Notes: generated from the letters alone by a model not told the origin. A DNA stretch of 64,000 bases from Eubacteriales bacterium (GCA_045603085.1 JAZULL010000033.1:2096-66095), one strand, 5' to 3'; shown: positions 1 through 64,000, numbered from the stretch's first letter. A program made the numbers and translations.

Positions 1-927
1 ACCGAGGTCTGCGCAAACGGCAGGGTTGTAAACCTTTGTTTCCTGAGGTGCATACGCGATAGCCATGGTGGTGATGTCGGCCTTACCGGTCAGAATATCG
101 GCGGCCATTTCACCGGTCTTGTAGCCAAGATCGTAGTAGCTGATCGAAAGAGCGGCTACGCCACAGCCCTTGCAGATGCCGGATTCGCCCGCGATGATGG
201 GCTTCTTGTTGTCGCCCATTGCACCGTAAATGGTTTCGGCGCAAGCGGCGGCGGTGTTATCGGTGGGGATGTAGAGCGCGTCGCACTCAGCGGCGGCCTT
301 CTGGGTCACGGTGGTGACGTCGTTGGAGTCGGAGAATTCGTACTTGTTGCAGGTGATGCCCTTGGCACTGAGGTACTCGGCAACCTTCTTGACCTGATAG
401 TCGGAGTTTGCCTCGGAAGAACAGTACAGAAGACCAACCGTCTTGGTCTCGGGGAACAGATCAAGGATCATCTGCGCCTGATTTTCAAGATTTGCCAAGT
501 CGGAGGTGCCCGAAACGTTGGAGCCGACCGTGCCGGTGAAGTTGTCAATGCCAAGTGCTACGCCGTATTCGGTAACCGACGTGCCAAGGATCGGGATCTC
601 GGTGGTGGCGCTGTAAGCAGCCTGCAGCGCGGGGGTGGCGTTTGCCATGATCAGGTCAACCTTTTTGGTGACAAAGGAGTTGGCAATGGTTGCGCAGGTG
701 TCTGTCGAGTTGCCGGCGTTCTGAACGTCGATTTCAACGTTCTCTTCGCCCAGCTTGTCCTTGAGTGCCTGCACAAAGCCCTCGGTGGCGGCGTCAAGTG
801 CGGGGTGTGTGACCAGCTGGATGACGCCGACGGTATATTTTCCGTCGTCCTTGTTACAGGAGGAGAGTGCCATACAGCAACCGATGCAAAGAATGAGCGC
901 TAAGATAAGAGAAATTGTCTTTTTCAT
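1..927 (-). CDS. ABC transporter substrate-binding lipoprotein (ABC_sub_bind/BMP-like family). N-terminal ~309 codons only; the rest runs off the window.
   Basis: My own reverse translation from the ATG (complement of 925-927) gives MKKTISLILALILCIGCCMALSSCNKDDGKYTVGVIQLVTHPALDAATEGF... It has a lipobox (LSSC) and the GVIQLVxHPALD motif typical of this SBP family. It is absent from the ORF track because the window edge truncates it. Confidence 0.75.
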   Translation of the reverse strand, partial: MKKTISLILALILCIGCCMALSSCNKDDGKYTVGVIQLVTHPALDAATEGFVQALKDKLGEENVEIDVQNAGNSTDTCATIANSFVTKKVDLIMANATPALQAAYSATTEIPILGTSVTEYGVALGIDNFTGTVGSNVSGTSDLANLENQAQMILDLFPETKTVGLLYCSSEANSDYQVKKVAEYLSAKGITCNKYEFSDSNDVTTVTQKAAAECDALYIPTDNTAAACAETIYGAMGDNKKPIIAGESGICKGCGVAALSISYYDLGYKTGEMAADILTGKADITTMAIAYAPQETKVYNPAVCADLG

Positions 928-1077
928 GATAAAACTCCTTGATTTGTTTTTGTTTTTCACGTCTGCCGTAAAAAACCTTGACTTTTGCATGCACTTAGTA
1001 TATAATACTTCCATGCATTAGTCAAGCGAATGGTTTTGATAAATGTTATCGAAAATATCGATGGACGGAGGATGGTC

Positions 1078-1968
1078 ATGGAACTCAGAAATCTCATCAC
1101 CTTTATACACGTCGCGGAGCTTGGGAGCTTTACCAGGGCTGCCGAGCAATTGGGGTATTCGCAATCCACTATTTCGTTTCAGATCAAGCAGCTGGAGGAC
1201 GAGCTTGGGTGTCTTTTGTTTGAGCGAATCAACCACACCATTACGCTGACCGAGCGTGGCCGCGAGCTGATTTCCTATGCGCACAAAATCCGCGCGCTGA
1301 CAGAGGATTTCAAGGAAAGTCTGAGCCACGGGCAGGAATGTAACGGACACATTCATATCATCACGCCCGATTCGGTGTGCGAGGAGATGATCTCGGCGTA
1401 TTATCGGGATTTTCATGGCAGGTATCCCGGTATTGCAATCAGATTTTCCACCGGTGACACCGGCGTTATGCTGGACAAGCTGGATCATAACGAGGCCGAC
1501 GTGATCATCACGCTGGATCGCCGTCAGTACCATAAGGATTACGTGATCGCGGCGGAGGAGCTGCTGCCCATGCACTTTGTCGCGGCGGCGAATTCAAAAT
1601 TTGCGGGCAAGAAGGGTTTATCGATCGGGGATATCATAAACGAGCCCTTTGTGCTGACAGAATACGGACAAGGGTATCGCCGCGTGTTTGACAGAGAGCT
1701 TGCCAAAAAATCCTTGGAGATCACGCCTGTTCTGGAGATCGGACGAACCGATATGATTACCTCGATCCTTGCGGGGAGCAATATGATCTCGTATTTGCCG
1801 GATTTTGTGACAAAAGAGCTCATAGAAGCGGGAGTGCTGTGCTATCTGGATGTGTGTGATATGAGCATCGATATCTGGAAGCAGCTCATCTATCATAAAA
1901 ACAAATGGATGTCCAAGAGCCTGAAAACCTTTATAGAATATACCAAAACACACGAATTTTCCAATTGA
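1078..1968 (+). CDS. LysR-family transcriptional regulator
   Basis: N-terminal wHTH MELRNLITFIHVAELGSFTRAAEQLGYSQSTISFQIKQLEDELG, followed by a LysR substrate-binding region. GGAGG lies 7 nt upstream of the ATG at 1078, so the track start at 1030 was trimmed. Divergent from the SBP gene. Confidence 0.9.
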   Translation: MELRNLITFIHVAELGSFTRAAEQLGYSQSTISFQIKQLEDELGCLLFERINHTITLTERGRELISYAHKIRALTEDFKESLSHGQECNGHIHIITPDSVCEEMISAYYRDFHGRYPGIAIRFSTGDTGVMLDKLDHNEADVIITLDRRQYHKDYVIAAEELLPMHFVAAANSKFAGKKGLSIGDIINEPFVLTEYGQGYRRVFDRELAKKSLEITPVLEIGRTDMITSILAGSNMISYLPDFVTKELIEAGVLCYLDVCDMSIDIWKQLIYHKNKWMSKSLKTFIEYTKTHEFSN

Positions 1969-1982
1969 TCTCCAAGAAAAAG

Positions 1983-2009
1983 CCTGTAGCCTCGCGGCTG
2001 CAGGATTTT
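1983..2009 (+). terminator. Rho-independent terminator candidate after the LysR gene
   Basis: CCTGTAGCC-tcgc-GGCTGCAGG stem with one G.T pair, followed by ATTTT. Confidence 0.55.
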
Positions 2010-2060
2010 GTATGAAGTGATGATTTTTCTGTATAAAACGCTGATTTTTCAGCGATCAAA

Positions 2061-2089
2061 TTGACACATATATAAGTTATCAGTATAAT
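2061..2089 (+). promoter_or_regulatory. Sigma-A type promoter of the giant surface-protein gene
   Basis: TTGACA (2061-2066), 17-nt spacer, TATAAT (2084-2089). A small CCGCC-gtg-CGGCGG hairpin sits in the leader just before the RBS. Confidence 0.7.
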
Positions 2090-2140
2090 TTTAGTAATAT
2101 TTACTCAACCGCCGTGCGGCGGAGATTGAGGAGGTTTACC

Positions 2141-5100
2141 ATGAAACACAGCTTTTTGACGAGATTGACCTCTGCGCTGTTTGCAGTGTTGATGGTCTTT
2201 ACGGCTATTCCTGCCACGATTTTAACCGTGTGGGGCGAGGCGATGGATGGATTTGGCGATTATCTTGCCGAGCAAGCGCCCGAAAAGGATAACGTCACCA
2301 CGTTCATCTATACCGCCGAGGATCTGGATAATATCCGAAATGACCTTGACGGATTTTACATTCTGATGAACGATATCGATCTGTCCGGCAGGGAATGGGT
2401 CCCGATCGGTGATAAGGATCATCCCTTTACCGGCACCCTCTTGGGCAGTAGCTATATCATCAGCGGTATGACCATCTCCAATCTGGAGGGGATTGCGCCC
2501 GCAAGCGACGGATTCTATTATCTGGGCTTGTTGGGCTATCATACCGGCGTCATTCGCGATCTTGTTTTGGAGAGTTCTGTCACAGCTGACGTATCCGGTA
2601 AGAATGCCTACGTCGGCTCGTTTGCCGGCTATAACGCCGGCAAGGTGCTGAATTGCTATGATAACATGACCAAGGTGTATGATCTGGATACCTATACCGG
2701 TGACAAAAATCTCACGGTGGGCGACTGTCATACGATCATGCTCAAGGGCAGCGGTGGTACGTATACCGGCTATACCATTACTGTGGCCGAAACCGCGTTT
2801 TCCGGTGTGACGATCATACTTCGTGACGTAAACCTGACAAACTGTACGATCAAAGCCTCGGGTAACGTTGATGCAGACGTGTGTATCATTAGCTATGGAA
2901 CAAGCAATTCCATCTCGGGTGTCGCTAACTCAACCACCCAAACGCATGCGGCAACGGTTAATCTGCCTAAATCGAAAGTGTCCGTGTTAGGCTCGGCTCC
3001 GTTGGATGTGTATGGCGGAAATGGTAGCACATCTACTTCCCTTGGAGTGAGCCATCCCGGATTAATGGCGCTTGTTGCTTCTGATCTATATGTGAAAATG
3101 GATGGATGTATATTGACTCTTTGCGGAGGCAGTGGAGGTCGAGGGCTGGCACGCACATCTTCGTCACTGTCTACCTCAACGACGTTCGCTGCTCTTTCGG
3201 CATTGGTGTGTGGTGGACAAGGAACAAGGGCCATACGGACCTCCTCGATTATAGCGGTGTCCGAGGTGGATCTTAGCTCCGGTGATGGGGGCACAGGAGG
3301 CTTATTTAACTATAAAATTTTTGGTTCGTCGTATTTAAAAATTGGTGGAAACGGAGGGAATACTGTAGAGCCAGTTGACTTATCTAAAACGACCATTGTG
3401 GGGAAAGCCAGGTTGTTCGTCGGGCTTCCCGGACGTTCCGGTCAAGGTTCATTCGGAATGGATGGGATAAGAGAGGCTTCATGGACGGAAAAAACCATCG
3501 ATACGGTGAGTGGAACCGTGTATACGACTGACTTGAACGGAAAGATGACCGAGGAAACGACAGAGATCGTTGAGCCGGTGATGCCTGCTCAACCCATCTA
3601 CGGCTATCACACCCCAAATGCGGCCGCAACGCTGAATCTGACAAGATGGGATCGCACTTCTTCAAACTACACACAGGGTAGCGCCGGCATGACCGAATAC
3701 GAGGGAGCACTGTATTACGGCCCGGCCGAAAACCCCTATGCGGTTCTGGTTCGTTGGATCGCAACCGAGCGTACAATCTGCGAGATCCATCCCGATACCG
3801 AATATATTTATACCGGTGCATTCTATGTGGTGAACGATTCGGGTGTGCACGTTGAAAACAGACTCACCACCGTTGAAATTCCCAAGAGCGTGGACGCGAT
3901 TGGTAAGGCGGCGTTTTACCGATGCAAGCGCTTAACAAGCGTGGTTGCCAAGGACGTACTGGTGGACGTTGGCAGAGAAGCCTTTGCGGAATGCACGTCC
4001 CTGACCTCTGTGGAATGGAAGGATGCGCCCGAGAAGCCTCTGATCGATCTTGGTCGGTATGAAAAAAAGTATCTGGACCTGACTTACAATGATCAGGGTG
4101 AGCTTCGCCTTGGATACGGTGTATTTGCGGGCTGTACCTCGCTGACCTCCATTCGCATTCCCGAGGGTGTGACCGAGATTCCGGCCATGGCATTCAGGGG
4201 TGCGACCAAGCTGCAGAGCGTGGATTTCGCGGAAAGCACAACCGTGATCTGGCGCGAAGCCTTTGCTGGATGTGAGCGACTCGAAGCGGCGGATCTTGGA
4301 AAAATGTCTGCGCTGACTGCTATCAAAGACCATGCCTTTGACGGCTGTACTTCGCTCAAGTCGATATATATTCCCGGCACAGTGCAGACCATCGGCGAAG
4401 ACGTTTTTGAAAATTGCTCCGAGCTGGAGCGCATCGAGGGTCAAGCAGATGCGGTATATTATCCCGTTATTGACCATTGCCTTTATGAAATAGACGATCC
4501 CGAGGCGGCAGAGGATGCACGCACGTACACGCTGATCAAGGGCTGTGAAAACAGTTTGATCACGCAGCATCCCGAATTTCTGAACGATGCGGATGCGGAC
4601 GGCTTTAACGTCATTACCGTGTCGGGAGTTCGTAAGCACGCATTTTACAACGTGGACTTCAATGCGCCCATTGCGGTTCCCAAGAACGTTGTGCTGGAGG
4701 ATGACGCATTTGTCAACTGCTCGGGAGAAATTATTATTCTTCCCACGACTTACAACGTAAACGGATTCAAGAACTGTGATGCAGGCTCCTTGTTTACGTA
4801 TTCCGAGCCCACCGCAGACAATCAGTACAGAATTTTGCTGGACGGTCAGCTGGGCGAGAGTGTGTACTATATTGTTTATGCCAACAAGATCGATGCCGAA
4901 GCGGTTATCCTGGTCTACGGTATAGGTGCAACCTATGATTATGCGGTACATAAAACTATTGAAAACGATAAGATTCTGATTACCTCTGCGGTATTTGATG
5001 CACAGGGAAAGGAACTTCCTAAGGCGCTGTTGAGCGAAGAGCTTGCGCGGGACGGCACGGAAATTCAGGTCATGGGCTACGTGCCTAAGTATCTGGTCAT

Positions 5101-8100
5101 CCGTGACGGCGTAGAGACCATCGGCACGTCCGTCTTCTATGGCATGGAGCCGTATCTTGAAAGCATTCAACTGGGTGAAGGATTGAAGAAAATTTCTGCC
5201 AAAGCCTTTGATTTCACGCACGGATCCACCATCGCGCTTCGCAACGTTACCTTCGAGGGTGATTGTCCGCAGATCGATCAGGATGCATTTTTGTTCCATC
5301 ACTCTGCAACGGCACTGTCCGAGTTGCTGGTATTTACGTATGATCAGGATGCTGCAGGTTGGACGTACAACGGCATGCCCTATACGTATTACGTTGAAGG
5401 TCAGGGACTTGTGACCCAAAAGCCTGACGACCCGTCAGCCCGTTGCTTTATGGTCACCGGCTCCGAAAACATCAATTACGTCAACACCGCCGGCTATGAT
5501 AAATACGGCATACAGTATGCACTCTTGGGCGAGGAACAATACGTTGACCAAGGCGGTAAGACAAAAACGGTATTGACCGCGCAGGTGATCGGGTACAAGG
5601 CCACCGCCAATGGCGATAAGACCATTCAGATTCCGCACAAGATCCTGATGAACGGTAATTTCTACTACGTCGTATCAGTGGCGCAGGATGCGTTCAAGGA
5701 CAATACGGTTTTGGAACAGATTACGATTCAAACCGACGTGACCGCAGATTTCATTGAAGACGGCGAAAGCTACGGGTTCGATGGAGTGTCCTCCATTCAT
5801 TCCGGCGCATTTGCGAATTGCTCGGCGCTGCTGTACTTTGTCGGTGACAAGCTTGCAACGTTAGATGAGGACGCCTTTACCGGTGTGGATTATATCGTTG
5901 TCAATCCTGCTACGGAAACCCACGGCTGGAGCACTGTGATCGGCCAATCGACCAACGTCTACACCTCCCGGGTACTGAGTGGTTATACCGATGCCGACGG
6001 CATTTATTATACCGTCGATCTCAAGAACAGAACCGCGATCGTGGGCAAGAAGAGTGACAACAGTGAGGAGAGCATTGCCAACACCTCTATGTCCAAGAAG
6101 GCTAACGTGGTCATTCCCGAGTTTGTTACTTATAACGACCGCCTTTATAAGGTTGTAGGCTTTGACCGTTATGCGTTTTACAACAACAAGTCGCTGGAAT
6201 CCATCACGATCAGCCGCTTTATCGGTGAAGGTCAGACGGAAGCAGCTCCTGCAATCTGGGATTGCACGTTCCGCAACACCGAGAATTTGTGGCAGATCCT
6301 TGTGGATTATGACAACAAGTACTATCAGGCGGACGGCAGCATGCTGCTTGGCAACCCCCTGCAAGCAGGCGAGGATCAAACGATCTTTACCAGATTGATC
6401 AAGTACCCCGAGGGAGATAACAGACCTACGCTGATCGTTCCCGATCAGGTAACGGTAATTGAAAATTATGCAGTAGCAGGCAACGCATATCTGAAATGCG
6501 TCCGTCTGGACGACGTAACGGTCGTCGGCTCGCATGCTTTCTGGAACTGTACGAATCTGGATACGCTGGAGGGGGATTATCAGCTGCACGATATCGGCGA
6601 CAGCGCGTTTGAAAACACCGCGCTCAAGGGCATCAAGTTCACCGATGCGCTTGCAACCATCGGCACGCGCGCGTTCTACAACACCGACCTTGAAGGTACG
6701 GTGGAACTGAGCGCATACGCTGTTCAGATCGGTGACAGCGCGTTTGGTCGATGCTCCGAGATCACTGACTTCAAGTTCGTGGACTTTGGATCAGGTCATC
6801 CTTGGCCGAACAACTATGATAATTCTTACTGGACCGTGGACGGCGTTCTGTTCGGCTATACGCTGACCAATTCCGGCACGAGAGTTAAGACGCTGTTGCA
6901 GTATCCTGCGTCCGATACGTCAAAGACCGATTACGATATGTCTGCGCTGGCAGAGGATACCGTACCGGTAGCCATTGCAACCGAGGCATTCTGGGGTTCC
7001 AAGTATCTGACCAAGATTCGCATGCATGACCGTACCGCGCTGGTTGGAAGCCAGGCGTTTGCAAACTGCAACAGACTGACCTACGTTAAGCTGGGTGCAG
7101 ACTATCGCGGAAGCGGCGATGAGACTACCGGTCAGGCAGGCGTTTTCAGCTACAACCTCTTTGTAGACAGCCCCGCGCTGGAGGAAATCGAGGTTGCAGA
7201 GCAGAATCAGTATTTCTGCCACGACAGCAACGGCGTGCTGTTCTCCAAGGCTCTTGACGTGCTGTATTGCTATCCCGCAGCAGTGCAAAGAGTCAATTAC
7301 CGTGTGCCCGCGTCGGTGACCAAGGTCTACGATTCGGCGTTCTACGGAAATACCAATATCAAGCAGATCGTTTTCAACACCACCGAGCCTCTCTCGATCG
7401 GCTCGCGCGCATTCGGCAGCTGCTCCAGCTTGACCGAGGTATACTATATTACCGAAACCGTGCCCACGGTGGGTGAAAAGATCTACGATAATACGCCCAT
7501 GCGTCTGCAAACGTTGTTTAAGGAAGAGTTCCAGACCCGTGGCTGGGCGGCGGCTGTGGCAAATTCCAAATGGTGCGAGCGCAATATCGCGGCGTACCGG
7601 ACCATTGGAACCGTGCCCAACGCAACGCTCAAAACCAACGATTACCTGCTGAATCTGGTGGGTACGGACGGCGCGCCTTTGCAGGACGTTTACGTTATTG
7701 TAACCACCTACGTAGAATCCGATCTGATCGACGCATGGGTGCCGCACAAGTTCTATCTGCATACCGATGAGAACGGACAGGTGGTATTCTCCACCCTGGA
7801 TAGTGATGCTCAGGTTCGTGCAGACATTCACGTTTATGCACAGAAGGAAGGCTATTTCCCCTACGATTACGATCTGTACATCGATACCGATATGTTGATC
7901 TCCTACCTGACCCTGACCAAGGAGCCCGACGTCTTCGGTGTCAGCTGTGAGGACAGGGATATTCAGAGCCAGACAATAGACCTTAACCTGCAGCTTCGTC
8001 TGGAGGAGTGCGGCGTGACCTCCTTTGTCAACGGCGAATTCATAACGCAAGACGCAGAGACCACGTACTCGGATATCCCGATCACGGTTCTGGGCTTCTG

Positions 8101-11100
8101 GGATTCCAACTGTACCGATCCCGTGTTTACGCTCAAGCAGGGTGATAGGATCCTGCCTGCCACACAGGAAGTCAACGGCAGGGCATGCACCTTTGTGGTA
8201 TCTTCCGAGCATCTGGTTCCCAACCGGCCCATTTGTGCTACCATTACGGTTCGCCATGGCGAGGAAGTTCTGGAAATGACCAAGACGCTGAATATTAACG
8301 TCAATAAGTTCGATTTCAGCAAGAATGACGTGAATACGGATGCGTCTTCCGAATTCAAGATGTCCGATCTGCCCAATTGGCTGGAGGCGATCGTAAACTC
8401 CGGCTCGCTGGAATTCAAGGTTAATGACAGCGTTAAGCTTGGCATGGACATTGAATTGACCGAGTCCGAGGTGCTGATTTCGATTGACGCCGATTTCTCA
8501 AAAACCTTCCAGACCTCCGTGCCCTTGAAGGACGCGAAGGCGGGCTATGAGAAATACTACAAAAATGGCAAGGGAACGTATTTCTTTAGGATCATAGATC
8601 TTGAAAAGGGATTGACGTATGCCATTCGCTTCGCGCCTTCCGCGCAGGATACGTATACGTATTACCGTCTGCAGGTATATCCCACGGCGCTTGGCCGTCC
8701 TACCAAAGCAGATGACAAGTCTGTGGTTTACGGTGCGTTCAACGAGAGTAAGTTCATGCAATCGCTTCCTGAAGGAAGAATCAAATATGAAGCGAAGGCT
8801 TATGTGATCAAGACTGCTGCAAGCCTGTGGCTTACGGAAAACGGGAAGGACAGTCCGACACAGTTCCTGAATGGAAAAACCGTTGACTTAACCGGATTTA
8901 AGGCGCCCTACGAGGAATATGCCCGTCCCAAGGACAAGTATTCCACGGATCTGACACAAAAGTTTGGCCTGAATATTGGCGGACAGTTGGCGCTGGGTTA
9001 CAGCGGGGAAGACGGCTTGACCGTTAAGTCCGGTAAGATCTACGGCTATATTACCTATCAGTTAGAGCACAACATCTACTTCTCTATCGGTGTGGTGCCT
9101 GTTGTTCTGACCATAGAATTGAACGGTAAGGGCGGCGTTGTTGCCACGCTTGCTCCGGATACGTCCGGAAAGTGGAGCTTCCGGGATCTTGCGCTCAGGG
9201 CAGAGGTAGATATAGAAGTCTCCTTTGGACTGAACCTGGCCATTGCGTCGGGAGGCATTTACGGTAAGCTCGGCTTTGTCGTGAATTACGTGATCTTGCC
9301 GGAAGAAAACATGACCGAGCTGGCATTCAGTGGCGAATTGGGCGTGTACGTCAAGGTTTGGCATTTCAAATATAGGCTATCTATCTTTAAAGGAACGTAC
9401 GATTGCTTGACGGGAAATTGGGACAAGGAGCATATCTGGGATAGATTCAACGCGTCTCTATACATGCCGGAGCTGTACGAATACGGGGAAGACTGCAATA
9501 TAGATGCAAGACTTGCGTATATTGACGGCGAGCTGTACCAGTTCTACTTTGCTTCCGTAACCGATGCGCAGTACGACCAATACAATTCTACCAAGCTGAT
9601 GTATTCGGTATACGACGCAACCGAGGATACGTGGAGTGAGGGTGTGCCGGTGGACGACAACGGCTATACCGATACAAGCTATATTGTGTACCGACATGAC
9701 GGTCGCGTTTACGTTGCATACACCCAGCAGACCAAAAAGCTGGATGAAAACAGCGCAAACGATACGTATCAGACCTGCGAGGGTCTTTCCCTGAAGTGTA
9801 TTGAGGTTACTGAGATGCTGAACGGCGCACAGCCCGATACCGTATTGGATGGCAAGGCTTCTCCCGAGTATAAGTACCTGCTGCAGATCGGCAGCATGAA
9901 CGGCGCGCCGATCGTGGTTTGGGCAGAAAATGCCGATAATAACGTCTTCGGTACGTCTCCCGATAACTATTACGACGAGCAGACCGGAGAGTCCTACGTA
10001 TTTGAAACGACTGCAAACTCTATTCATTATGCAAAATTGGAAAACGGCGTTTGGGTAGAGCAGGAATACGTGATTGACGGCCTTTCCTCCGTAACCGACA
10101 TGGCGCTTGACGGAAGCATGCTGTACTACGTGATCGATACCGACGCGGACCTGGCAGACAACGCCGACAGCGTGCTGTACTGCGTGGATCTGGCTGACGG
10201 CAGCCATACGACGACAACTGTCAGCGGCGTTTCCTCTGTGGAATGCACCGATGGCAACGTCACCTACTATTATGCAAACGAGTCTTGCCTTGCAAGCCCC
10301 GATCAAGAGCTGGCTTTGCCCATGCAGGGCAAATTCTCCGCAGGCTATTTGCCTCTGACCGATGCAAACGGTGATCTGATCGCCATGATCTATCAGGGCT
10401 CCAAGAACTGGGAGAAGGACGGTAAGACCGAGACCTGCTCTGTGATGTACGCAGTATTTAACGAGAACGGCACGTGGGGTGCGCCTGTCGAGATTTATTC
10501 TCCCGATCAGGCAGACCGCTACGTTACAGGCTACGATGCGATTCGTTTGACCGACGGCCGCTTGATGCTGGCAATGCAGATCTGCGATGCAGACGGCAAT
10601 ACGGTCGATCACGTTACGGAGTTCTACGATCCCGACAAGGTCAATTTCGATTATACTTACGAGATCGATTATGAAAATCAGCAGATCCTGTATACCGTAA
10701 CCAACTTGGGCGGTCAGTCTGCAAGCTTCTCGCTTGAGCGTGGCGAATCTGCCACCGTTGCATCGGGTGAGAGCGCTGTGCTGGTCTACCAAATGGATAA
10801 GAGGGTGGGAGACACCGAAGCAACGCTTAAGGTCAGAGCGTCCCGCGACGGCGTAGTGCTCCGGACCCTGGAGAAGGGAACCGTTTCCACTGCTTACGTG
10901 GATCTGGTGCCTCTGTCCAAGCAGCTGGTCATCGGTGAGAATAACACCATGCTGATCGGCGTTCGCAATTACGGTAACATCACGTCCAAGGGTGGAACGC
11001 TCTACATCCTTTCGGGAGAAATTGCGTCTGAGTACGTGCTTGATGCTCAAAGAGAGCAAAAGCTGATCGAAAGTGCCATTTACAGTGTCGATTTGCCCGA

Positions 11101-14100
11101 GATCGGTGCAGGTCGTCTGGCATATTTTGAACTGCAGCTGGATGAGAGTCTGGTTACGGGCGGCGACGGTGTCATTTCGATGTTCGTTGTGCCCAATGGC
11201 GATGAGCCTCAGGCTTGCATTGAAAACAACCTGGATGCAATCTATCTGGACGAAATTACACAAACCACCTACGGTGAGCAGCCCGAGCCCGTTGAACCTG
11301 CTCCCGAGCTCTCCCTGACGTTGGACACCTTCTATAAGTACAGCGAGGAACAGCCTGTGCCGGCGGTTGGCATTGACGTCACGGTCATTGGCAAGAATAC
11401 GGGAGATATCAGTCTGATGCTGGGAGACACCCTGCTGACACCCGGTGATCTGACCGGTGAGGGTCAAAACGATTACGGTATCGTGGAGCACGGCACTTAC
11501 AGCCGTACGCTGCGCATCCGTCCCGAATATCTCAACGGTCTTGAGGTGGGCGAGCATACCTTTAAGGTAATTGTTGGCGGTGTTGAGCTGCTCTTCACGG
11601 TCAACGTAAAGGAATTCGAGATTAAGCAACCGGTTACTTACGAGGTGAAGTTCGTTTACGCCGATGGCGAAAAGATCTTCACTCTGCCCACCGAGCAAGA
11701 GGAGTACGCCGCGTTCTTTGATTCGATTCCCCGGGGTTCGGATCAATTCCTCGGTTGGGACAGCGATAACGACGGTCAACCCGATGAATTTTCTTATGCG
11801 GAAAAGGAAACCGTATATACTGCACTTTACAGGCAGGAGCTTGTTACGTACGTGGTGACTTGGGTACTGGCTGACGGCTTGAACGTCACCAAGTCGTATG
11901 CCGAGGGAAGCATTCCCGTATGTCCGCAGACCAGCTATAAGGGGCAGGTGATCCGCGGTTGGACAACGGCCGAGGGAGAGACGGTGGATCCGATTCCTGC
12001 CGTCAACGGACCTGCGACCTATTATGCGGTATATGACGCAAAGGTCAACACACTTTTGCTGATCGGTTCTCCCACTGTCGGAGGAGCGCTGCAGGCAGAT
12101 CTTGCCTCTATCGGTTGGGAAGAGCTGACCGACCTGAAGTATCAGTGGTATCTGGACGGCGTTTCCATCACCGATGCCGACAAGGATACGCTTGACGTGC
12201 TGGGTGAGATGAAGGGTAAGACAGTGTGGCTGATCGTGACCGACAGCGAGGGCAGAATGGCGCAGTCTGAGCCTCTTGAGGTTTCCACACACGCGCATAC
12301 CATGTTTTTCTATGCCTACACCGCACCGTCCTGTACGGTCGGCGGCAACGTTGCATATTGGTTCTGTCCCGTTTGCGACATTTGCTATCTGGATGCAGAT
12401 TGCATCAAGCAGATTGGTGCCGATCAGGTATGGCTGGCACCCATAGGTCACAAATATTATGACGTGGTAACGGATCCGACCTGCCTGAGTCAAGGCTACA
12501 CCACGCATACGTGCAAAAACTGTGATCATACAGTGATCGACACTTACATTGAGGCTACGGGCCATAGCATGAGCGATTGGGCAGAGATCAAGCCTGCAAC
12601 CTGTACCGAAAACGGTCTGGAGGCCAGCAAGTGCGAGCATTGCGACTATAGTGAAACCCGTGTGATCGATGCGCTCGGCCACGCTTATGAAGCCGATTGG
12701 ACGGTAGACGTTGAAGCTACGTGCATTTCTGCGGGCAGTAAGTCGCGTCATTGCACACGATGCGCTGCGGTTACCGACGTGACAGTAATCGAAATTCAAC
12801 CTCACTCTTTGTCCGAATGGGCAGAGAGCAAGACGGCAACCTGTACCGAAAACGGTCTGGAAACCCGCAAATGCGAGCAGTGTGATTATAACGAGACTCG
12901 TGTGATCGAGGCCCTTGGTCACGATTACAGTGACGAGTGGACGACAGACCTTGAGGCAACCTGCATTTCTGCAGGCAGCAAGTCGCATCACTGTACACGT
13001 TGTGATGCGGTTACCGATGTGACCGTGCTTGAAATCCTGCCGCACAGGCTGAGCGAGTGGACGCTGGATAAGGCACCCACCTGCACTGAGAACGGTATTG
13101 AGACGCGCCAATGCACCAATGGCGATTACTGCAGCTACAATGAAACTCGTATAATTGATGCACTGGGCCACGAATATGAGTCCCACTGGACGGTAGACGT
13201 TGAAGCCACTTGTATTTCTGCAGGAAGCGAATCCCGTCATTGCGAGCGCTGTGATGCAGTCACCGACGTACAGCTTGTTCCCATTACCGAGCATTCGATG
13301 AGTGAATGGAGGAGCACTAAGGAAGCTACTTGCACTCACACCGGTCTGGAATATCGTGAATGCGCATATTGCCCTTATAACGAAACTCGTGTGATTGCGG
13401 CACTTGACCACAAGTATCAAGCTGAGTGGACGGTAGACGTTGAGGCTACCTGCACCTTTGCAGGCAGCAAGTCGCATCATTGCGAGCGCTGTGATGCAGT
13501 AACCGACGTCACGGTCATTCCGATCCTTGACCATGAAATGAGCGTTTGGGCTGAGACTAAGCCGGCAACCTGCACCGAAAACGGTCTGGAGTACCGCAAA
13601 TGTGCGCATTGCTCTTACAATGAGACGAGAACGCTTGAAGCGCTTGGTCATAACTTTGCAGAGGAATGGACGGTAGACGTTGAAGCCACCTGCACCTCTG
13701 CAGGCAGCAAGTCCCGCCACTGCGTGCGCTGCGATGCGACTGCAGACGTGCAGAGCATTGCGCTTACCGAACACAGATATGACGGCGGTAAGGTGACCGC
13801 ACCTGCCGAGCCTGACCGCGAGGGTATCAGAACGACAACTTGTCTGGATTGCGGATATGCTTATACCGAAAGCATTGAAAAATCTGCACCCGAGATGGTT
13901 GAACAGTCTGCTACGGTTTGGAATTCCTGGTCCAAGAAGGATGAGCTGGTATTCCGCTCCAATGCCGCTTTCGAGGATTTCGTAGAGCTGAGAATCAACG
14001 GAGAGGTTGTCCCTGCGGATTGCTACACTGTGATCAAGGGTAGCATTAAGATTGTGATGGATCCCGAGTACGTGGCATCGCTCCAGAACGGCGACTATAC

Positions 14101-14269
14101 GGTGGATATCGTATCCAAGAACGGTGTTGCTTCCTCTACCTTCAAGGTGGAAAAGAAGACCGTCACGAATCCTTGGTTTGCGGTATGCTGTGTTTCCGGC
14201 ATGACTCTGCTGGCTGTTGCGGCAGGCTTTGTGCTCGCGATCATTCGCAAGCGTCGCGGCTTGCAATAA
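2141..14269 (+). CDS. Giant (~4040 aa) multidomain cell-surface protein: signal peptide, GLUG-like head, BspA-type LRRs, beta-rich central region, Listeria-Bacteroides (Flg_new-like) repeats, Cys-rich tandem modules, C-terminal TM anchor
   Basis: GAGGAGG RBS before the ATG at 2141, so the track start at 2114 (GTG) was trimmed. Signal-like N-terminus MKHSFLTRLTSALFAVLMVFTAIPA. GLUG-like YLGLLGY...GSFAGYNAGKVLNCY. Many AFxxCxxLxSIxIPxxVxxIGxxAF repeats (LRR_5/BspA type). YEVKFVYADGE...FLGWDSD...YTALYRQ repeats. Terminal hydrophobic helix followed by RKRRGLQ. Confidence 0.9.
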   Translation: MKHSFLTRLTSALFAVLMVFTAIPATILTVWGEAMDGFGDYLAEQAPEKDNVTTFIYTAEDLDNIRNDLDGFYILMNDIDLSGREWVPIGDKDHPFTGTLLGSSYIISGMTISNLEGIAPASDGFYYLGLLGYHTGVIRDLVLESSVTADVSGKNAYVGSFAGYNAGKVLNCYDNMTKVYDLDTYTGDKNLTVGDCHTIMLKGSGGTYTGYTITVAETAFSGVTIILRDVNLTNCTIKASGNVDADVCIISYGTSNSISGVANSTTQTHAATVNLPKSKVSVLGSAPLDVYGGNGSTSTSLGVSHPGLMALVASDLYVKMDGCILTLCGGSGGRGLARTSSSLSTSTTFAALSALVCGGQGTRAIRTSSIIAVSEVDLSSGDGGTGGLFNYKIFGSSYLKIGGNGGNTVEPVDLSKTTIVGKARLFVGLPGRSGQGSFGMDGIREASWTEKTIDTVSGTVYTTDLNGKMTEETTEIVEPVMPAQPIYGYHTPNAAATLNLTRWDRTSSNYTQGSAGMTEYEGALYYGPAENPYAVLVRWIATERTICEIHPDTEYIYTGAFYVVNDSGVHVENRLTTVEIPKSVDAIGKAAFYRCKRLTSVVAKDVLVDVGREAFAECTSLTSVEWKDAPEKPLIDLGRYEKKYLDLTYNDQGELRLGYGVFAGCTSLTSIRIPEGVTEIPAMAFRGATKLQSVDFAESTTVIWREAFAGCERLEAADLGKMSALTAIKDHAFDGCTSLKSIYIPGTVQTIGEDVFENCSELERIEGQADAVYYPVIDHCLYEIDDPEAAEDARTYTLIKGCENSLITQHPEFLNDADADGFNVITVSGVRKHAFYNVDFNAPIAVPKNVVLEDDAFVNCSGEIIILPTTYNVNGFKNCDAGSLFTYSEPTADNQYRILLDGQLGESVYYIVYANKIDAEAVILVYGIGATYDYAVHKTIENDKILITSAVFDAQGKELPKALLSEELARDGTEIQVMGYVPKYLVIRDGVETIGTSVFYGMEPYLESIQLGEGLKKISAKAFDFTHGSTIALRNVTFEGDCPQIDQDAFLFHHSATALSELLVFTYDQDAAGWTYNGMPYTYYVEGQGLVTQKPDDPSARCFMVTGSENINYVNTAGYDKYGIQYALLGEEQYVDQGGKTKTVLTAQVIGYKATANGDKTIQIPHKILMNGNFYYVVSVAQDAFKDNTVLEQITIQTDVTADFIEDGESYGFDGVSSIHSGAFANCSALLYFVGDKLATLDEDAFTGVDYIVVNPATETHGWSTVIGQSTNVYTSRVLSGYTDADGIYYTVDLKNRTAIVGKKSDNSEESIANTSMSKKANVVIPEFVTYNDRLYKVVGFDRYAFYNNKSLESITISRFIGEGQTEAAPAIWDCTFRNTENLWQILVDYDNKYYQADGSMLLGNPLQAGEDQTIFTRLIKYPEGDNRPTLIVPDQVTVIENYAVAGNAYLKCVRLDDVTVVGSHAFWNCTNLDTLEGDYQLHDIGDSAFENTALKGIKFTDALATIGTRAFYNTDLEGTVELSAYAVQIGDSAFGRCSEITDFKFVDFGSGHPWPNNYDNSYWTVDGVLFGYTLTNSGTRVKTLLQYPASDTSKTDYDMSALAEDTVPVAIATEAFWGSKYLTKIRMHDRTALVGSQAFANCNRLTYVKLGADYRGSGDETTGQAGVFSYNLFVDSPALEEIEVAEQNQYFCHDSNGVLFSKALDVLYCYPAAVQRVNYRVPASVTKVYDSAFYGNTNIKQIVFNTTEPLSIGSRAFGSCSSLTEVYYITETVPTVGEKIYDNTPMRLQTLFKEEFQTRGWAAAVANSKWCERNIAAYRTIGTVPNATLKTNDYLLNLVGTDGAPLQDVYVIVTTYVESDLIDAWVPHKFYLHTDENGQVVFSTLDSDAQVRADIHVYAQKEGYFPYDYDLYIDTDMLISYLTLTKEPDVFGVSCEDRDIQSQTIDLNLQLRLEECGVTSFVNGEFITQDAETTYSDIPITVLGFWDSNCTDPVFTLKQGDRILPATQEVNGRACTFVVSSEHLVPNRPICATITVRHGEEVLEMTKTLNINVNKFDFSKNDVNTDASSEFKMSDLPNWLEAIVNSGSLEFKVNDSVKLGMDIELTESEVLISIDADFSKTFQTSVPLKDAKAGYEKYYKNGKGTYFFRIIDLEKGLTYAIRFAPSAQDTYTYYRLQVYPTALGRPTKADDKSVVYGAFNESKFMQSLPEGRIKYEAKAYVIKTAASLWLTENGKDSPTQFLNGKTVDLTGFKAPYEEYARPKDKYSTDLTQKFGLNIGGQLALGYSGEDGLTVKSGKIYGYITYQLEHNIYFSIGVVPVVLTIELNGKGGVVATLAPDTSGKWSFRDLALRAEVDIEVSFGLNLAIASGGIYGKLGFVVNYVILPEENMTELAFSGELGVYVKVWHFKYRLSIFKGTYDCLTGNWDKEHIWDRFNASLYMPELYEYGEDCNIDARLAYIDGELYQFYFASVTDAQYDQYNSTKLMYSVYDATEDTWSEGVPVDDNGYTDTSYIVYRHDGRVYVAYTQQTKKLDENSANDTYQTCEGLSLKCIEVTEMLNGAQPDTVLDGKASPEYKYLLQIGSMNGAPIVVWAENADNNVFGTSPDNYYDEQTGESYVFETTANSIHYAKLENGVWVEQEYVIDGLSSVTDMALDGSMLYYVIDTDADLADNADSVLYCVDLADGSHTTTTVSGVSSVECTDGNVTYYYANESCLASPDQELALPMQGKFSAGYLPLTDANGDLIAMIYQGSKNWEKDGKTETCSVMYAVFNENGTWGAPVEIYSPDQADRYVTGYDAIRLTDGRLMLAMQICDADGNTVDHVTEFYDPDKVNFDYTYEIDYENQQILYTVTNLGGQSASFSLERGESATVASGESAVLVYQMDKRVGDTEATLKVRASRDGVVLRTLEKGTVSTAYVDLVPLSKQLVIGENNTMLIGVRNYGNITSKGGTLYILSGEIASEYVLDAQREQKLIESAIYSVDLPEIGAGRLAYFELQLDESLVTGGDGVISMFVVPNGDEPQACIENNLDAIYLDEITQTTYGEQPEPVEPAPELSLTLDTFYKYSEEQPVPAVGIDVTVIGKNTGDISLMLGDTLLTPGDLTGEGQNDYGIVEHGTYSRTLRIRPEYLNGLEVGEHTFKVIVGGVELLFTVNVKEFEIKQPVTYEVKFVYADGEKIFTLPTEQEEYAAFFDSIPRGSDQFLGWDSDNDGQPDEFSYAEKETVYTALYRQELVTYVVTWVLADGLNVTKSYAEGSIPVCPQTSYKGQVIRGWTTAEGETVDPIPAVNGPATYYAVYDAKVNTLLLIGSPTVGGALQADLASIGWEELTDLKYQWYLDGVSITDADKDTLDVLGEMKGKTVWLIVTDSEGRMAQSEPLEVSTHAHTMFFYAYTAPSCTVGGNVAYWFCPVCDICYLDADCIKQIGADQVWLAPIGHKYYDVVTDPTCLSQGYTTHTCKNCDHTVIDTYIEATGHSMSDWAEIKPATCTENGLEASKCEHCDYSETRVIDALGHAYEADWTVDVEATCISAGSKSRHCTRCAAVTDVTVIEIQPHSLSEWAESKTATCTENGLETRKCEQCDYNETRVIEALGHDYSDEWTTDLEATCISAGSKSHHCTRCDAVTDVTVLEILPHRLSEWTLDKAPTCTENGIETRQCTNGDYCSYNETRIIDALGHEYESHWTVDVEATCISAGSESRHCERCDAVTDVQLVPITEHSMSEWRSTKEATCTHTGLEYRECAYCPYNETRVIAALDHKYQAEWTVDVEATCTFAGSKSHHCERCDAVTDVTVIPILDHEMSVWAETKPATCTENGLEYRKCAHCSYNETRTLEALGHNFAEEWTVDVEATCTSAGSKSRHCVRCDATADVQSIALTEHRYDGGKVTAPAEPDREGIRTTTCLDCGYAYTESIEKSAPEMVEQSATVWNSWSKKDELVFRSNAAFEDFVELRINGEVVPADCYTVIKGSIKIVMDPEYVASLQNGDYTVDIVSKNGVASSTFKVEKKTVTNPWFAVCCVSGMTLLAVAAGFVLAIIRKRRGLQ
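12563..13771 (+). repeat. Five in-frame tandem repeats (240, 240, 249, 240, 240 nt) encoding Cys-rich ~80-aa modules inside the giant gene
   Basis: Unit starts at 12563, 12803, 13043, 13292 and 13532, each beginning at a His codon. Consensus: H.MSEWAE.K.ATCTENGLE.RKCE.CDYNETRVI.ALGH.Y...WTVDVEATC.SAGSKS.HC.RCDAVTDVTV. Half-units flank both sides. Confidence 0.9.
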
Positions 14270-14295
14270 GCAAAAACCTTGATAAAAAGCCCTCC

Positions 14296-14327
14296 TTGGC
14301 GCACCTGCTTTATTGCAGGTGCGCCAA
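14296..14327 (+). terminator. Strong hairpin 27 nt after the giant-gene stop; possible terminator but no clean U-tract
   Basis: TTGGCGCACCTGC-tttatt-GCAGGTGCGCCAA, a 13-bp perfect stem. Confidence 0.45.
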
Positions 14328-14466
14328 CCTTATTCGCCGACGGCGAGAAATATGCACTTCGTGCGCGATATTGCCTTTGGCAAAGCAATAATATCACGCC
14401 GGGCAGTGCCGGGTATATCACTTGATTTGCATTTTTGCCTACAAATGCAGTGCTTGTCAAGAAAAG

Positions 14467-14498
14467 AGGACAGAGAACGAAAACATTCTCTGTCCTTT
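14467..14498 (+). terminator. Second hairpin/terminator candidate
   Basis: AGGACAGAGAA-cgaaaaca-TTCTCTGTCCT followed by TTG. Confidence 0.4.
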
Positions 14499-14599
14499 GC
14501 CTGTTTGCAGGAGTACGCTGCTCTATTACGAACACGCCTTCAGGTGGGTGAAAAAAGAGCAATATTCATAAAAAATCGCAATAATTTTGCGGGAAACTC

Positions 14600-14628
14600 T
14601 TGCAACTTGTCAAATGCGGTGCTATAAT
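14600..14628 (+). promoter_or_regulatory. Promoter of vWA paralog 1
   Basis: TTGCAA (14600-14605), 17-nt spacer, TGcTATAAT extended -10 (TATAAT at 14623-14628). Confidence 0.7.
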
Positions 14629-14685
14629 GTGGGGAATGATTAGCAAATCAGTCATTTTAGTTTGCTTTATTTTAGGAGGTTTATT

Positions 14686-15375
14686 ATGGCAGTTAAACAG
14701 GCTTCGGGTTATAACATTGACGTTGTGCTTTGCATTGATAAAACGGGCAGTATGGCCCCCATTATTTATGAGTTTCAGCGCAACGCGCTGAACTTTTACA
14801 AAATGGTTACGAATGAAATGGATGCTTGGGATCATAGCGTTAACGCGCTACGCGTCAAGGTGATCGGCTTTGGTGACTACGACAGTGATAACCGACCCAT
14901 GATGATCTCAAAGTTCTTTACGCTTCCCGATGAAAGCAATGAGTTTGAGGCTTTCCTGAACGGTATCAATGCCGGGGGCGGCGGAGATGCTCCCGAAAAT
15001 GCATTGGAAGCTCTGGCACATGCAATCAAGTCGGATTGGACTGAGGACGGCATCTATCGCAGACACGTGATTATGATGTTTACCGATGCCCCTGCACTTA
15101 AGCTGGGTGCACGCACCAACTTTGAAAACGACGACGAGCGCATTCCTATGCCTGCAGATCTTGTCGAGCTTGGCGAATGGTGGGAAGAAATGGAATTCAA
15201 GGCAAAGAGATGCGTTTTGTTTGCACCCGACTGCTATCCTTGGGGTGACCTGGCTGTTAATTGGGAGAATGTGGGAGGTATTCCCGTGGGCGTAGGCACA
15301 GGTTGCGATGATATTGATCTTGATGATGTAAGCAGGATGCTGATTCGCTCAGTTACTCAGGGTTTTCTATGGTAA
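14686..15375 (+). CDS. vWA/MIDAS-domain protein, paralog 1 (TerY-like role in a vWA-PP2C-kinase module)
   Basis: AGGAGG RBS before the ATG at 14686; track start trimmed. Motifs: DVVLCIDKTGSM (DxTxS MIDAS-like), GGGDAPENALEALAHAI, VIMMFTDAP. By eye, high identity (roughly two-thirds or more) to paralog 3. Confidence 0.85.
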   Translation: MAVKQASGYNIDVVLCIDKTGSMAPIIYEFQRNALNFYKMVTNEMDAWDHSVNALRVKVIGFGDYDSDNRPMMISKFFTLPDESNEFEAFLNGINAGGGGDAPENALEALAHAIKSDWTEDGIYRRHVIMMFTDAPALKLGARTNFENDDERIPMPADLVELGEWWEEMEFKAKRCVLFAPDCYPWGDLAVNWENVGGIPVGVGTGCDDIDLDDVSRMLIRSVTQGFLW

Positions 15376-15591
15376 GTGAGTATTAATCTCAACAGTTAAA
15401 TATCCAGTATCTTGAAAGAAAGGCACCTTGCTTGTGCATTTTGTGATTTGCGTGTGCGAGGAGCCTGCTTTTTCGAATAGGAACAGGAAAGCGGATTCGG
15501 AAAAATGAAAAGCGGAAGCGTTGAAAAGCAGAGCCGTATCACCCAGCCAATCCTTTGAAAACTCAAGGGTCTTCAGGTACTGTACTCTTTT

Positions 15592-15634
15592 GCACAGCCA
15601 ACCTGCTATAATGCAGGCTGGCTGTGCTTTTTTT
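15592..15634 (+). terminator. Rho-independent terminator downstream of vWA paralog 1
   Basis: GCACAGCCAACCTGC-tataat-GCAGGCTGGCTGTGC with one mismatch, followed by TTTTTTT. Confidence 0.7.
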
Positions 15635-15685
15635 GTTATTTGCCACTTGTTTTTCATATTTTGCCAATATTCAAACGACTGTTAC

Positions 15686-15714
15686 TTGCACTATGTGAAA
15701 TTTTGTGTTATACT
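15686..15714 (+). promoter_or_regulatory. Promoter of vWA paralog 2
   Basis: TTGCAC (15686-15691), 17-nt spacer, TGtTATACT (TATACT at 15709-15714). Confidence 0.65.
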
Positions 15715-15765
15715 GGCAATAATATCCCAAATCAATTGGACTTGTTTATCAAGGAGGATTTTTAT

Positions 15766-16458
15766 ATGACTACCGAAACAACAAAAGATGTCGGATATGT
15801 TATCGACGTTGCTTTGTGCGTTGACAAAACCGGTGCGAATATTCCGGTTTGGATTATGCTTGAGCAAAATGCGGAGCGCATGTATGAAAAGCTTTCCGAA
15901 GCGTGTCATTGCAACGGTCGCAGGATTGATTCGTTTCGGGTCAGGATTTTTGCTTTTGGGGACTACGCGGTTGATCTGCGCCCCATGATTATCTCTCGGT
16001 ATTTTAAGTTTCCTGAGGAGATCAAGGAATTTGTTGAGTTCTGCTTCAACGTGGAAGTGTTTGGTGGAGGGGATGTGCCTGAAAATGCGCTGGAATCACT
16101 GGCACATGCGATCAAGTCCGACTGGACCGATGAGGGGACCGTTCGCCGGCACGTGATCATGCTCTTTACCGACGCTCCGGCGGTGGAGCTCGGAGAGCGC
16201 CCGGATTTTTCAATAGATGACGAGCCGATGGACATGCCAAAAGATCTGAGCGAGCTTGGAGAATGGTGGAAAGAACTGGATAGAGAGAGCAAGCGCTTGC
16301 TGATATTTGCTCCCGAGGACTATCCTTGGCCTGAAATCGCAGCAACGTGGGATCAGGTTGAGTGGACATCGGTCTATGAAGGTCAAGCTTTTCAGGATTT
16401 TGATTTTGACAAAGCGATTGCCGCATTGAGCAAAGCTGTATGTCAAGCAGGAGAATAA
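15766..16458 (+). CDS. vWA-domain protein, paralog 2 (divergent; MIDAS serine lost)
   Basis: AAGGAGG RBS before the ATG at 15766. DVALCVDKTGAN replaces DKTGSM. GGGDVPENALESLAHAIKSDWT and VIMLFTDAP are conserved. By eye, clearly lower identity (around half) to paralogs 1 and 3. Confidence 0.85.
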   Translation: MTTETTKDVGYVIDVALCVDKTGANIPVWIMLEQNAERMYEKLSEACHCNGRRIDSFRVRIFAFGDYAVDLRPMIISRYFKFPEEIKEFVEFCFNVEVFGGGDVPENALESLAHAIKSDWTDEGTVRRHVIMLFTDAPAVELGERPDFSIDDEPMDMPKDLSELGEWWKELDRESKRLLIFAPEDYPWPEIAATWDQVEWTSVYEGQAFQDFDFDKAIAALSKAVCQAGE

Positions 16459-16485
16459 TCGGTCGTGGCCTCTTTACATGATGAT

Positions 16486-16593
16486 TACGGATATCCTTGG
16501 GATGACCTTGTTATTGTGTGTGAAACCGCAGCCGGCGTTCAGACCGATTATGCAGGAGGATTGTACGAAATGAATTTTGACAGCATGGTTTGA
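16486..16593 (+). pseudogene. 3'-terminal fragment (~35 codons) of a fourth vWA paralog
   Basis: The DNA acggAtatccttgggatgaccttgTtAtt matches paralog 3 at 17421-17450 at 27 of 30 positions. It translates to YGYPWDDLVIVCETAAGVQTDY..., compared with NGYPWDDLAVAWEDVTVVPSAAGTGCEDV in paralog 3. Stop codons lie immediately upstream in this frame. Confidence 0.6.
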
Positions 16594-16786
16594 TTTGTCT
16601 CGGGAAAGACATTCGTTGGAGCCTGTCATTTTGGATATAGTATGGATCCATGGAATGATCTTTCTCAATGGAGAGATCGTTAACATATTTCCGTGTGTGT
16701 TTCACAGGATTCTGCTTTTGCAGAATTTCCTGAAAATCCGAGTGTATTTTTTTGACAAATTGTAACCAAAAATTTTTGTTTGGTAC

Positions 16787-16815
16787 TTGCATTTTGTCTA
16801 AATTGGTGATATAAT
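16787..16815 (+). promoter_or_regulatory. Promoter of vWA paralog 3
   Basis: TTGCAT (16787-16792), 17-nt spacer, TGaTATAAT (TATAAT at 16810-16815). Confidence 0.7.
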
Positions 16816-16871
16816 GAACATAATGATTGGACAATCATAATAATTGATTTACTTATTAGGAGGATTTTGCT

Positions 16872-17567
16872 ATGCCGATTGGAAATCAGGGAGGACTTAT
16901 TTATAACGTTGATATCGTAATGTGTATCGACAAAACCGGTAGTATGGCACCTATTTTGGGTACAGTAAAGACAAACGCTCTCGACATTTACAAGAAGTTC
17001 GAGACTGCTATGAACAATGAGGGTAAGAGAGTTGAAGAGCTCCGCATTAAGGTAATTGCCTTTGGTGATTACGATTGCGACACACGCCCCATGATGATTT
17101 CGAGATTCTTTACTCTTCCTGAAGAGAATGACGAGTTCGAGGCTTTCCTGAACGGTGTTAATGCAGAGGGTGGTGGAGATGCTCCCGAGAACGCTCTTGA
17201 GGCTCTTGCACACGCAATAAAGTCCGACTGGACCGAGGATGGTAACGTTCGCAGACACGTTATCATGCTGTTTACCGACACTTCCGCTCTGGAGCTTGGT
17301 GTTCGCACCAACTTTGAAAACGACGATGAGCGTATGCCCATGCCCGCAGACCTGGCTGAGCTTGGCGACTGGTGGGATGAGATGGAATCCAGAGCAAGAA
17401 GATTCGTTCTGTTTGCTCCCAACGGCTATCCTTGGGATGACCTTGCTGTTGCTTGGGAAGACGTGACCGTTGTGCCCTCCGCTGCAGGTACCGGGTGCGA
17501 GGACGTTGATATTGATACCGCAATCGAAGCACTTGTTCGTTCTGTGGGTAAGGCTACTGTACAGTAA
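16872..17567 (+). CDS. vWA/MIDAS-domain protein, paralog 3
   Basis: AGGAGG RBS. Motifs: DIVMCIDKTGSM, GGGDAPENALEALAHAIKSDWTEDG, VIMLFTDTS. Confidence 0.85.
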   Translation: MPIGNQGGLIYNVDIVMCIDKTGSMAPILGTVKTNALDIYKKFETAMNNEGKRVEELRIKVIAFGDYDCDTRPMMISRFFTLPEENDEFEAFLNGVNAEGGGDAPENALEALAHAIKSDWTEDGNVRRHVIMLFTDTSALELGVRTNFENDDERMPMPADLAELGDWWDEMESRARRFVLFAPNGYPWDDLAVAWEDVTVVPSAAGTGCEDVDIDTAIEALVRSVGKATVQ

Positions 17568-17615
17568 GCGAGCAAATTGACTGTTATCGATAATTACAAT
17601 TGAATTGCATTAATC

Positions 17616-17667
17616 AAAAGCTCCTCGCTATGCGTTGTATTGATCCGCATATTGCGGGGAGCTTTTT
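17616..17667 (+). terminator. Terminator/attenuator-like hairpin between vWA paralog 3 and the PP2C gene
   Basis: AAAAGCTCCTCGC...(25-nt loop containing an inner hairpin)...GCGGGGAGCTTTTT. 13-bp stem with one mismatch, then a T-run ending ~30 nt before the PP2C start codon. Confidence 0.5.
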
Positions 17668-17695
17668 GATAGTGGCAAATAACAAGGAGATTAAA

Positions 17696-19798
17696 ATGGA
17701 CTGTAATGTGCAAGAACATTTTTTGAAACTGTTTTGTGGCGGACGAGGAAATAACAATCCCGAGGATGCCCAGCCGATAGTAGAAGACAATTTCCTGCTG
17801 GTGGCGGATGGCCTTGGCGGTTCGGGTGGCTTTTCTCATGCCCAGCTGAAGCCTGAAGCGATGCAGGCAGATGCTTTTTTTGATACCGTGTTTTCGGACA
17901 TCTTTTCTAATTTGTCCGAAGAAGATTTTGCTCGCGTAAAGACGTATGCGGAAACCTCTTTGGAGTCGTATTTGGCATTGGACTACGAAGCAAAGACCGA
18001 TCGTCGCTGTATTTATACAAGCGGTTATTTTGCTTCCAGATTGGTCAGCACCCTGATGTTCGGCTATTTGCTTGAGATAGGCAAGGACGGAGTGGCGGAA
18101 ATTATTGAGGAATTTGCACAGCAGGCGGATAATTATGCGGAATTAAAGCGCAAGAATTCCGAGCGCTTTACCGAGATGGTTCGTAACAGATTAGTGCAAG
18201 TAGCGAACAATGGAAATTTCGTCAAGGAAACGAAAAATATCAGTAAGAGCATGCTCTTGTTACCGACCACGTTGGTCACTATGTTGTATCTGGAACGGGA
18301 GAACCACGTTGACGTAGTGTTCCTGTGGGCAGGAGATTCTCGCGGCTATTCCTGGGATAAGAATGGCCTTTTGCAGATAACAAATGATCACGAAACCGAT
18401 GGAGTGATGTATAACCAAATCAATTTGTCCGGCGGTTTTTATATTGAATGCGCATATCAACGCATTGCTAAGCCTTGTATGCTGTTCTGTACGTCGGACG
18501 GTTGCTATACCTGCATGTCCGCTCCGCTGGAATTTGAGTATTACTTCTTTGATCAGTTTCGTCAGGCAAATTCGTACGAAGAAGCTACCAAACTGTTGAT
18601 CAAGCTGTATGAGGATAATTCCCAGGACGATGCGAACACGGTTGCCATGCGTGTGTTTGGATATGACTCTTACGATCAACTCAAAGCCGATATTGCCGGA
18701 CGAGTAGATGCGATTTATGAGGAATATACCGGTGAGCTTCCTGAAATCTTCATCACAAATTTCGATGTGGAAAAGGTCACGGCAAAGAAAAAGATCAATC
18801 TTGTTGCAAAGAACCTCAATCCCGAGGAGCATCCGTGGCTTGCTTCGTATCTTCGGGGAACGCTTGGCCGGGATTCTGCCGAGGAAATACAGGCCAAATG
18901 TGCCGAGCGTGATCAGCGCATGAATGCATGCCGTGAGCAATTAACCGCTCTTGCAAAAACACATTATTGGAGTCTGGTTGAATACGTCGTGTCACATCAG
19001 ATCCGGGCAGATTGCTATAATGCACAGGATTATCAGCAATATCAGAAGGTGCAAAGAGATCTCGAATTGAAAAAGGAAATCTTCGAAGATACCCTCGATA
19101 AAATCTTTGAGGAATTGAAGAGCGGTGTCGAGGCGGCTGAAAAGGCGCTGTCGGAGATGAAGAATCTGGCTGATCCGCAACCGCATAAAACCCCCGCGAT
19201 TAACAACCTCAAGTTAGAGGTGGATTGGTTGGTTTCTGTAAGATCTAACAAGAACAAGAACAACGCCAAATCTTCTCTTAAAAAGGAAGAAATTGTGCTT
19301 CCCCTGCAACAGTGTCCCGCAGAGTGGGTTAGTGGCCATTGTAGCGAGATCGCAAAACTCAACAAGAGCTTGGCGAAATACCGTGATCAATACGCCGGCG
19401 AACACCCTGCATATCTGAAGTGTATTGTGGAGCTTTTGATCAATAAGGATATCAGCACAGAAGCTTTTGCAGCTCTTGATGTTGTTTCGCAGGCGGATCA
19501 GTTGGTGAATGAGTTTGTGGAGCTCGGTGCGATGCAGATACGAGAGGCAATAGAGATGCAGCACAAGGAGCTTGCACAGCAGTACTGGATTAAGAATCGC
19601 GTAGAGGTTCTTGCCGAGCTGTATGCGGATAATCCTGACGCACCGTTCTGGCAGGAATTTGATCAGTCCTTTGTTACGGCTCTTGCCAATTACTGTGCAG
19701 CCTGTGCGGCGATGAAGTTGAGAGATCAGCTTTATGACAGATATAACAGTTATTATTTTAGCAAACAGGAGGTAGTGCAGAATGCTCAGACGGTATAA
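17696..19798 (+). CDS. PP2C-family Ser/Thr phosphatase (N-terminal ~370 aa) fused to a ~330-aa helical C-terminal region of unknown function
   Basis: AAGGAG RBS before the ATG at 17696; track start 17600 trimmed. PP2C motifs in order: EDNFLLVADGLGG, WAGDSRGY, ITNDHE, CTSDGCY, DDANTVAM. I recognise no motif in the C-terminal half, which is coiled-coil-like. Confidence 0.8.
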   Translation: MDCNVQEHFLKLFCGGRGNNNPEDAQPIVEDNFLLVADGLGGSGGFSHAQLKPEAMQADAFFDTVFSDIFSNLSEEDFARVKTYAETSLESYLALDYEAKTDRRCIYTSGYFASRLVSTLMFGYLLEIGKDGVAEIIEEFAQQADNYAELKRKNSERFTEMVRNRLVQVANNGNFVKETKNISKSMLLLPTTLVTMLYLERENHVDVVFLWAGDSRGYSWDKNGLLQITNDHETDGVMYNQINLSGGFYIECAYQRIAKPCMLFCTSDGCYTCMSAPLEFEYYFFDQFRQANSYEEATKLLIKLYEDNSQDDANTVAMRVFGYDSYDQLKADIAGRVDAIYEEYTGELPEIFITNFDVEKVTAKKKINLVAKNLNPEEHPWLASYLRGTLGRDSAEEIQAKCAERDQRMNACREQLTALAKTHYWSLVEYVVSHQIRADCYNAQDYQQYQKVQRDLELKKEIFEDTLDKIFEELKSGVEAAEKALSEMKNLADPQPHKTPAINNLKLEVDWLVSVRSNKNKNNAKSSLKKEEIVLPLQQCPAEWVSGHCSEIAKLNKSLAKYRDQYAGEHPAYLKCIVELLINKDISTEAFAALDVVSQADQLVNEFVELGAMQIREAIEMQHKELAQQYWIKNRVEVLAELYADNPDAPFWQEFDQSFVTALANYCAACAAMKLRDQLYDRYNSYYFSKQEVVQNAQTV

Positions 19799-21176
19799 AC
19801 TGTTGGGCGAATGGAAATCGTCAACGGGCGGCCTGACGACTTTCGCTGAGAAGGGCGGCCACAAGTATTTTTTAAAAAAATACGATGCTCCGATTCGTCC
19901 CACGCATGATCAGGTCGAATCCGGCGTTTTAACCGAGAAAAAGTATCAACGCGGATTGGAGCGATTCAATCGCTTTTACGCTCTGCGTTCCGACATTAAT
20001 AATGCTCTTCGTTCCATGGCTTGCGCAGGCGGCAATATCATTTGCCCGCTGGAGTGGGGAATTGATGACAATAAGTTTGTTGAGGCAACAGAATACGTCC
20101 CCGAGCTTTTGGAAAGAGGAGAAGTCGAACGTCTGTCGGATAAAGACAAGGTCATGGTTTTGATGACGGCGATTGGCGCACTGGTAACGGTGCACAAGCA
20201 GGATATCATTCACGGAGACTTGAAATATACCAACATTGCGGTCGCAAAAAACAGTATGGGCTTCTATGTGGGTAAGTTGATTGACTTTGACTGCAGCTAC
20301 TTTTGTTCCAAAAAGCCCCCGGATTTGGGTGGAGACCAGATCTATATGTCCCCCGAGTTGGGCTTTTGTTGGTTGAATGAAATGAGTCCCGATTGCATTG
20401 CGCAGGTCGACTTCAAATCTGATATTTTCTCGCTGGGTGTTCTATTCCATGAATATATGACCAGACAGCGTCCCGAAATGGGAAGGATTCCCGAGGAAAT
20501 GGCGGGCAAGGATCCCGAATTGATTTATTATTGGGAATACGTTTTGTATGGCGGCGAACCTCAGGTCAGCAGAAAGATCAAGAACAAACGCCTTGCAAAC
20601 TTGATTGTGAGCATGCTGCAGCTTGATCCGACCAAGAGACCAACAGCGCAGGAAACACTTGCTGAGCTCAAACTGGTCAGAGATGAACTGTCCGGAAAAA
20701 TCAGTACAACACCGCCGCCTCCTGCACCGCCTAAGCCTGCACCGGCAGCCCGCACTTTCGAAGATCCTTGGCCCGAGCACGGCATTGTATATGATAAGGC
20801 AGCACTTGAACGCATGAAATTTGTTGGCGGCAAGAGAGCCGAGATTGCCGGAAAAAAGTGCTATGAATTCTACAGAGAAGGCGGAACCAAACATCCATAT
20901 AACTTGGACCGTCTTCTCAGCACCGGACTTGCGAAGCGCGCCGGTGCGACACCTCCTCCGCCCCCTCCCGCTACACCTGCGAGTGGTTTTGCCGAGCCTT
21001 GGCCGGAGCATAACATTGAATTTGTTCAGGCAGAAATCAATCGATTGAAGTACGTAAGCAGTACCCGCATCGAGGTGATGGGCAAAAAGGCTTATGAGTT
21101 TGCCAGAGCCAGCGGTACCAAGCATCGCTATACCAAGGAAAAGGCATTGGCCGAAGGCCTTGCAAAGAACAAATAA
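19782..21176 (+). CDS. Hanks-type Ser/Thr protein kinase with two C-terminal ~65-aa PWPEH repeats
   Basis: AGGAGG lies 8 nt upstream, and the start overlaps the PP2C stop by 17 nt. Motifs: YFLKKY (Lys), HGDLKYTNIAV (catalytic loop), DFD (DFG variant), YMSPE (APE variant). Then PPPPAPPKPAPA-[repeat]-ATPPPPPPATP-[repeat]. Confidence 0.85.
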   Translation: MLRRYKLLGEWKSSTGGLTTFAEKGGHKYFLKKYDAPIRPTHDQVESGVLTEKKYQRGLERFNRFYALRSDINNALRSMACAGGNIICPLEWGIDDNKFVEATEYVPELLERGEVERLSDKDKVMVLMTAIGALVTVHKQDIIHGDLKYTNIAVAKNSMGFYVGKLIDFDCSYFCSKKPPDLGGDQIYMSPELGFCWLNEMSPDCIAQVDFKSDIFSLGVLFHEYMTRQRPEMGRIPEEMAGKDPELIYYWEYVLYGGEPQVSRKIKNKRLANLIVSMLQLDPTKRPTAQETLAELKLVRDELSGKISTTPPPPAPPKPAPAARTFEDPWPEHGIVYDKAALERMKFVGGKRAEIAGKKCYEFYREGGTKHPYNLDRLLSTGLAKRAGATPPPPPPATPASGFAEPWPEHNIEFVQAEINRLKYVSSTRIEVMGKKAYEFARASGTKHRYTKEKALAEGLAKNK

Positions 21177-21181
21177 AAAAG

Positions 21182-21571
21182 AAAAAGGACACGCAACTTT
21201 GGCGTGATACTCTTATCGGAGTATCACGCTAAGTTATGATTGCCCATGCGGGCAAGTTATGAGTTATGATTGGCTACGCCAAGTTATGAGCGACTACGTC
21301 GCGTGAAAGGGATGCGAGGCAATCATATCATAACGTTTGCGATAGCAAACTCATAACGGTTCGCTAAATTGCAAGGCAATTTAGCGAACCTCATAACTCT
21401 AAACTGAAAAGCAGAAAAAAGAGAGAACAATGCGGCTATCAAACCGATTTGCTCTCTCTTCTGTTTTTATCGCCAGTCTCGCATTTGTATTACAAATGCA
21501 TCAGGCTATGCCCATACCCTTATTTTATTTCTCCGATAAGGACAACACCCTTTTTGTTGCGTGTCCTTTTT
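21182..21571. repeat. Hairpin-array intergenic element (copy B) bracketed by a 16-bp perfect inverted repeat
   Basis: AAAAAGGACACGCAAC (21182-21197) pairs with GTTGCGTGTCCTTTTT (21556-21571). Inside are four AGTTATGA words (21232, 21255, 21262, 21282) and three TCATAAC words (21328, 21351, 21391). These alternate with short palindromes: TTGCCCatgcGGGCAA, TTGGCtacGCCAA, GCGACtacGTCGC, GTTTGCgataGCAAAC, GGTTCGCTAAATTGCaagGCAATTTAGCGAACC. Confidence 0.8.
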
Positions 21572-21574
21572 TAT

Positions 21575-22531
21575 TTATTGTCCTAATGCTGCGTCGAAGA
21601 ATGCGGCGATCTCGGCCATCAGAGCCATATCGTGCTCGCCGCTCTCGTCGCGCATGACCAGATGGTCACGGTCGGCGTAGGTCTTGAAGGTGAATCGGTC
21701 ATCGTCGGCATATTCCTTGATGTAGGTGTCGTGTCCGTATTCGATCGGGATGGTGTCGTCCAGCTCGCCGTGTACCACAAACACCTCGCAATCGCTGTTC
21801 TCAAAGCCCTTCATGGCCGAGGAAAAAGCGTATTTGCCGCCGTAGGTGACAAATTCGTAGGCGGATACAAAGGGAAGGAGCACCTTGCCCATGGGGCCCA
21901 CCATCTGGCAGCCGCGGTATTCGATCATGTCCATGGATTTGTTCCAGCCCGCCAGCGAGGCAACCGCTTCGACGTCGGGGTGGGTATTGAGCGCGTTGGC
22001 AACCGAAAGGCCGCCCCAGCTGTAGCCCATCAGCACGGTGGGCAGGTCTGCCGCCTCGGGCAAAGCCTCGGCATAGGTGATGGCGTAGTCCAGATCAATA
22101 AATCCCTGCGGCAGGCCGCCGATCTCCTCGCCCTCGCTCTCGTCGTTGGCGGTAGCGTCGTAGGCGAAGACCAGATAGCCCTGCGAGCAGAAATAATCAA
22201 AAATGTCCATATAACCGGTCTGTCCGCCGCCGCCCAGGCCGTGCGCAAACACCAAAAGCGCCTTGAGAGCCACGTCGGGATCGGTACTCTTATAGAGATA
22301 TCCCACCAGCGTGTGCCCCTGCAGGGTGGTAAAGGTGTGACGCTCGCGGGCGAGCTCGGGAAATTCGGCAATATCAAAGGCCGCTTCCGCATCGGTGGTA
22401 CAGCGGTAGCCGAAGCTGGCCGAGTAGATCGAGACGGCTGCGATATATCCGCCGCCCATGCCGCCGACGACCGCGAGCACCAGCACAGCGGCAACGACGG
22501 AAATTATTATCTTCTTTTTATTGGACTGCAT
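21575..22531 (-). CDS. Membrane-anchored alpha/beta hydrolase
   Basis: GGAGG RBS before the ATG at 22531; track start trimmed. N-terminal TM IIISVVAAVLVLAVVGG. GYSWGG nucleophile elbow (GxSxG). HGELDDTIP and a late DH motif are consistent with a Ser-Asp-His triad. Confidence 0.8.
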   Translation of the reverse strand: MQSNKKKIIISVVAAVLVLAVVGGMGGGYIAAVSIYSASFGYRCTTDAEAAFDIAEFPELARERHTFTTLQGHTLVGYLYKSTDPDVALKALLVFAHGLGGGGQTGYMDIFDYFCSQGYLVFAYDATANDESEGEEIGGLPQGFIDLDYAITYAEALPEAADLPTVLMGYSWGGLSVANALNTHPDVEAVASLAGWNKSMDMIEYRGCQMVGPMGKVLLPFVSAYEFVTYGGKYAFSSAMKGFENSDCEVFVVHGELDDTIPIEYGHDTYIKEYADDDRFTFKTYADRDHLVMRDESGEHDMALMAEIAAFFDAALGQ

Positions 22532-22594
22532 AAAAACCTCCATGATCTTGATGTGACTATTGTAACACAATATCGGTCGAAATGCAAGACTTTG

Positions 22595-23275
22595 CTATAA
22601 ATAAATCACAAGACCCCCGTGTCGCGGGCGGTCGAGATAGGCCTTGAGTGCTCCGCGCGGACGGATCTGCAGGGCGGATTGCGGGCAGGAGCCGATACAT
22701 CGCAGACAGCGCATGCAACGGCTGCTCGGTTTACCGTCCCGCATCGCCCCTGCGGGGCAGGTGGCGGTGCAGAGACCGCAGGCGGTGCAGGCATCGGTTT
22801 TGGTGATCTGCAGCCCCACGCGGCTTCGCCATGCGGGAAAAAAGGATGCAAAGGGGTGCTTGGGCGAGCGGGGGACGGTTGCGGGGTGCGGATCGCGGAT
22901 GCGATCAAGGATGGGCGAGAGGGCGTCGGCGTCAAAGTCCGCGCTCTCTCCCAGAAAGCTGTGCCCCGTGGGCACGGCGGCCGCCGCGACGGTGGTGGCG
23001 CGTGTGACGCGCCCTGCCTCGTACAACACGTTGCCAAAGGAAAATTTACCGTAGGTGGCGATCGGTGCGAGGTAGGTGGCGTCAAGATTTTTCAAAAAAT
23101 CCTTGACTATGGGCGGGATATTCTGACAGTAAACGGGAAAGACCACCCCCGCCACCTCGGCACGGCCGTGGGTGTCGGCCGTGATCTCGGTCACGGGAGC
23201 GTCAAGGGCGCGGGCGAGGAATGCTGCAACCGAGGCGCTGTGACCGCTGCCCGAAAAATAATAGACGTGAGTCAT
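22595..23275 (-). CDS. EFR1-family ferredoxin (flavodoxin-like domain plus 2x[4Fe-4S])
   Basis: MTHVYYFSGSGHS flavodoxin-like start. CTACGLCTATCP and CMRCLRCIGSCP cluster motifs. Its ATG overlaps the upstream stop (ATGA). Confidence 0.75.
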   Translation of the reverse strand: MTHVYYFSGSGHSASVAAFLARALDAPVTEITADTHGRAEVAGVVFPVYCQNIPPIVKDFLKNLDATYLAPIATYGKFSFGNVLYEAGRVTRATTVAAAAVPTGHSFLGESADFDADALSPILDRIRDPHPATVPRSPKHPFASFFPAWRSRVGLQITKTDACTACGLCTATCPAGAMRDGKPSSRCMRCLRCIGSCPQSALQIRPRGALKAYLDRPRHGGLVIYL

Positions 23276-24672
23276 ACGCGTTCTCCTATGCATCCGCACA
23301 TGATGGCGCATTCGGGGATGGGCTCGAGCGAAAATCCCAGCAGGTGCTCCATTTCGTAGAGCATTTGCTCACGCGTGCGGCCGCAATTGCGGCTTGCAAG
23401 CGAGATCTCGATGGCGCTGAACGGTATTATTTTGCTCTGACAGTTGTAAAAACGGACAAATTGCGAGTGATCCTTGCAGCGCTCGATATGGCAGCTGGTA
23501 TGCAGGGCCTTTTGGCTGTCGTCGGGCGCGACCCAGCCGCACTGATCGATTAAAGTGTCCTTGACCTCGTTCCAGTCGTAAGTGCCGCCGCATATTCGGT
23601 CAAAATCCAGATGCACAAAGGCGGGGATGCGGCCTGTGCGCGAGGAATGGCGAATGGCCCTTTTCAGGGGCGGCAGGAGAGTGGGCACTTGGTGAATGGC
23701 CGTGACCACGTTGGAAACCAAGGAATTGGAGTAGCCGCTGAGCCGCTTGAGCGGGTGGTCGCCGTATGCCAGCTGCTTCATGGTCAGGAGCGTTTGCAGC
23801 TGCCCCTTTTTCAAGGGAGGCCGCAGGGTCAGCAGACGACCCGTGTTGATCAGCGCCGCAAGAGATCGACTTTCGGCAAATTTGAAGGCGAATTTGGGTG
23901 CCATGTGGTTGTAGTAAAGTCCCAGCATCTGCACCGGCTCGTTGCCCACCACAAAATAGGGAACGCGCATCTGCACCAGCTCGGGGTAGAACAAAAGATA
24001 GGCCAGCGAGGGGCAGGCGCAGGTGTTGCCGGCAAGCTCGTAAAGCTTACGGTAGATGCAATCCAGATCGTTTTTGCTGACCGAGCGGCTGATGAATTCC
24101 ACGTTTGTAAAACGCTTTTTGGCGTTTTCGATGCTGGCGCGGGCGCAGTCCGACATAAAGGGGATCTCCCAGGTCAGCGCCAGCACGCGCAAGCCCTTTT
24201 GCATGGCAAGGTGGTAGAGTAAGAAGGTGGAATCCTTGCCGCCCGTGTAAAAGACTGCCACGTCAAAGCGGGATTTTTTGGATCTCGGGATGTCGTTGAT
24301 CACGGGAACAACGCTGCGCAGCTCGCGCACGTCGTCGGCGGTCTGACACATGGGGCACCTGCCTTCGGTGTCAAATTCAAGACCGGGGATGATAAAATCA
24401 TTGGCGGCACAGCACTTGCAAAAGTGCGCTTCGGCAAGGGAGCTCGGCGTGGCACGGTATTGCTCACGCGGCACGATCTGGACGCCAAGTAAACGCCCGA
24501 GAGTGTTCTTTTGCGCCTCGGTCAGAGAGCAGGGGAGCGCTGAGAGAATCTCGCGTTGCGCCCGAGTTGTCCACACGGTGTTGCGGAACATATTCTCTTT
24601 GTTGCGCAGACCGTAATAGCAAAGATGCTTGCCTTCCAAAACCCAGCGGTTTTGCAGAACGAATTCCTGCAC
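23272..24672 (-). CDS. PP-loop ATP-pyrophosphatase superfamily protein, N-acetyl-sugar amidotransferase-like
   Basis: GTG start with an AGGAGG RBS. Cys cluster CKCCAANDFIIPGLEFDTEGRCPMC, followed by the PP-loop VFYTGGKDST. The C-terminus EISLASRNCGRTREQMLYEM resembles the WbuX/PseA-type family. The ~80-aa N-terminal extension is unassigned. Confidence 0.6.
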   Translation of the reverse strand: MQEFVLQNRWVLEGKHLCYYGLRNKENMFRNTVWTTRAQREILSALPCSLTEAQKNTLGRLLGVQIVPREQYRATPSSLAEAHFCKCCAANDFIIPGLEFDTEGRCPMCQTADDVRELRSVVPVINDIPRSKKSRFDVAVFYTGGKDSTFLLYHLAMQKGLRVLALTWEIPFMSDCARASIENAKKRFTNVEFISRSVSKNDLDCIYRKLYELAGNTCACPSLAYLLFYPELVQMRVPYFVVGNEPVQMLGLYYNHMAPKFAFKFAESRSLAALINTGRLLTLRPPLKKGQLQTLLTMKQLAYGDHPLKRLSGYSNSLVSNVVTAIHQVPTLLPPLKRAIRHSSRTGRIPAFVHLDFDRICGGTYDWNEVKDTLIDQCGWVAPDDSQKALHTSCHIERCKDHSQFVRFYNCQSKIIPFSAIEISLASRNCGRTREQMLYEMEHLLGFSLEPIPECAIMCGCIGERV

Positions 24673-24702
24673 GGTGACACCTCCTTTTTGTGGGAATGTC
24701 TT

Positions 24703-24731
24703 ATTGTATCATATTTTGCAACGTTTTGCAA
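24703..24731 (-). promoter_or_regulatory. Promoter of the PP-loop/ferredoxin operon
   Basis: On the minus strand: TTGCAA (24726-24731), 17-nt spacer, TGaTACAAT (24703-24708). Confidence 0.6.
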
Positions 24732-24813
24732 GATGGGCAAAGGGACAATGCTCCCGCCACCGGCGGCGCTCGCAACCGCTCCCTCTCACGCCGGCGTCAA
24801 CCGACACCTTCAA

Positions 24814-24838
24814 AGTTCAAATCTCTCCATCTCCGCCA
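24814..24838 (+). other. 25-nt copy of the tRNA-Ser(GCU) 3' end (T-loop to CCA); att-like remnant
   Basis: AGTTCAAATCTCTCCATCTCCGCCA is the exact reverse complement of 27078-27102. There is no tRNA 5' part upstream. Confidence 0.85.
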
Positions 24839-24839
24839 G

Positions 24840-24877
24840 AAAAAGACTCAGGATTGGATACAATTCTGAGTCTTTTT
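24840..24877 (+). terminator. Hairpin terminator immediately after the tRNA 3'-end fragment
   Basis: AAAAAGACTCAG-(14 nt)-CTGAGTCTTTTT. Confidence 0.7.
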
Positions 24878-24882
24878 CAACT

Positions 24883-25040
24883 AAATCCACCTTTTCAGGT
24901 GGGATAAATCGTATTTACGATGAAATCCCACATGCGTGGGATGAAATCCGCCTCGCCGGCGGGTGGGTGGATTTAATTTCATCCAAGCTTGGCTTGGATT
25001 TCATCTGCCACAGGCAGATTTCATCGCGCAGCGATTTCAT
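24883..25040. repeat. Hairpin-array element (copy C) built on the word GATGAAATC and its complement
   Basis: Forward words: TAAATCC, GGATAAATC, GATGAAATC, GGATGAAATC (24883-24948). Then four reverse words GATTTCAT (24970-25040). Each pair of words is separated by a small palindrome: CCACatgcGTGG, CGCCtcgccGGCG, CCAAGCttgGCTTGG, CTGCCacaGGCAG, CGCgcaGCG. Confidence 0.75.
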
Positions 25041-25089
25041 TATTGCTTTTCTTTTAGATTTGTGCTATACTTAAGTCGAGGTGATCATT

Positions 25090-25440
25090 ATGGCAGAAAA
25101 TAAGCTTGCGGATTTATCTATGGATTTTGCAGTAAGTATTTTGAAAGTGACTGACGGCATTAAGGGGCACTATTCTCTTATCCATCAGTTGGAGCGTAGT
25201 GCGACATCTATTGGTGCTAATATTCGTGAAGCAAAATATGCTCATAGCAAGGCAGATTTTGTATCAAAGCTTCAAATTGCATTAAAAGAGTGCTATGAAA
25301 CTGAATATTGGCTTGAGCTTATGCAAAAATCTGAGATTTTCACTGATGATGTTGTGAAAAATCTCTTGCACGATTGCGGTGCAATCAGACGAATGTTGAT
25401 TTCATCTATTAATACCACAAAATCAAATATAGTCAAATAA
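25090..25440 (+). CDS. Four-helix-bundle protein (23S rRNA intervening-sequence protein family)
   Basis: LADLSMDFAVSILKV...LIHQLERSATSIGANIREAKYAHSKADFVSKLQIALKECYETEYWLELM matches the family signature. GAGGTGA RBS before the ATG at 25090. Confidence 0.8.
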   Translation: MAENKLADLSMDFAVSILKVTDGIKGHYSLIHQLERSATSIGANIREAKYAHSKADFVSKLQIALKECYETEYWLELMQKSEIFTDDVVKNLLHDCGAIRRMLISSINTTKSNIVK

Positions 25441-25462
25441 ACACAAGACTTTGATCTAACCG

Positions 25463-25891
25463 ATGGGAATGTTTAAGGTATTTTTTATGAAAAAAGTAAA
25501 AAGGAAAAATAAAAAAGATGTAAATACCATAAAGCCCAAACCATACACTGTCAAGCAAGAAAATGATATAGTTATAGGCAAAATGCTAATGTGGATATTT
25601 ATTTTATCCCTTCCGTTTTCAGGTTTTTTGGTGTGGGTAGCATCTGGGAATATAAAAGTACTCTTGCTTATTTGGGGGATATTATGCTTACTATTTGCAA
25701 CTTACAATCTTTTAGGTGTGATTTTCAAGTGGGACCATTCAATAGTTTGTTCCAAAAGTTTTTTAAGGAAAACATATAATTTTGACATAAGGAATGATTG
25801 GAATAAAGAGGATACAAAAGATAATGTTTCATTAGTTGTTATTTGTGTTATCTTTGGTGTAATTTTTTTAATAGGTGCAATTTTTCATTAA
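25463..25891 (+). CDS. Hypothetical small membrane protein (Lys-rich N-terminus, 3 predicted TM helices)
   Basis: Open frame in a low-GC islet, with hydrophobic segments WIFILSLPFSGFLVWV, VLLLIWGILCLLFATYNLLGVIF and LVVICVIFGVIFLIGAIF. I recognise no family. Confidence 0.5.
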   Translation: MGMFKVFFMKKVKRKNKKDVNTIKPKPYTVKQENDIVIGKMLMWIFILSLPFSGFLVWVASGNIKVLLLIWGILCLLFATYNLLGVIFKWDHSIVCSKSFLRKTYNFDIRNDWNKEDTKDNVSLVVICVIFGVIFLIGAIFH

Positions 25892-25939
25892 ATTCCAGGT
25901 TATCAGTGAGCTTGCTTTTATCGTCTGCAGACTATAAAA

Positions 25940-26035
25940 ATGCACCCATTCGTTAAATTTGAACCTATTTTTTGCGAAAAAAGTGAACCCATTTTCTATA
26001 AAAAGTGAACCCATTTTGCCAAATGAACCCATTAG
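25940..26035 (+). repeat. Five iteron-like direct repeats TG(A/C)ACC(C/T)ATT spaced 18-24 bp apart
   Basis: Core G(A/C)ACC starts at 25942, 25961, 25985, 26007 and 26025. Two copies share AAAGTGAACCCATTTT exactly. Confidence 0.7.
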
Positions 26036-26066
26036 TATTTTGTATCCTTTTCGTAGCCCTTTCACA

Positions 26067-26100
26067 AAAGAGAGCAAGTCGAACACAACTTGCTCTCTTT
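26067..26100. terminator. Bidirectional-looking hairpin terminator
   Basis: AAAGAGAGCAAGT-cgaacaca-ACTTGCTCTCTTT, a 13-bp perfect stem. Confidence 0.65.
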
Positions 26101-26133
26101 TACTTTTTCACTCTTCACTCTTCACTTTTCACT
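26098..26133. repeat. Left arm of a 36-bp perfect inverted repeat (CACTCTT heptad-rich)
   Basis: TTTTACTTTTTCACTCTTCACTCTTCACTTTTCACT is the exact reverse complement of 26772-26807. Confidence 0.9.
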
Positions 26134-26298
26134 GAATTCAAAAAGTTTGGGTAGAGTTTGGATGGAGCTTGGACAGGTGTTCAATTAGAATCCTACTCTC
26201 TCCGCCAAACAAAAACCGCAATTCTGATACAAAGGATTGCGGTTTTTGATTTTTTGTGATATACTTTATATGTTAAAGAAATGCAAAGGAGAAAAGCT

Positions 26299-26724
26299 AT
26301 GACATTCGCAGAATTTGATAATACTACTCAAGAAAAAATAATTGATTTACTCAACAACCATATTGCCACAACTGCCGATATTTTGAAGCAAGACCGTTGT
26401 TTGATTCCTATGCTTATGATTCCCGACTCAAATCAGCTTGTCAGCCTGCAATCAAGAGATGGCTCTGTGGATGTTGACAAGGCGTATGCCGCTGTCGTTG
26501 AGAAGTTGAAAAACGAAGCCTTTACATATGCTTTGTTTTCTTACAGTACACGAATCGGATTGGCACCAGGCGGTGAGACCGATGCCTTGAAAACATATAT
26601 TTTTACACAAAACGGAATAGAGGTTTCTTTTTATACACCGTTTGCGGTCAAAGGGCTTTTCAAAAAAACGATAAATGTTGAAAAGTCGATTTTGGCAGAA
26701 ATTAAAGAAAATGTTTTTGATTGA
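26299..26724 (+). CDS. Hypothetical 141-aa cytoplasmic protein (no family recognised)
   Basis: AAGGAGA RBS before the ATG at 26299. A TTGCGG-17-TGaTATACT promoter lies at ~26238-26266. The gene sits between the 36-bp inverted repeats. Confidence 0.6.
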   Translation: MTFAEFDNTTQEKIIDLLNNHIATTADILKQDRCLIPMLMIPDSNQLVSLQSRDGSVDVDKAYAAVVEKLKNEAFTYALFSYSTRIGLAPGGETDALKTYIFTQNGIEVSFYTPFAVKGLFKKTINVEKSILAEIKENVFD

Positions 26725-26756
26725 GGATTGTATCAAAATTAGTGCTATTATCCAAA

Positions 26757-26841
26757 AATCGACAAGGAATTAGTGAAAAGTGAAGAGTGAAGAGTGAAAA
26801 AGTAAAATCGACAAGCTTCTGTCGAAACTTGTCGATTTTTG
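26757..26841 (+). repeat. Direct repeat copy 1 (~85 bp) of the region downstream of tRNA-Ser; includes the right arm of the 36-bp inverted repeat (26772-26807) and a terminator hairpin (26804-26840)
   Basis: AATCGACAAGGAATTAGTGAAAAGTGAAGAGTGAAGA...AAAATCGACAAGcttctgtcgaaaCTTGTCGATTTTTG is repeated at 26994-27079, with differences only in the middle. Confidence 0.85.
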
Positions 26842-26993
26842 TGAAAGAGCGATAAAAAAGATATTTTTGCCACTTTTAGTTTAGGTTTGAACTGACGCAT
26901 ATTTGCTTTATAATAAATTGCTTTTCGACTATAAGGAGAAAAGCTACATCAGCACCTTTTCACTATTCACTATTACTTATTACTTCCGCCAAT

Positions 26994-27079
26994 AATCGAC
27001 AAGGAATTAGTGAAAAGTGAAGAGTGAAGAAGTAATAAGTAAAAATCGACAAGCTTCTGTCGAAACTTGTCGATTTTTG
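26994..27079 (+). repeat. Direct repeat copy 2, abutting the tRNA-Ser 3' end; contains the tRNA terminator hairpin (27042-27078)
   Basis: See copy 1. In addition, a 14-bp inverted repeat TTACTTATTACTTC (26973-26986) pairs with GAAGTAATAAGTAA (27029-27042). Confidence 0.85.
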
Positions 27080-27168
27080 GCGGAGATGGAGAGATTTGAA
27101 CTCTCGCGCCGGTTACCCGGCCTACACCCTTAGCAGGGGCGCCTCTTCGGCCACTTGAGTACATCTCC
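27078..27168 (-). tRNA. tRNA-Ser (anticodon GCU), class II with long variable arm, CCA encoded
   Basis: Manual fold: acceptor GGAGATG/CATCTCC, D-arm CTC-AAGTGGCCGAA-GAG, anticodon stem CGCCC/GGGTG with loop CTGCTAA, variable arm GCCGG-gtaa-CCGGC, T-arm GAGAG-TTCAAAT-CTCTC, then G-CCA. Confidence 0.9.
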
Positions 27169-27205
27169 ATACTTGCGAGGGGCCATTGCATAACTCGCAG
27201 GCAAT

Positions 27206-27234
27206 ATTATACCTCTTTTATCTTGGTTTGTCAA
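27206..27234 (-). promoter_or_regulatory. Consensus promoter of tRNA-Ser
   Basis: On the minus strand: TTGACA (27229-27234), 17-nt spacer, TATAAT (27206-27211). About 37-nt leader. Confidence 0.75.
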
Positions 27235-27294
27235 GCCTTTTTCTTATGAATTTTATGAAAACTTTGCGCAAATTCGGTACACAAAGACTTTTTA

Positions 27295-27323
27295 TTGACA
27301 TAACGATCATTTTTTGATATACT
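27295..27323 (+). promoter_or_regulatory. Consensus promoter upstream of two small membrane-peptide ORFs
   Basis: TTGACA (27295-27300), 17-nt spacer, TGaTATACT (TATACT at 27318-27323). Confidence 0.7.
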
Positions 27324-27362
27324 GAATGCAGCATCCCGAAATTACACACACAGGAGGACGTT

Positions 27363-27455
27363 ATGAAGATTCCCCCCGTTTTAATTGCCATGTGCGCCAC
27401 GCTCGTATCTATCGTCACGGTCGGCATCATGTTTCTGATGCGCTTTTTGGGCTAA
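27363..27455 (+). CDS. 30-aa hydrophobic peptide (candidate small membrane protein)
   Basis: AGGAGG RBS, then ATG at 27363. My own translation: MKIPPVLIAMCATLVSIVTVGIMFLMRFLG. Below the ORF-track length cut-off. Confidence 0.45.
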   Translation: MKIPPVLIAMCATLVSIVTVGIMFLMRFLG

Positions 27456-27466
27456 AGGAGGTCAGT

Positions 27467-27664
27467 ATGGAGCAGAAAACCGGAGCTTTCTTTTGGATCA
27501 TTTGCGTCATCACCTCGCTGGGCGCGATCATGTGGTCTGCTACGTCAATCATGCAACAGCCCACACCGCTGTATATCGCGTTTTTGGTGATCAACGTCAT
27601 CTGCCTTGCCGTCAACGTGGTCTGCTGGATCATTGACGCCAAGAAAAACAAAAAACAAGGCTGA
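27467..27664 (+). CDS. 65-aa two-TM small membrane protein
   Basis: AAGGAGG RBS before the ATG at 27467. MEQKTGAFFWIICVITSLGAIMW...LYIAFLVINVICLAVNVVCWIIDAKKNKKQG. The track N-terminal extension was trimmed. Confidence 0.55.
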   Translation: MEQKTGAFFWIICVITSLGAIMWSATSIMQQPTPLYIAFLVINVICLAVNVVCWIIDAKKNKKQG

Positions 27665-27723
27665 TTTACCTGTCAAAAGGGCTTTCTCAATGCGAGAAAG
27701 CCCTTTTTCTGTGATCATTCTTG

Positions 27724-30549
27724 TCATTTCACCAGCACCGCAATGCATCTTGCATCACCCTTGCAGACCTTGGAGCCGTCGTAGGAGAGGTTTGCGTCGG
27801 GGGTCAGCTCCTCGCCCGTGGCGCCGGGGGCGAGATACAGCTCCGCGCCGTCGGGAATGGGGGTGTAGATATCCACGATGGGGGCGTCCGAGTCGATCAT
27901 CCAACCCATCCGGTAGCCATCGGGGATACGGCAATCCTCGATCCGGCCAAACGCCGTATTGGCAGGTGCGTCAGTCACCTTGTATTGCTTGTCGTCGATG
28001 GTAATGCCGCAGGTATTGTCCCCGCGGAAGCCGATCAAGTCACCGTTCCCGTCAAAGCGGAACTGCACAAAGTGTTCGCCTTGGTAGGTGATTTTATGTC
28101 CATCCAAGGAAAACTCATCAAAATCAAGCGCGGTGGGCACTAACAAATCATAGGTTTTCATGAATTTTGCGTCGTCCTCTTGGCAGCGTCTGAACATTCC
28201 CAGCGGCCAAAGCTCCTTGACGGAGTGGTAGTGGCGGCAGATCGAGTATGCGCCATTGGGGAACTGTGTAGCGAAATACTCGGTATTGCGCGAAATTGTC
28301 TCGGGGCTGTCGGGACAGTCACGGCCGCCGTACGCGCCAAGAGCTTTGAGCACGTCAAACAGCGTTGAGGGTGCGTCGCCCGACTCGCCCGATTGGTCAT
28401 CGCGCAAGCGGCAGCCGATATAGGTCACGCTACCCTTACCGTATGGGCGGCTCGCACCGATCAGGATGTCGTCTGCATGCGCCACGGGGATGGCATCATC
28501 GCCCGCTTTGATTTCGTAAATTCTGTCGGGCAGCATGTCTGTGGGCACGCGCATGGGTGCGATGTCCGAAAGGATTCCCGCAAAGCGCACGGAGTCCGCC
28601 GTACCGCCCTCGGTCACGGTCTGCGCCGAGCGCAAGCCGAACAATTCCAGCCATGCTGTGGGCACGTTACCCGACTCGTCAACGGGCGGCGTCGCGTTCC
28701 ATACGACACGTCCGCCCTCTTTTGCAAACTGCTTGAGCAGGGAAACGAATTTTTCATCATAGAACGGCTCAAAGCCCACGACAACGGTTGAGTAGTTACA
28801 AATGCCAAGCCGCAGCTTGCCGTTTTCCACCTTGCCCAGCGCCGTGATGCGGTCGGCAGGGCAGTAGTTGGCGTAAGCGTACTGCACCATCCAGCTGCCA
28901 AATCTCTCTTCGATCATGGTCAGATCCTTGGGGTAAACGTAAAGCACCTCGGCGTCGCGCGGACGGTTGTAGGTCACGATGCCTTCGCGCACAATGTGCG
29001 AGCCAAAGCCGTTCTGAACACCCCAAAAGCGTCTTCTTGCCTCGTCGGGGAAGCCCCACGCGCCCCACAGACAGACCTGGTTGCGGTTGAGCGAGCCAAG
29101 AGACGCCGACATCGCGCCGCCGTAGTAGTTGCGGTCAAACCAGCCGCTCTCGCAGAAGTCGGTGCCGCCGTAGGAGAAGTAGTCGTTCCACTTGAAGTAG
29201 TCGTAGCACCCCGAAATCGCCTCGCGGATGGTGCTGGAGTAGACGTAGGAGGGAGAGTAGTCGTACGCGCAGTAGCCGTTGATGGTGGCCAGGTTGAACA
29301 TGCCTTCAAATCCCGGGCCGTATTTGTCACAAGTGGGGGATTCCTGCCAGGTTGCATGTCCGACGCAGAAGGGATCCCAGCCCGCGTTCTTGACGTAGGT
29401 GTCGCGGATATAGTCCCTTGCATCACAGCATAGGTGCACCACTTGGTCCGAGAGCATTTCAAAATAGGTTTTGCGCAAGCGGAAGGTTCGCGCAAGATCA
29501 GCCTTGGTGTTGCCTATGACGTGCTGCGTGTGCGAGCGGCCGAGCGTGGCGCGGTCGGTGTGCATGTCGTAGCCGAAGTAGATCAGCGCGCGGTCAAAGT
29601 CGGCAAACAAGGGGTCGATTTTTGCAAGCTCGGCTTCAAAATTGGGTGTCATGTAGCGCGTGGGGATCTCGTAAGGGCCGAAATGTGCACCAAGATCCCA
29701 GTCAAACTGGATGTGCATCTCGTCCGAATACAGCTCCATGAATTCCACACCCTTCTCCCGGTACATATCGATCACACCATGGACATACTGTATGGCGTCG
29801 GGATGGAAATAGTCCATTTCGGGCGTGTCCATATACAGCACCGCAAACACTCTGTTGCCGGGCAGAGCGGTCTTGCCCTTGATTACCATGTGCTTGTTGC
29901 CGAAATATTGGCTGAGCTCATAAGGCTCGTCGCAAACCGTGCAGGTATAGTCCTCGGCAGGAATCTCGTGCACCGAGTCGGGGGAGATGACTAAGTAGGG
30001 AGTTCCGTTATCCTGCTCGGTATAGGCAAACAGACGGGCACGGTCAAATTGAGGGTAGATATAGCCCTTGTTATTGCACCATTTCTCGGACAGAATACCG
30101 TCAAAGCAAAAGCTGCCGTCGGGATTGAGCAGTCCTTCGGAGAAAAAGCGGTGCTGACCGCCCACGCCCACGTCCTGCTTGAAGGTGCGGCCAAGGTCGA
30201 GCGGATTTGTCACGCTTGCGCCGATGCCGATGCCGTAGCTTTCGGCAAAATCCGCGAGCTTTTTGGTGCAGTCCACAAATTCGGGATGCGTCAGGTGCAG
30301 CTCTCGCTCACCGCCGCCAAAGAAATGATCGTGGAAGAAGGTCAGGATCTGCGTCTTACGCTTTTTCGCGCGCTCGCAAACCTCCAAAAAGGAAGAGGAT
30401 TCGGGCGCAGTCTGATCGTTGGCTTGTTTGGGCACGTATTGCTTGGCAGGGGAATTTGCATACACTCTGAGCTTGTCGTCCTCGGTCAGCAGAATGTCCT
30501 CTCTTCTGATCGAGCAGTGCATGGGCGGGCTTTTTTTCAGGCTTGGCAT
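27724..30549 (-). CDS. Large (941 aa) cytoplasmic protein of unknown family; carbohydrate-active role suspected only from the neighbouring gene
   Basis: Long open frame with GGAGG 9 nt upstream and no signal peptide. Aromatic and Cys-rich. It lies directly downstream of, and on the same strand as, a beta-helix glycosidase-like gene. Confidence 0.6.
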   Translation of the reverse strand: MPSLKKSPPMHCSIRREDILLTEDDKLRVYANSPAKQYVPKQANDQTAPESSSFLEVCERAKKRKTQILTFFHDHFFGGGERELHLTHPEFVDCTKKLADFAESYGIGIGASVTNPLDLGRTFKQDVGVGGQHRFFSEGLLNPDGSFCFDGILSEKWCNNKGYIYPQFDRARLFAYTEQDNGTPYLVISPDSVHEIPAEDYTCTVCDEPYELSQYFGNKHMVIKGKTALPGNRVFAVLYMDTPEMDYFHPDAIQYVHGVIDMYREKGVEFMELYSDEMHIQFDWDLGAHFGPYEIPTRYMTPNFEAELAKIDPLFADFDRALIYFGYDMHTDRATLGRSHTQHVIGNTKADLARTFRLRKTYFEMLSDQVVHLCCDARDYIRDTYVKNAGWDPFCVGHATWQESPTCDKYGPGFEGMFNLATINGYCAYDYSPSYVYSSTIREAISGCYDYFKWNDYFSYGGTDFCESGWFDRNYYGGAMSASLGSLNRNQVCLWGAWGFPDEARRRFWGVQNGFGSHIVREGIVTYNRPRDAEVLYVYPKDLTMIEERFGSWMVQYAYANYCPADRITALGKVENGKLRLGICNYSTVVVGFEPFYDEKFVSLLKQFAKEGGRVVWNATPPVDESGNVPTAWLELFGLRSAQTVTEGGTADSVRFAGILSDIAPMRVPTDMLPDRIYEIKAGDDAIPVAHADDILIGASRPYGKGSVTYIGCRLRDDQSGESGDAPSTLFDVLKALGAYGGRDCPDSPETISRNTEYFATQFPNGAYSICRHYHSVKELWPLGMFRRCQEDDAKFMKTYDLLVPTALDFDEFSLDGHKITYQGEHFVQFRFDGNGDLIGFRGDNTCGITIDDKQYKVTDAPANTAFGRIEDCRIPDGYRMGWMIDSDAPIVDIYTPIPDGAELYLAPGATGEELTPDANLSYDGSKVCKGDARCIAVLVK

Positions 30550-30596
30550 TATACCGTACCTCCGTTTGTTCAGATTTTTGGGGGTGAGTTTTGATT

Positions 30597-31664
30597 TTAT
30601 TTTATGCGTTGGTCTAACAGCAATTCTGCTTCATCGAAGCACTCGATATTGCACATCTCAAGATTTTTCATGCGTCCTGCAAGAGCGACAGCGTACTGTC
30701 CGCCGCCGCGCACGTTTCTCAGTGTGATATTATAGGTTTCATCTTCTGTGGCGTGACGTGTTCCGTATAAGCGCACGTCTCCGATTCGGACTGCATAAAG
30801 TCCCTTATCCATGTGCGGCGAGGTGCTTGCCATATCGTGAACGCCGTCAATGATCACGTCGTGCAATTTTACGTCGCCTTGATTGAGCAGTCTGACGTTG
30901 GTGCAAAAAGCCGCGGTTCTGATATTCCTGATCTGAATATTGCATATATCCGCAGGTTTTCCATCAACCGCAAAGGCTTGCTCCATCGTGCCGTTCAAGC
31001 CTGTCAGGGCGACAGAATCGTCCTCGGTAAAGCCGGTGATATTCTCGATCACAATATCGTGGCAGCCTTGGCGCAGATCAATGCCGTCTGCGTTTTTTAC
31101 CAGCACCTGCACATATTTATCACGCAGCAATCCGTGATATTGGTTTCCGTTCTCATCAATTGCAGTATCGTTTGCGCAAAAATCAATATTTCCAAGGTAT
31201 CCTTCAGAGCAATAGATGAAGTTCAAAGCCCACCACCGTTGATTGCGGCAACAGAGTCCTTCGATTCTGAAGCCGTCCACGTTGGTAAACAAAACGAGAT
31301 TGTTTTTCCAAATAGGAGGCAATCCGTTTTTGCATTGCGTCTGCTCCGAAAGCCCGTTGTATGCTCCGCCATCAAGCACTGCTGTGCGCCGACCGATGAT
31401 TCTGATGTTTCTGTCGGTGCCCGCTGTTGTCCTGCCAAACTCGGTACCATGATTTTGATTGACAAACATATTGGAATAGCAGCCGTCAGCCATACGCAAC
31501 AGGCAACCGTCAAGTATGAGTGTAAAATCCGATGGCAGACGGATGGCCCTCGCTATTTCCCAGTTTCCGCATACGGTTGCTGTGCGGCTGCCGTCCTTTA
31601 CGGCTTGCTCAATGCACGAGGTGATATATTCGCTGCCTCCCTTTCGGAACGTGATGAGTGACAT
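30597..31664 (-). CDS. Right-handed parallel beta-helix protein, GH28 (polygalacturonase)-like
   Basis: NADGIDLRQGCHDIVIENITGFTEDDSVAL resembles the GH28 NTDGID...GDDCIA catalytic region. Repetitive beta-helix turns; no signal peptide. Start at M23 (31664) is uncertain. Confidence 0.65.
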   Translation of the reverse strand: MSLITFRKGGSEYITSCIEQAVKDGSRTATVCGNWEIARAIRLPSDFTLILDGCLLRMADGCYSNMFVNQNHGTEFGRTTAGTDRNIRIIGRRTAVLDGGAYNGLSEQTQCKNGLPPIWKNNLVLFTNVDGFRIEGLCCRNQRWWALNFIYCSEGYLGNIDFCANDTAIDENGNQYHGLLRDKYVQVLVKNADGIDLRQGCHDIVIENITGFTEDDSVALTGLNGTMEQAFAVDGKPADICNIQIRNIRTAAFCTNVRLLNQGDVKLHDVIIDGVHDMASTSPHMDKGLYAVRIGDVRLYGTRHATEDETYNITLRNVRGGGQYAVALAGRMKNLEMCNIECFDEAELLLDQRIK

Positions 31665-31791
31665 CTGCTTAGTACCTTTCGTGAGCATGATTGATAAGAG
31701 CATTATAACACAAACGGGGTAGGGTGTCAATGCATTTTCGGGAGCGGGAGACCTCCGGAAATCCCGAATATTCCAAATCCGTACGCAGGAC

Positions 31792-31820
31792 TTGCATTTT
31801 CTTTTATATTGTGTTATAAT
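31792..31820 (+). promoter_or_regulatory. Promoter of prfC
   Basis: TTGCAT (31792-31797), 17-nt spacer, TGtTATAAT (TATAAT at 31815-31820). Confidence 0.65.
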
Positions 31821-31857
31821 AACTATGAATATTGATTTTTAAAAGGACATAAAAAAT

Positions 31858-33459
31858 ATGATTGACGCACAAAGCTTACACGAAATCCAAAAACGCCGCA
31901 CGTTTGCCATTATCTCGCACCCCGACGCAGGTAAGACCACGCTGACGGAAAAGTTTCTTCTGTACGGCGGCGCGATCCAGACCGCGGGCTCGGTCAAGGG
32001 CAAGCACAGCGACAAGCACGCCGTTTCCGACTGGATGGAGCTGGAGAAGCAGAGAGGTATCTCGGTTTCCTCGTCTGTCATGCAGTTTAACTACAACGGC
32101 TATTGCATCAACATTCTGGACACCCCCGGACACCAGGATTTCTCTGAGGACACCTACCGCACGCTCATGGCGGCCGACAGCGCGGTCATGGTCATCGACG
32201 CCGCAAAGGGTATCGAGGCTCAGACGCGCAAGCTGTTCAAGGTCTGCGCCATGCGCGGTATTCCGATCTTTACCTTTATCAACAAGCTGGACCGCGAGGC
32301 ACGCGATCCCTTGGATCTTTTGGACGAGCTGGAGCATGAATTCGGCATCCGCACCTATCCCATGAACTGGCCGATCGGTTGCGGCGTGGATTTCAAGGGC
32401 GTTTACGATCGCGAAAAGAAGCAGATCCTGACCTTTGACAACTTCCACGGCGGCCGTAACCGTCTGCAGGGCATTGCGGTGGACTTTGACGACACCACGC
32501 GTCTTGACGAGCTGATCGGCGAAAGACTTCGCGAGAATCTGACCGAGCAGATCGAGCTGTTGGACGTTGCCGACTTTGGTTTTGACCTTGATGCGGTCCG
32601 CGCGGGCAAGCTCTCTCCCGTATTCTTCGGCTCAGCACTCAACAACTTCGGTATCGAGCCCTTCCTGGAGAGCTTCTTACAGATGACCACCGCGCCGCTG
32701 TCCCACAAGGCGGGCGACGTGGAGATCGAGTCGAGCGACGAGAGATTCTCGGCATTCGTATTCAAGATTCAGGCCAATATGAACAAAGCGCACCGTGACA
32801 GAATCGCATTCATGCGCATCTGCTCGGGCAAATTTGAGAGAAGCAAGGAATATTATCACGTGCAGGGCGGCAAGAATATCAAGCTCGCCCAGCCCCAGCA
32901 GATGATGGCGCAGGCGCGCGAGGGCGTTGAGGTGGCCTACGCGGGCGACATCATCGGCGTATTTGACCCCGGTATCTTCTCGATTGGTGACACCATCTGC
33001 GCTCCCGGCATGAAGGTGGAATACGAGGGCATTCCCAACTTTACGCCCGAGCATTTTGCATTCGTTGAGCAGATCGATTCCATGAAGCGCAAGCAGTTTG
33101 CCAAGGGCATGAACCAGATCGCGCAGGAGGGTGCTATCCGTATCTTCTTTGAACCCAATTCGGGTATGGAGCGCGTGATCGTGGGCGTCGTGGGCGTGCT
33201 GCAGTACGACGTACTCAAGTTCCGTATGCAGACCGAGTACGGTGTGGGCTATATCCAGCGCGAGATCCCGTATGACATCATCCGCTATATCGGCAACAAG
33301 GATATTGATCCCTCCAAGCTCAAACTGACCGCCGAGACCAAGTGGATTCAGGACGTGCGCGGCAATGACCTTTTGCTGTTCCCCGGCAACTGGGCGGTGA
33401 CCTGGGCGCTGGAGCATAACGAGGGGCTGGAGCTGTTGCCTTACGGAAGCAATGCGTAA
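31858..33459 (+). CDS. prfC: Peptide chain release factor 3
   Basis: RRTFAIISHPDAGKTTLTEKFLLYGGAIQ, DTPGHQDFSEDTYR, NKLDR. Length 533 aa. Confidence 0.95.
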   Translation: MIDAQSLHEIQKRRTFAIISHPDAGKTTLTEKFLLYGGAIQTAGSVKGKHSDKHAVSDWMELEKQRGISVSSSVMQFNYNGYCINILDTPGHQDFSEDTYRTLMAADSAVMVIDAAKGIEAQTRKLFKVCAMRGIPIFTFINKLDREARDPLDLLDELEHEFGIRTYPMNWPIGCGVDFKGVYDREKKQILTFDNFHGGRNRLQGIAVDFDDTTRLDELIGERLRENLTEQIELLDVADFGFDLDAVRAGKLSPVFFGSALNNFGIEPFLESFLQMTTAPLSHKAGDVEIESSDERFSAFVFKIQANMNKAHRDRIAFMRICSGKFERSKEYYHVQGGKNIKLAQPQQMMAQAREGVEVAYAGDIIGVFDPGIFSIGDTICAPGMKVEYEGIPNFTPEHFAFVEQIDSMKRKQFAKGMNQIAQEGAIRIFFEPNSGMERVIVGVVGVLQYDVLKFRMQTEYGVGYIQREIPYDIIRYIGNKDIDPSKLKLTAETKWIQDVRGNDLLLFPGNWAVTWALEHNEGLELLPYGSNA

Positions 33460-33514
33460 ATAACGGACAGTTACAAACACAAATATTGAAATACAACATA
33501 GGAGGACTTAGATA

Positions 33515-34795
33515 ATGGGTATTATCAGAGCAGCAGTTGACGCCGTGGGCGGCACACTTGCAGATCAGTGGCTTGAGGTCATTGAAGCCGACTCCATGGG
33601 TGAAGGAACCGTTTTTACCAAGGGTGTGACGGTTCGTAAAAACGACAAGAGAAACAACAATAAAAAGGGAACGGCCGACACCGTATCCAACGGCTCGGTC
33701 ATTCACGTCTATCCCGGTCAGTTCATGATGCTGGTGGACGGCGGCAAGGTGGTGGACTATACTGCCGAGCCCGGCTATTACAAGGTGGAGAATTCCTCCG
33801 CGCCCTCTCTGTTCGGCGGACAGCTGGGCGACGCACTCAAGGACACCTTTGCCCGCATCAAGTTCGGCGGTGTGCCGTCCTATGCGCAGAAGGCGTATTT
33901 TATCAATCTGCAGGAGATCAAGGGCATCAGGTTCGGTACACGTGCACCGGTCAATTATTTTGACAATTTCTATAATGCCGAGCTGTTTTTGCGCGCGCAC
34001 GGCACGTATTCCATCAAGATCACCGATCCCTTGAAGTTCTATACCGAGGCTCTGCCCAAGAATGCGGACAGAGTGGAGATCGGCACCATCAACGAGCAGT
34101 ATCTCTCCGAATTCTTAGAGGCTCTGCAGGCGGCCATCAACCGCATGTCGGCCGATGGCATTCGCATCTCCTTTGTGGCAAGCAAGTCCCGCGAGCTGTC
34201 TGCTTACATGGCAACCGAGCTGGACGAGGATTGGAAGGCACTTCGCGGCTTTGAGGTGCTGTCGGTCGGTATTGCCAGCGTTTCCTACGATGAAGAGAGT
34301 AAGAAGCTGATCAACATGCGCAATCAGGGCGCAATGCTGGGAGATGCATCGATCCGTGAGGGCTACGTGCAGGGTGCCGTTGCACGCGGCATCGAGGCAG
34401 CGGGCAGCAATGCGAATGGCTCTGCGCAGGCCTTTATGGGCATGGGTATGGGCATGAATGCGGGCGGCGGCTTTATGGCGGCGGCCAGCGAGTCCAACCG
34501 CGCACAGATGGCGCGTGATGAGGAACAGAAAAAGGCCGCGGCAGAGGCGGCAAACGGCTGGGAATGCACCTGCGGTGCTGTCAATCAGGGCAAGTTCTGC
34601 TCCGAGTGCGGTGCCAAGAAGCCCGAAGCGGCTGCAGGCTGGACGTGCGCTTGCGGTGCTGTCAATACGGGCAAATTCTGCTCGGAATGCGGCGCCAAGA
34701 GACCCGAGGATGAGAGTTGGTTCTGCACCGAGTGCGGCCATAAGAACAGCGGCACGGGTAAGTTCTGCCCCGAATGCGGCGCAAAACGCGCATAA
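33515..34795 (+). CDS. SPFH/stomatin-prohibitin-like protein with three C-terminal zinc ribbons (COG4260, YdjI-like)
   Basis: MGIIRAAVDAVGGTLADQWLE start. The C-terminus has three W.C.CG...GKFC.ECGAKRP repeats encoded at ~34555-34795. Confidence 0.75.
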   Translation: MGIIRAAVDAVGGTLADQWLEVIEADSMGEGTVFTKGVTVRKNDKRNNNKKGTADTVSNGSVIHVYPGQFMMLVDGGKVVDYTAEPGYYKVENSSAPSLFGGQLGDALKDTFARIKFGGVPSYAQKAYFINLQEIKGIRFGTRAPVNYFDNFYNAELFLRAHGTYSIKITDPLKFYTEALPKNADRVEIGTINEQYLSEFLEALQAAINRMSADGIRISFVASKSRELSAYMATELDEDWKALRGFEVLSVGIASVSYDEESKKLINMRNQGAMLGDASIREGYVQGAVARGIEAAGSNANGSAQAFMGMGMGMNAGGGFMAAASESNRAQMARDEEQKKAAAEAANGWECTCGAVNQGKFCSECGAKKPEAAAGWTCACGAVNTGKFCSECGAKRPEDESWFCTECGHKNSGTGKFCPECGAKRA

Positions 34796-34802
34796 ATAGC
34801 GT

Positions 34803-35852
34803 ATGGAACAGACGACTGTAACGTATCAATGTCCCAATTGCGGCGCGGGATTGATCTTTGACGCCGAAAAGGGAAGGTTTGCCTGCGAATTCTGTCTTTC
34901 CGACTTTGATAAGCAGGAGCTGGATGAGGCGGGCAGTGCCGAGAAGGCCAAGGAGCGGGAGGCGATGGACGAGGCCTTTCGCGAGCAGATGCATGCATAT
35001 TCCTGCCCCTCCTGCGGTGCTGAGGTCATGACCGATGGCGAGACCGTTGCCGATTTCTGCTACTATTGCCACAATCCCGTGGTGCTGTCCGACAAGCTGT
35101 CGGGCGCATTCCGTCCGGATAAGGTCATTCCGTTCAAGTTCGGCAAAAAGCAGGCCATTGAAAAGTTTTTGAAATATGCCAAGAGTCACCGCTTTGTCCC
35201 GCGTGATTATTTCTGCGCCGAGCAGGTGGACAAGATCACGGGTGTGTACTATCCCTTCTGGGTCACCGATGCGGACAGCTCGGCGGCAATCAACGTCGAG
35301 GGTACGCAGATCCGCACCTGGATCGTGGGCAACGTCAAATATACCGAAACCACGCGTCTGGAATTTGAGCGCGAGGGTGAGATCCACTTTGAGGACATCG
35401 TCACCAGCGCACTTTCCACCGAGGATAAAGAGATGTTGGAGGGCGTTTTGCCGTATCCGTCCGACTCTCTTGAGGAGTTTTCCATGCCGTATCTGACAGG
35501 CTTTGTGGCCAAAAAGCGCGACTTAGAGCGCGAAACGCTTGGCGAAGAGGTCAGAGAGCGCATGCAGGACTATGCCGACCGTCTGCTGCGCGGCACGATC
35601 GACGGGCAGGTCAGCAAGACCCTGCCTCGTATGCAGATCCACAAGAGCCATTGGGAATACGCGCTGATGCCGGTCTGGGTGCTGACCTATCGCGACCGCG
35701 ACGGGCAGGTTTACAAGTATGCTATGAACGGCTACACCGGCAAGGTGTACGGCGAGCTGCCGATCAGTAAGGTCAAGCTGGCGCTGACGTTTGCCGCCAT
35801 CATGGCCGCCGTTGCGGCAGTCATCTTTGCTTTGGGGTGGGTGCTGTTATGA
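34803..35852 (+). CDS. Double zinc-ribbon protein with C-terminal TM helix (YdjG-like)
   Basis: YQCPNCGAGLIFDAEKGRFACEFC and YSCPSCGAEVMTDGETVADFCYYC. C-terminal LALTFAAIMAAVAAVIFALGWVLL. Confidence 0.7.
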   Translation: MEQTTVTYQCPNCGAGLIFDAEKGRFACEFCLSDFDKQELDEAGSAEKAKEREAMDEAFREQMHAYSCPSCGAEVMTDGETVADFCYYCHNPVVLSDKLSGAFRPDKVIPFKFGKKQAIEKFLKYAKSHRFVPRDYFCAEQVDKITGVYYPFWVTDADSSAAINVEGTQIRTWIVGNVKYTETTRLEFEREGEIHFEDIVTSALSTEDKEMLEGVLPYPSDSLEEFSMPYLTGFVAKKRDLERETLGEEVRERMQDYADRLLRGTIDGQVSKTLPRMQIHKSHWEYALMPVWVLTYRDRDGQVYKYAMNGYTGKVYGELPISKVKLALTFAAIMAAVAAVIFALGWVLL

Positions 35853-36625
35853 GAAAAATGAGAATTCTTGCAATCATTCTGCTCTGCCTTGCGCTGATCG
35901 GCATCATGCCCACCGCCGCGAGCGCAGAGCTGTATCCCGAGCATCTTGCATGCGTCAATGACGTGGACGATCTGCTGACCGACGAGCAGGAGCAGGAGAT
36001 CAACGTCGCGCTTGGAAACGCGCGCGACAGCGCAGGTATTCCCATCTGCGCATACGTGTTTTACTCCGAGATCAGCTCCGAGGGGTACATGAAATACCGG
36101 GGTGAGGATTTCCTTGCCGAGTATAATATCAGCAAAAACAGCCCCCTGGTGCTGCTGGTGGTGACCGTGACGGTGATGGAGGTCTATTACGACATCTACA
36201 CCTACGGTGACGCGTATTACAAGATCAACGAAAAGGAGATCGGCTACATACTCGACGACAGCCGCGTTTACGACAATATCAAGCGCGGAAAGATCACCGA
36301 AGGCCTTTGCGCCTATGCCGAGCTGAGTGCCCAGGCCTATGCGGGCAGACTTGGTGTGTCGTGGCGACTGATTCTGATCGTCGCGCTGATCATCGGTGGG
36401 GTGGTGGCTACCCTCTGCGTCAAGAGCATTGCCGCGAGATATAAGAGAAAGAATCCCTCAACCTCGTATCCGCTGGACAGATTTGCCACGCTGGATCTGA
36501 CGCGCAGTCACGATCACGTGCTGGGCAAATTCGTTACCACCACCATCATTTCCTCGGGTAGCCGAGGCGGTCGCGGCGGCGGTGGCGGCATGGGCGGTGG
36601 CGGAGGACACCGTGGGGGTAGATAA
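35849..36625 (+). CDS. TPM-domain protein with signal peptide, TM helix and Gly-rich tail (YdjH-like)
   Basis: ATGA overlap with the upstream stop. MRKMRILAIILLCLALIGIMPTAASA; VNDVDDLLTDEQEQEINVAL; GSRGGRGGGGGMGGGGGHRGGR. Confidence 0.7.
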   Translation: MRKMRILAIILLCLALIGIMPTAASAELYPEHLACVNDVDDLLTDEQEQEINVALGNARDSAGIPICAYVFYSEISSEGYMKYRGEDFLAEYNISKNSPLVLLVVTVTVMEVYYDIYTYGDAYYKINEKEIGYILDDSRVYDNIKRGKITEGLCAYAELSAQAYAGRLGVSWRLILIVALIIGGVVATLCVKSIAARYKRKNPSTSYPLDRFATLDLTRSHDHVLGKFVTTTIISSGSRGGRGGGGGMGGGGGHRGGR

Positions 36626-36643
36626 ACCGCGGAGCGGTTTATC

Positions 36644-36829
36644 AGTTATGATTGCCCTGCGGGCAAGTGATGAGTTATGATTGGCCTTGCCAAGTTATGA
36701 TGCCCTGACGGGCAGTTTGAAGTAACAAGGGCAATCATATCATAACTACGCGAAGCGCAATATCACTGCGCGAGAGCGCAATATCACTGTGCGAAAGCAC
36801 AATATCACTTTGTGAAACAAAATATCACT
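36644..36829. repeat. Hairpin-array element (copy D): a core shared with copy B, plus four tandem ~21-nt units of [tetraloop hairpin + AATATCACT]
   Basis: 36644-36700 matches 21232-21289: AGTTATGATTGCCCtgcGGGCAAGTgATGAGTTATGATTGGCcttGCCAAGTTATGA. GGCAATCATATCATAAC (36730-36746) equals 21318-21334. The tandem units are CGCgaaGCG, GCGCgagaGCGC, GTGCgaaaGCAC and TTGTgaaaCAAA, each followed by (A)ATATCACT. Confidence 0.85.
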
Positions 36830-36831
36830 GC

Positions 36832-36868
36832 AAAAGAAAAAGCCTTGTACAACAAGGCTTTTTCTTTT
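36832..36868. terminator. Bidirectional rho-independent terminator between convergent genes
   Basis: AAAAGAAAAAGCCTTGT-aca-ACAAGGCTTTTTCTTTT, a 17-bp perfect stem with A- and T-tracts. Confidence 0.85.
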
Positions 36869-37574
36869 ATTTCACTTTTCCCACGTAGAAGATTCTGCGC
36901 AGCGATTCGTGGAAGGGCTTTACGATGCGGATGACGATCAGCATCAGTCCGAACACCACGAAGGTGGCGCAGGGGTAGGGCGACCATATCACATGTCCGG
37001 GCATCTCGAAGGTCAGGTGAATGAAAAGCTCGATGAGCAGCGTCCAGATGCCAAGGCCGATCAAGCCTGCACCTGCGATATAAAGGCGGCCGCGTCTGAC
37101 GTAATGGAACACAGTGGTCACAGCGGTCATCAAAATCCCCAACGCGCCGACAACGGGGAAGGCAAAGGTCATGAACCAATGGCCGCCCGTTTGCAGGTTG
37201 ATATACAGCAAATACAGCAAGATCGTGGCGAATCCGCAAGGCACGAAGATCGCGGGGGAGGTGCGCTTGAACCACAGCGGCATGATCACGCAGACGTAAA
37301 ATACGCCGATACCGCCTGCCACAAAGCCGCCCCATGAGATCTTATCGTTCAGCGAGATATTGAACATCACGGTCAGAGCTGCCACCAGCAACGCGATGAT
37401 GGTGACTACAAACAAAATGCCCTTGCGGTTAAATTCCTCGCTTTCAAAATCCTTTTTGGGATACGTGGGCGGAGCGTCCTTGATCGGGACGTCGGGGTGA
37501 TAGACCCGTGTTGCACAGACGGGACAGACGGTCTGGCCGTCGCTGAGCTCTACGCCGCATTTGATACAGAACAT
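36867..37574 (-). CDS. Zinc-ribbon-headed polytopic membrane protein
   Basis: MFCIKCGVELSDGQTVCPVC followed by ~5 hydrophobic helices. Its ATG directly abuts the upstream stop codon. Confidence 0.7.
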   Translation of the reverse strand: MFCIKCGVELSDGQTVCPVCATRVYHPDVPIKDAPPTYPKKDFESEEFNRKGILFVVTIIALLVAALTVMFNISLNDKISWGGFVAGGIGVFYVCVIMPLWFKRTSPAIFVPCGFATILLYLLYINLQTGGHWFMTFAFPVVGALGILMTAVTTVFHYVRRGRLYIAGAGLIGLGIWTLLIELFIHLTFEMPGHVIWSPYPCATFVVFGLMLIVIRIVKPFHESLRRIFYVGKVK

Positions 37575-39827
37575 TTATCGGGCCTCCTCTCTTGCATTAC
37601 TTTGCGCGATGACGTGAATGCCAAGCTCGCGCAGGACCTGGTAGAAATGCCGCTCAAGCAGCGGCTTGTCGGTATTTCTGGTAATATTGAACATCATTTT
37701 ACCCTTGTAGGTGATCAGCGAGGTGTTGTATCGCTGGCTTCTCTGTGTGCCCAGCACGAAATCCAGACGGTCCACGTACTGCTCAAATTCGGGCGGCATA
37801 TTGGAAACACCGAGGTTGGAGAACGAGAAGCAGGATTTGCGCTCGCCCACGGCCTCGTAAACGCCCTTCATGATCACGTCCTTGAGTGGCAGCGGTGCCA
37901 TGCGGATCAGCAGATTTTTCTCGCTGGACACGTTGGCGGCAATGATGGCGGCCATGCGGCGCGGCGTGATCTGCAGCTTCATCTGGTGAAAGACGCTCCG
38001 GCAAAGCTCGGGAAATTCATAGTCGCCGTACTTGGTTTCGATGCTCGGAATGGTATACAGAATAAAGTTTCTAAGTGTTTTCGAGGGAAAGATGGTGCGC
38101 AGATTGACCGGCACGAAGATCTTGATGGGCTTGTGCTTGGCGGGATTGCTCACCTGCTCTTTTTGCAGTCTGTCCACCGCCAGCATCAGGGCGGCGGTCA
38201 GCGCGGCGGTCACGGTTACGCCCTGGGCTTTGGCCAGCGCGCGCACCTGCTCGGCGTCCAGGATAAAGGTGGTGTTGGTGCGGAAGCCGTCCACCTCGCG
38301 AAGCCCCTTGATGGAATACGCGTCCGAGTCCTTGCGCGAGAGCGCGTGCTTGCCCGCGTATTTAAAGAAGCTGTCCTCCAGCTCGGCGGGGTCGGGCTCC
38401 TCCAGACGGTCCAGCACGCCGTTTCCGGGCGGCACCTTGACGCCGTATTTTTGATAGATATATTCGGCCACCAGCGTTTTGAGGAATACAAGACCGCCGT
38501 TGCCGTCGGTCAGTGCGTGGAAAAATTCCACCGCGATGCGCTTATCGTAAACAATGACGCGGAAGGCACATTTGCGAATGTCGTCAAACGGCATGCGCGC
38601 CAGAGGGTAGGGCTTTTCCTCCATGATCTCGGGTGCGTGGGGGATCTCTTCAAGGTAGTACCAGAAGAATCCGGGTTTCACACGCACGGCAATCGAGGGG
38701 AATCGGCGGACGGTGACATCAAGGGCGACCCGCAAGGCCTCCTTGTCTACCGGCTCGGTCATGGTTGCCGCCATACGGAACACGTTGCTCCATGAGCGGG
38801 TACGGGCGGCGGGGAAGATCTTGGCGGCGTTGTCCAGCGCCATCCAGCGCAGCTTTTTCTGATTGGGAATGCAGGCCTTGATGTGCTTGCGGATGCGGTC
38901 AAAGTCGCGGTCGAACTCCTTGATCCCGTACAGCACGTAGCCGTGCCACATCTCGGGGGCAATGACAAGATCGCTTTGCACGCCGCAATCCAAAAGCTTC
39001 CCGTGCATCTGCACCGCGTCGTCCAGCATGATCTCGGCACCTCCCACAAAGCAGAGCGTGGGCGGCAGACCCACGAGATCACCGAACAGAGGCGAGATGC
39101 GGGGGTCGGATTTATTCAGGCTGTCCTGCGCCGGATCGGCACAGGTCACGGGATAGATGTTCTTGTCGTCGCCCTGCTCTGCCGCGCCGTAAACGTAGCA
39201 GTCGGCAAAGAATTTGAGACGCTCGGCCGTCATGGTGGGGTCGATCTTTTCGTTTGTGCGATAAGAAGCACCCGATGCGGTCAGGTCGGTCCATGGGGAG
39301 ATAGTGATCATGCCCGCGGGCATGGTTCTGCCCTTGGCCTTGAGCGCCATGCACAGCGCGTAGCAAAGGCCGCCGCCCGCGCTCTCGCCGCACAGCATGA
39401 TCTGTCCGGGGGCATATCCTGCCGAGAGCAGATATCCGTAAGCGTCCTCTGCATCGTCAAGGGCTGCGGGGAAGGGGGCTTCGGGGGCAAGTCTGTAGGC
39501 GGTGCACATGACGCGCACGCCGCAGCGCGCGGCCAAGGTCGCGCCAAAGCCCTTGGCGTAGTCTAAGTCGCCGCAGGTATAGCCGCCGCCATGCAGGTAG
39601 AGAATGACGCCGGGAGAGACCTCGTCGCGCGGCTTGATCATACAAGACGGCATACTGCCCACAAGAAAATCCTCAAAGGTGACGGCATCTCTGTGGCCTG
39701 CCGACATCAGCCTGCCAATGCGATCCTGCCAGACGCGCATGCTTGCAAGCGACGCGCCCGCGATAAAGGGCTTGAGCAGGGAAAGGCGGGAGCGCAGAAT
39801 CAGCGTCCCCTTGTTCTTTTTCTTCAA
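37575..39827 (-). CDS. Fusion protein: N-terminal alpha/beta-hydrolase (HSL/Abhydrolase_3-type esterase) plus C-terminal condensation/HxxxD acyltransferase-like domain
   Basis: TTG start with a GGAGGA RBS. LHGGGY oxyanion motif and GESAGG nucleophile elbow. Later FFHALTDGNGGLVF (HxxxDG). Confidence 0.75.
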   Translation of the reverse strand: MKKKNKGTLILRSRLSLLKPFIAGASLASMRVWQDRIGRLMSAGHRDAVTFEDFLVGSMPSCMIKPRDEVSPGVILYLHGGGYTCGDLDYAKGFGATLAARCGVRVMCTAYRLAPEAPFPAALDDAEDAYGYLLSAGYAPGQIMLCGESAGGGLCYALCMALKAKGRTMPAGMITISPWTDLTASGASYRTNEKIDPTMTAERLKFFADCYVYGAAEQGDDKNIYPVTCADPAQDSLNKSDPRISPLFGDLVGLPPTLCFVGGAEIMLDDAVQMHGKLLDCGVQSDLVIAPEMWHGYVLYGIKEFDRDFDRIRKHIKACIPNQKKLRWMALDNAAKIFPAARTRSWSNVFRMAATMTEPVDKEALRVALDVTVRRFPSIAVRVKPGFFWYYLEEIPHAPEIMEEKPYPLARMPFDDIRKCAFRVIVYDKRIAVEFFHALTDGNGGLVFLKTLVAEYIYQKYGVKVPPGNGVLDRLEEPDPAELEDSFFKYAGKHALSRKDSDAYSIKGLREVDGFRTNTTFILDAEQVRALAKAQGVTVTAALTAALMLAVDRLQKEQVSNPAKHKPIKIFVPVNLRTIFPSKTLRNFILYTIPSIETKYGDYEFPELCRSVFHQMKLQITPRRMAAIIAANVSSEKNLLIRMAPLPLKDVIMKGVYEAVGERKSCFSFSNLGVSNMPPEFEQYVDRLDFVLGTQRSQRYNTSLITYKGKMMFNITRNTDKPLLERHFYQVLRELGIHVIAQSNAREEAR

Positions 39828-39860
39828 GGTGAGATCCTCCTTTCGTCAGAATTTTGCAAG

Positions 39861-40640
39861 TTAAAAAATCAGTTGCTTGGCCGAGGTGGTGCGGCCGGTG
39901 TCGGTATCCACGCAGAACAGTACCGCGTGTGCGCGGACGCGTCCGTCGGCAACCGAAAAGCGAGCGGGCATGTGATTGCGCAGCATGTGCACCACGGGCT
40001 CGGTTTTGGCACCGATCACGCCGCCCTCGGGGCCTGTCATGCCAAGGTCGGTGACGTATCCCGTGCCGCCGGGCAGGATCTGCAAGTCGGCGGTGGCCAC
40101 GTGGGTATGTGTGCCGAAAATGACAGAGATCTTGCCGTCAAAGGTGCGCGCCACGGCGTATTTTTCGCTGGTTGCCTCGGCGTGAAAATCCAGCACCGCG
40201 ATATCATAATTGCCCTTTTGGGCATCCAGAATACGTTCCAGCGTCAAAAAGGGATTGTCCAGCGCATCCATGTGTACCACGCCCAAGAGGTTGATGCACA
40301 GCACGCGCACGCCCGCGACGTTGACTACCGCATATCCGTAGCCGGGATTGGCGGGCGGAAAATTGGCGGGACGGATGATCTGTGAGGGACACTCGTCCAG
40401 AAAATTGCCCGTGTCGGGCGCGCTGTAGGCGTGGTTGCCCAGCGTGATCAGATCGGCACCCGCGTCCAAAAGATCCAGCGCGTCGCGGCGACAGATTCCC
40501 TTGATCTGCGAGGCGTTTTCGCCGTTGACGATGCAAAAATCAACGCCGAGCGCATTCTTTTGCGCGCGCAGATTTTTTTGCAAATGGTCAAGGCCGGCTG
40601 TGCCGACGACGTCGCCCACGGCCAGAATTTTTAAAATCAT
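39861..40640 (-). CDS. ymdB: YmdB-family metallophosphoesterase (TIGR00282; 2',3'-cyclic-nucleotide phosphodiesterase-like)
   Basis: MILKILAVGDVVG...IVNGENAS...LGNHAY...GTHTHV. Length 259 aa. Confidence 0.85.
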   Translation of the reverse strand: MILKILAVGDVVGTAGLDHLQKNLRAQKNALGVDFCIVNGENASQIKGICRRDALDLLDAGADLITLGNHAYSAPDTGNFLDECPSQIIRPANFPPANPGYGYAVVNVAGVRVLCINLLGVVHMDALDNPFLTLERILDAQKGNYDIAVLDFHAEATSEKYAVARTFDGKISVIFGTHTHVATADLQILPGGTGYVTDLGMTGPEGGVIGAKTEPVVHMLRNHMPARFSVADGRVRAHAVLFCVDTDTGRTTSAKQLIF

Positions 40641-41911
40641 ACGGTTTCCTCTGTTTCCACCGAGGGCTGGGCATCCGCTTGCTCTTCGGGTGCGGCCTCG
40701 TCGGTGATATCGTCGGAGGTGTCAAGTGCCTCGACCATCTGCTCTACGGGGATGGTCTCCTCGGGAAGCTCTGCGGGAAGCTCGGCGGTGGGATCAACCG
40801 TGGGATCGATACCGTAGTCTTGTACGGGCTCGATTACCGTTTGGGCAACCGGCTCGGTGATCGGCTTGCCGGCAGGCGCGGTAGTCTGCTCGGGTGCGGG
40901 TGCCTCGGGCGCGGGTCTGCGCAGCGAGATCAGCAGAATAATGCCGACGATCAGCATGGGAATGGCGATCAGTACGCTGAGCACCAGATATGCCCAGAAG
41001 GTGACCTCGCTGATAGTAGCCAGCACCTCGTCTACGTGCGGCTCAAACGAGGGGTGATCGTGCCATGCCGAGGAATTAAACAGCTCGCCCATGAGCAGGG
41101 AGATCAGGTTGGCACCGTTGAAGACAAAGTGGCAGACGATGCAGGGATAGATGGAATCGGTTTTGACAAATAAGTAGCCCATGACAATACCCAGCACGAA
41201 GGTGTATACCACCTGTGCGGGACTGCCGTGCGCCAGACCGAACAGCGCGGAGGTGATTATGATGGCGGGCAGGGGACGCATGCGGTTTGTCAGATTGGTC
41301 AGAGGGCCTGCGCGGAATACCAGCTCCTCGATCAGCGGTGCGCCGAAAATGGCGGCGATAATAAACATGCCGTTGTCACCCACCGAGGTGTTCATCATCT
41401 CGTAGTAAAGCTCGTAAAGCCATTGGAGATCCTCGGCGTATTCGGGGAAGGCGTCGACCAGGATGGGATAGCATTGCTCGATCAGCCAGGAGGCGGCAAT
41501 GCTGAGCACGGTCATTACGCCGCTGACGATAAAGAACAGCGAAAGACCCATGAGCACCGCGGTCAGAATGGCCTTGAAAGAGGTGCGCTTGAAATGGAAG
41601 TATTCGACGAAGTTGCGCCCCTTGCGGTTAAAGATCAGCCAAAGGATCAAAAGGGCGGCCACCGTGGTAATGGCAGATATCAGATAGGTCAGATTGGTGA
41701 CGGTATTGGCATAATCGGTCAGGTAAATATTCTGCAATGCCTCAGCGCCCATGGAGTCGGGTGAGATCAGAAAGGGCAGGAACACGCGGATATAGCAAAA
41801 GACGGCGATAAGCCCTATGATCACGCTTCCGAAGGCGTTCATAAATACGGTATAGCCGATCGGGAAGGCAAGGCCCTTGATCACGGCTCCCTTTTTCTTG
41901 GTTTGTTGCAT
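40637..41911 (-). CDS. CPBP-family intramembrane glutamic endopeptidase (CAAX protease-like) with acidic Pro-rich C-terminal tail
   Basis: AAGGAG RBS before the ATG at 41911. APLIEELVFRAG, FGLAHG and HFVFNG motifs. ATGA overlap with ymdB. Confidence 0.8.
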   Translation of the reverse strand: MQQTKKKGAVIKGLAFPIGYTVFMNAFGSVIIGLIAVFCYIRVFLPFLISPDSMGAEALQNIYLTDYANTVTNLTYLISAITTVAALLILWLIFNRKGRNFVEYFHFKRTSFKAILTAVLMGLSLFFIVSGVMTVLSIAASWLIEQCYPILVDAFPEYAEDLQWLYELYYEMMNTSVGDNGMFIIAAIFGAPLIEELVFRAGPLTNLTNRMRPLPAIIITSALFGLAHGSPAQVVYTFVLGIVMGYLFVKTDSIYPCIVCHFVFNGANLISLLMGELFNSSAWHDHPSFEPHVDEVLATISEVTFWAYLVLSVLIAIPMLIVGIILLISLRRPAPEAPAPEQTTAPAGKPITEPVAQTVIEPVQDYGIDPTVDPTAELPAELPEETIPVEQMVEALDTSDDITDEAAPEEQADAQPSVETEETV

Positions 41912-42026
41912 GACAAATCTCCTTTCGGGGGAATAAATTACCATCTTATATTGTACCATGTTTTCGGGGTGTTGTCAAGCGTGTGTGAATCCGTGCAAAA
42001 TGCCGCGCGGAGTTTGCAAAAAAGAC

Positions 42027-42055
42027 TTGCCAAAGTCGGGGGGTTATGATATAAT
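42027..42055 (+). promoter_or_regulatory. Promoter of asnA
   Basis: TTGCCA (42027-42032), 17-nt spacer containing a G6 run, TGaTATAAT (TATAAT at 42050-42055). Confidence 0.6.
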
Positions 42056-42092
42056 AATGATAAGTATTGAGTTTCCCTGCAAGGAGTAGGTT

Positions 42093-43103
42093 ATGAGCCA
42101 TTGTTTCATTCCCCAAGGCTACGTACAGGTGCTGGATGCATACCAGACCCAGCGAGCCATCGAGCATATCAAAACCACGTTTCAGCGCGAGTTCTGTGCC
42201 GCGCTGAACTTAAAGCGCGTCTCGGCGCCGCTGTTTGTTGCAAGCGATTCGGGTCTGAACGATAATCTGAACGGACATGAACGCCCCGTTGCATTTGACA
42301 TTCCCGCGCTGGACGGCGCGCATGCAGAGGTGGTGCATTCCCTTGCAAAGTGGAAAAGACTTGCGCTGTCCCGCTACGGCTTTGCGGTCGGAAACGGTCT
42401 GTATACCGATATGAACGCTATCCGCCGCGATGAGGATCTGGATAATATCCATTCCATCTACGTCGACCAATGGGACTGGGAAAAGGTGATCACCAAAGAG
42501 GCCAGAACCGTGGATTACCTCAAGCTGATGGTCAAGGCCATCGTGGGCGCGGTATGCGCCACCGAGGAGCAGCTGCAGGTGCATTTTCCTCAGCTGACCG
42601 GCAAGCTGTGCCGCGAGGTGACCTTCGTGACCTCTCAGGAGCTTTGCGATCTGTACCCCGATCTGACTCCCGAGCAAAGAGAGCATGAATTTACCAAGAT
42701 CCACAAAACCGTGTTTGTCATCGGCATCGGCGACAAGCTGTCGGACGGTAAACCCCACGGCGGGCGTGCGCCCGACTATGACGACTGGGCGCTTAACGGC
42801 GATCTGCTGTTCTGGGATGACGTGCTCGGCCGCGCGTTGGAGATCTCCTCAATGGGTATCCGCGTGGACGAGGCGTCTTTGGATCGCCAGCTGACGCTGT
42901 CGGGCTGTGACGACCGCAGAAGCCTGCCGTTCCATAAGATGCTTCTTGCGGGCGAGCTGCCGCTGACGGTTGGCGGCGGTATCGGTCAGTCCCGCCTTTG
43001 CATGCTGCTGATGGGCAGCGCGCACATCGGTGAGGTGCAGTCGGGTATCTGGGACGAGCAAACAAGAAAAATTTGCGCCGAAGCCGGCATCAGATTGCTT
43101 TGA
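42093..43103 (+). CDS. asnA: Aspartate--ammonia ligase (asparagine synthetase A)
   Basis: IEHIKTTFQREF...LKRVSAPLFV and GGGIGQSRLCMLLM signature. Length 336 aa. Confidence 0.9.
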   Translation: MSHCFIPQGYVQVLDAYQTQRAIEHIKTTFQREFCAALNLKRVSAPLFVASDSGLNDNLNGHERPVAFDIPALDGAHAEVVHSLAKWKRLALSRYGFAVGNGLYTDMNAIRRDEDLDNIHSIYVDQWDWEKVITKEARTVDYLKLMVKAIVGAVCATEEQLQVHFPQLTGKLCREVTFVTSQELCDLYPDLTPEQREHEFTKIHKTVFVIGIGDKLSDGKPHGGRAPDYDDWALNGDLLFWDDVLGRALEISSMGIRVDEASLDRQLTLSGCDDRRSLPFHKMLLAGELPLTVGGGIGQSRLCMLLMGSAHIGEVQSGIWDEQTRKICAEAGIRLL

Positions 43104-43135
43104 GTTGGTTTCACATAAAAAAGTTGGAGGATATT

Positions 43136-43978
43136 ATGACGCTGATTCTGTACAACCCCCACGCAAATAACAATGACGTAACCGCCGCGCTGGACGGCGC
43201 AATGGTGTATGCTTCTGCACCCGATACGGTGGTCAAGGACCTGACAGCTGTAGACGTGCGCCGGGAAATCTGCGCGCTCTCGGAGCATGACCGCGTGCTG
43301 ATTTGCGGCGGCGACGGTACGCTGATGCGACTGGCGAATGCTCTGGACGGTGCTACCTATGCCGCACAGCTCTATTTGTGGAAGAGCGGCACGGGTAACG
43401 ATTTTCTGCGCGATCTGGGCAGGAACGATGATACGGAGCCTGTTTTGCTCAACCCCTATCTGACAGGGCTTCCCCACGTCAAGGTGGGTGGAAAGACCTA
43501 TCTTTACATCAACGGCATCGGCTTTGGACTTGACGGCATGGTCTGCGAGGTCACCGATAAGCTCAAGGCGCAGGGTGTCAAGAAGATCAATTATACCATG
43601 GAGTCGATCAAGCTTTTGCTGGGCGGCTTCAAGTGTCCTTCGGGTACGGTCACGGTTGACGGCGAGTCCAAGCGCTATAAGAAGATCTGGATCGCGTCTG
43701 CTATGTACGGCCAGTATTACGGAGGCGGCATGCGCGTCGCGCCCGAGCAAAAGCGCGGCGGCAAGACGCTGACCTGCTGCGTCTGGCATTCCTCGGGAAA
43801 GCTGACCACGCTGATGCACTTCCCCAAGATCTTCACGGGCGAGCACGTGCAGTATAAAAAAACCATCGACGTCTTTACGGGTAAAAAGATCAAGGTCGAG
43901 TTCGATAAGCCGACGGCCTTGCAGATCGACGGTGAAACGGTCAGCGGTGTGACCTCTTACACCGCATGGATCGACTGA
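43136..43978 (+). CDS. Diacylglycerol-kinase catalytic-domain lipid kinase (YegS/BmrU-like)
   Basis: GGAGGA RBS before the ATG at 43136. LILYNPHANN...VLICGGDGTLMR...GTGNDF. Confidence 0.8.
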   Translation: MTLILYNPHANNNDVTAALDGAMVYASAPDTVVKDLTAVDVRREICALSEHDRVLICGGDGTLMRLANALDGATYAAQLYLWKSGTGNDFLRDLGRNDDTEPVLLNPYLTGLPHVKVGGKTYLYINGIGFGLDGMVCEVTDKLKAQGVKKINYTMESIKLLLGGFKCPSGTVTVDGESKRYKKIWIASAMYGQYYGGGMRVAPEQKRGGKTLTCCVWHSSGKLTTLMHFPKIFTGEHVQYKKTIDVFTGKKIKVEFDKPTALQIDGETVSGVTSYTAWID

Positions 43979-44066
43979 ATTTTGCGGATTGCCCGGCCGC
44001 GGATGCCGTTTGTCAAAAATGCCAAAAGAGTGCAAAAGGGAAGCGAGAAAATAGCCCTTTTGCGTA

Positions 44067-44095
44067 TTGACATTTTTCGCAAAATGCGGTATAAT
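44067..44095 (+). promoter_or_regulatory. Consensus promoter of the purine operon
   Basis: TTGACA (44067-44072), 17-nt spacer, TATAAT (44090-44095). Confidence 0.8.
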
Positions 44096-44109
44096 GAGCG
44101 CATAGGAAA

Positions 44110-44220
44110 TTTCTTCCCGTGACCGGCGGAATGTGAGCTTACACACAGGAGCGGGAAGTTATCAAGCCGACCGCCTGGGCAATCCTGTCTTAACGAGTTT
44201 AGGATAGGACTGCCCTTTTT
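44110..44220 (+). promoter_or_regulatory. ZTP (pfl-motif) riboswitch with terminator expression platform
   Basis: P1 is CTTCCCG (44113-44119) paired with CGGGAAG (44151-44157). Conserved GUGACCGGCGG in the 5' subdomain. The 3' subdomain CCGACCGCCUGGGCA (44167-44181) has a CCGCC that can pseudoknot with GGCGG (44124-44128). The GGGCAaTCCT...AGGAcTGCCC hairpin followed by TTTTT (44176-44220) competes with the pseudoknot. Confidence 0.85.
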
Positions 44221-44241
44221 GTATACATAAGGAGAAACAGC

Positions 44242-44736
44242 ATGAAAAAAGTAGCTATCATTATGGGAAGCGACAGCGATCTTCCCGTTGTGGAGAAAGC
44301 CATCAATACCTTGAAGGAATTCGACGTGCCGTTTGAGGCGCACGTGTATTCGGCACACAGAACGCCCGACGAGGCCGCGCGGTTTGCAGCAGGCGCAAGA
44401 GATGCAGGCTTTGGCGCTATCATCGCGGCGGCAGGCATGGCGGCGCACCTGGCAGGTGCTATCGCGGCCAGAACCACCCTGCCCGTGGTTGGCATTCCGG
44501 TCAAGGGTGGCGCTGTGGACGGCATGGACGCACTGCTTGCAACGGTACAGATGCCCTCCGGCATGCCTGTGGCAACCGTCGCACTCAACGGTGCTGTGAA
44601 TGCGGCACTTTTGTGCATTCAGATGCTGGCGATTGAAGACAAGGAGCTTGCGGCCAAGCTGGACCAAAAGAGAGCCCGCGACACCGCCGCAGTGCTTGCA
44701 AAGGATGCCGCCCTGCAGGAGCGTCTGAAGGGCTGA
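44242..44736 (+). CDS. purE: 5-(carboxyamino)imidazole ribonucleotide mutase / AIR carboxylase (PurE)
   Basis: VAIIMGSDSDLPV, SAHRTP, AGMAAHLAG, VGIPV. Confidence 0.95.
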   Translation: MKKVAIIMGSDSDLPVVEKAINTLKEFDVPFEAHVYSAHRTPDEAARFAAGARDAGFGAIIAAAGMAAHLAGAIAARTTLPVVGIPVKGGAVDGMDALLATVQMPSGMPVATVALNGAVNAALLCIQMLAIEDKELAAKLDQKRARDTAAVLAKDAALQERLKG

Positions 44737-44770
44737 TACACGGAAGACGGCAAAAGTTAAGGAGACATTT

Positions 44771-46201
44771 ATGGGTGGATTTTTTGGTATAACATCAACG
44801 AAGGATTGTCTGTTGGACGTGTTCTTTGGAACGGACTATCATTCCCATCTGGGCACGCAGAGAGGCGGACTTGCGGCTTATGACCCCGAGATCGGTCTGC
44901 AGCGCAAGATCCACAGCATTACAAGCGCACCCTTCCGCACCAAGTTTGAAAATATTTTTGCTGAGATGTCGGGCACGTCGGCCATCGGCTGTATCAGCGA
45001 TACAGACCCTCAGCCCATGCTGATCCGCTCGCATCACGGCACGTACGCCATCTGCACCATCGGCGTCATCAACAATGCCGAGCAGCTGATCGATCTGTAT
45101 TTCGGCGGCAGCCGCGGACACTTTGACGCCATGACCGGCGGCAGAGTCAACACAGTAGAGCTTGTGGCCGCGCTGATCGACCAAAAGGAGAGCTTTGCCG
45201 ACGGCATCCAATATGCCCAGACTCTCATCGACGGCACCTGCTCGATCATGATCCTCAAACAGAACGGACACCTGATCGCGGCGCGCGACAGGGTGGGGCG
45301 TATCCCCGTCATTGTCTGCAAGGGTGAGGACGGCTATTGTGTGACCTTTGAGTCGTTTGCGGCGCAAAAGCTGGGGTATGACCCGGCGCGCGAGCTTGGC
45401 CCGGGCGAGATCGTGGAGCTTTCTCCCGAGGACGGCATCGTACAGCTCAAGTCTCCCGGCAAGGAAATGAAGATGTGCGCCTTTTTGTGGTCTTACTACG
45501 GATATCCCACGTCCAATTACGAGGGCGTCAACGTAGAGGCTATGCGATACCGCAACGGCGAGATCATGGCGGACCTGGACAGAGAGGCGGGCACAGCCCC
45601 CGAGCTGGATTACGTCAGCGGCATGCCGGATTCGGGTATTCCGCACGCTATCGGTTATGCCAACAATTCCTCTGCGGCATTTGCGCGTCCGTATATCAAG
45701 TATACGCCCACCTGGTCGCGCAGCTTCACCCCGCAAAAGCAATCGGATCGCGCCAAGGTCGCGCGTATGAAGCAGATTCCCGTGCATGAGCTGATCGAGA
45801 ACAAGCGTCTTTTGTTTGTGGACGATTCCATCGTGCGCGGCACACAGCTCAAGGAAACCGTGGATTTCCTGTACTCCAACGGCGCAAAGGAGGTGCACAT
45901 GCGCTCCGCCTGCCCGCCTATTATGTACGGCTGTAAGTACCTCAATTTCACCCGATCAACCGGAGATATGGAGCTGATCACCCGCCGCACCATTATGGAG
46001 CTGGAGGGTGTCGAGGGCTTCAACTATCTGGATGAATACAGCGACGGCAGCACCGAGCGCGGCAGAGCGCTGCGTAAGAGTATTTGCGATAAATTTGGAT
46101 TTACATCTCTGGAATTCCAGTCGCTGGAGGGTGTGATCAAGGCCATCGGCCTGCCGCCCGAAAAGCTTTGCACCTATTGCTGGAACGGCAAAGAATCTTA
46201 A
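44771..46201 (+). CDS. Amidophosphoribosyltransferase-like protein lacking the N-terminal nucleophile Cys
   Basis: AAGGAGA RBS, then ATG at 44771. The N-terminus is MGGFFGI, whereas canonical PurF has MCG(I/V)xGI. The PRPP-binding loop LLFVDDSIVRGTQL is present. It sits in the purF position of the operon. Confidence 0.8.
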   Translation: MGGFFGITSTKDCLLDVFFGTDYHSHLGTQRGGLAAYDPEIGLQRKIHSITSAPFRTKFENIFAEMSGTSAIGCISDTDPQPMLIRSHHGTYAICTIGVINNAEQLIDLYFGGSRGHFDAMTGGRVNTVELVAALIDQKESFADGIQYAQTLIDGTCSIMILKQNGHLIAARDRVGRIPVIVCKGEDGYCVTFESFAAQKLGYDPARELGPGEIVELSPEDGIVQLKSPGKEMKMCAFLWSYYGYPTSNYEGVNVEAMRYRNGEIMADLDREAGTAPELDYVSGMPDSGIPHAIGYANNSSAAFARPYIKYTPTWSRSFTPQKQSDRAKVARMKQIPVHELIENKRLLFVDDSIVRGTQLKETVDFLYSNGAKEVHMRSACPPIMYGCKYLNFTRSTGDMELITRRTIMELEGVEGFNYLDEYSDGSTERGRALRKSICDKFGFTSLEFQSLEGVIKAIGLPPEKLCTYCWNGKES

Positions 46202-46232
46202 CCTTGAATATCTACAGAAAGGAAATATTGAC

Positions 46233-47282
46233 ATGCACTCTAATTCCAGATCGGACAGCTACGCTGCAGCAGGCGTAGACATTACTGCAGGCTACAAGGC
46301 CGTTGAACTTATGAAAAAGCACATTGCGCGCACCAAGAACGAGGGCTGCGTGGATGACGTTGGCGGCTTTGGCGGTTGCTTTGGCCTGAACGTTGGCGGC
46401 ATGGAAGAGCCCGTGCTGGTTTCGGGCACCGACGGCTGCGGCACCAAGGTCAAGATGGCAATCCTGATGGACAAGCACGATACCATCGGTATTGATGCGG
46501 TTGCCATGTGTGTCAACGACATTATCTGTGTCGGTGCAAAGCCGCTGTTCTTCCTTGACTATATTGCATGCGGCAAGAACGTTCCCGAAAAGATCGCGGC
46601 CATCGTGGCAGGCGTTGCCGAGGGCTGTGTGCAGTCGGGCGCGGCACTCATCGGCGGCGTGACCGCAGAGCATCCCGGTCTGATGCCGGTTGAGGACTAT
46701 GACCTGGCAGGCTTTGCCGTGGGCATCGTGGACAAGAAAAAGATCATTGATAACAAGAGAATGGCCGAGGGTGACGTGGTCATCGCACTTAGCTCCAGCG
46801 GCGTGCATTCCAACGGATTTTCGCTGTGCCGCAAGGTGTTCGAGATCGATCAAAATCCCGATTCTCTGTACGTCCCCTGTGACGACCTTGGCGGCAAGAG
46901 TATCGCCGAGACCCTGCTGACCCCCACTAAGATTTACGTCAAATCCATTCTGGCTCTGCTTGAAAAGGTAGACGTTAAGGGCATCTCCCATATCACGGGC
47001 GGCGGATTTTATGAAAATATTCCCAGAAGCATTCCGGACGGCCTTTGCGCAAAGATCGACCGCGGCGCGGTTCGCGTGCTCCCCATCTTTGAGCTGATCG
47101 CCAAGAAGGGCGGTATTTGTGAGCGAGACATGTTCAACACCTATAACATGGGCGTCGGTATGAGCGTGGTCGTGCCTGCAGAGCAGGTTGACGCCGCACT
47201 CGAGATCCTTGCCGCACACGGTGAGGACGCCTATGTGATCGGCAAGATCGTGTCGGGTGAGGAGAAGATCGAATTATGTTAA
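46233..47282 (+). CDS. purM: Phosphoribosylformylglycinamidine cyclo-ligase (AIR synthetase)
   Basis: YAAAGVDITAGYKAVELMK...VGGFGG...GTDGCGTK...DYIA. Confidence 0.95.
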   Translation: MHSNSRSDSYAAAGVDITAGYKAVELMKKHIARTKNEGCVDDVGGFGGCFGLNVGGMEEPVLVSGTDGCGTKVKMAILMDKHDTIGIDAVAMCVNDIICVGAKPLFFLDYIACGKNVPEKIAAIVAGVAEGCVQSGAALIGGVTAEHPGLMPVEDYDLAGFAVGIVDKKKIIDNKRMAEGDVVIALSSSGVHSNGFSLCRKVFEIDQNPDSLYVPCDDLGGKSIAETLLTPTKIYVKSILALLEKVDVKGISHITGGGFYENIPRSIPDGLCAKIDRGAVRVLPIFELIAKKGGICERDMFNTYNMGVGMSVVVPAEQVDAALEILAAHGEDAYVIGKIVSGEEKIELC

Positions 47283-47911
47283 AGCATGCATTCTGGACGG
47301 GCATTGCGTCCGGCATGATGGTCGGCATCGGCGGAGCGGTATATCTGTCCTGCGAAAATAAGGTCGTGGGCGCGGTGCTGTTCTCGGTTGCTCTGCTTTG
47401 CATCTGCCTTTTGGGATTTTATCTGTATACCGGCAAGATCGGGCTGTTTATTGAAAGCCCCACCAAGCAAAGCGCGGCGGCGCTTCCCATCGGCCTTTAC
47501 GGCAATTTCCTTGGCGCGGCGCTGACGGGTATTTTCACCGCGCTGGCAAAGCCCTCGCTGATCGATGCGGCACAGAAGGCATGCTCGGCAAAGCTTGAAG
47601 GCGGCATGCTGAAAGGATTGATCGCGGCCGTGTTCTGCGGCGTGCTGATGTATGCGGCAGTCAAGACCTACGGTGCCAAGGGCACGCTGCTTGGCATCAT
47701 CTTCTGCATTCCCACCTTTATTCTGTGCGGCTTTGAGCACTCGATCGCCGACGTGTATTATTTCACGGTCGCATCCATGCGCGGCGCATTTGATCCCATG
47801 AGAGCGGTGTTCATCCTGGTCGCAGTTGTGGGCAACACGCTGGGTGGCTGGTTGCTGCCTGTGCTGATCGCACTCGGAAAGGGAAAGGTAAAAGAGAATG
47901 AAGCAAAATAA
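47276..47911 (+). CDS. Formate/nitrite transporter (FNT) family channel, short form
   Basis: Six hydrophobic helices and a CGFEHSIADVYY motif (FNT signature GFEHSIAN-like). Overlaps the purM stop and the purN start. Confidence 0.7.
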   Translation: MLKHAFWTGIASGMMVGIGGAVYLSCENKVVGAVLFSVALLCICLLGFYLYTGKIGLFIESPTKQSAAALPIGLYGNFLGAALTGIFTALAKPSLIDAAQKACSAKLEGGMLKGLIAAVFCGVLMYAAVKTYGAKGTLLGIIFCIPTFILCGFEHSIADVYYFTVASMRGAFDPMRAVFILVAVVGNTLGGWLLPVLIALGKGKVKENEAK

Positions 47912-48539
47912 AACGCGTATCGCGGTTCTCGTTTCGGGCGGCGGCACAAATCTGCAGGCACTGATCGATGCGCAAGGCAGGGGAGAGCTTGGCGGCGGTG
48001 AGATCTCGCTGGTGCTGGCAAGCAAGCCCGGCGTGTATGCGCTGGAGCGAGCGGCGACTGCAGGCATTGCGGGCATGGTGCTCGCGCGCAAGGAATATCC
48101 CGATGCCGAGAGTTACACCGAGGCGCTGGTGGCCACGCTGACCGAGGCCAAGATCGATCTGGTGGTGCTGGCCGGCTTTATGATCATTATCGGAGAGGAT
48201 ATGTATCGCGCATTCCCCAACCGCATCATCAACGTGCATCCCGCACTCATTCCGTCCTTCTGCGGACAGGGCTTTTACGGTCTGCACGTGCACAAGGCGG
48301 CGCTTGCAAAGGGCGTCAAGGTCTCGGGCGCGACCGTACATTTCGTCACACCCGAGTGTGACGCCGGCCCCATCATTCTGCAAAAGGCTGTTGAGGTCAA
48401 GGAGGACGACACTCCCGAAGCTCTGCAATTGCGCATCATGACCGAGGCGGAATGGAAAATTTTGCCCGAAGCGGTCAGTCTGTTCTGCCAAGGCAGACTC
48501 AAGGTAGAAAACGACAAAGTTTACATAAAAGGAGTATAA
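47898..48539 (+). CDS. purN: Phosphoribosylglycinamide formyltransferase
   Basis: RIAVLVSGGGTNLQALID, LAGFM, NVHPALIPSFCG. Confidence 0.93.
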   Translation: MKQNKTRIAVLVSGGGTNLQALIDAQGRGELGGGEISLVLASKPGVYALERAATAGIAGMVLARKEYPDAESYTEALVATLTEAKIDLVVLAGFMIIIGEDMYRAFPNRIINVHPALIPSFCGQGFYGLHVHKAALAKGVKVSGATVHFVTPECDAGPIILQKAVEVKEDDTPEALQLRIMTEAEWKILPEAVSLFCQGRLKVENDKVYIKGV

Positions 48540-48540
48540 T

Positions 48541-49257
48541 ATGAAGGTAAATACCATCGCAGAAGAACTGAACTCTCTTGCATATCACGGCAGAGGCATT
48601 ATCATCGGCAAGTCGGCTGATTCCAAGAAGGCCGTGACCGCATATTTCATCATGGGCAGAAGCGTCAACAGCCGCAACCGCGTGTTCGTGGCAGAGGGTG
48701 AGGCTATGAGAACCAAGGCGTTTGACGAATCCAAGATGGTTGACCCCCATCTGATCATTTATTATCCCGTCCGTGTGCTGGGCAACAAGACCATTGTGAC
48801 CAACGGTGACCAGACCGACACTATCTATGATCTGATGGACAAGCAGATGACCTTTGAGCAGGCTCTGCGCACCCGTGAGTTTGAGGACGACAAGCCCAAC
48901 TTCACTCCCCGCATTTCCGGCATTATCCACCGCGAGGGCGGCGACATGAATTACGCGATGTCGATTCTTAAGAGCGCAGAGGGTGATGATTCCTCCTGCG
49001 AGAGATTTACCTATGCATATACCAACCCGAAGGCAGGTCGCGCAAAGTTTATCCATACTTATCACGGCGACGGCAATCCGCTGCCCAGCTTTGAGGGCGA
49101 GCCCAAGACGCTGGAATTGCCCGACGTGGACATCGACGCGCTGACCGATCTGATCTGGACAAATCTGAACGAGGACAACAAGGTGTCCCTGTTTGTGCGC
49201 TATATTGATCTGGCTACGGGTGAGACCGAGACCAGAATCGTCAACAAAAATGCTTAA
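48541..49257 (+). CDS. IMP cyclohydrolase, PurO-like (stand-alone)
   Basis: ~238 aa. YHGRGIIIGKS...AYFIMGRSVNSRNR resembles the archaeal-type IMP cyclohydrolase family. It lies immediately upstream of an AICAR-formyltransferase-only gene. Confidence 0.7.
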   Translation: MKVNTIAEELNSLAYHGRGIIIGKSADSKKAVTAYFIMGRSVNSRNRVFVAEGEAMRTKAFDESKMVDPHLIIYYPVRVLGNKTIVTNGDQTDTIYDLMDKQMTFEQALRTREFEDDKPNFTPRISGIIHREGGDMNYAMSILKSAEGDDSSCERFTYAYTNPKAGRAKFIHTYHGDGNPLPSFEGEPKTLELPDVDIDALTDLIWTNLNEDNKVSLFVRYIDLATGETETRIVNKNA

Positions 49258-49270
49258 GGAGAGTACGAAA

Positions 49271-50455
49271 ATGAAAGAATTTGAACTGAAATACGGCTGT
49301 AACCCCAATCAGAAGCCCGCTAAGATCTACATGCACGACGGCAGTGAGCTGCCCATCGAGATCCTTTGCGGCAGACCCGGCTTTATCAACTTCCTGGATG
49401 CATTCAACTCCTGGCAGCTGGTCAAGGAGCTCAAGGCCGCGTTGGGTCTCCCCGCAGTTACCTCCTTCAAGCACGTTTCTCCCACCTCGGCTGCAGTCGG
49501 CATTCCGCTGTCCGACAAGCTCAAGAAGGCTTGCTTTGTAGACGATATCCCCGGCCTTGACGACTCCCCCCTGGCTTGCGCGTACGCAAGAGCAAGAGGC
49601 ACCGACAGAATGTGCTCGTTTGGTGACTGGGTAGCTCTGTCCGACGTTTGTGACGTCACCACTGCGCTGATGATCAAGCGCGAGGTGTCCGACGGCGTCA
49701 TCGCCCCCGGCTACGAGCCCGAGGCACTTGAGATCCTCAAGACCAAGAGAAAGGGCAATTACAATATCGTCAAGATCGATCCCGATTTCGTACCCGATCC
49801 GCAGGAGAGAAAGCAGGTATTCGGCATCACCTTCGAGCAGGGAAGAAACAATTTCGAGATCAACCGCGAGCTGCTTGCAAACGTGGTGACCGAGAATAAG
49901 GATATGCCCGAGAGTGCGATCCGTGACCTGATCGTAGCACTTATCACCCTGAAATATACCCAGTCCAACTCTGTTTGTTATGCCGTTGACGGTCAGGCCA
50001 TCGGTGTTGGTGCAGGTCAGCAGTCCCGCGTGCATTGCACCAGACTTGCGGGCGGCAAGGCTGATACCTGGTTTTTGCGCCAGCACGACAAGGTGCTGAA
50101 TCTGCCCTTCCTGCCCACGCTCGGCAGACCCGACAGAGACAACGTCATCGACGGCTATATCAACCAGAATGAAGAGGACGTTTGCGCTGACGGTAACTGG
50201 CAGAAGTATTTTACCGAGCAGCCTGCAGTCTTTACCCGCGAGGAGCAGAGAGCTTACCTTGACACCATTGACGGCGTAGCACTCGGCTCGGACGCGTTCT
50301 TCCCCTTCAGCGACAACATCGAGAGAGCCAAGAAGAGCGGCGTCAAGTACATTGCCGAGCCCGGCGGCTCGATCCGTGACGATCTGGTCATCGAGTGCTG
50401 CAACAAGTACGGCATGTCCATGGCGTTCACCGGCATGAGACTGTTCCACCACTAA
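49271..50455 (+). CDS. purH: AICAR formyltransferase (PurH C-terminal-domain homolog without the MGS-like cyclohydrolase domain)
   Basis: AAGGAGA RBS before the ATG at 49271. MKEFELKYGCNPNQKPA...FKHVSP...GVGAGQQSRVHC...AFFPFSDNI...GGSIRD. Confidence 0.85.
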   Translation: MKEFELKYGCNPNQKPAKIYMHDGSELPIEILCGRPGFINFLDAFNSWQLVKELKAALGLPAVTSFKHVSPTSAAVGIPLSDKLKKACFVDDIPGLDDSPLACAYARARGTDRMCSFGDWVALSDVCDVTTALMIKREVSDGVIAPGYEPEALEILKTKRKGNYNIVKIDPDFVPDPQERKQVFGITFEQGRNNFEINRELLANVVTENKDMPESAIRDLIVALITLKYTQSNSVCYAVDGQAIGVGAGQQSRVHCTRLAGGKADTWFLRQHDKVLNLPFLPTLGRPDRDNVIDGYINQNEEDVCADGNWQKYFTEQPAVFTREEQRAYLDTIDGVALGSDAFFPFSDNIERAKKSGVKYIAEPGGSIRDDLVIECCNKYGMSMAFTGMRLFHH

Positions 50456-50474
50456 TATATTACGAGGATAACGA

Positions 50475-51746
50475 ATGAAGTTAATGGTTGTAGGCGGCGG
50501 TGGCCGCGAGCATACGATTATTAAAAAGCTCAAAGAGAACCCCTCGGTCGAGGTCATTTACGCCCTGCCCGGAAACGGCGGCATGAAGGATGACGCGATC
50601 TGCGTGCCCGTGGGCGCTAAGGATCTGGACGGTATTGTGGCGTTTGCCAAGGAGCACGCCATCGACTTTGCCGTGGTCGCACCCGACGACCCGCTGGTGC
50701 TGGGTTGCGTTGACAGACTGAACGAGATCGGCATCCCTTGCTTTGGCCCTGACGCCAAGGCGGCCATCATCGAGGGCAGTAAGGTGTTCTCCAAGAATCT
50801 GATGAAGAAATACGGAATCCCCACCGCGGCTTATGAGGTGTTTGACGATATGGATGCCGCGCTGGCATACGTCAAGACCGCACCCATTCCCACGGTCATC
50901 AAGGCCGACGGCCTGGCGCTGGGCAAGGGTGTGATCATCGCGCAGACCCGCGAGGAGGCCGAGCAGGCCGTGCGCTCCATGATGCAGGACAAGCAGTTTG
51001 GCGCGAGCGGGGATCACATCGTCATTGAGGAATTTCTGACCGGCCCCGAGGTCTCGGTGCTGGCGTTTACCGACGGTAAGTGCGTCAAGCCCATGGTGTC
51101 CAGTATGGACCACAAGCGCGCGCTGGACGGAGATCAGGGTCTGAACACCGGCGGCATGGGCACGGTTGCGCCCAATCCCTATTACACCGATGAGGTTGCA
51201 CAGGTCTGCATGGAGCAGATCTTCCTGCCCACCGTAAATGCCATGAATGCCGAGGGTCGCACCTTCAAGGGCTGTCTGTATTTCGGCCTGATGCTGACCC
51301 CGACCGGCCCCAAGGTGATCGAATACAACTGCCGCTTCGGCGACCCCGAAACGCAGGTCGTCCTGCCGCTTTTGGAAAGTGACCTGCTGACAATCATGCA
51401 GGCGACTGCCAACGGCACGCTGGCAGAGACCGAGGTCAGGTTTGCCGACCGTCACGCCTGCTGTGTGGTGGTGGCGTCGGGCGGTTACCCGCAGAAATAC
51501 GGCTCGGGCTATCCCATGAGCCTGCCCGAAACAGGGAAGAATGAATATATCTTTGTCGCAGGTGCCAAGGTGCAGGACGGCACTTTAGTCACCGCAGGCG
51601 GCAGAGTGCTGGGTGCTGTGGCGGTCGAGGACAGCCTTGCCGACGCCGTTGCCCATGCATACAGAATTGCAGAGCAGGTACAGTTTGAGAATGCCTACAT
51701 GCGCCGCGACATTGGTCGGCGCGCACTGGCGGCAGGCAAGAGATAA
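50475..51746 (+). CDS. purD: Phosphoribosylamine--glycine ligase
   Basis: MKLMVVGGGGREHTI...PGNGG...ATP-grasp...EYNCRFGDPE. Confidence 0.95.
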   Translation: MKLMVVGGGGREHTIIKKLKENPSVEVIYALPGNGGMKDDAICVPVGAKDLDGIVAFAKEHAIDFAVVAPDDPLVLGCVDRLNEIGIPCFGPDAKAAIIEGSKVFSKNLMKKYGIPTAAYEVFDDMDAALAYVKTAPIPTVIKADGLALGKGVIIAQTREEAEQAVRSMMQDKQFGASGDHIVIEEFLTGPEVSVLAFTDGKCVKPMVSSMDHKRALDGDQGLNTGGMGTVAPNPYYTDEVAQVCMEQIFLPTVNAMNAEGRTFKGCLYFGLMLTPTGPKVIEYNCRFGDPETQVVLPLLESDLLTIMQATANGTLAETEVRFADRHACCVVVASGGYPQKYGSGYPMSLPETGKNEYIFVAGAKVQDGTLVTAGGRVLGAVAVEDSLADAVAHAYRIAEQVQFENAYMRRDIGRRALAAGKR

Positions 51747-51756
51747 GGAGGCTTGT

Positions 51757-54700
51757 ATGGTTTTCAGAGTTTACGTAGAGAAAAAGCAGGGACTTGATCA
51801 TGAGGCCGCCTCGCTTTGCCACGAGATCAACACCTTTCTTAGCATTGGCGCGCTGGAAAAGGTACGCGTGATCAACCGCTACGACGTGGAGAATGCCACC
51901 GAGGAGCTGTTTGATTATGCCACCCGCACCGTGCTGTCCGAGCCCCAGCTGGACAACGTGTCGGACAAGCTGGATGCCGACGGCGCGACTGTGTTTGCCG
52001 TGGAATATCTGCCCGGTCAGTATGACCAGCGAGCAGACAGCGCGGCGCAATGCATGCAGATCATTTCCTGCGGCGACCGCCCTACCGTGCGCACCGCAAA
52101 GGTCTATCTGCTTTACGGCGAGTTGACCGAGGCGCAGGTTGCGGCTATCAAAAAGCACGTCATCAACCCCGTGGAGAGCCGCGAGGCCACACTGGATAAG
52201 CCCGAAACGCTGGTCGCGCAGTTTGATATCCCTACCACCGTGGAGACCCTGCACGGCTTTTGCGAGATGGATGCGGATGCGCTGGCACAGTTTGTCAAGT
52301 CCTACGGCCTTGCCATGGATATGGACGATCTTGCCTTCTGCCGTGACTATTTTGTCAGCGAGCAGCGCGATCCCACCATCACCGAGATCCGCATGATCGA
52401 TACCTATTGGTCCGACCATTGCCGTCACACCACCTTCTTGACCGAGATCGGCCAGGTCACCATCGAGGATAAGGAGCTGGAGAGAGCATGCAAGATCTAC
52501 ATGAATATGAGAGAGCAGCTGGGCAGAACCCACAAGCCCATGACGCTGATGGACATTGCCACCATCGGCACGCGTTATCTCAAGGCAAACGGCAAGCTCC
52601 CGCGCATCGACGAATCCGAGGAGATCAATGCCTGCACCGTCAAGATCACGGTCAAGACCGAGGATGGCGACGAGCCCTGGCTGCTGCTGTTCAAGAATGA
52701 GACCCACAATCACCCCACCGAAATAGAGCCCTTTGGCGGCGCGGCCACCTGCATTGGCGGTGCGATCCGTGACCCGCTGTCGGGACGCTCCTACGTCTAT
52801 GCCGCCATGCGTGTTACCGGCGGTGCAGACCCCACCCGTGCACTTTCCGAAACGCTGCCCGGCAAGCTGCCCCAGAAAAAGCTGGACACCACCGCCGCCG
52901 CGGGATATTCGTCCTACGGTAACCAGATCGGTCTTGCTACCGGTCAGGTAGACGAGCTGTATCACGACGGCTATGCCGCAAAGCGCATGGAGATCGGCGC
53001 GGTCATCGCAGCCGCTCCCGCAGAGAACGTGCGCAGAGAAGTCCCCGCTCCCGAGGATATCGTCATCCTGCTTGGCGGCCGCACCGGTCGCGACGGCTGT
53101 GGCGGTGCTACCGGCTCCTCCAAGTCGCACACGCTGACCTCGCTGGAAAGCTGTGGTGCTGAGGTGCAGAAGGGTAACGCGCCCGAGGAGAGAAAGCTGC
53201 AAAGACTGTTCCGCAATCCCGAGGCCTCCCGTCTGATCAAGCGTTGTAACGACTTTGGTGCAGGCGGCGTATCGGTTGCCATCGGCGAGCTGGCAGACGG
53301 TCTGGAGATCGACCTGAACGCCGTGCCCAAGAAGTACGAGGGTCTGGACGGTACCGAGCTTGCCATCAGCGAAAGCCAGGAGAGAATGGCCGTGGTGGTT
53401 GCTCCCGAGGATGCCGACCGCTTCTGCGAGCTGGCACTTTCCGAGAACCTTGAGGCAACCCGCGTCGCCCGCGTCAAGGCCGATCCCAGACTGACTATGA
53501 CCTGGAACGGCAACGTGATCGTGGACCTCTCGCGCGAGTTCCTCAATTCCAACGGCGCCAAGAAGCAGATGGATATCACGCTGTCCAAGACAGAGTCCTT
53601 TGCCAAGGACATCCCCGCCGATTTCGAGGGCGGTATCAAGGCTCTGGCAGGCGATCTCAATATCTGCTCCCGCCGCGGTCTTTCCGAGCGTTTTGACTCC
53701 ACCATCGGCGCGGGCACGGTGCTCATGCCGTTTGGCGGCATGTATCAGCTCACCCCCATTCAGGCCATGGTGCATAAGGTTTCTGTGGAAAAGAAGCACA
53801 CCGATACCTGCTCCTATATGGCGTGGGGCTATAACCCCTTTATCGCAGAAAAATCTCCCTACCACAGCGCTTACCTTGCCGTGGTGGAATCTGTCTGTAA
53901 AATGGTTGCGCAGGGCGCGAAATTTGAAGACGTATATCTGACCTTCCAGGAGTATTTTGAAAAGCCCGGTCGCGACGGTCGCCGCTGGGGCAAGCCCATG
54001 GCGGCATTGCTTGGCGCGCTGATGGCGCAAAAGGACTTTGAGATCGCCTCGATCGGCGGTAAGGACTCCATGAGCGGCTCGTTTGACACGTTGGACGTGC
54101 CTCCCACGCTGGTATCCTTCGCGGTCACCACGGGAGACGCCTCCGAGGTCGTGGGCGGTGAGTTCAAGGGTGCCGGTCATAAGGTCGTGCTGCTGACTCC
54201 CGAGATGGGCGAGAACGGCTTGCCCGTCGCCGAGAGCGTCAAGGCACTCTTTGATACCGTGCATAACGGCATGAAGTCCGGTAAGGTACTGGCCGCATGG
54301 ACACCTACGCTTGGCGGCGTTGCCGAGGGCGTGCTCAAGATGTGCCTGGGTAACGGCATCGGCTTTGCATTTGCCGACGGTGTTTCTCTTGAAACGATTT
54401 TCGGTTATAATTACGGCGGCTTTATCTTGGAGCTTGCCGAGGGTGCGGAGATCGACGGCGTACTGCTGGGTCACACCACGGCTAAGGCCGAGATCACTTA
54501 CGGCGAGAGCGCAGTTTGCCTGAACGCTCTGCTTGACGTTTACGAAAACAAGCTGGAGAGCGTATATTCCTGCAATATCGAGCATAGTCACGGCGCACTG
54601 CCCACCGTCGCTTACACAGGCGGCTGTGCGGCAAAGGCTCCCGCTATCCTGACGGCTAAGCCGCAGGTGATTATTCCCGTATTCCCCGGTACAAACTGTG

Positions 54701-55458
54701 AATATGACAGCGCAAAGGCGTTTGCCGATGCGGGCGCAGAAGCAAAGATCTTTGTTATCAATAACCTGACCGGTCAGGGCATTGAACGCTCGGTCGAGCA
54801 GTTTGCAAAGCTGTGCCGCGATTCGCAGATCATCTTCCTGCCCGGTGGATTCTCGGGCGGCGACGAGCCCGACGGCTCGGGCAAGTTCATTACCTCCTTC
54901 TTCCGTAACGCGCAGGTCAAGGAGCAGGTCAGCGATCTGCTTGATAACCGCGACGGTCTGATGGCGGGTATCTGTAACGGCTTCCAGGCGCTGATCAAGC
55001 TGGGTCTGGTTCCTTACGGCAAGATCATCGACACCGATGAAAATTGCCCGACCCTGACCTACAATACCATCGGCAGACACCAGTCGCGCGTGGTGCGCAC
55101 CCGTATCTGTTCCAACCTCTCTCCTTGGTTGCAGGGTGTCAAGGTGGGCGACGTGGTCAACGTACCCATCTCGCACGGTGAGGGTCGCTTCCTGTGCTCC
55201 GAGGAGCTGGCCGCACAGCTTGCCGTAAACGGACAGATCGCTACGCAGTACGTGGATGAGCAGGGAATTGTCACCGCCGACGTGCGCTGCAACCCCAATA
55301 ACTCGGTCTTCGCCGTTGAGGGTATCACCTCGCCCGATGGCAGAGTGTTTGGTAAAATGGGTCACTCCGAGCGAGTCGGCTCGCACCTGTACCGCAACGT
55401 ACCGGGTAGCTTTGATATTGGCATGTTTGCAAGTGCCGTCAAGTATTTCAAGGGTTAA
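51757..55458 (+). CDS. purL: Phosphoribosylformylglycinamidine synthase, single-chain large form (synthetase plus glutaminase)
   Basis: AAGGAGG RBS before the ATG at 51757; track start 51613 trimmed. ETHNHPTEIEPFGGAATCIGG; C-terminal GATase with GICNGFQAL and PISHGEGRF. Confidence 0.95.
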   Translation: MVFRVYVEKKQGLDHEAASLCHEINTFLSIGALEKVRVINRYDVENATEELFDYATRTVLSEPQLDNVSDKLDADGATVFAVEYLPGQYDQRADSAAQCMQIISCGDRPTVRTAKVYLLYGELTEAQVAAIKKHVINPVESREATLDKPETLVAQFDIPTTVETLHGFCEMDADALAQFVKSYGLAMDMDDLAFCRDYFVSEQRDPTITEIRMIDTYWSDHCRHTTFLTEIGQVTIEDKELERACKIYMNMREQLGRTHKPMTLMDIATIGTRYLKANGKLPRIDESEEINACTVKITVKTEDGDEPWLLLFKNETHNHPTEIEPFGGAATCIGGAIRDPLSGRSYVYAAMRVTGGADPTRALSETLPGKLPQKKLDTTAAAGYSSYGNQIGLATGQVDELYHDGYAAKRMEIGAVIAAAPAENVRREVPAPEDIVILLGGRTGRDGCGGATGSSKSHTLTSLESCGAEVQKGNAPEERKLQRLFRNPEASRLIKRCNDFGAGGVSVAIGELADGLEIDLNAVPKKYEGLDGTELAISESQERMAVVVAPEDADRFCELALSENLEATRVARVKADPRLTMTWNGNVIVDLSREFLNSNGAKKQMDITLSKTESFAKDIPADFEGGIKALAGDLNICSRRGLSERFDSTIGAGTVLMPFGGMYQLTPIQAMVHKVSVEKKHTDTCSYMAWGYNPFIAEKSPYHSAYLAVVESVCKMVAQGAKFEDVYLTFQEYFEKPGRDGRRWGKPMAALLGALMAQKDFEIASIGGKDSMSGSFDTLDVPPTLVSFAVTTGDASEVVGGEFKGAGHKVVLLTPEMGENGLPVAESVKALFDTVHNGMKSGKVLAAWTPTLGGVAEGVLKMCLGNGIGFAFADGVSLETIFGYNYGGFILELAEGAEIDGVLLGHTTAKAEITYGESAVCLNALLDVYENKLESVYSCNIEHSHGALPTVAYTGGCAAKAPAILTAKPQVIIPVFPGTNCEYDSAKAFADAGAEAKIFVINNLTGQGIERSVEQFAKLCRDSQIIFLPGGFSGGDEPDGSGKFITSFFRNAQVKEQVSDLLDNRDGLMAGICNGFQALIKLGLVPYGKIIDTDENCPTLTYNTIGRHQSRVVRTRICSNLSPWLQGVKVGDVVNVPISHGEGRFLCSEELAAQLAVNGQIATQYVDEQGIVTADVRCNPNNSVFAVEGITSPDGRVFGKMGHSERVGSHLYRNVPGSFDIGMFASAVKYFKG

Positions 55459-55479
55459 TTGATAGGAGGAAGATAGATT

Positions 55480-56982
55480 ATGGCATATTTTTATCCCGAA
55501 GCATCTCATACGTTTAATGAATATCTGTTAGTTCCCGGCTACTCGGGCCCCGATTGCATCCCCACCAACGTTTCTCTGCGCACCCCTCTGGTTCGCTACA
55601 GAAAGGGTGAGCAGCCTGCAATTGCGATGAATATTCCCATGGTTTCGGCCATTATGCAGTCTGTTTCCGGCGATAAGCTGGCAATTGCACTTGCCAAGGA
55701 GGGCGGTGTGTCCTTCATTTACGGCGCGCAGACCATCGAGGACGAGGCGGCTATGGTTGCCCGCGTCAAGGGTCACAAGGCAGGCTTTGTCCGCAGTGAT
55801 TCCAACATCCGTCCCGATCAGACGCTGGCAGACATTCTGGAGCTCAAGGCCAAGACCGGCCACTCCACCGTGGCTGTGACCGATGACGGTACGGGCACCG
55901 GCAAGCTGCTTGGTATCGTCACCGGCAGAGACTACCGCGTCAGCCGCATGTCTCCCGATCTCAAGGTCGAGGCGTTCATGACCCCCCTTGCAAAGCTGAT
56001 CACCGCGCCCGAGGGAACTACCCTGAAGGCCGCAAACGACATTATCTGGGATCATAAGCTCAACTCCCTGCCCATCGTGGACAAGGACGGCAAGCTTGTC
56101 GCATTCGTATTCCGCAAGGACTACGACACCCATAAGCAGAACCCGGGCGAGTTGCTGGACGAGCACAAGAGATACGTGGTCGGCGCAGGTATCAATACCC
56201 GCGACTATGCACAGCGTGTTCCCGCACTTGTACAGGCCGGTGCAGACGTTCTGTGCATCGACTCCTCCGAGGGCTTCTCGGCTTGGCAGGAGCAGACCAT
56301 TGCATGGATCAGAGAGAATTACGGCGACAGCGTCAAGGTGGGCGCGGGCAACGTGGTTGACCGCGAGGGCTTCAGATTCCTTGCCGATTGCGGTGCAGAC
56401 TTTATCAAGGTCGGTATCGGCGGCGGCTCGATCTGTATCACCAGAGAGACCAAGGGCATCGGCCGCGGTCAGGCAACTGCGCTGATCGAGGTCTGCAAGG
56501 CCCGTGACGAATATTTCGAGGAAACCGGCATTTACGTTCCCGTCTGCTCGGACGGCGGTATCGTGCATGACCACCACATCACGCTGGCTCTGGCCATGGG
56601 TGCGGACTTTGTCATGCTGGGCAGATACTTTGCAAGATTTGAGGAATCCCCCAGCGCAAAGGTCAACGTGGGCGGCACGCTGATGAAGGAATATTGGGGC
56701 GAGGGCTCCAACCGCGCCCGTAACTGGCAGAGATACGATCTGGGCGGCGCAACCAAGCTGTCCTTTGAGGAGGGTGTTGACTCCTACGTTCCTTACGCGG
56801 GCAAGCTGTCCGACAACGTACAGACCACGCTGTATAAGGTCAAGTCCACCATGTGCAACTGCGGCGCGCTGACCATTCCCGAGCTGCAGCAAAAGGCCAA
56901 GCTGACCCTTGTATCCTCCACCAGTATCGTCGAGGGCGGTGCACACGACGTTGTGGTCAAGACCTCCAACAAGCAAGTGTAA
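55480..56982 (+). CDS. guaB: IMP dehydrogenase (with CBS pair)
   Basis: [11 protein letters not shown], a CBS-like insert, [18 protein letters not shown] catalytic loop, [14 protein letters not shown]. Confidence 0.85.
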
Positions 56983-57003
56983 GAATAAAGGAGAAATACC
57001 GAC

Positions 57004-58677
57004 ATGATGACTGATATTGAAATTGCCCAGAGCATAAAGATGCAACCCATCACCGAGGTTGCAAAGACCGCAGGTATTCCCGAGGAATATCTTGAGCAGT
57101 ACGGCAGATATAAGGCCAAGGTGGACTACACCGCGCTCATGAATGCCACCGATAAGAAGGACGGTAAGCTGATTCTGGTGACCGCTATCACCCCCACCCC
57201 CGCAGGCGAGGGTAAGACTACCACCACCATCGGTCTTGCTGACGGCATGAGAAAGATCGGCAAGAACGTTATGGTTGCACTTCGCGAGCCCTCGTTGGGC
57301 CCTGTATTCGGCGTCAAGGGCGGCGCGGCAGGCGGCGGATATGCGCAGGTCGTTCCCATGGAGGATATCAACCTGCACTTTACCGGCGACTTCCACGCCA
57401 TCGGTGCTGCAAACAATCTGCTGGCTGCAATGCTGGATAACCACATCTATCAGGGCAACGCTCTGAATATCGACCCCAGACGCATCACCTGGAAGAGATG
57501 CGTGGACATGAATGACAGACAGCTCCGCTTTGTTGTGGACGGCCTTGGCGGCAGAGTCAACGGCACGCCCCGCGAGGACGGCTACGATATCACGGTTGCC
57601 TCCGAGATCATGGCTGTGTTCTGTCTGGCATCCTCGATTGAGGATCTTAAGGCAAGACTTTCCCGCATCATCGTAGCATACACCTATGACCAGAAGCCGG
57701 TCACCGCAGGTGACCTCAAGGCTGTTGGTGCTATGGCGGCACTTCTCAAGGACGCCATCAAGCCCAACTTAGTGCAGACCCTGGAGGGCACTCCCGCGCT
57801 GGTACACGGCGGTCCTTTTGCAAACATTGCGCACGGCTGTAACTCCATTATGGCCACCAAGCTGGCTATGAAGCTGGGAGACTACACCGTCACAGAGGCA
57901 GGCTTTGGCGCAGATCTGGGTGCTGAAAAGTTCCTGGATATCAAGTGCCGTATGGCAGGACTTACACCCGACGCAGTTGTCGTGGTTGCTACCATCCGCG
58001 CACTCAAGATGCACGGCGGTCTTGCAAAGACCGAGCTGGGTACCGAAAATCTTGAAGCACTCGGCAAGGGTCTGCCCAACCTGCTGCGTCACGTTTCCAA
58101 CATCAAGAACGTATATAAGCTGCCCTGCGTGGTAGCCGTGAACCGTTTCCCCACCGACACCGATGCAGAGGTTGAGGAGATCATCCGCAAGTGCCGGGAG
58201 CTTGGTGTCAACGTCGTTCTGTCCGAGGTTTGGGCAAAGGGCGGTGAAGGCGGTGTTGCGCTGGCTACCGAGGTTGTCAGACTTTGCGAGGAGGAGCAGG
58301 GCGATTTCACCTTCTCTTACGAGCTTGACGGCAGCATTCAGGATAAGATCGAGGCCGTTGTCAAGAAGGTCTACGGCGGCGCAGGCGTTTCGGTACTGCC
58401 CGCAGCGCAGAAGCAGATCGCAGAGCTGACCGCCCTTGGCTTTGACAAGTGCCCCATCTGCGTGGCCAAGACCCAGTATTCCTTCTCGGATGATATGACC
58501 AAGCTGGGCGCGCCCGAGAACTTTACCGTCACGGTCAAGAACGTCAAGGTCTCCGCAGGCGCAGGCTTTGTCGTCGTCCTGACCGGCGACATCATGACCA
58601 TGCCGGGTCTGCCCCGCGTTCCCGCGGCTGAAAAGATCGACGTGGACGCAAACGGCACCATTACCGGTTTGTTCTGA
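57004..58677 (+). CDS. fhs: Formate--tetrahydrofolate ligase
   Basis: DIEIAQ...[17 protein letters not shown]...[11 protein letters not shown]...[10 protein letters not shown]. Length 557 aa. Confidence 0.95.
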
Positions 58678-58690
58678 TTCTTTTGAAAAT

Positions 58691-58731
58691 AAAAAGCACG
58701 GAGCGCCGAAACGGCGCTCCGTGCTATTTTT
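58691..58731. terminator. Bidirectional terminator between fhs and the convergent ECF S-component gene
   Basis: AAAAAGCACGGAGCGCC-gaaac-GGCGCTCCGTGCTATTTTT, a 13-bp GC-rich stem. Confidence 0.85.
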
Positions 58732-59344
58732 ACTGTTGCGCTTCGGGGGCTTGCCCGGCGCTCTTTTTTCCAATGTTCAGAATGCGCAGGATTGTGGGGC
58801 TTAGTACGATGTTGGCCAACAGCTCAAACACGAAATTGAGGCCCACGAAGAACACGATCATGTAAGCGAAAACCGACAGCCCCTTGTCAGCGGCACCGCT
58901 TTGCACGGCGTCGAAGAAAAAGAGTCTGCAGCCCAGCAGAAAGATGCCCGTGTTGACGACGGGACACACGATCGCGCTGACCATGACCGCCAGGTATTGA
59001 TTGACCTTTTCAAGCAGCTTGTAAGCAAAGCCTGCACAAAGGCCGGAAACTGCACCCTTGACCAGCACTGTGATGATCGTGCCGGGGATACTCAGGCCAA
59101 ACCAGAAAGCTGCATCGACTGTAGCGAAGAACACCGCTCCTGCCACGCCGCCCAGCCATGCACCTGCCCAAGGGCCGCACAAGGCACTTCCGATGACGAC
59201 CGGGATCAGGGTCAGGGAAATTGACGCCAATCCTCCGATCTTGATAAAGCCGCCGAAATAGGCCAAAACGGCCACAACGGCAGTCAGCAGTGCCAACAGC
59301 ACAAGCTGTTTGACTTTCTGCCTTGAATTGGTTTTACTTTGCAT
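58730..59344 (-). CDS. ECF-transporter S (substrate-specific) component. Pantothenate-type (PanT) is suspected only from its linkage to coaX.
   Basis: AAGGAGG RBS before the ATG at 59344. ~6 TM helices, Gly/Ala-rich. Located downstream of coaX on the same strand. Confidence 0.65.
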   Translation of the reverse strand: MQSKTNSRQKVKQLVLLALLTAVVAVLAYFGGFIKIGGLASISLTLIPVVIGSALCGPWAGAWLGGVAGAVFFATVDAAFWFGLSIPGTIITVLVKGAVSGLCAGFAYKLLEKVNQYLAVMVSAIVCPVVNTGIFLLGCRLFFFDAVQSGAADKGLSVFAYMIVFFVGLNFVFELLANIVLSPTILRILNIGKKSAGQAPEAQQ

Positions 59345-59422
59345 AAATCCTCCTTGCTGTCGTCCGCAAAAGCGGTACAACGCATAAATTTATATTGACT
59401 GCCATGCAGTAATATACTTGAG

Positions 59423-60190
59423 TCAGGTGTGATTTTTCTGATACAGAATGTGTAGGCCCTTGAGAATGAGTGTTTCATCCACGTGGATCGTATGCTCGCA
59501 CAACGGAATGACGGTGGATGCCATGCCGCCCGTAGCCAGGAGAAGCAGATCCTTGTCAAGCTCACGGTGAATGCGGTCGATCATGCCGTCGATCATGCTC
59601 GCGTTACCGAACAGTACGCCGGATCTCATGCTGTCCACCGTGTTTTTGGCAATGACCTTGCCGGGTGTTTCCAGGCTGATCTTGGGCAACTGCGCGGTCT
59701 GCTCGGCCAGGGCGTTCAGTCCCATGTGGATGCCCGGGATGATCGAAGCACCGATAAAGGTGCCATGCTCGTCCACGACCGACAGCTTGGTGGCTGTGCC
59801 GATATCAATGATCAGGCAGGGGCTTTGGTAAAGGTAATGTGCTGCAACCGCCGAGGCGATCAGATCCGCGCCAACCGAGGAGGGCATATCGCAGCGAATG
59901 CAAATGCCGCTTTTGATGCCCGGGCCGACCGTGAGCGGCTCTTGCCCGAACAGAAAGCGCAGGGCCTGCTTGACCGTTTCGTTCAAAGGGGGAACGACCG
60001 AGGAAATGATAGCACCGCGCACGCTGTGCTTGTCAATGCCGTGCAGCGCAAGCGCACCCGAAATCCGCATGGCATATTCGTCCTGTGTTGCGCGCAGATC
60101 CGTGGATAAGCGGGAAACGAACCTCAGCTCGTCCCGGTCAAATCCGCCAAGCGCGATGCTGGTGTTGCCAATGTCGATTGCGAGAATCAT
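59423..60190 (-). CDS. coaX: Type III pantothenate kinase
   Basis: MILAIDIGNTSIALG...IIDIGTATK...ATGGMA. Confidence 0.92.
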   Translation of the reverse strand: MILAIDIGNTSIALGGFDRDELRFVSRLSTDLRATQDEYAMRISGALALHGIDKHSVRGAIISSVVPPLNETVKQALRFLFGQEPLTVGPGIKSGICIRCDMPSSVGADLIASAVAAHYLYQSPCLIIDIGTATKLSVVDEHGTFIGASIIPGIHMGLNALAEQTAQLPKISLETPGKVIAKNTVDSMRSGVLFGNASMIDGMIDRIHRELDKDLLLLATGGMASTVIPLCEHTIHVDETLILKGLHILYQKNHT

Positions 60191-60317
60191 AGCACCCCTC
60201 CTTATTTGTGCGGTTGTTTTCTGTGTGCATTATAGCATATGCTCGGCGAAAAATCAATAGCGGTGACCGAATTTCCATGCGATCGGCACAAGTTTAACGT
60301 TTTTCGATAAAATTCGA

Positions 60318-60346
60318 TTGACAAACGAATGGGTGTATAGTATAAT
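60318..60346 (+). promoter_or_regulatory. Consensus promoter of the HTH/M14 operon
   Basis: TTGACA (60318-60323), 17-nt spacer, TATAAT (60341-60346). Confidence 0.7.
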
Positions 60347-60378
60347 ATAATATAAATGTAGGGAACGGAGGATGGAGT

Positions 60379-60588
60379 ATGATCGTTATCAGACTCGACC
60401 GCGTCATGGCGGACAGAAAAATCAAATCGGGGGAGCTTGCCGAGCGTGTGGGCATCTCCTCGGTCAATCTTTCCAAGCTCAAAACCGGGAGAGTCAGTGC
60501 CGTCAGGTTTTCCACGCTGGAGGCCATCTGCCGCGAGCTGAATTGCCAGCCCGGCGACATCCTGGAATACAGGGAGGATGACCAATGA
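60379..60588 (+). CDS. Small XRE/Cro-type HTH transcriptional regulator (YozG-like)
   Basis: MIVIRLDRVMADRKIKSGELAERVGISSVNLSKLKTGRVSAVRFSTLEAICRELNCQPGDILEY. Confidence 0.85.
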   Translation: MIVIRLDRVMADRKIKSGELAERVGISSVNLSKLKTGRVSAVRFSTLEAICRELNCQPGDILEYREDDQ

Positions 60589-61763
60589 AAAATCCGATTC
60601 TGCGGCTTTTGTGTGCCGCTGTCTGTCTTGTGCTGCTTGCATGCGCGGTTTCCTGCGAAACCGCGGGCGGAGCGGATACCGAGGACTCACAGAGCTCTGA
60701 GTCGGTGACCACCGTGTCGCCTGAGCCCCCTTCAGGCGAGCAGACCACCACCGAGCCCGCTCCCGATACCGAGCAGACCACCACGGCCCCCGTCGCGCCG
60801 GGTGAGGTCATCGTCACCCCCAACGACAAGGGCTACACCTATCCCATGCTGGTCGAGGACCTGGCCGCCCTTGAAGCCGCCTATGGCGACAAGTTTGCCT
60901 ATGAGAGCATCGGCAAGAGCGTGGACGGCCGCGAAATCTATGCATGCATAGTCGGCAACCCCGGTGCCCCTCGCAAGATCATGATCACGGGCGGCATCCA
61001 CGGCAGGGAATATCTGAGCAGCCTGTTGGTCATGATGCAGATCGAGCACTATCTTTCCTGCTATACCGTGGGTAAGTACAACGGCCTTGCCTATTACGAT
61101 ATGTTCAAGGAATATGCATTTTATATCCTCCCCATGATCAATCCGGACGGCGTCATGCTGGCCCTGGAGGGAATCGAATCGGTGCAGAGTCCCGAGGTGA
61201 GAGAGACGCTGGAGGAGATCTATGCCGACAATCTGCGCGACGGCCTGACCGGCGCGGAGGACATCAACGACTATTTCGCGTATAACTGGAAATCCAATGC
61301 CAACGGCGTGGATCTCAACCGCAATTTTGCACTCTCCAACTGGCGCGACGTCACCACGGGTATCATGTCCCCCTGCTTCCGCAATTATAAAGGTCCGAGT
61401 GCCGCATCCGAGCCCGAAACAAAGGCGGTCAGCGCATGGGTGCAGTCGCTTGGCGGGATCGAGGGCATGCTGGCCTTCCATACCGCAGGGCAGGTGGTGT
61501 ATTGGGATTGTGGCATGAGCGGTGCCGTCCGGCAGGAAACGTCGGATCTTGCGCGCGCGGTCTGCGACCATACGGGGTATAAATTCATCTACGATAAGCA
61601 TCTGGATGCATCTCTGAACGACTGGATGACGCTGGAGCTCGGTATCCCCACCGTCACGGTCGAGCTGGCCGAGGTGATCTATCCCATGCCGCCAAGCCAG
61701 ATCGATCAGGCCTGGGAGCAGGCAAGGGAGCTGTGGGTGGTCACGGCGCAGTTCTTTGGTTAA
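60585..61763 (+). CDS. M14-family zinc carboxypeptidase lipoprotein (gamma-D-glutamyl-meso-DAP peptidase-like)
   Basis: Lipobox LLACAVSC, a low-complexity T/E/P linker, then ITGGIHGREYLSS (HxxE), NPDG and VDLNRNF. ATGA overlap with the HTH gene. Confidence 0.85.
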   Translation: MKNPILRLLCAAVCLVLLACAVSCETAGGADTEDSQSSESVTTVSPEPPSGEQTTTEPAPDTEQTTTAPVAPGEVIVTPNDKGYTYPMLVEDLAALEAAYGDKFAYESIGKSVDGREIYACIVGNPGAPRKIMITGGIHGREYLSSLLVMMQIEHYLSCYTVGKYNGLAYYDMFKEYAFYILPMINPDGVMLALEGIESVQSPEVRETLEEIYADNLRDGLTGAEDINDYFAYNWKSNANGVDLNRNFALSNWRDVTTGIMSPCFRNYKGPSAASEPETKAVSAWVQSLGGIEGMLAFHTAGQVVYWDCGMSGAVRQETSDLARAVCDHTGYKFIYDKHLDASLNDWMTLELGIPTVTVELAEVIYPMPPSQIDQAWEQARELWVVTAQFFG

Positions 61764-61772
61764 ATTATACAA

Positions 61773-61809
61773 ACGGCGATTTACATTTGTGTGCAAATCG
61801 CCGTCTTTT
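61773..61809 (+). terminator. Rho-independent terminator after the M14 gene
   Basis: ACGGCGATTT-(12 nt)-AAATCGCCGT followed by CTTTT. Confidence 0.7.
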
Positions 61810-61923
61810 GCACAAAACAGCAAGATATGTCCGTTCTACGCCTATGATTGTCTTGAAAGTCCGCACCTTTTGTCTTATAATTAAGAAAAATGGGATGAAA
61901 TATCCCGTCAATGGAGGTGCACT

Positions 61924-62742
61924 ATGGCATTACCGGTAGCGGTACAGGTGTATTCGGTCAGAGATGACGCTGCGGCGGATTTTCCGGGTACGCTCAAGAA
62001 AATCAAGGAAATGGGCTATGACGGCGTGGAGTTTGCGGGCCTTTACGGCTATGCACCCGCCGAGATCAAAAAGATGTGCGAGGATCTGGATCTTGTTCCG
62101 ATCTCTGCGCACGTGCCGTATTACGATATGCTGGCCGACCCCGAGGGGGTGCTGGGTCAGTATGCCGAGATTGGATGCAAGTTCGTTGCCATTCCGTATC
62201 TGACCCCCGAGTGCCGTCCCGGCACCGACGGCTTTGCCAAGGTGGTTGAGAACGCACTTGCGCTTGGTAAGGTTGCAAAGTCGATGGGCATGCAGATGCT
62301 GTACCACAATCACGACTTTGAGTTTGACAAGATCGACGGCAAGTACGCGCTGGACGTATTGTACGATACCGTTCCTGCAGAATACCTGCAGACCGAGCTG
62401 GATACCTGCTGGGTCAACGTCGGCGGTGAGAACCCCGCGGACTATATCAAGAAGTACAGCGGCCGTTCTCCCGTCGTTCACCTCAAGGATTTCGTAGGCG
62501 GCAAATCGGATAATATGTACGAGCTGATCGGCATCGAGTCCGAAAAGAAGGAGAGCGAGGTACAGGCGTTTGAATTCCGTCCCGTCGGCTCGGGCTGTCA
62601 GGATTTCCCCGGCATTCTCGCGGCCTCCGAGGCGGCAGGTGCTGTGTGGGTCGTGGTCGAGCAGGACCAGCCCTCCATGGGTCTTACTCCTTTGGAGAGC
62701 ATTGAAAAGAGCAGAAACTATTTGCGCACGTTGGGTTATTGA
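61924..62742 (+). CDS. Sugar-phosphate isomerase/epimerase (xylose-isomerase-like TIM barrel)
   Basis: LKKIKEMGYDGVEFAG...HNHDFEF...DTCW...HLKD pattern. Length 272 aa. Confidence 0.8.
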   Translation: MALPVAVQVYSVRDDAAADFPGTLKKIKEMGYDGVEFAGLYGYAPAEIKKMCEDLDLVPISAHVPYYDMLADPEGVLGQYAEIGCKFVAIPYLTPECRPGTDGFAKVVENALALGKVAKSMGMQMLYHNHDFEFDKIDGKYALDVLYDTVPAEYLQTELDTCWVNVGGENPADYIKKYSGRSPVVHLKDFVGGKSDNMYELIGIESEKKESEVQAFEFRPVGSGCQDFPGILAASEAAGAVWVVVEQDQPSMGLTPLESIEKSRNYLRTLGY

Positions 62743-62781
62743 CGTGGCACTACAATAATAATATAAGCGGAGGATATTACC

Positions 62782-63948
62782 ATGGCAGAAAAAATGGATG
62801 CTCAACTTGATTACAAGAATCAAAAGAACGACGTTGTTATCGACACGAACAGAAAGCTGAGAATCGGTATCATCGGTTGCGGCTGGATCGCAGGTGCACA
62901 TCTGGATTCCTACAAGAGAATGCCCGACGTTGAGATCGTGGCAGGCTGTGACCTCATCCCCGGCAAGGCTGCCAAGTTCTTCAAGGACGGCGGCGTTGAG
63001 GGCGTCAAGACCGACTACGCTTCCCATAAGGAAATGCTGGACGACGAGTCGCTGCAGCTGGACGCAGTTTCTGTCTGCACCTACAACCGTCAGCATGCCG
63101 AGCCCTCCATCTATGCGCTCAAGAAGGGTATTCACGTTATGCTGGAGAAGCCCTTTACCGTCACGCTGGACGAGGCCATTGAGGTCATGAAGGCAGAGAA
63201 GGAAAGTGGAAAGATCCTGTCCATCGGCTTCCAGCCCAGACTGGATGCCAATATGCAGATGATCAAGAAGATCGTCGAGAGCGGCGAGCTGGGTAAGGTT
63301 TACTACATCCAGACCGGCGGCGGCAGACGCAGAGGTATCCCCACCCCCTTCGGCACCACCTTTATCGAGGACAAGACCGCGGGCCTGGGCGCACTGGCTG
63401 ATATCGGCTGCTACTCGCTGGATATGGTGCTCAACGCAGTCGGCTATCCCAAGCCCCTGACCGTTACCGGCTATAAGAGCGATTTCTTCGGTAAGGATCC
63501 CACCACTTATCCCGGTCATCCCGAGTATGCCGATCTGTTCGGCGTTGACGATTTCGCAGCAGCGTTTGTCAGACTCGAGGGCGGTATCATTCTGGATTTC
63601 CGTATTGCCTGGGCAATGAACATCAATACCCCCGGCGATACCATCATTCTGGGTACCAAGGCCGGCCTGCGCATTCCTTCCACCGACTGCTGGAACGGCT
63701 CTGTCGGCGGCCCCATGAAGATCTACAAGACCATCGGCGGCGTGGATATGGAATATGAAGTACCGATCATCAACGATAACGGCAACTTGTTTGATAAGAA
63801 GATCCGTTCCTTCCTGGATGCCATCAAGGAGGGTAAGCCCGCTCCCGTTCCGTCCTCTCAGATCGTTTACAACCAGGCGATCCTGGACGGCATTGCACGT
63901 TCTGCAAAGCTGGGCAGAGAAATCAAGCTGCAGATCCCCAAGATCTGA
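62782..63948 (+). CDS. Gfo/Idh/MocA-family NAD(P)-dependent oxidoreductase
   Basis: LRIGIIGCGWIAGAH Rossmann start and an EKP motif (MLEKPFT). Length 388 aa. Confidence 0.85.
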   Translation: MAEKMDAQLDYKNQKNDVVIDTNRKLRIGIIGCGWIAGAHLDSYKRMPDVEIVAGCDLIPGKAAKFFKDGGVEGVKTDYASHKEMLDDESLQLDAVSVCTYNRQHAEPSIYALKKGIHVMLEKPFTVTLDEAIEVMKAEKESGKILSIGFQPRLDANMQMIKKIVESGELGKVYYIQTGGGRRRGIPTPFGTTFIEDKTAGLGALADIGCYSLDMVLNAVGYPKPLTVTGYKSDFFGKDPTTYPGHPEYADLFGVDDFAAAFVRLEGGIILDFRIAWAMNINTPGDTIILGTKAGLRIPSTDCWNGSVGGPMKIYKTIGGVDMEYEVPIINDNGNLFDKKIRSFLDAIKEGKPAPVPSSQIVYNQAILDGIARSAKLGREIKLQIPKI

Positions 63949-63972
63949 TGAATTTTCGCCTTTTGTGCAAAA

Positions 63973-64000
63973 AGTGCCGTACGCGAGAGCGTACGGCACT
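63973..64000 (+). terminator. Terminator hairpin at the window edge; the downstream tract is not visible
   Basis: AGTGCCGTACGC-gaga-GCGTACGGCACT, a 12-bp perfect stem. Confidence 0.55.

Follow-up and report, generated by a model that had tools for sequence, protein, structure and literature searches.

The vWA array and its enzyme genes

A small metal-binding vWA gene, belonging to a known kinase/phosphatase/vWA switch, is triplicated in a gut-type Clostridia genome. The three copies, here called par1, par2 and par3, are followed by genes for a PP2C-like phosphatase and a Ser/Thr protein kinase. The features are given below, with positions counted from the first letter of the window, i.e., of the whole stretch of 64,000 nucleotides that was analysed.

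14467-14496, + strand: hairpin 3' of a giant BspA-LRR gene, bounding the array upstream (-30.6 kcal/mol, z = -5.1)
14600-14628, + strand: P1, promoter-like, TTGCAA-17-TATAAT with TG extension (score 12; end of the -10 element 57 nt from the ATG)
14636-14650, + strand: palindrome ATGATTAGCAAATCA, candidate operator, 8 nt 3' of the P1 -10 element
14686-15375, + strand: par1, vWA protein of 229 aa, MIDAS intact (D18-x-T20-x-S22, D..PE, D)
15422-15473, + strand: T1a, weaker hairpin followed by TGCTTTTT (-17 kcal/mol), placed like the hairpin 3' of par3
15592-15634, + strand: T1b, predicted strong intrinsic terminator, stem 15592-15627 followed by U7 (-28.3 kcal/mol, z = -5.7)
15686-15714, + strand: P2, promoter-like, TTGCAC-17-TATACT with TG extension and without the palindrome (end of the -10 element 51 nt from the ATG)
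15766-16458, + strand: par2, divergent vWA protein of 230 aa with Ala24 (codon 15835-15837) in place of the MIDAS Ser
16487-16524, + strand: relic in frame directly 3' of the par2 stop, from the 3' part of a lost vWA copy (..GYPWDDL..)
16593-16720, + strand: possible second relic, marginal and heavily deleted, with N-terminal and C-terminal pieces
16787-16815, + strand: P3, promoter-like, TTGCAT-17-TATAAT with TG extension (end of the -10 element 56 nt from the ATG)
16823-16838, + strand: palindrome ATGATTGGACAATCAT, candidate operator, 8 nt 3' of the P3 -10 element
16872-17567, + strand: par3, conservative vWA copy of 231 aa, adjoining the enzyme genes
17616-17668, + strand: T3, terminator/attenuator hairpin (AAAAGCUCCUCGC..GCGGGGAGCUUUUU) in the gap between par3 and the PP2C-like gene (-33 kcal/mol, z = -5.1)
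17696-19798, + strand: PP2C-like phosphatase of 700 aa, C-terminal half long and helical
19782-21176, + strand: Ser/Thr protein kinase of 464 aa (Pkinase 4e-19), overlapping the phosphatase gene by 17 nt
21198-21233, + strand: terminator-like hairpin closing the module (16-bp stem, -26 kcal/mol)

Each vWA start codon is preceded by an AGGAGG ribosome-binding site, and the spacers measure 390 bp between par1 and par2 and 413 bp between par2 and par3, close to the values of about 390 and 410 bp given in an earlier note on this DNA. The same note described the outer copies as close to each other and the middle copy as more divergent, and in full-length alignment par1 and par3 are indeed 65-67% identical, while par2 is 45-50% identical to either. 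With a Pfam gathering cut-off of 27 bits, par3 scores 38.7 bits for VWA_4 (PF25106) and 33.2 bits for VWA_2 (PF13519), par1 scores 36.3 and 28.8 bits, and par2 remains under the vWA cut-off at 20.4 bits. A search of the genome returned par1, par2 and par3 as its only vWA copies.

The PP2C evidence for the phosphatase is weak (PP2C_2, E = 0.009; Stp1, 6.7e-8; tPphA-like structures, E = 0.013), but the motifs ED, DGxGG, GDSR, SDG and DDxNT can be read in its sequence, followed by a helical tail of about 330 aa. The C-terminus of the kinase reads as two repeats of about 65 aa on polyproline linkers, with no Cys-rich ribbon.

The vWA family comprises 706 representative clusters at E <= 1e-30. Of 94 loci, 78 have a PP2C-like gene downstream and 74 have a kinase gene there. 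In the closest metagenomic relatives (L010, L015-L018 and L020), a single intact vWA gene is followed by a gene for a PP2C-like protein of 650-670 aa and then by a kinase gene. When 151 genomes of the bacterial family were searched for vWA relatives, five other full-length proteins (38-41% identity) and two weak partial ones were found, one copy in each genome. Among 93 related loci, 15 carry the vWA gene as a tandem array. The comparison of copy number suggested in the earlier note gives single-copy close relatives and a triplication specific to this lineage. A tree joining par1, par2, par3 and P0006, a sequence on an 801-bp contig with 84% identity to par3, is not rejected (p-AU 0.89) and has a log-likelihood higher by 26.9, which supports the three genes being paralogs from duplication within their own lineage.

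From the sequence, we consider it reasonably probable that the locus is a TerY-P-type module of vWA protein, PP2C-like phosphatase and Ser/Thr kinase whose vWA gene underwent tandem amplification, and that its history, divergence and transcription are as proposed in the following sections.

Spacer relics and the divergence of par2

The long spacers appear to be, at least partly, debris of lost copies. Directly after par2, the relic at 16487-16524 is identical to par3 positions 17422-17459 in 32 of 38 nucleotides, a score reached by none of 300 shuffles. The second relic is marginal, since the scores of its pieces were reached by 19 and 17 of 500 shuffles, and in the spacer between par1 and par2 neither a vWA relic nor a phosphatase 5' end was detectable. 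Elsewhere in the family, the L020 ortholog locus contains a decayed vWA pseudogene, and L070 carries an array of recently duplicated cassettes that repeat, spacer included, every 895-898 nt. When the three cassettes are aligned with their upstream sequences, as the earlier note proposed, the short elements match, while the rest of the flanks do not align; the third-position identity profile gives no clear sign of gene conversion. The proposed history is that whole units were duplicated to at least four copies, and that later deletions left three genes with spacer debris between them.

The three copies have evolved at different rates: par3 is the conservative one, par1 has changed faster, and par2 evolves at about nine times the rate of par3. 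This is illustrated by Tajima's test, in which par2 has 72 unique changes and par3 8 (p = 8e-13), and par1 has 41 and par3 16 (p = 9e-4), and by the departures at 80 family-conserved columns, which number 6 in par3, 16 in par1 and 31 in par2. A comparison with 5.8 billion proteins gave par3, at 50% identity, as the sequence closest to par2, and no par2 ortholog was found elsewhere.

The MIDAS motif reads DKTGSM in par1 and par3 and DKTGAN in par2, in agreement with the DKTGS and DKTGAN of the earlier note. The form DxTxSM is found in 119 of 120 relatives, and par2 alone among these 120 close family members lacks Ser at the MIDAS position. In 35 sequences D20, T22, D103, E106 and D136 are invariant, while position 24 is Ser in par1 and par3 and Ala in par2. 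Metal binding by par2 is therefore probably weakened or altered. The high rate, the loss of the last MIDAS serine and the lack of the palindrome that accompanies P1 and P3 together point to par2 as a copy that is probably regulated differently.

A copy with these properties could also be one that is decaying under relaxed selection toward a pseudogene, like the relics beside it, and that has acquired no new function. The very long branch of par2 in the tree, its many departures at conserved columns, the missing orthologs and the Pfam scores under threshold are all as expected for decay, and the relics in its own array and in L020 demonstrate that copies of this gene do decay. The par2 frame is, however, open over its full length and is preceded by a perfect ribosome-binding site and a good predicted promoter; of the six MIDAS ligand positions it keeps five, together with the core motifs GGGDxPENAL, KSDWT, RRHVIM, FTDA and YPW; and the identical serine has been lost independently in other arrays where the other ligands are retained. 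The dN/dS ratios among the copies (NG86), an analysis that the earlier note had called for, are below one at 0.17-0.24, but they are unreliable and cannot distinguish relaxed from new selection on par2, since dS is saturated (1.4 to undefined). On this evidence decay is somewhat unlikely. Of the earlier proposal that the middle copy has been sub- or neofunctionalised, its exceptional and fast-evolving character is borne out, while the saturation of dS leaves a new function and relaxed selection inseparable.

The independent losses are in L070, where copy 1 reads DVTGAM, and in L103, where copies 2 and 3 read DATGGM. A rule that degenerate MIDAS motifs occur in arrays only was considered and downgraded: an orphan vWA copy without the serine exists outside arrays, and the rule is further weakened by ascertainment, because the genome scan was seeded with intact motifs. 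A more speculative reading, which we regard as improbable, is that paralogs without the serine, such as par2, are selected regulatory or decoy subunits of vWA/PP2C/kinase switches. Such a subunit would keep the fold and five of the six ligands, have altered metal or ligand binding and a promoter without the shared operator, and compete with the canonical vWA protein for the kinase, the phosphatase or an effector. If this were true, the recurrent loss of the serine in arrays would be parallel adaptation rather than decay.

Predicted promoters, terminators and transcription units

The earlier note claimed that each copy has a site of the form TTGCA(a/c/t)-17-TGnTATA(A/C)T at a similar distance from its ribosome-binding site. 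Exact matches to TTGCA-N15-TGnTATAMT, of which shuffles lead one to expect none, are indeed found at P1, P2 and P3, with the -10 elements ending 51-57 nt from the ATG, and the longer pattern CTTGCA..TGT..AA..GTGnTATAMTG occurs at these three sites only. A further match to the shorter pattern, at 31792, precedes an unrelated gene. Since there are at least 15 such promoters within the window, and since the string at 31792 stands before an unrelated gene, much of the near-identical architecture of the three sites is the ordinary consensus of the organism.

At non-consensus positions P1 and P3 are 51% identical, the highest value among 120 promoter pairs, while P2 is 34% identical to P1 and 41% to P3, to be compared with a background of 0.28 +/- 0.07. 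A palindrome, ATGATT-N3/4-AATCA, is common to P1 and P3 and absent at P2. It occurs in three places only in the 2.68-Mb genome, and the L020 ortholog has it at the identical place and in the identical register after its -10 element. The third genomic occurrence was rejected as a member of a regulon, since it falls within a 577-aa ORF of another contig and is thus a chance match. As RNA, the sequence ATGATTAGCAAATCA forms a weak hairpin only. The likeness of P1 and P3 beyond the consensus supports their homology; the low identity of P2 and its lack of the palindrome do not support a common origin with them. The proposal that promoter and gene were duplicated together as a cassette, and with it the homology of the promoter strings, is thus supported for par1 and par3 and not demonstrable for par2.

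Also in single-copy orthologs a sigma-A-type promoter lies about 52-68 nt before the ATG (about 60 nt in close relatives), and this makes the promoter part of the ancestral gene unit. Extended -10 promoters of orthologs are placed 78-81 nt before the ATG. In the family at large, strong promoter-like sites were seen in 33 of 108 upstream regions and in 2% of background pieces, and the end of the -10 element lies at a median distance of 62 nt from the ATG.

Instead of descent, the likeness of the promoters might reflect convergence on the sigma-A consensus, with only the coding parts duplicated and the promoters arisen or captured later. Saturated synonymous sites and flanks that do not align would fit this, as would the identical string before the unrelated gene at 31792, the P1-P2 identity of 0.34 so near the background, and the short, promoter-less spacers of most other vWA arrays in the family. 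That a rare palindrome should stand in one register in P1, P3 and the L020 ortholog, and that P1 and P3 should form the most similar of all promoter pairs, speaks against convergence, and L070 has in fact duplicated whole cassettes with the spacer included, so that this alternative is distinctly improbable.

A riboswitch or otherwise structured leader was also considered and dropped, because the leader RNAs match no Rfam family above threshold (the sole match has E = 0.29) and fold no better than shuffles.

The folding energy of T1b was reached by none of 200 shuffles, in agreement with the terminator that the earlier note assigned to the first copy. A sequence homology of T1a with T3 was rejected, as their similarity is not significant and they have only position and shape in common. 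A terminator-like hairpin placed like T3 is present in four relatives (L020, L018, L010 and L015), and a hairpin with a U-run precedes the enzyme genes in 30 of 72 loci, compared with 22 of 216 random pieces. No convincing terminator was found after par2, and no promoter of its own was found for the phosphatase gene, where the best upstream score was 7.5. Sequence signals of an own unit are those of par1 (P1 with T1a and T1b) and par3 (P3 with T3), while par2 has a predicted promoter without a terminator. This makes par2 doubtful as a separate unit, and its transcription is predicted probably to read into par3; the earlier description of three separate units is matched by sequence signals at the outer copies and is doubtful for the middle one.

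The preferred reading, amplification of a TerY-P-type module, can be stated as follows. The ancestral unit, as reconstructed from relatives, would have comprised the vWA gene behind a sigma-A promoter and a leader of about 55 nt, then a terminator-like hairpin, and would have been followed by the phosphatase and kinase genes. Since the enzyme genes lack a recognisable promoter, they would depend on read-through, and the design would make much vWA protein and little enzyme. In the present array P1 is predicted to transcribe par1 alone, P2 to transcribe par2 and continue into par3, and P3 to transcribe par3; the only transcription of the phosphatase and kinase genes would be what leaks through the terminator that follows par3. 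In par3 the ancestral sequence would be preserved, and with it probably the original role, that of a metal-dependent partner which the kinase/phosphatase pair binds or uses as substrate, while par1 would be drifting.

Least probable among the alternatives is that all five genes form one operon from P1, with chance or vestigial internal promoter strings and with hairpins that stabilise or process the RNA: the genes do share one strand, par2 lacks a terminator and the phosphatase gene a promoter, and a consensus scan of the AT-rich intergenic regions gives 16 matches where shuffles give 12, but an extended -10 string with zero expected occurrences lies 51-57 nt before all three start codons, U-runs follow the strong hairpins T1b and T3 (z -5.7 and -5.1), and single-copy orthologs have the promoter at the corresponding place.

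Relation to known vWA systems

In the account of PMC11090510, a TerY-like vWA protein, a PP2C phosphatase and a Ser/Thr kinase make up the TerY-P triad (Anantharaman, Iyer and Aravind 2012), versions that stand alone are anti-phage systems (Gao et al. 2020), and at their C-terminus the kinases carry a zinc ribbon or, in the versions that act in defence, an OB fold. The present module resembles this triad in its architecture, in that a small cytosolic MIDAS vWA protein, a PP2C-type phosphatase and a Ser/Thr kinase are encoded together in this order on one strand, and it is this architecture that suggests a functional analogy. In addition, relatives adjoin TerD and transglutaminase-like genes. 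The module differs in that its kinase ends in two proline-linked repeats, where the TerY-P kinases described in that source have a zinc ribbon or an OB fold, in the long helical tail of its phosphatase, and in its vWA protein, an integrin beta-I-type domain that contains a D-x-P-E motif.

Among the models of the PADLOC library none matched a vWA copy or the phosphatase at E <= 0.1, and the 25 best matches of the kinase include no TerY-P model. No NCBIfam model matched the vWA or the PP2C-like protein, and in the two libraries the best kinase matches are mad6, MkoA and PD-T4-6.

Three vWA paralogs before one phosphatase/kinase pair, terY1, terY2 and terY3, are also found in the tellurite-resistance cluster of IncHI2 plasmids, where terX is interleaved with these ancient and conserved genes. 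The present copies differ from them in being a lineage-specific triplication with relics, and no match to IncHI2 TerY in plasmids was obtained at E <= 1e-3. A literature search for terY1-3 returned Trichodesmium locus tags only.

A duplicated vWA gene with one degenerate MIDAS has a precedent in Type III-A CoCoNuT operons, where one of two TerY-like copies has a perfect MIDAS and the other a degenerate one (Bell et al. 2024, PMC11090510). In that system the internal copy is shorter and has lost the middle Thr, and the two copies are separated by an ATPase gene (PMC11090510). Perfect and degenerate copies thus coexist in both cases; here, in contrast, it is the last Ser of DxTxS that is lost, nothing has been inserted, and there is no McrBC or CoCoNuT context.

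Because the pattern recurs in the gene family, the array is an ordinary, lineage-specific elaboration and not a new system, and the value of the locus is therefore illustrative. Triads of vWA protein, PP2C phosphatase and kinase are widespread in stress and defence islands, and their mechanism is unsolved. The family offers three handles: a conserved design in which a predicted terminator insulates the enzyme genes from the vWA gene, implying that vWA protein is in excess of enzyme; the repeated tandem amplification of the vWA gene, in which one copy stays conservative and the extras evolve fast; and the recurrent loss of one metal ligand in the extra copies. The extra copies are natural variants with which the role of the vWA partner could be tested.

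The AF2 model of par3 (pLDDT 90.5) has an integrin beta-I-like fold, and all of its 50 best PDB matches are integrin beta chains (TM about 0.6, identity 11-18%). It differs from the I-like domain of integrin beta subunits in being a cytosolic, single-domain protein of about 230 aa with no alpha-subunit partner. The sole PDB matches of the vWA profile are to integrin beta-8, with DxSxSM and D-x-P-E aligned, and some relatives carry the Pfam domain Integrin_beta (PF00362).

The vWA genes and their metal site

Three tandem vWA genes, par1, par2 and par3, lie on the same strand ahead of a PP2C-like phosphatase gene and a kinase gene, and each of the three vWA ATGs is preceded by an AGGAGG ribosome-binding site. 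What the earlier note saw in the sequence holds, and its interpretation holds in part.

Features of the locus (window coordinates)
2114-14269, upstream of the array: BspA-type LRR protein, 4051 aa, LRR_5, closed by a hairpin at 14467-14496
14600: P1, promoter-like site before par1, exact match to TTGCA-N15-TGnTATAMT
14636-14650: palindrome of P1, ATGATT-N3/4-AATCA(T), starting 8 nt after the -10
14686-15375, same strand as par2 and par3: par1, ORF of 229 aa
15422-15473: weaker hairpin with U-run after par1
15592-15634: T1b, strong terminator after par1, stem 15592-15627 then U7, -28.3 kcal/mol, z = -5.7
15686: P2, promoter-like site before par2, exact match to the same string
15766-16458, same strand as par1 and par3: par2, ORF of 230 aa
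16787: P3, promoter-like site before par3, exact match to the same string
16823-16838: palindrome of P3, same pattern, starting 8 nt after the -10
16872-17567, same strand as par1 and par2: par3, ORF of 231 aa
17616-17668: T3, long terminator-like hairpin with U-run after par3, -33 kcal/mol, z = -5.1
17696-19798: PP2C-like phosphatase, 700 aa
19782-21176: kinase, Pkinase at 4e-19, overlapping the phosphatase gene by 17 nt
21198-21233: 16-bp hairpin after the kinase gene

As the earlier note had described, par1 and par3 are close to each other (65-67% identity) and par2 is divergent (45-50% to either). Against the Pfam models VWA_4 and VWA_2, par1 and par3 score above threshold and par2 gives only a weak match. 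The MIDAS motif, which belongs to the metal site of the vWA domain, reads DKTGSM in par1 and par3 and DKTGAN in par2, and the loss of its last serine, also reported in that note, is unique to par2 among 120 close family members. In par3 numbering the metal site is D20-x-T22-x-S24 ... D103-x-P-E106 ... D136, an assignment made because the family profile aligns with integrin beta-8, where DxSxSM pairs with DxTxSM of the family and D-x-P-E with GGGDxPE. Over a 35-sequence alignment only S24 varies among these positions, and only in par2, which retains five of the six and the main core motifs.

The family is large: a 90%-clustered database gives 411 matches at E <= 1e-5, and a 50%-clustered library gives 706 representatives at E <= 1e-30. 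Its members are mostly Clostridia and Bacilli of the gut and rumen. Integrin beta chains make up all of the 50 best PDB matches to the AlphaFold2 model of par3 (mean pLDDT 90.5), integrin beta-8 provides the only PDB sequence matches of the family profile, and some relatives carry Pfam Integrin_beta. This is a cytosolic, bacterial vWA family of the integrin beta-I type. Some of its representatives (P0208 of 1549 aa, P0145, P0146, P0147 and P0259) are fusions of between two and seven vWA domains, seven in one case, and several of these domains have degenerate metal sites.

The three copies have diverged at unequal rates. With the related protein P0008 as outgroup, Tajima's relative-rate test gives 72 unique changes in par2 against 8 in par3 (p = 8e-13), and 41 in par1 against 16 in par3 (p = 9e-4). 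Among 80 columns that at least 90% of 117 relatives share, 6 are changed in par3, 16 in par1 and 31 in par2. All three frames are intact, and dN/dS among the paralogs is 0.17-0.24, a value that is unreliable since all pairs of copies have reached saturation at synonymous sites (dS >= 1.4). The middle copy, par2, is exceptional: it evolves fast and has lost one metal ligand.

Promoters, terminators and the predicted transcription scheme

The earlier note had placed three promoter strings of near-identical architecture at a similar distance from an AGGAGG ribosome-binding site, and the strings are indeed present, with 57 nt (P1), 51 nt (P2) and 56 nt (P3) from the end of the -10 to the ATG. Their common pattern occurs once more in the window, at 31792 before an unrelated gene; in shuffled sequence 0 matches are expected. 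A longer common pattern matches P1, P2 and P3 only. Their similarity is, however, largely the sigma-A consensus of the organism, because at least 15 sigma-A promoters close to consensus, with 17 nt between -35 and -10, lie in the window.

At 59 non-consensus positions P1 and P3 are 51% identical, the highest value among the 120 pairs formed by 16 strong promoters of the window, while P2 has an identity of 0.34 to P1 and 0.41 to P3, and the other 117 pairs have a mean of 0.28 (sd 0.07, maximum 0.46). The palindrome shared by P1 and P3 recurs in the same register in the ortholog at the related locus L020, its left half is missing from P2, and its pattern is found in only three places genome-wide, the third of which is inside a coding region. 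Extended -10 promoters lie 78-81 nt before the ATG in the single-copy orthologs of L010, L018 and L020. Across the family a strong promoter-like site is found in 33 of 108 upstream regions, as compared with 2% of background pieces, and the median distance from -10 end to ATG is 62 nt. P1 and P3, at least, look homologous, and the ortholog promoters, the palindrome and the non-consensus identity speak for a promoter that moved together with the gene. The proposed duplication of promoter and gene as one cassette is supported for P1 and P3, but P2 shows no clear homology. The flanks of the three cassettes do not align, which is as expected for neutral flanks when synonymous sites are saturated.

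As RNA the palindrome forms only weak hairpins, and an Rfam search of the leaders matched no family, so that a candidate DNA operator is more likely than an RNA element. Small inverted repeats of unlike sequence lie just upstream of the -35 of P1 (14577-14591, CGCAATAATTTTGCG) and of P3 (16762-16783, ACCAAAAATTTTTGTTTGGT).

The terminator that the earlier note had assigned to par1 is T1b, and after par2 no convincing terminator was found. Hairpins like T3, similarly placed and with stems changed in sequence, occur in L020, L018, L010 and L015, and across the family a hairpin with U-run separates the last vWA gene from the PP2C-like ORF in 30 of 72 distinct loci, as against 22 of 216 random pieces. 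No promoter was found in the 28 nt from T3 to the ribosome-binding site of the phosphatase gene, and the highest-scoring promoter candidate within 200 nt upstream of that gene reaches 7.5. In the scheme predicted from sequence, P1 would serve par1, P2 would serve par2 and read on into par3, P3 would serve par3, and the phosphatase and kinase genes would be reached by read-through only. As to the three separate transcription units previously claimed, the 3' end of par2 probably does not mark the end of a unit. More telling for regulation is the recurring putative terminator, which would insulate the vWA genes from enzyme genes that have no promoter of their own. Just after T1b and T3 there is a 15-nt exact inverted match (15633-15647, TTTGTTATTTGCCAC; 17671-17685, GTGGCAAATAACAAA; E = 0.001 in a small local database).

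Origin and turnover of the array

The genome to which the window belongs (2.68 Mb, 82% complete) holds these three copies only. In a search of 151 genomes of the same family, full-length relatives (38-41% identity) turned up in five others and weak partial matches in two, always as one copy; a second genome of the genus, the only other one searched, has no relative. In each of the closest metagenomic relatives (L010, L015-L018 and L020; 62-70% identity to par3) a single intact vWA gene is followed directly by a PP2C-like gene of 650-670 aa and a kinase gene. In the family tree the three copies and seven close relatives form one well-supported clade. A tree that holds par1, par2, par3 and the related protein P0006 together is not rejected (p-AU 0.89), the constrained tree having a log-likelihood 26.9 units above that of a quick free search. 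P0006 is 84% identical to par3, and par3 is also the nearest relative found with par2 (50%). By the single-copy relatives, this tree and the proximity of par2 to par3, the triplication is lineage-specific; it predates the split from the organism carrying P0006. The three copies are probably products of cassette-type duplication.

The spacers measure 390 bp (par1-par2) and 413 bp (par2-par3), in agreement with the approximate lengths first noted. Eight codons past the par2 stop, in the same frame, lies a relic, the spacer reading ..DYGYPWDDLVIV..AAG..., and 16487-16524 is identical to par3 17422-17459 at 32 of 38 positions, a score reached by 0 of 300 shuffles. Marginal matches join 16593-16642 to the N-terminal part (19 of 500 shuffles) and 16646-16720 to the C-terminal part (17 of 500) of a vWA gene. 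In L020, a 5'-truncated, frame-broken vWA pseudogene (906-1472) lies between the intact vWA gene and the T3-like hairpin. In L070, from a Lachnospiraceae MAG, six tandem vWA genes (2376-7563) repeat with a cassette period of 895-898 nt and have stretches 100% identical between copies. From these relics, the pseudogene and the L070 array it follows that arrays in the family lengthen when whole cassettes are duplicated and shorten through deletions, and the long spacers are in part remains of lost copies.

Amplification of the vWA gene has happened repeatedly in the family. Of 93 related loci outside the window that have a full-length copy, 15 contain arrays of two to six tandem copies, which always precede the enzyme genes. 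Within an array, the branch of one copy is typically short and the remaining branches are long. The metal site is degenerate in 10 of 44 copies in arrays and in 0 of 80 single copies (Fisher p = 1.5e-5), a contrast inflated by the seeding of the scan with intact motifs. Loss of the same serine alone is seen in the first copy of L070 (DVTGAM), whose last copy is strongly degenerate, and in copies 2 and 3 of L103 (DATGGM), beside an intact first copy. The serine is also missing in the proteins P0142, from an orphan vWA gene (DATGGM; L104 7001-7714) with neither phosphatase nor kinase gene beside it, and P0143. The 150 best representatives at 50% identity contain about 165 domains, and the position holds Ser in 130 of these, Gly in 9 and Ala in 3.

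The module and its relatives

The 700-aa protein matches PP2C weakly (PP2C_2 E = 0.009; Stp1 6.7e-8; tPphA-like structures E = 0.013), and the motifs ED, DGLGG, GDSRGY, SDG and DDANT are legible. With its three vWA genes followed by genes for a PP2C-like protein and a kinase, the unit has the layout of the TerY-P triad. According to the summary in PMC11090510, Anantharaman et al. 2012 described this triad and Gao et al. 2020 showed that it forms a stand-alone anti-phage module. The resemblance is one of architecture, because none of the PADLOC and NCBIfam models match the vWA proteins or the phosphatase, and no IncHI2 TerY was matched at E <= 1e-3; the best PADLOC matches of the kinase are mad6, MkoA and PD-T4-6. 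The locus is a lineage-specific elaboration, with putative functions, of a known kind of vWA/PP2C/kinase module. A duplicated TerY-like vWA of which one has a degenerate MIDAS is already known from Type III-A CoCoNuT operons (PMC11090510).

The downstream neighbours of the module are convergent hydrolase and ferredoxin-like genes. Relatives of the module in L010, L013, L014 and L015 are flanked by Transglut_core, TerD, Tubulin_2, TIR_2 and SUKH/Tox-GHH genes, none of which is present in the window, and these flanking genes suggest that the relatives sit in conflict or defence islands. LRR_5 proteins are encoded just downstream of the triad, past transglutaminase-like and TerD genes, in L013 (14032-16593) and L014 (12502-15030).
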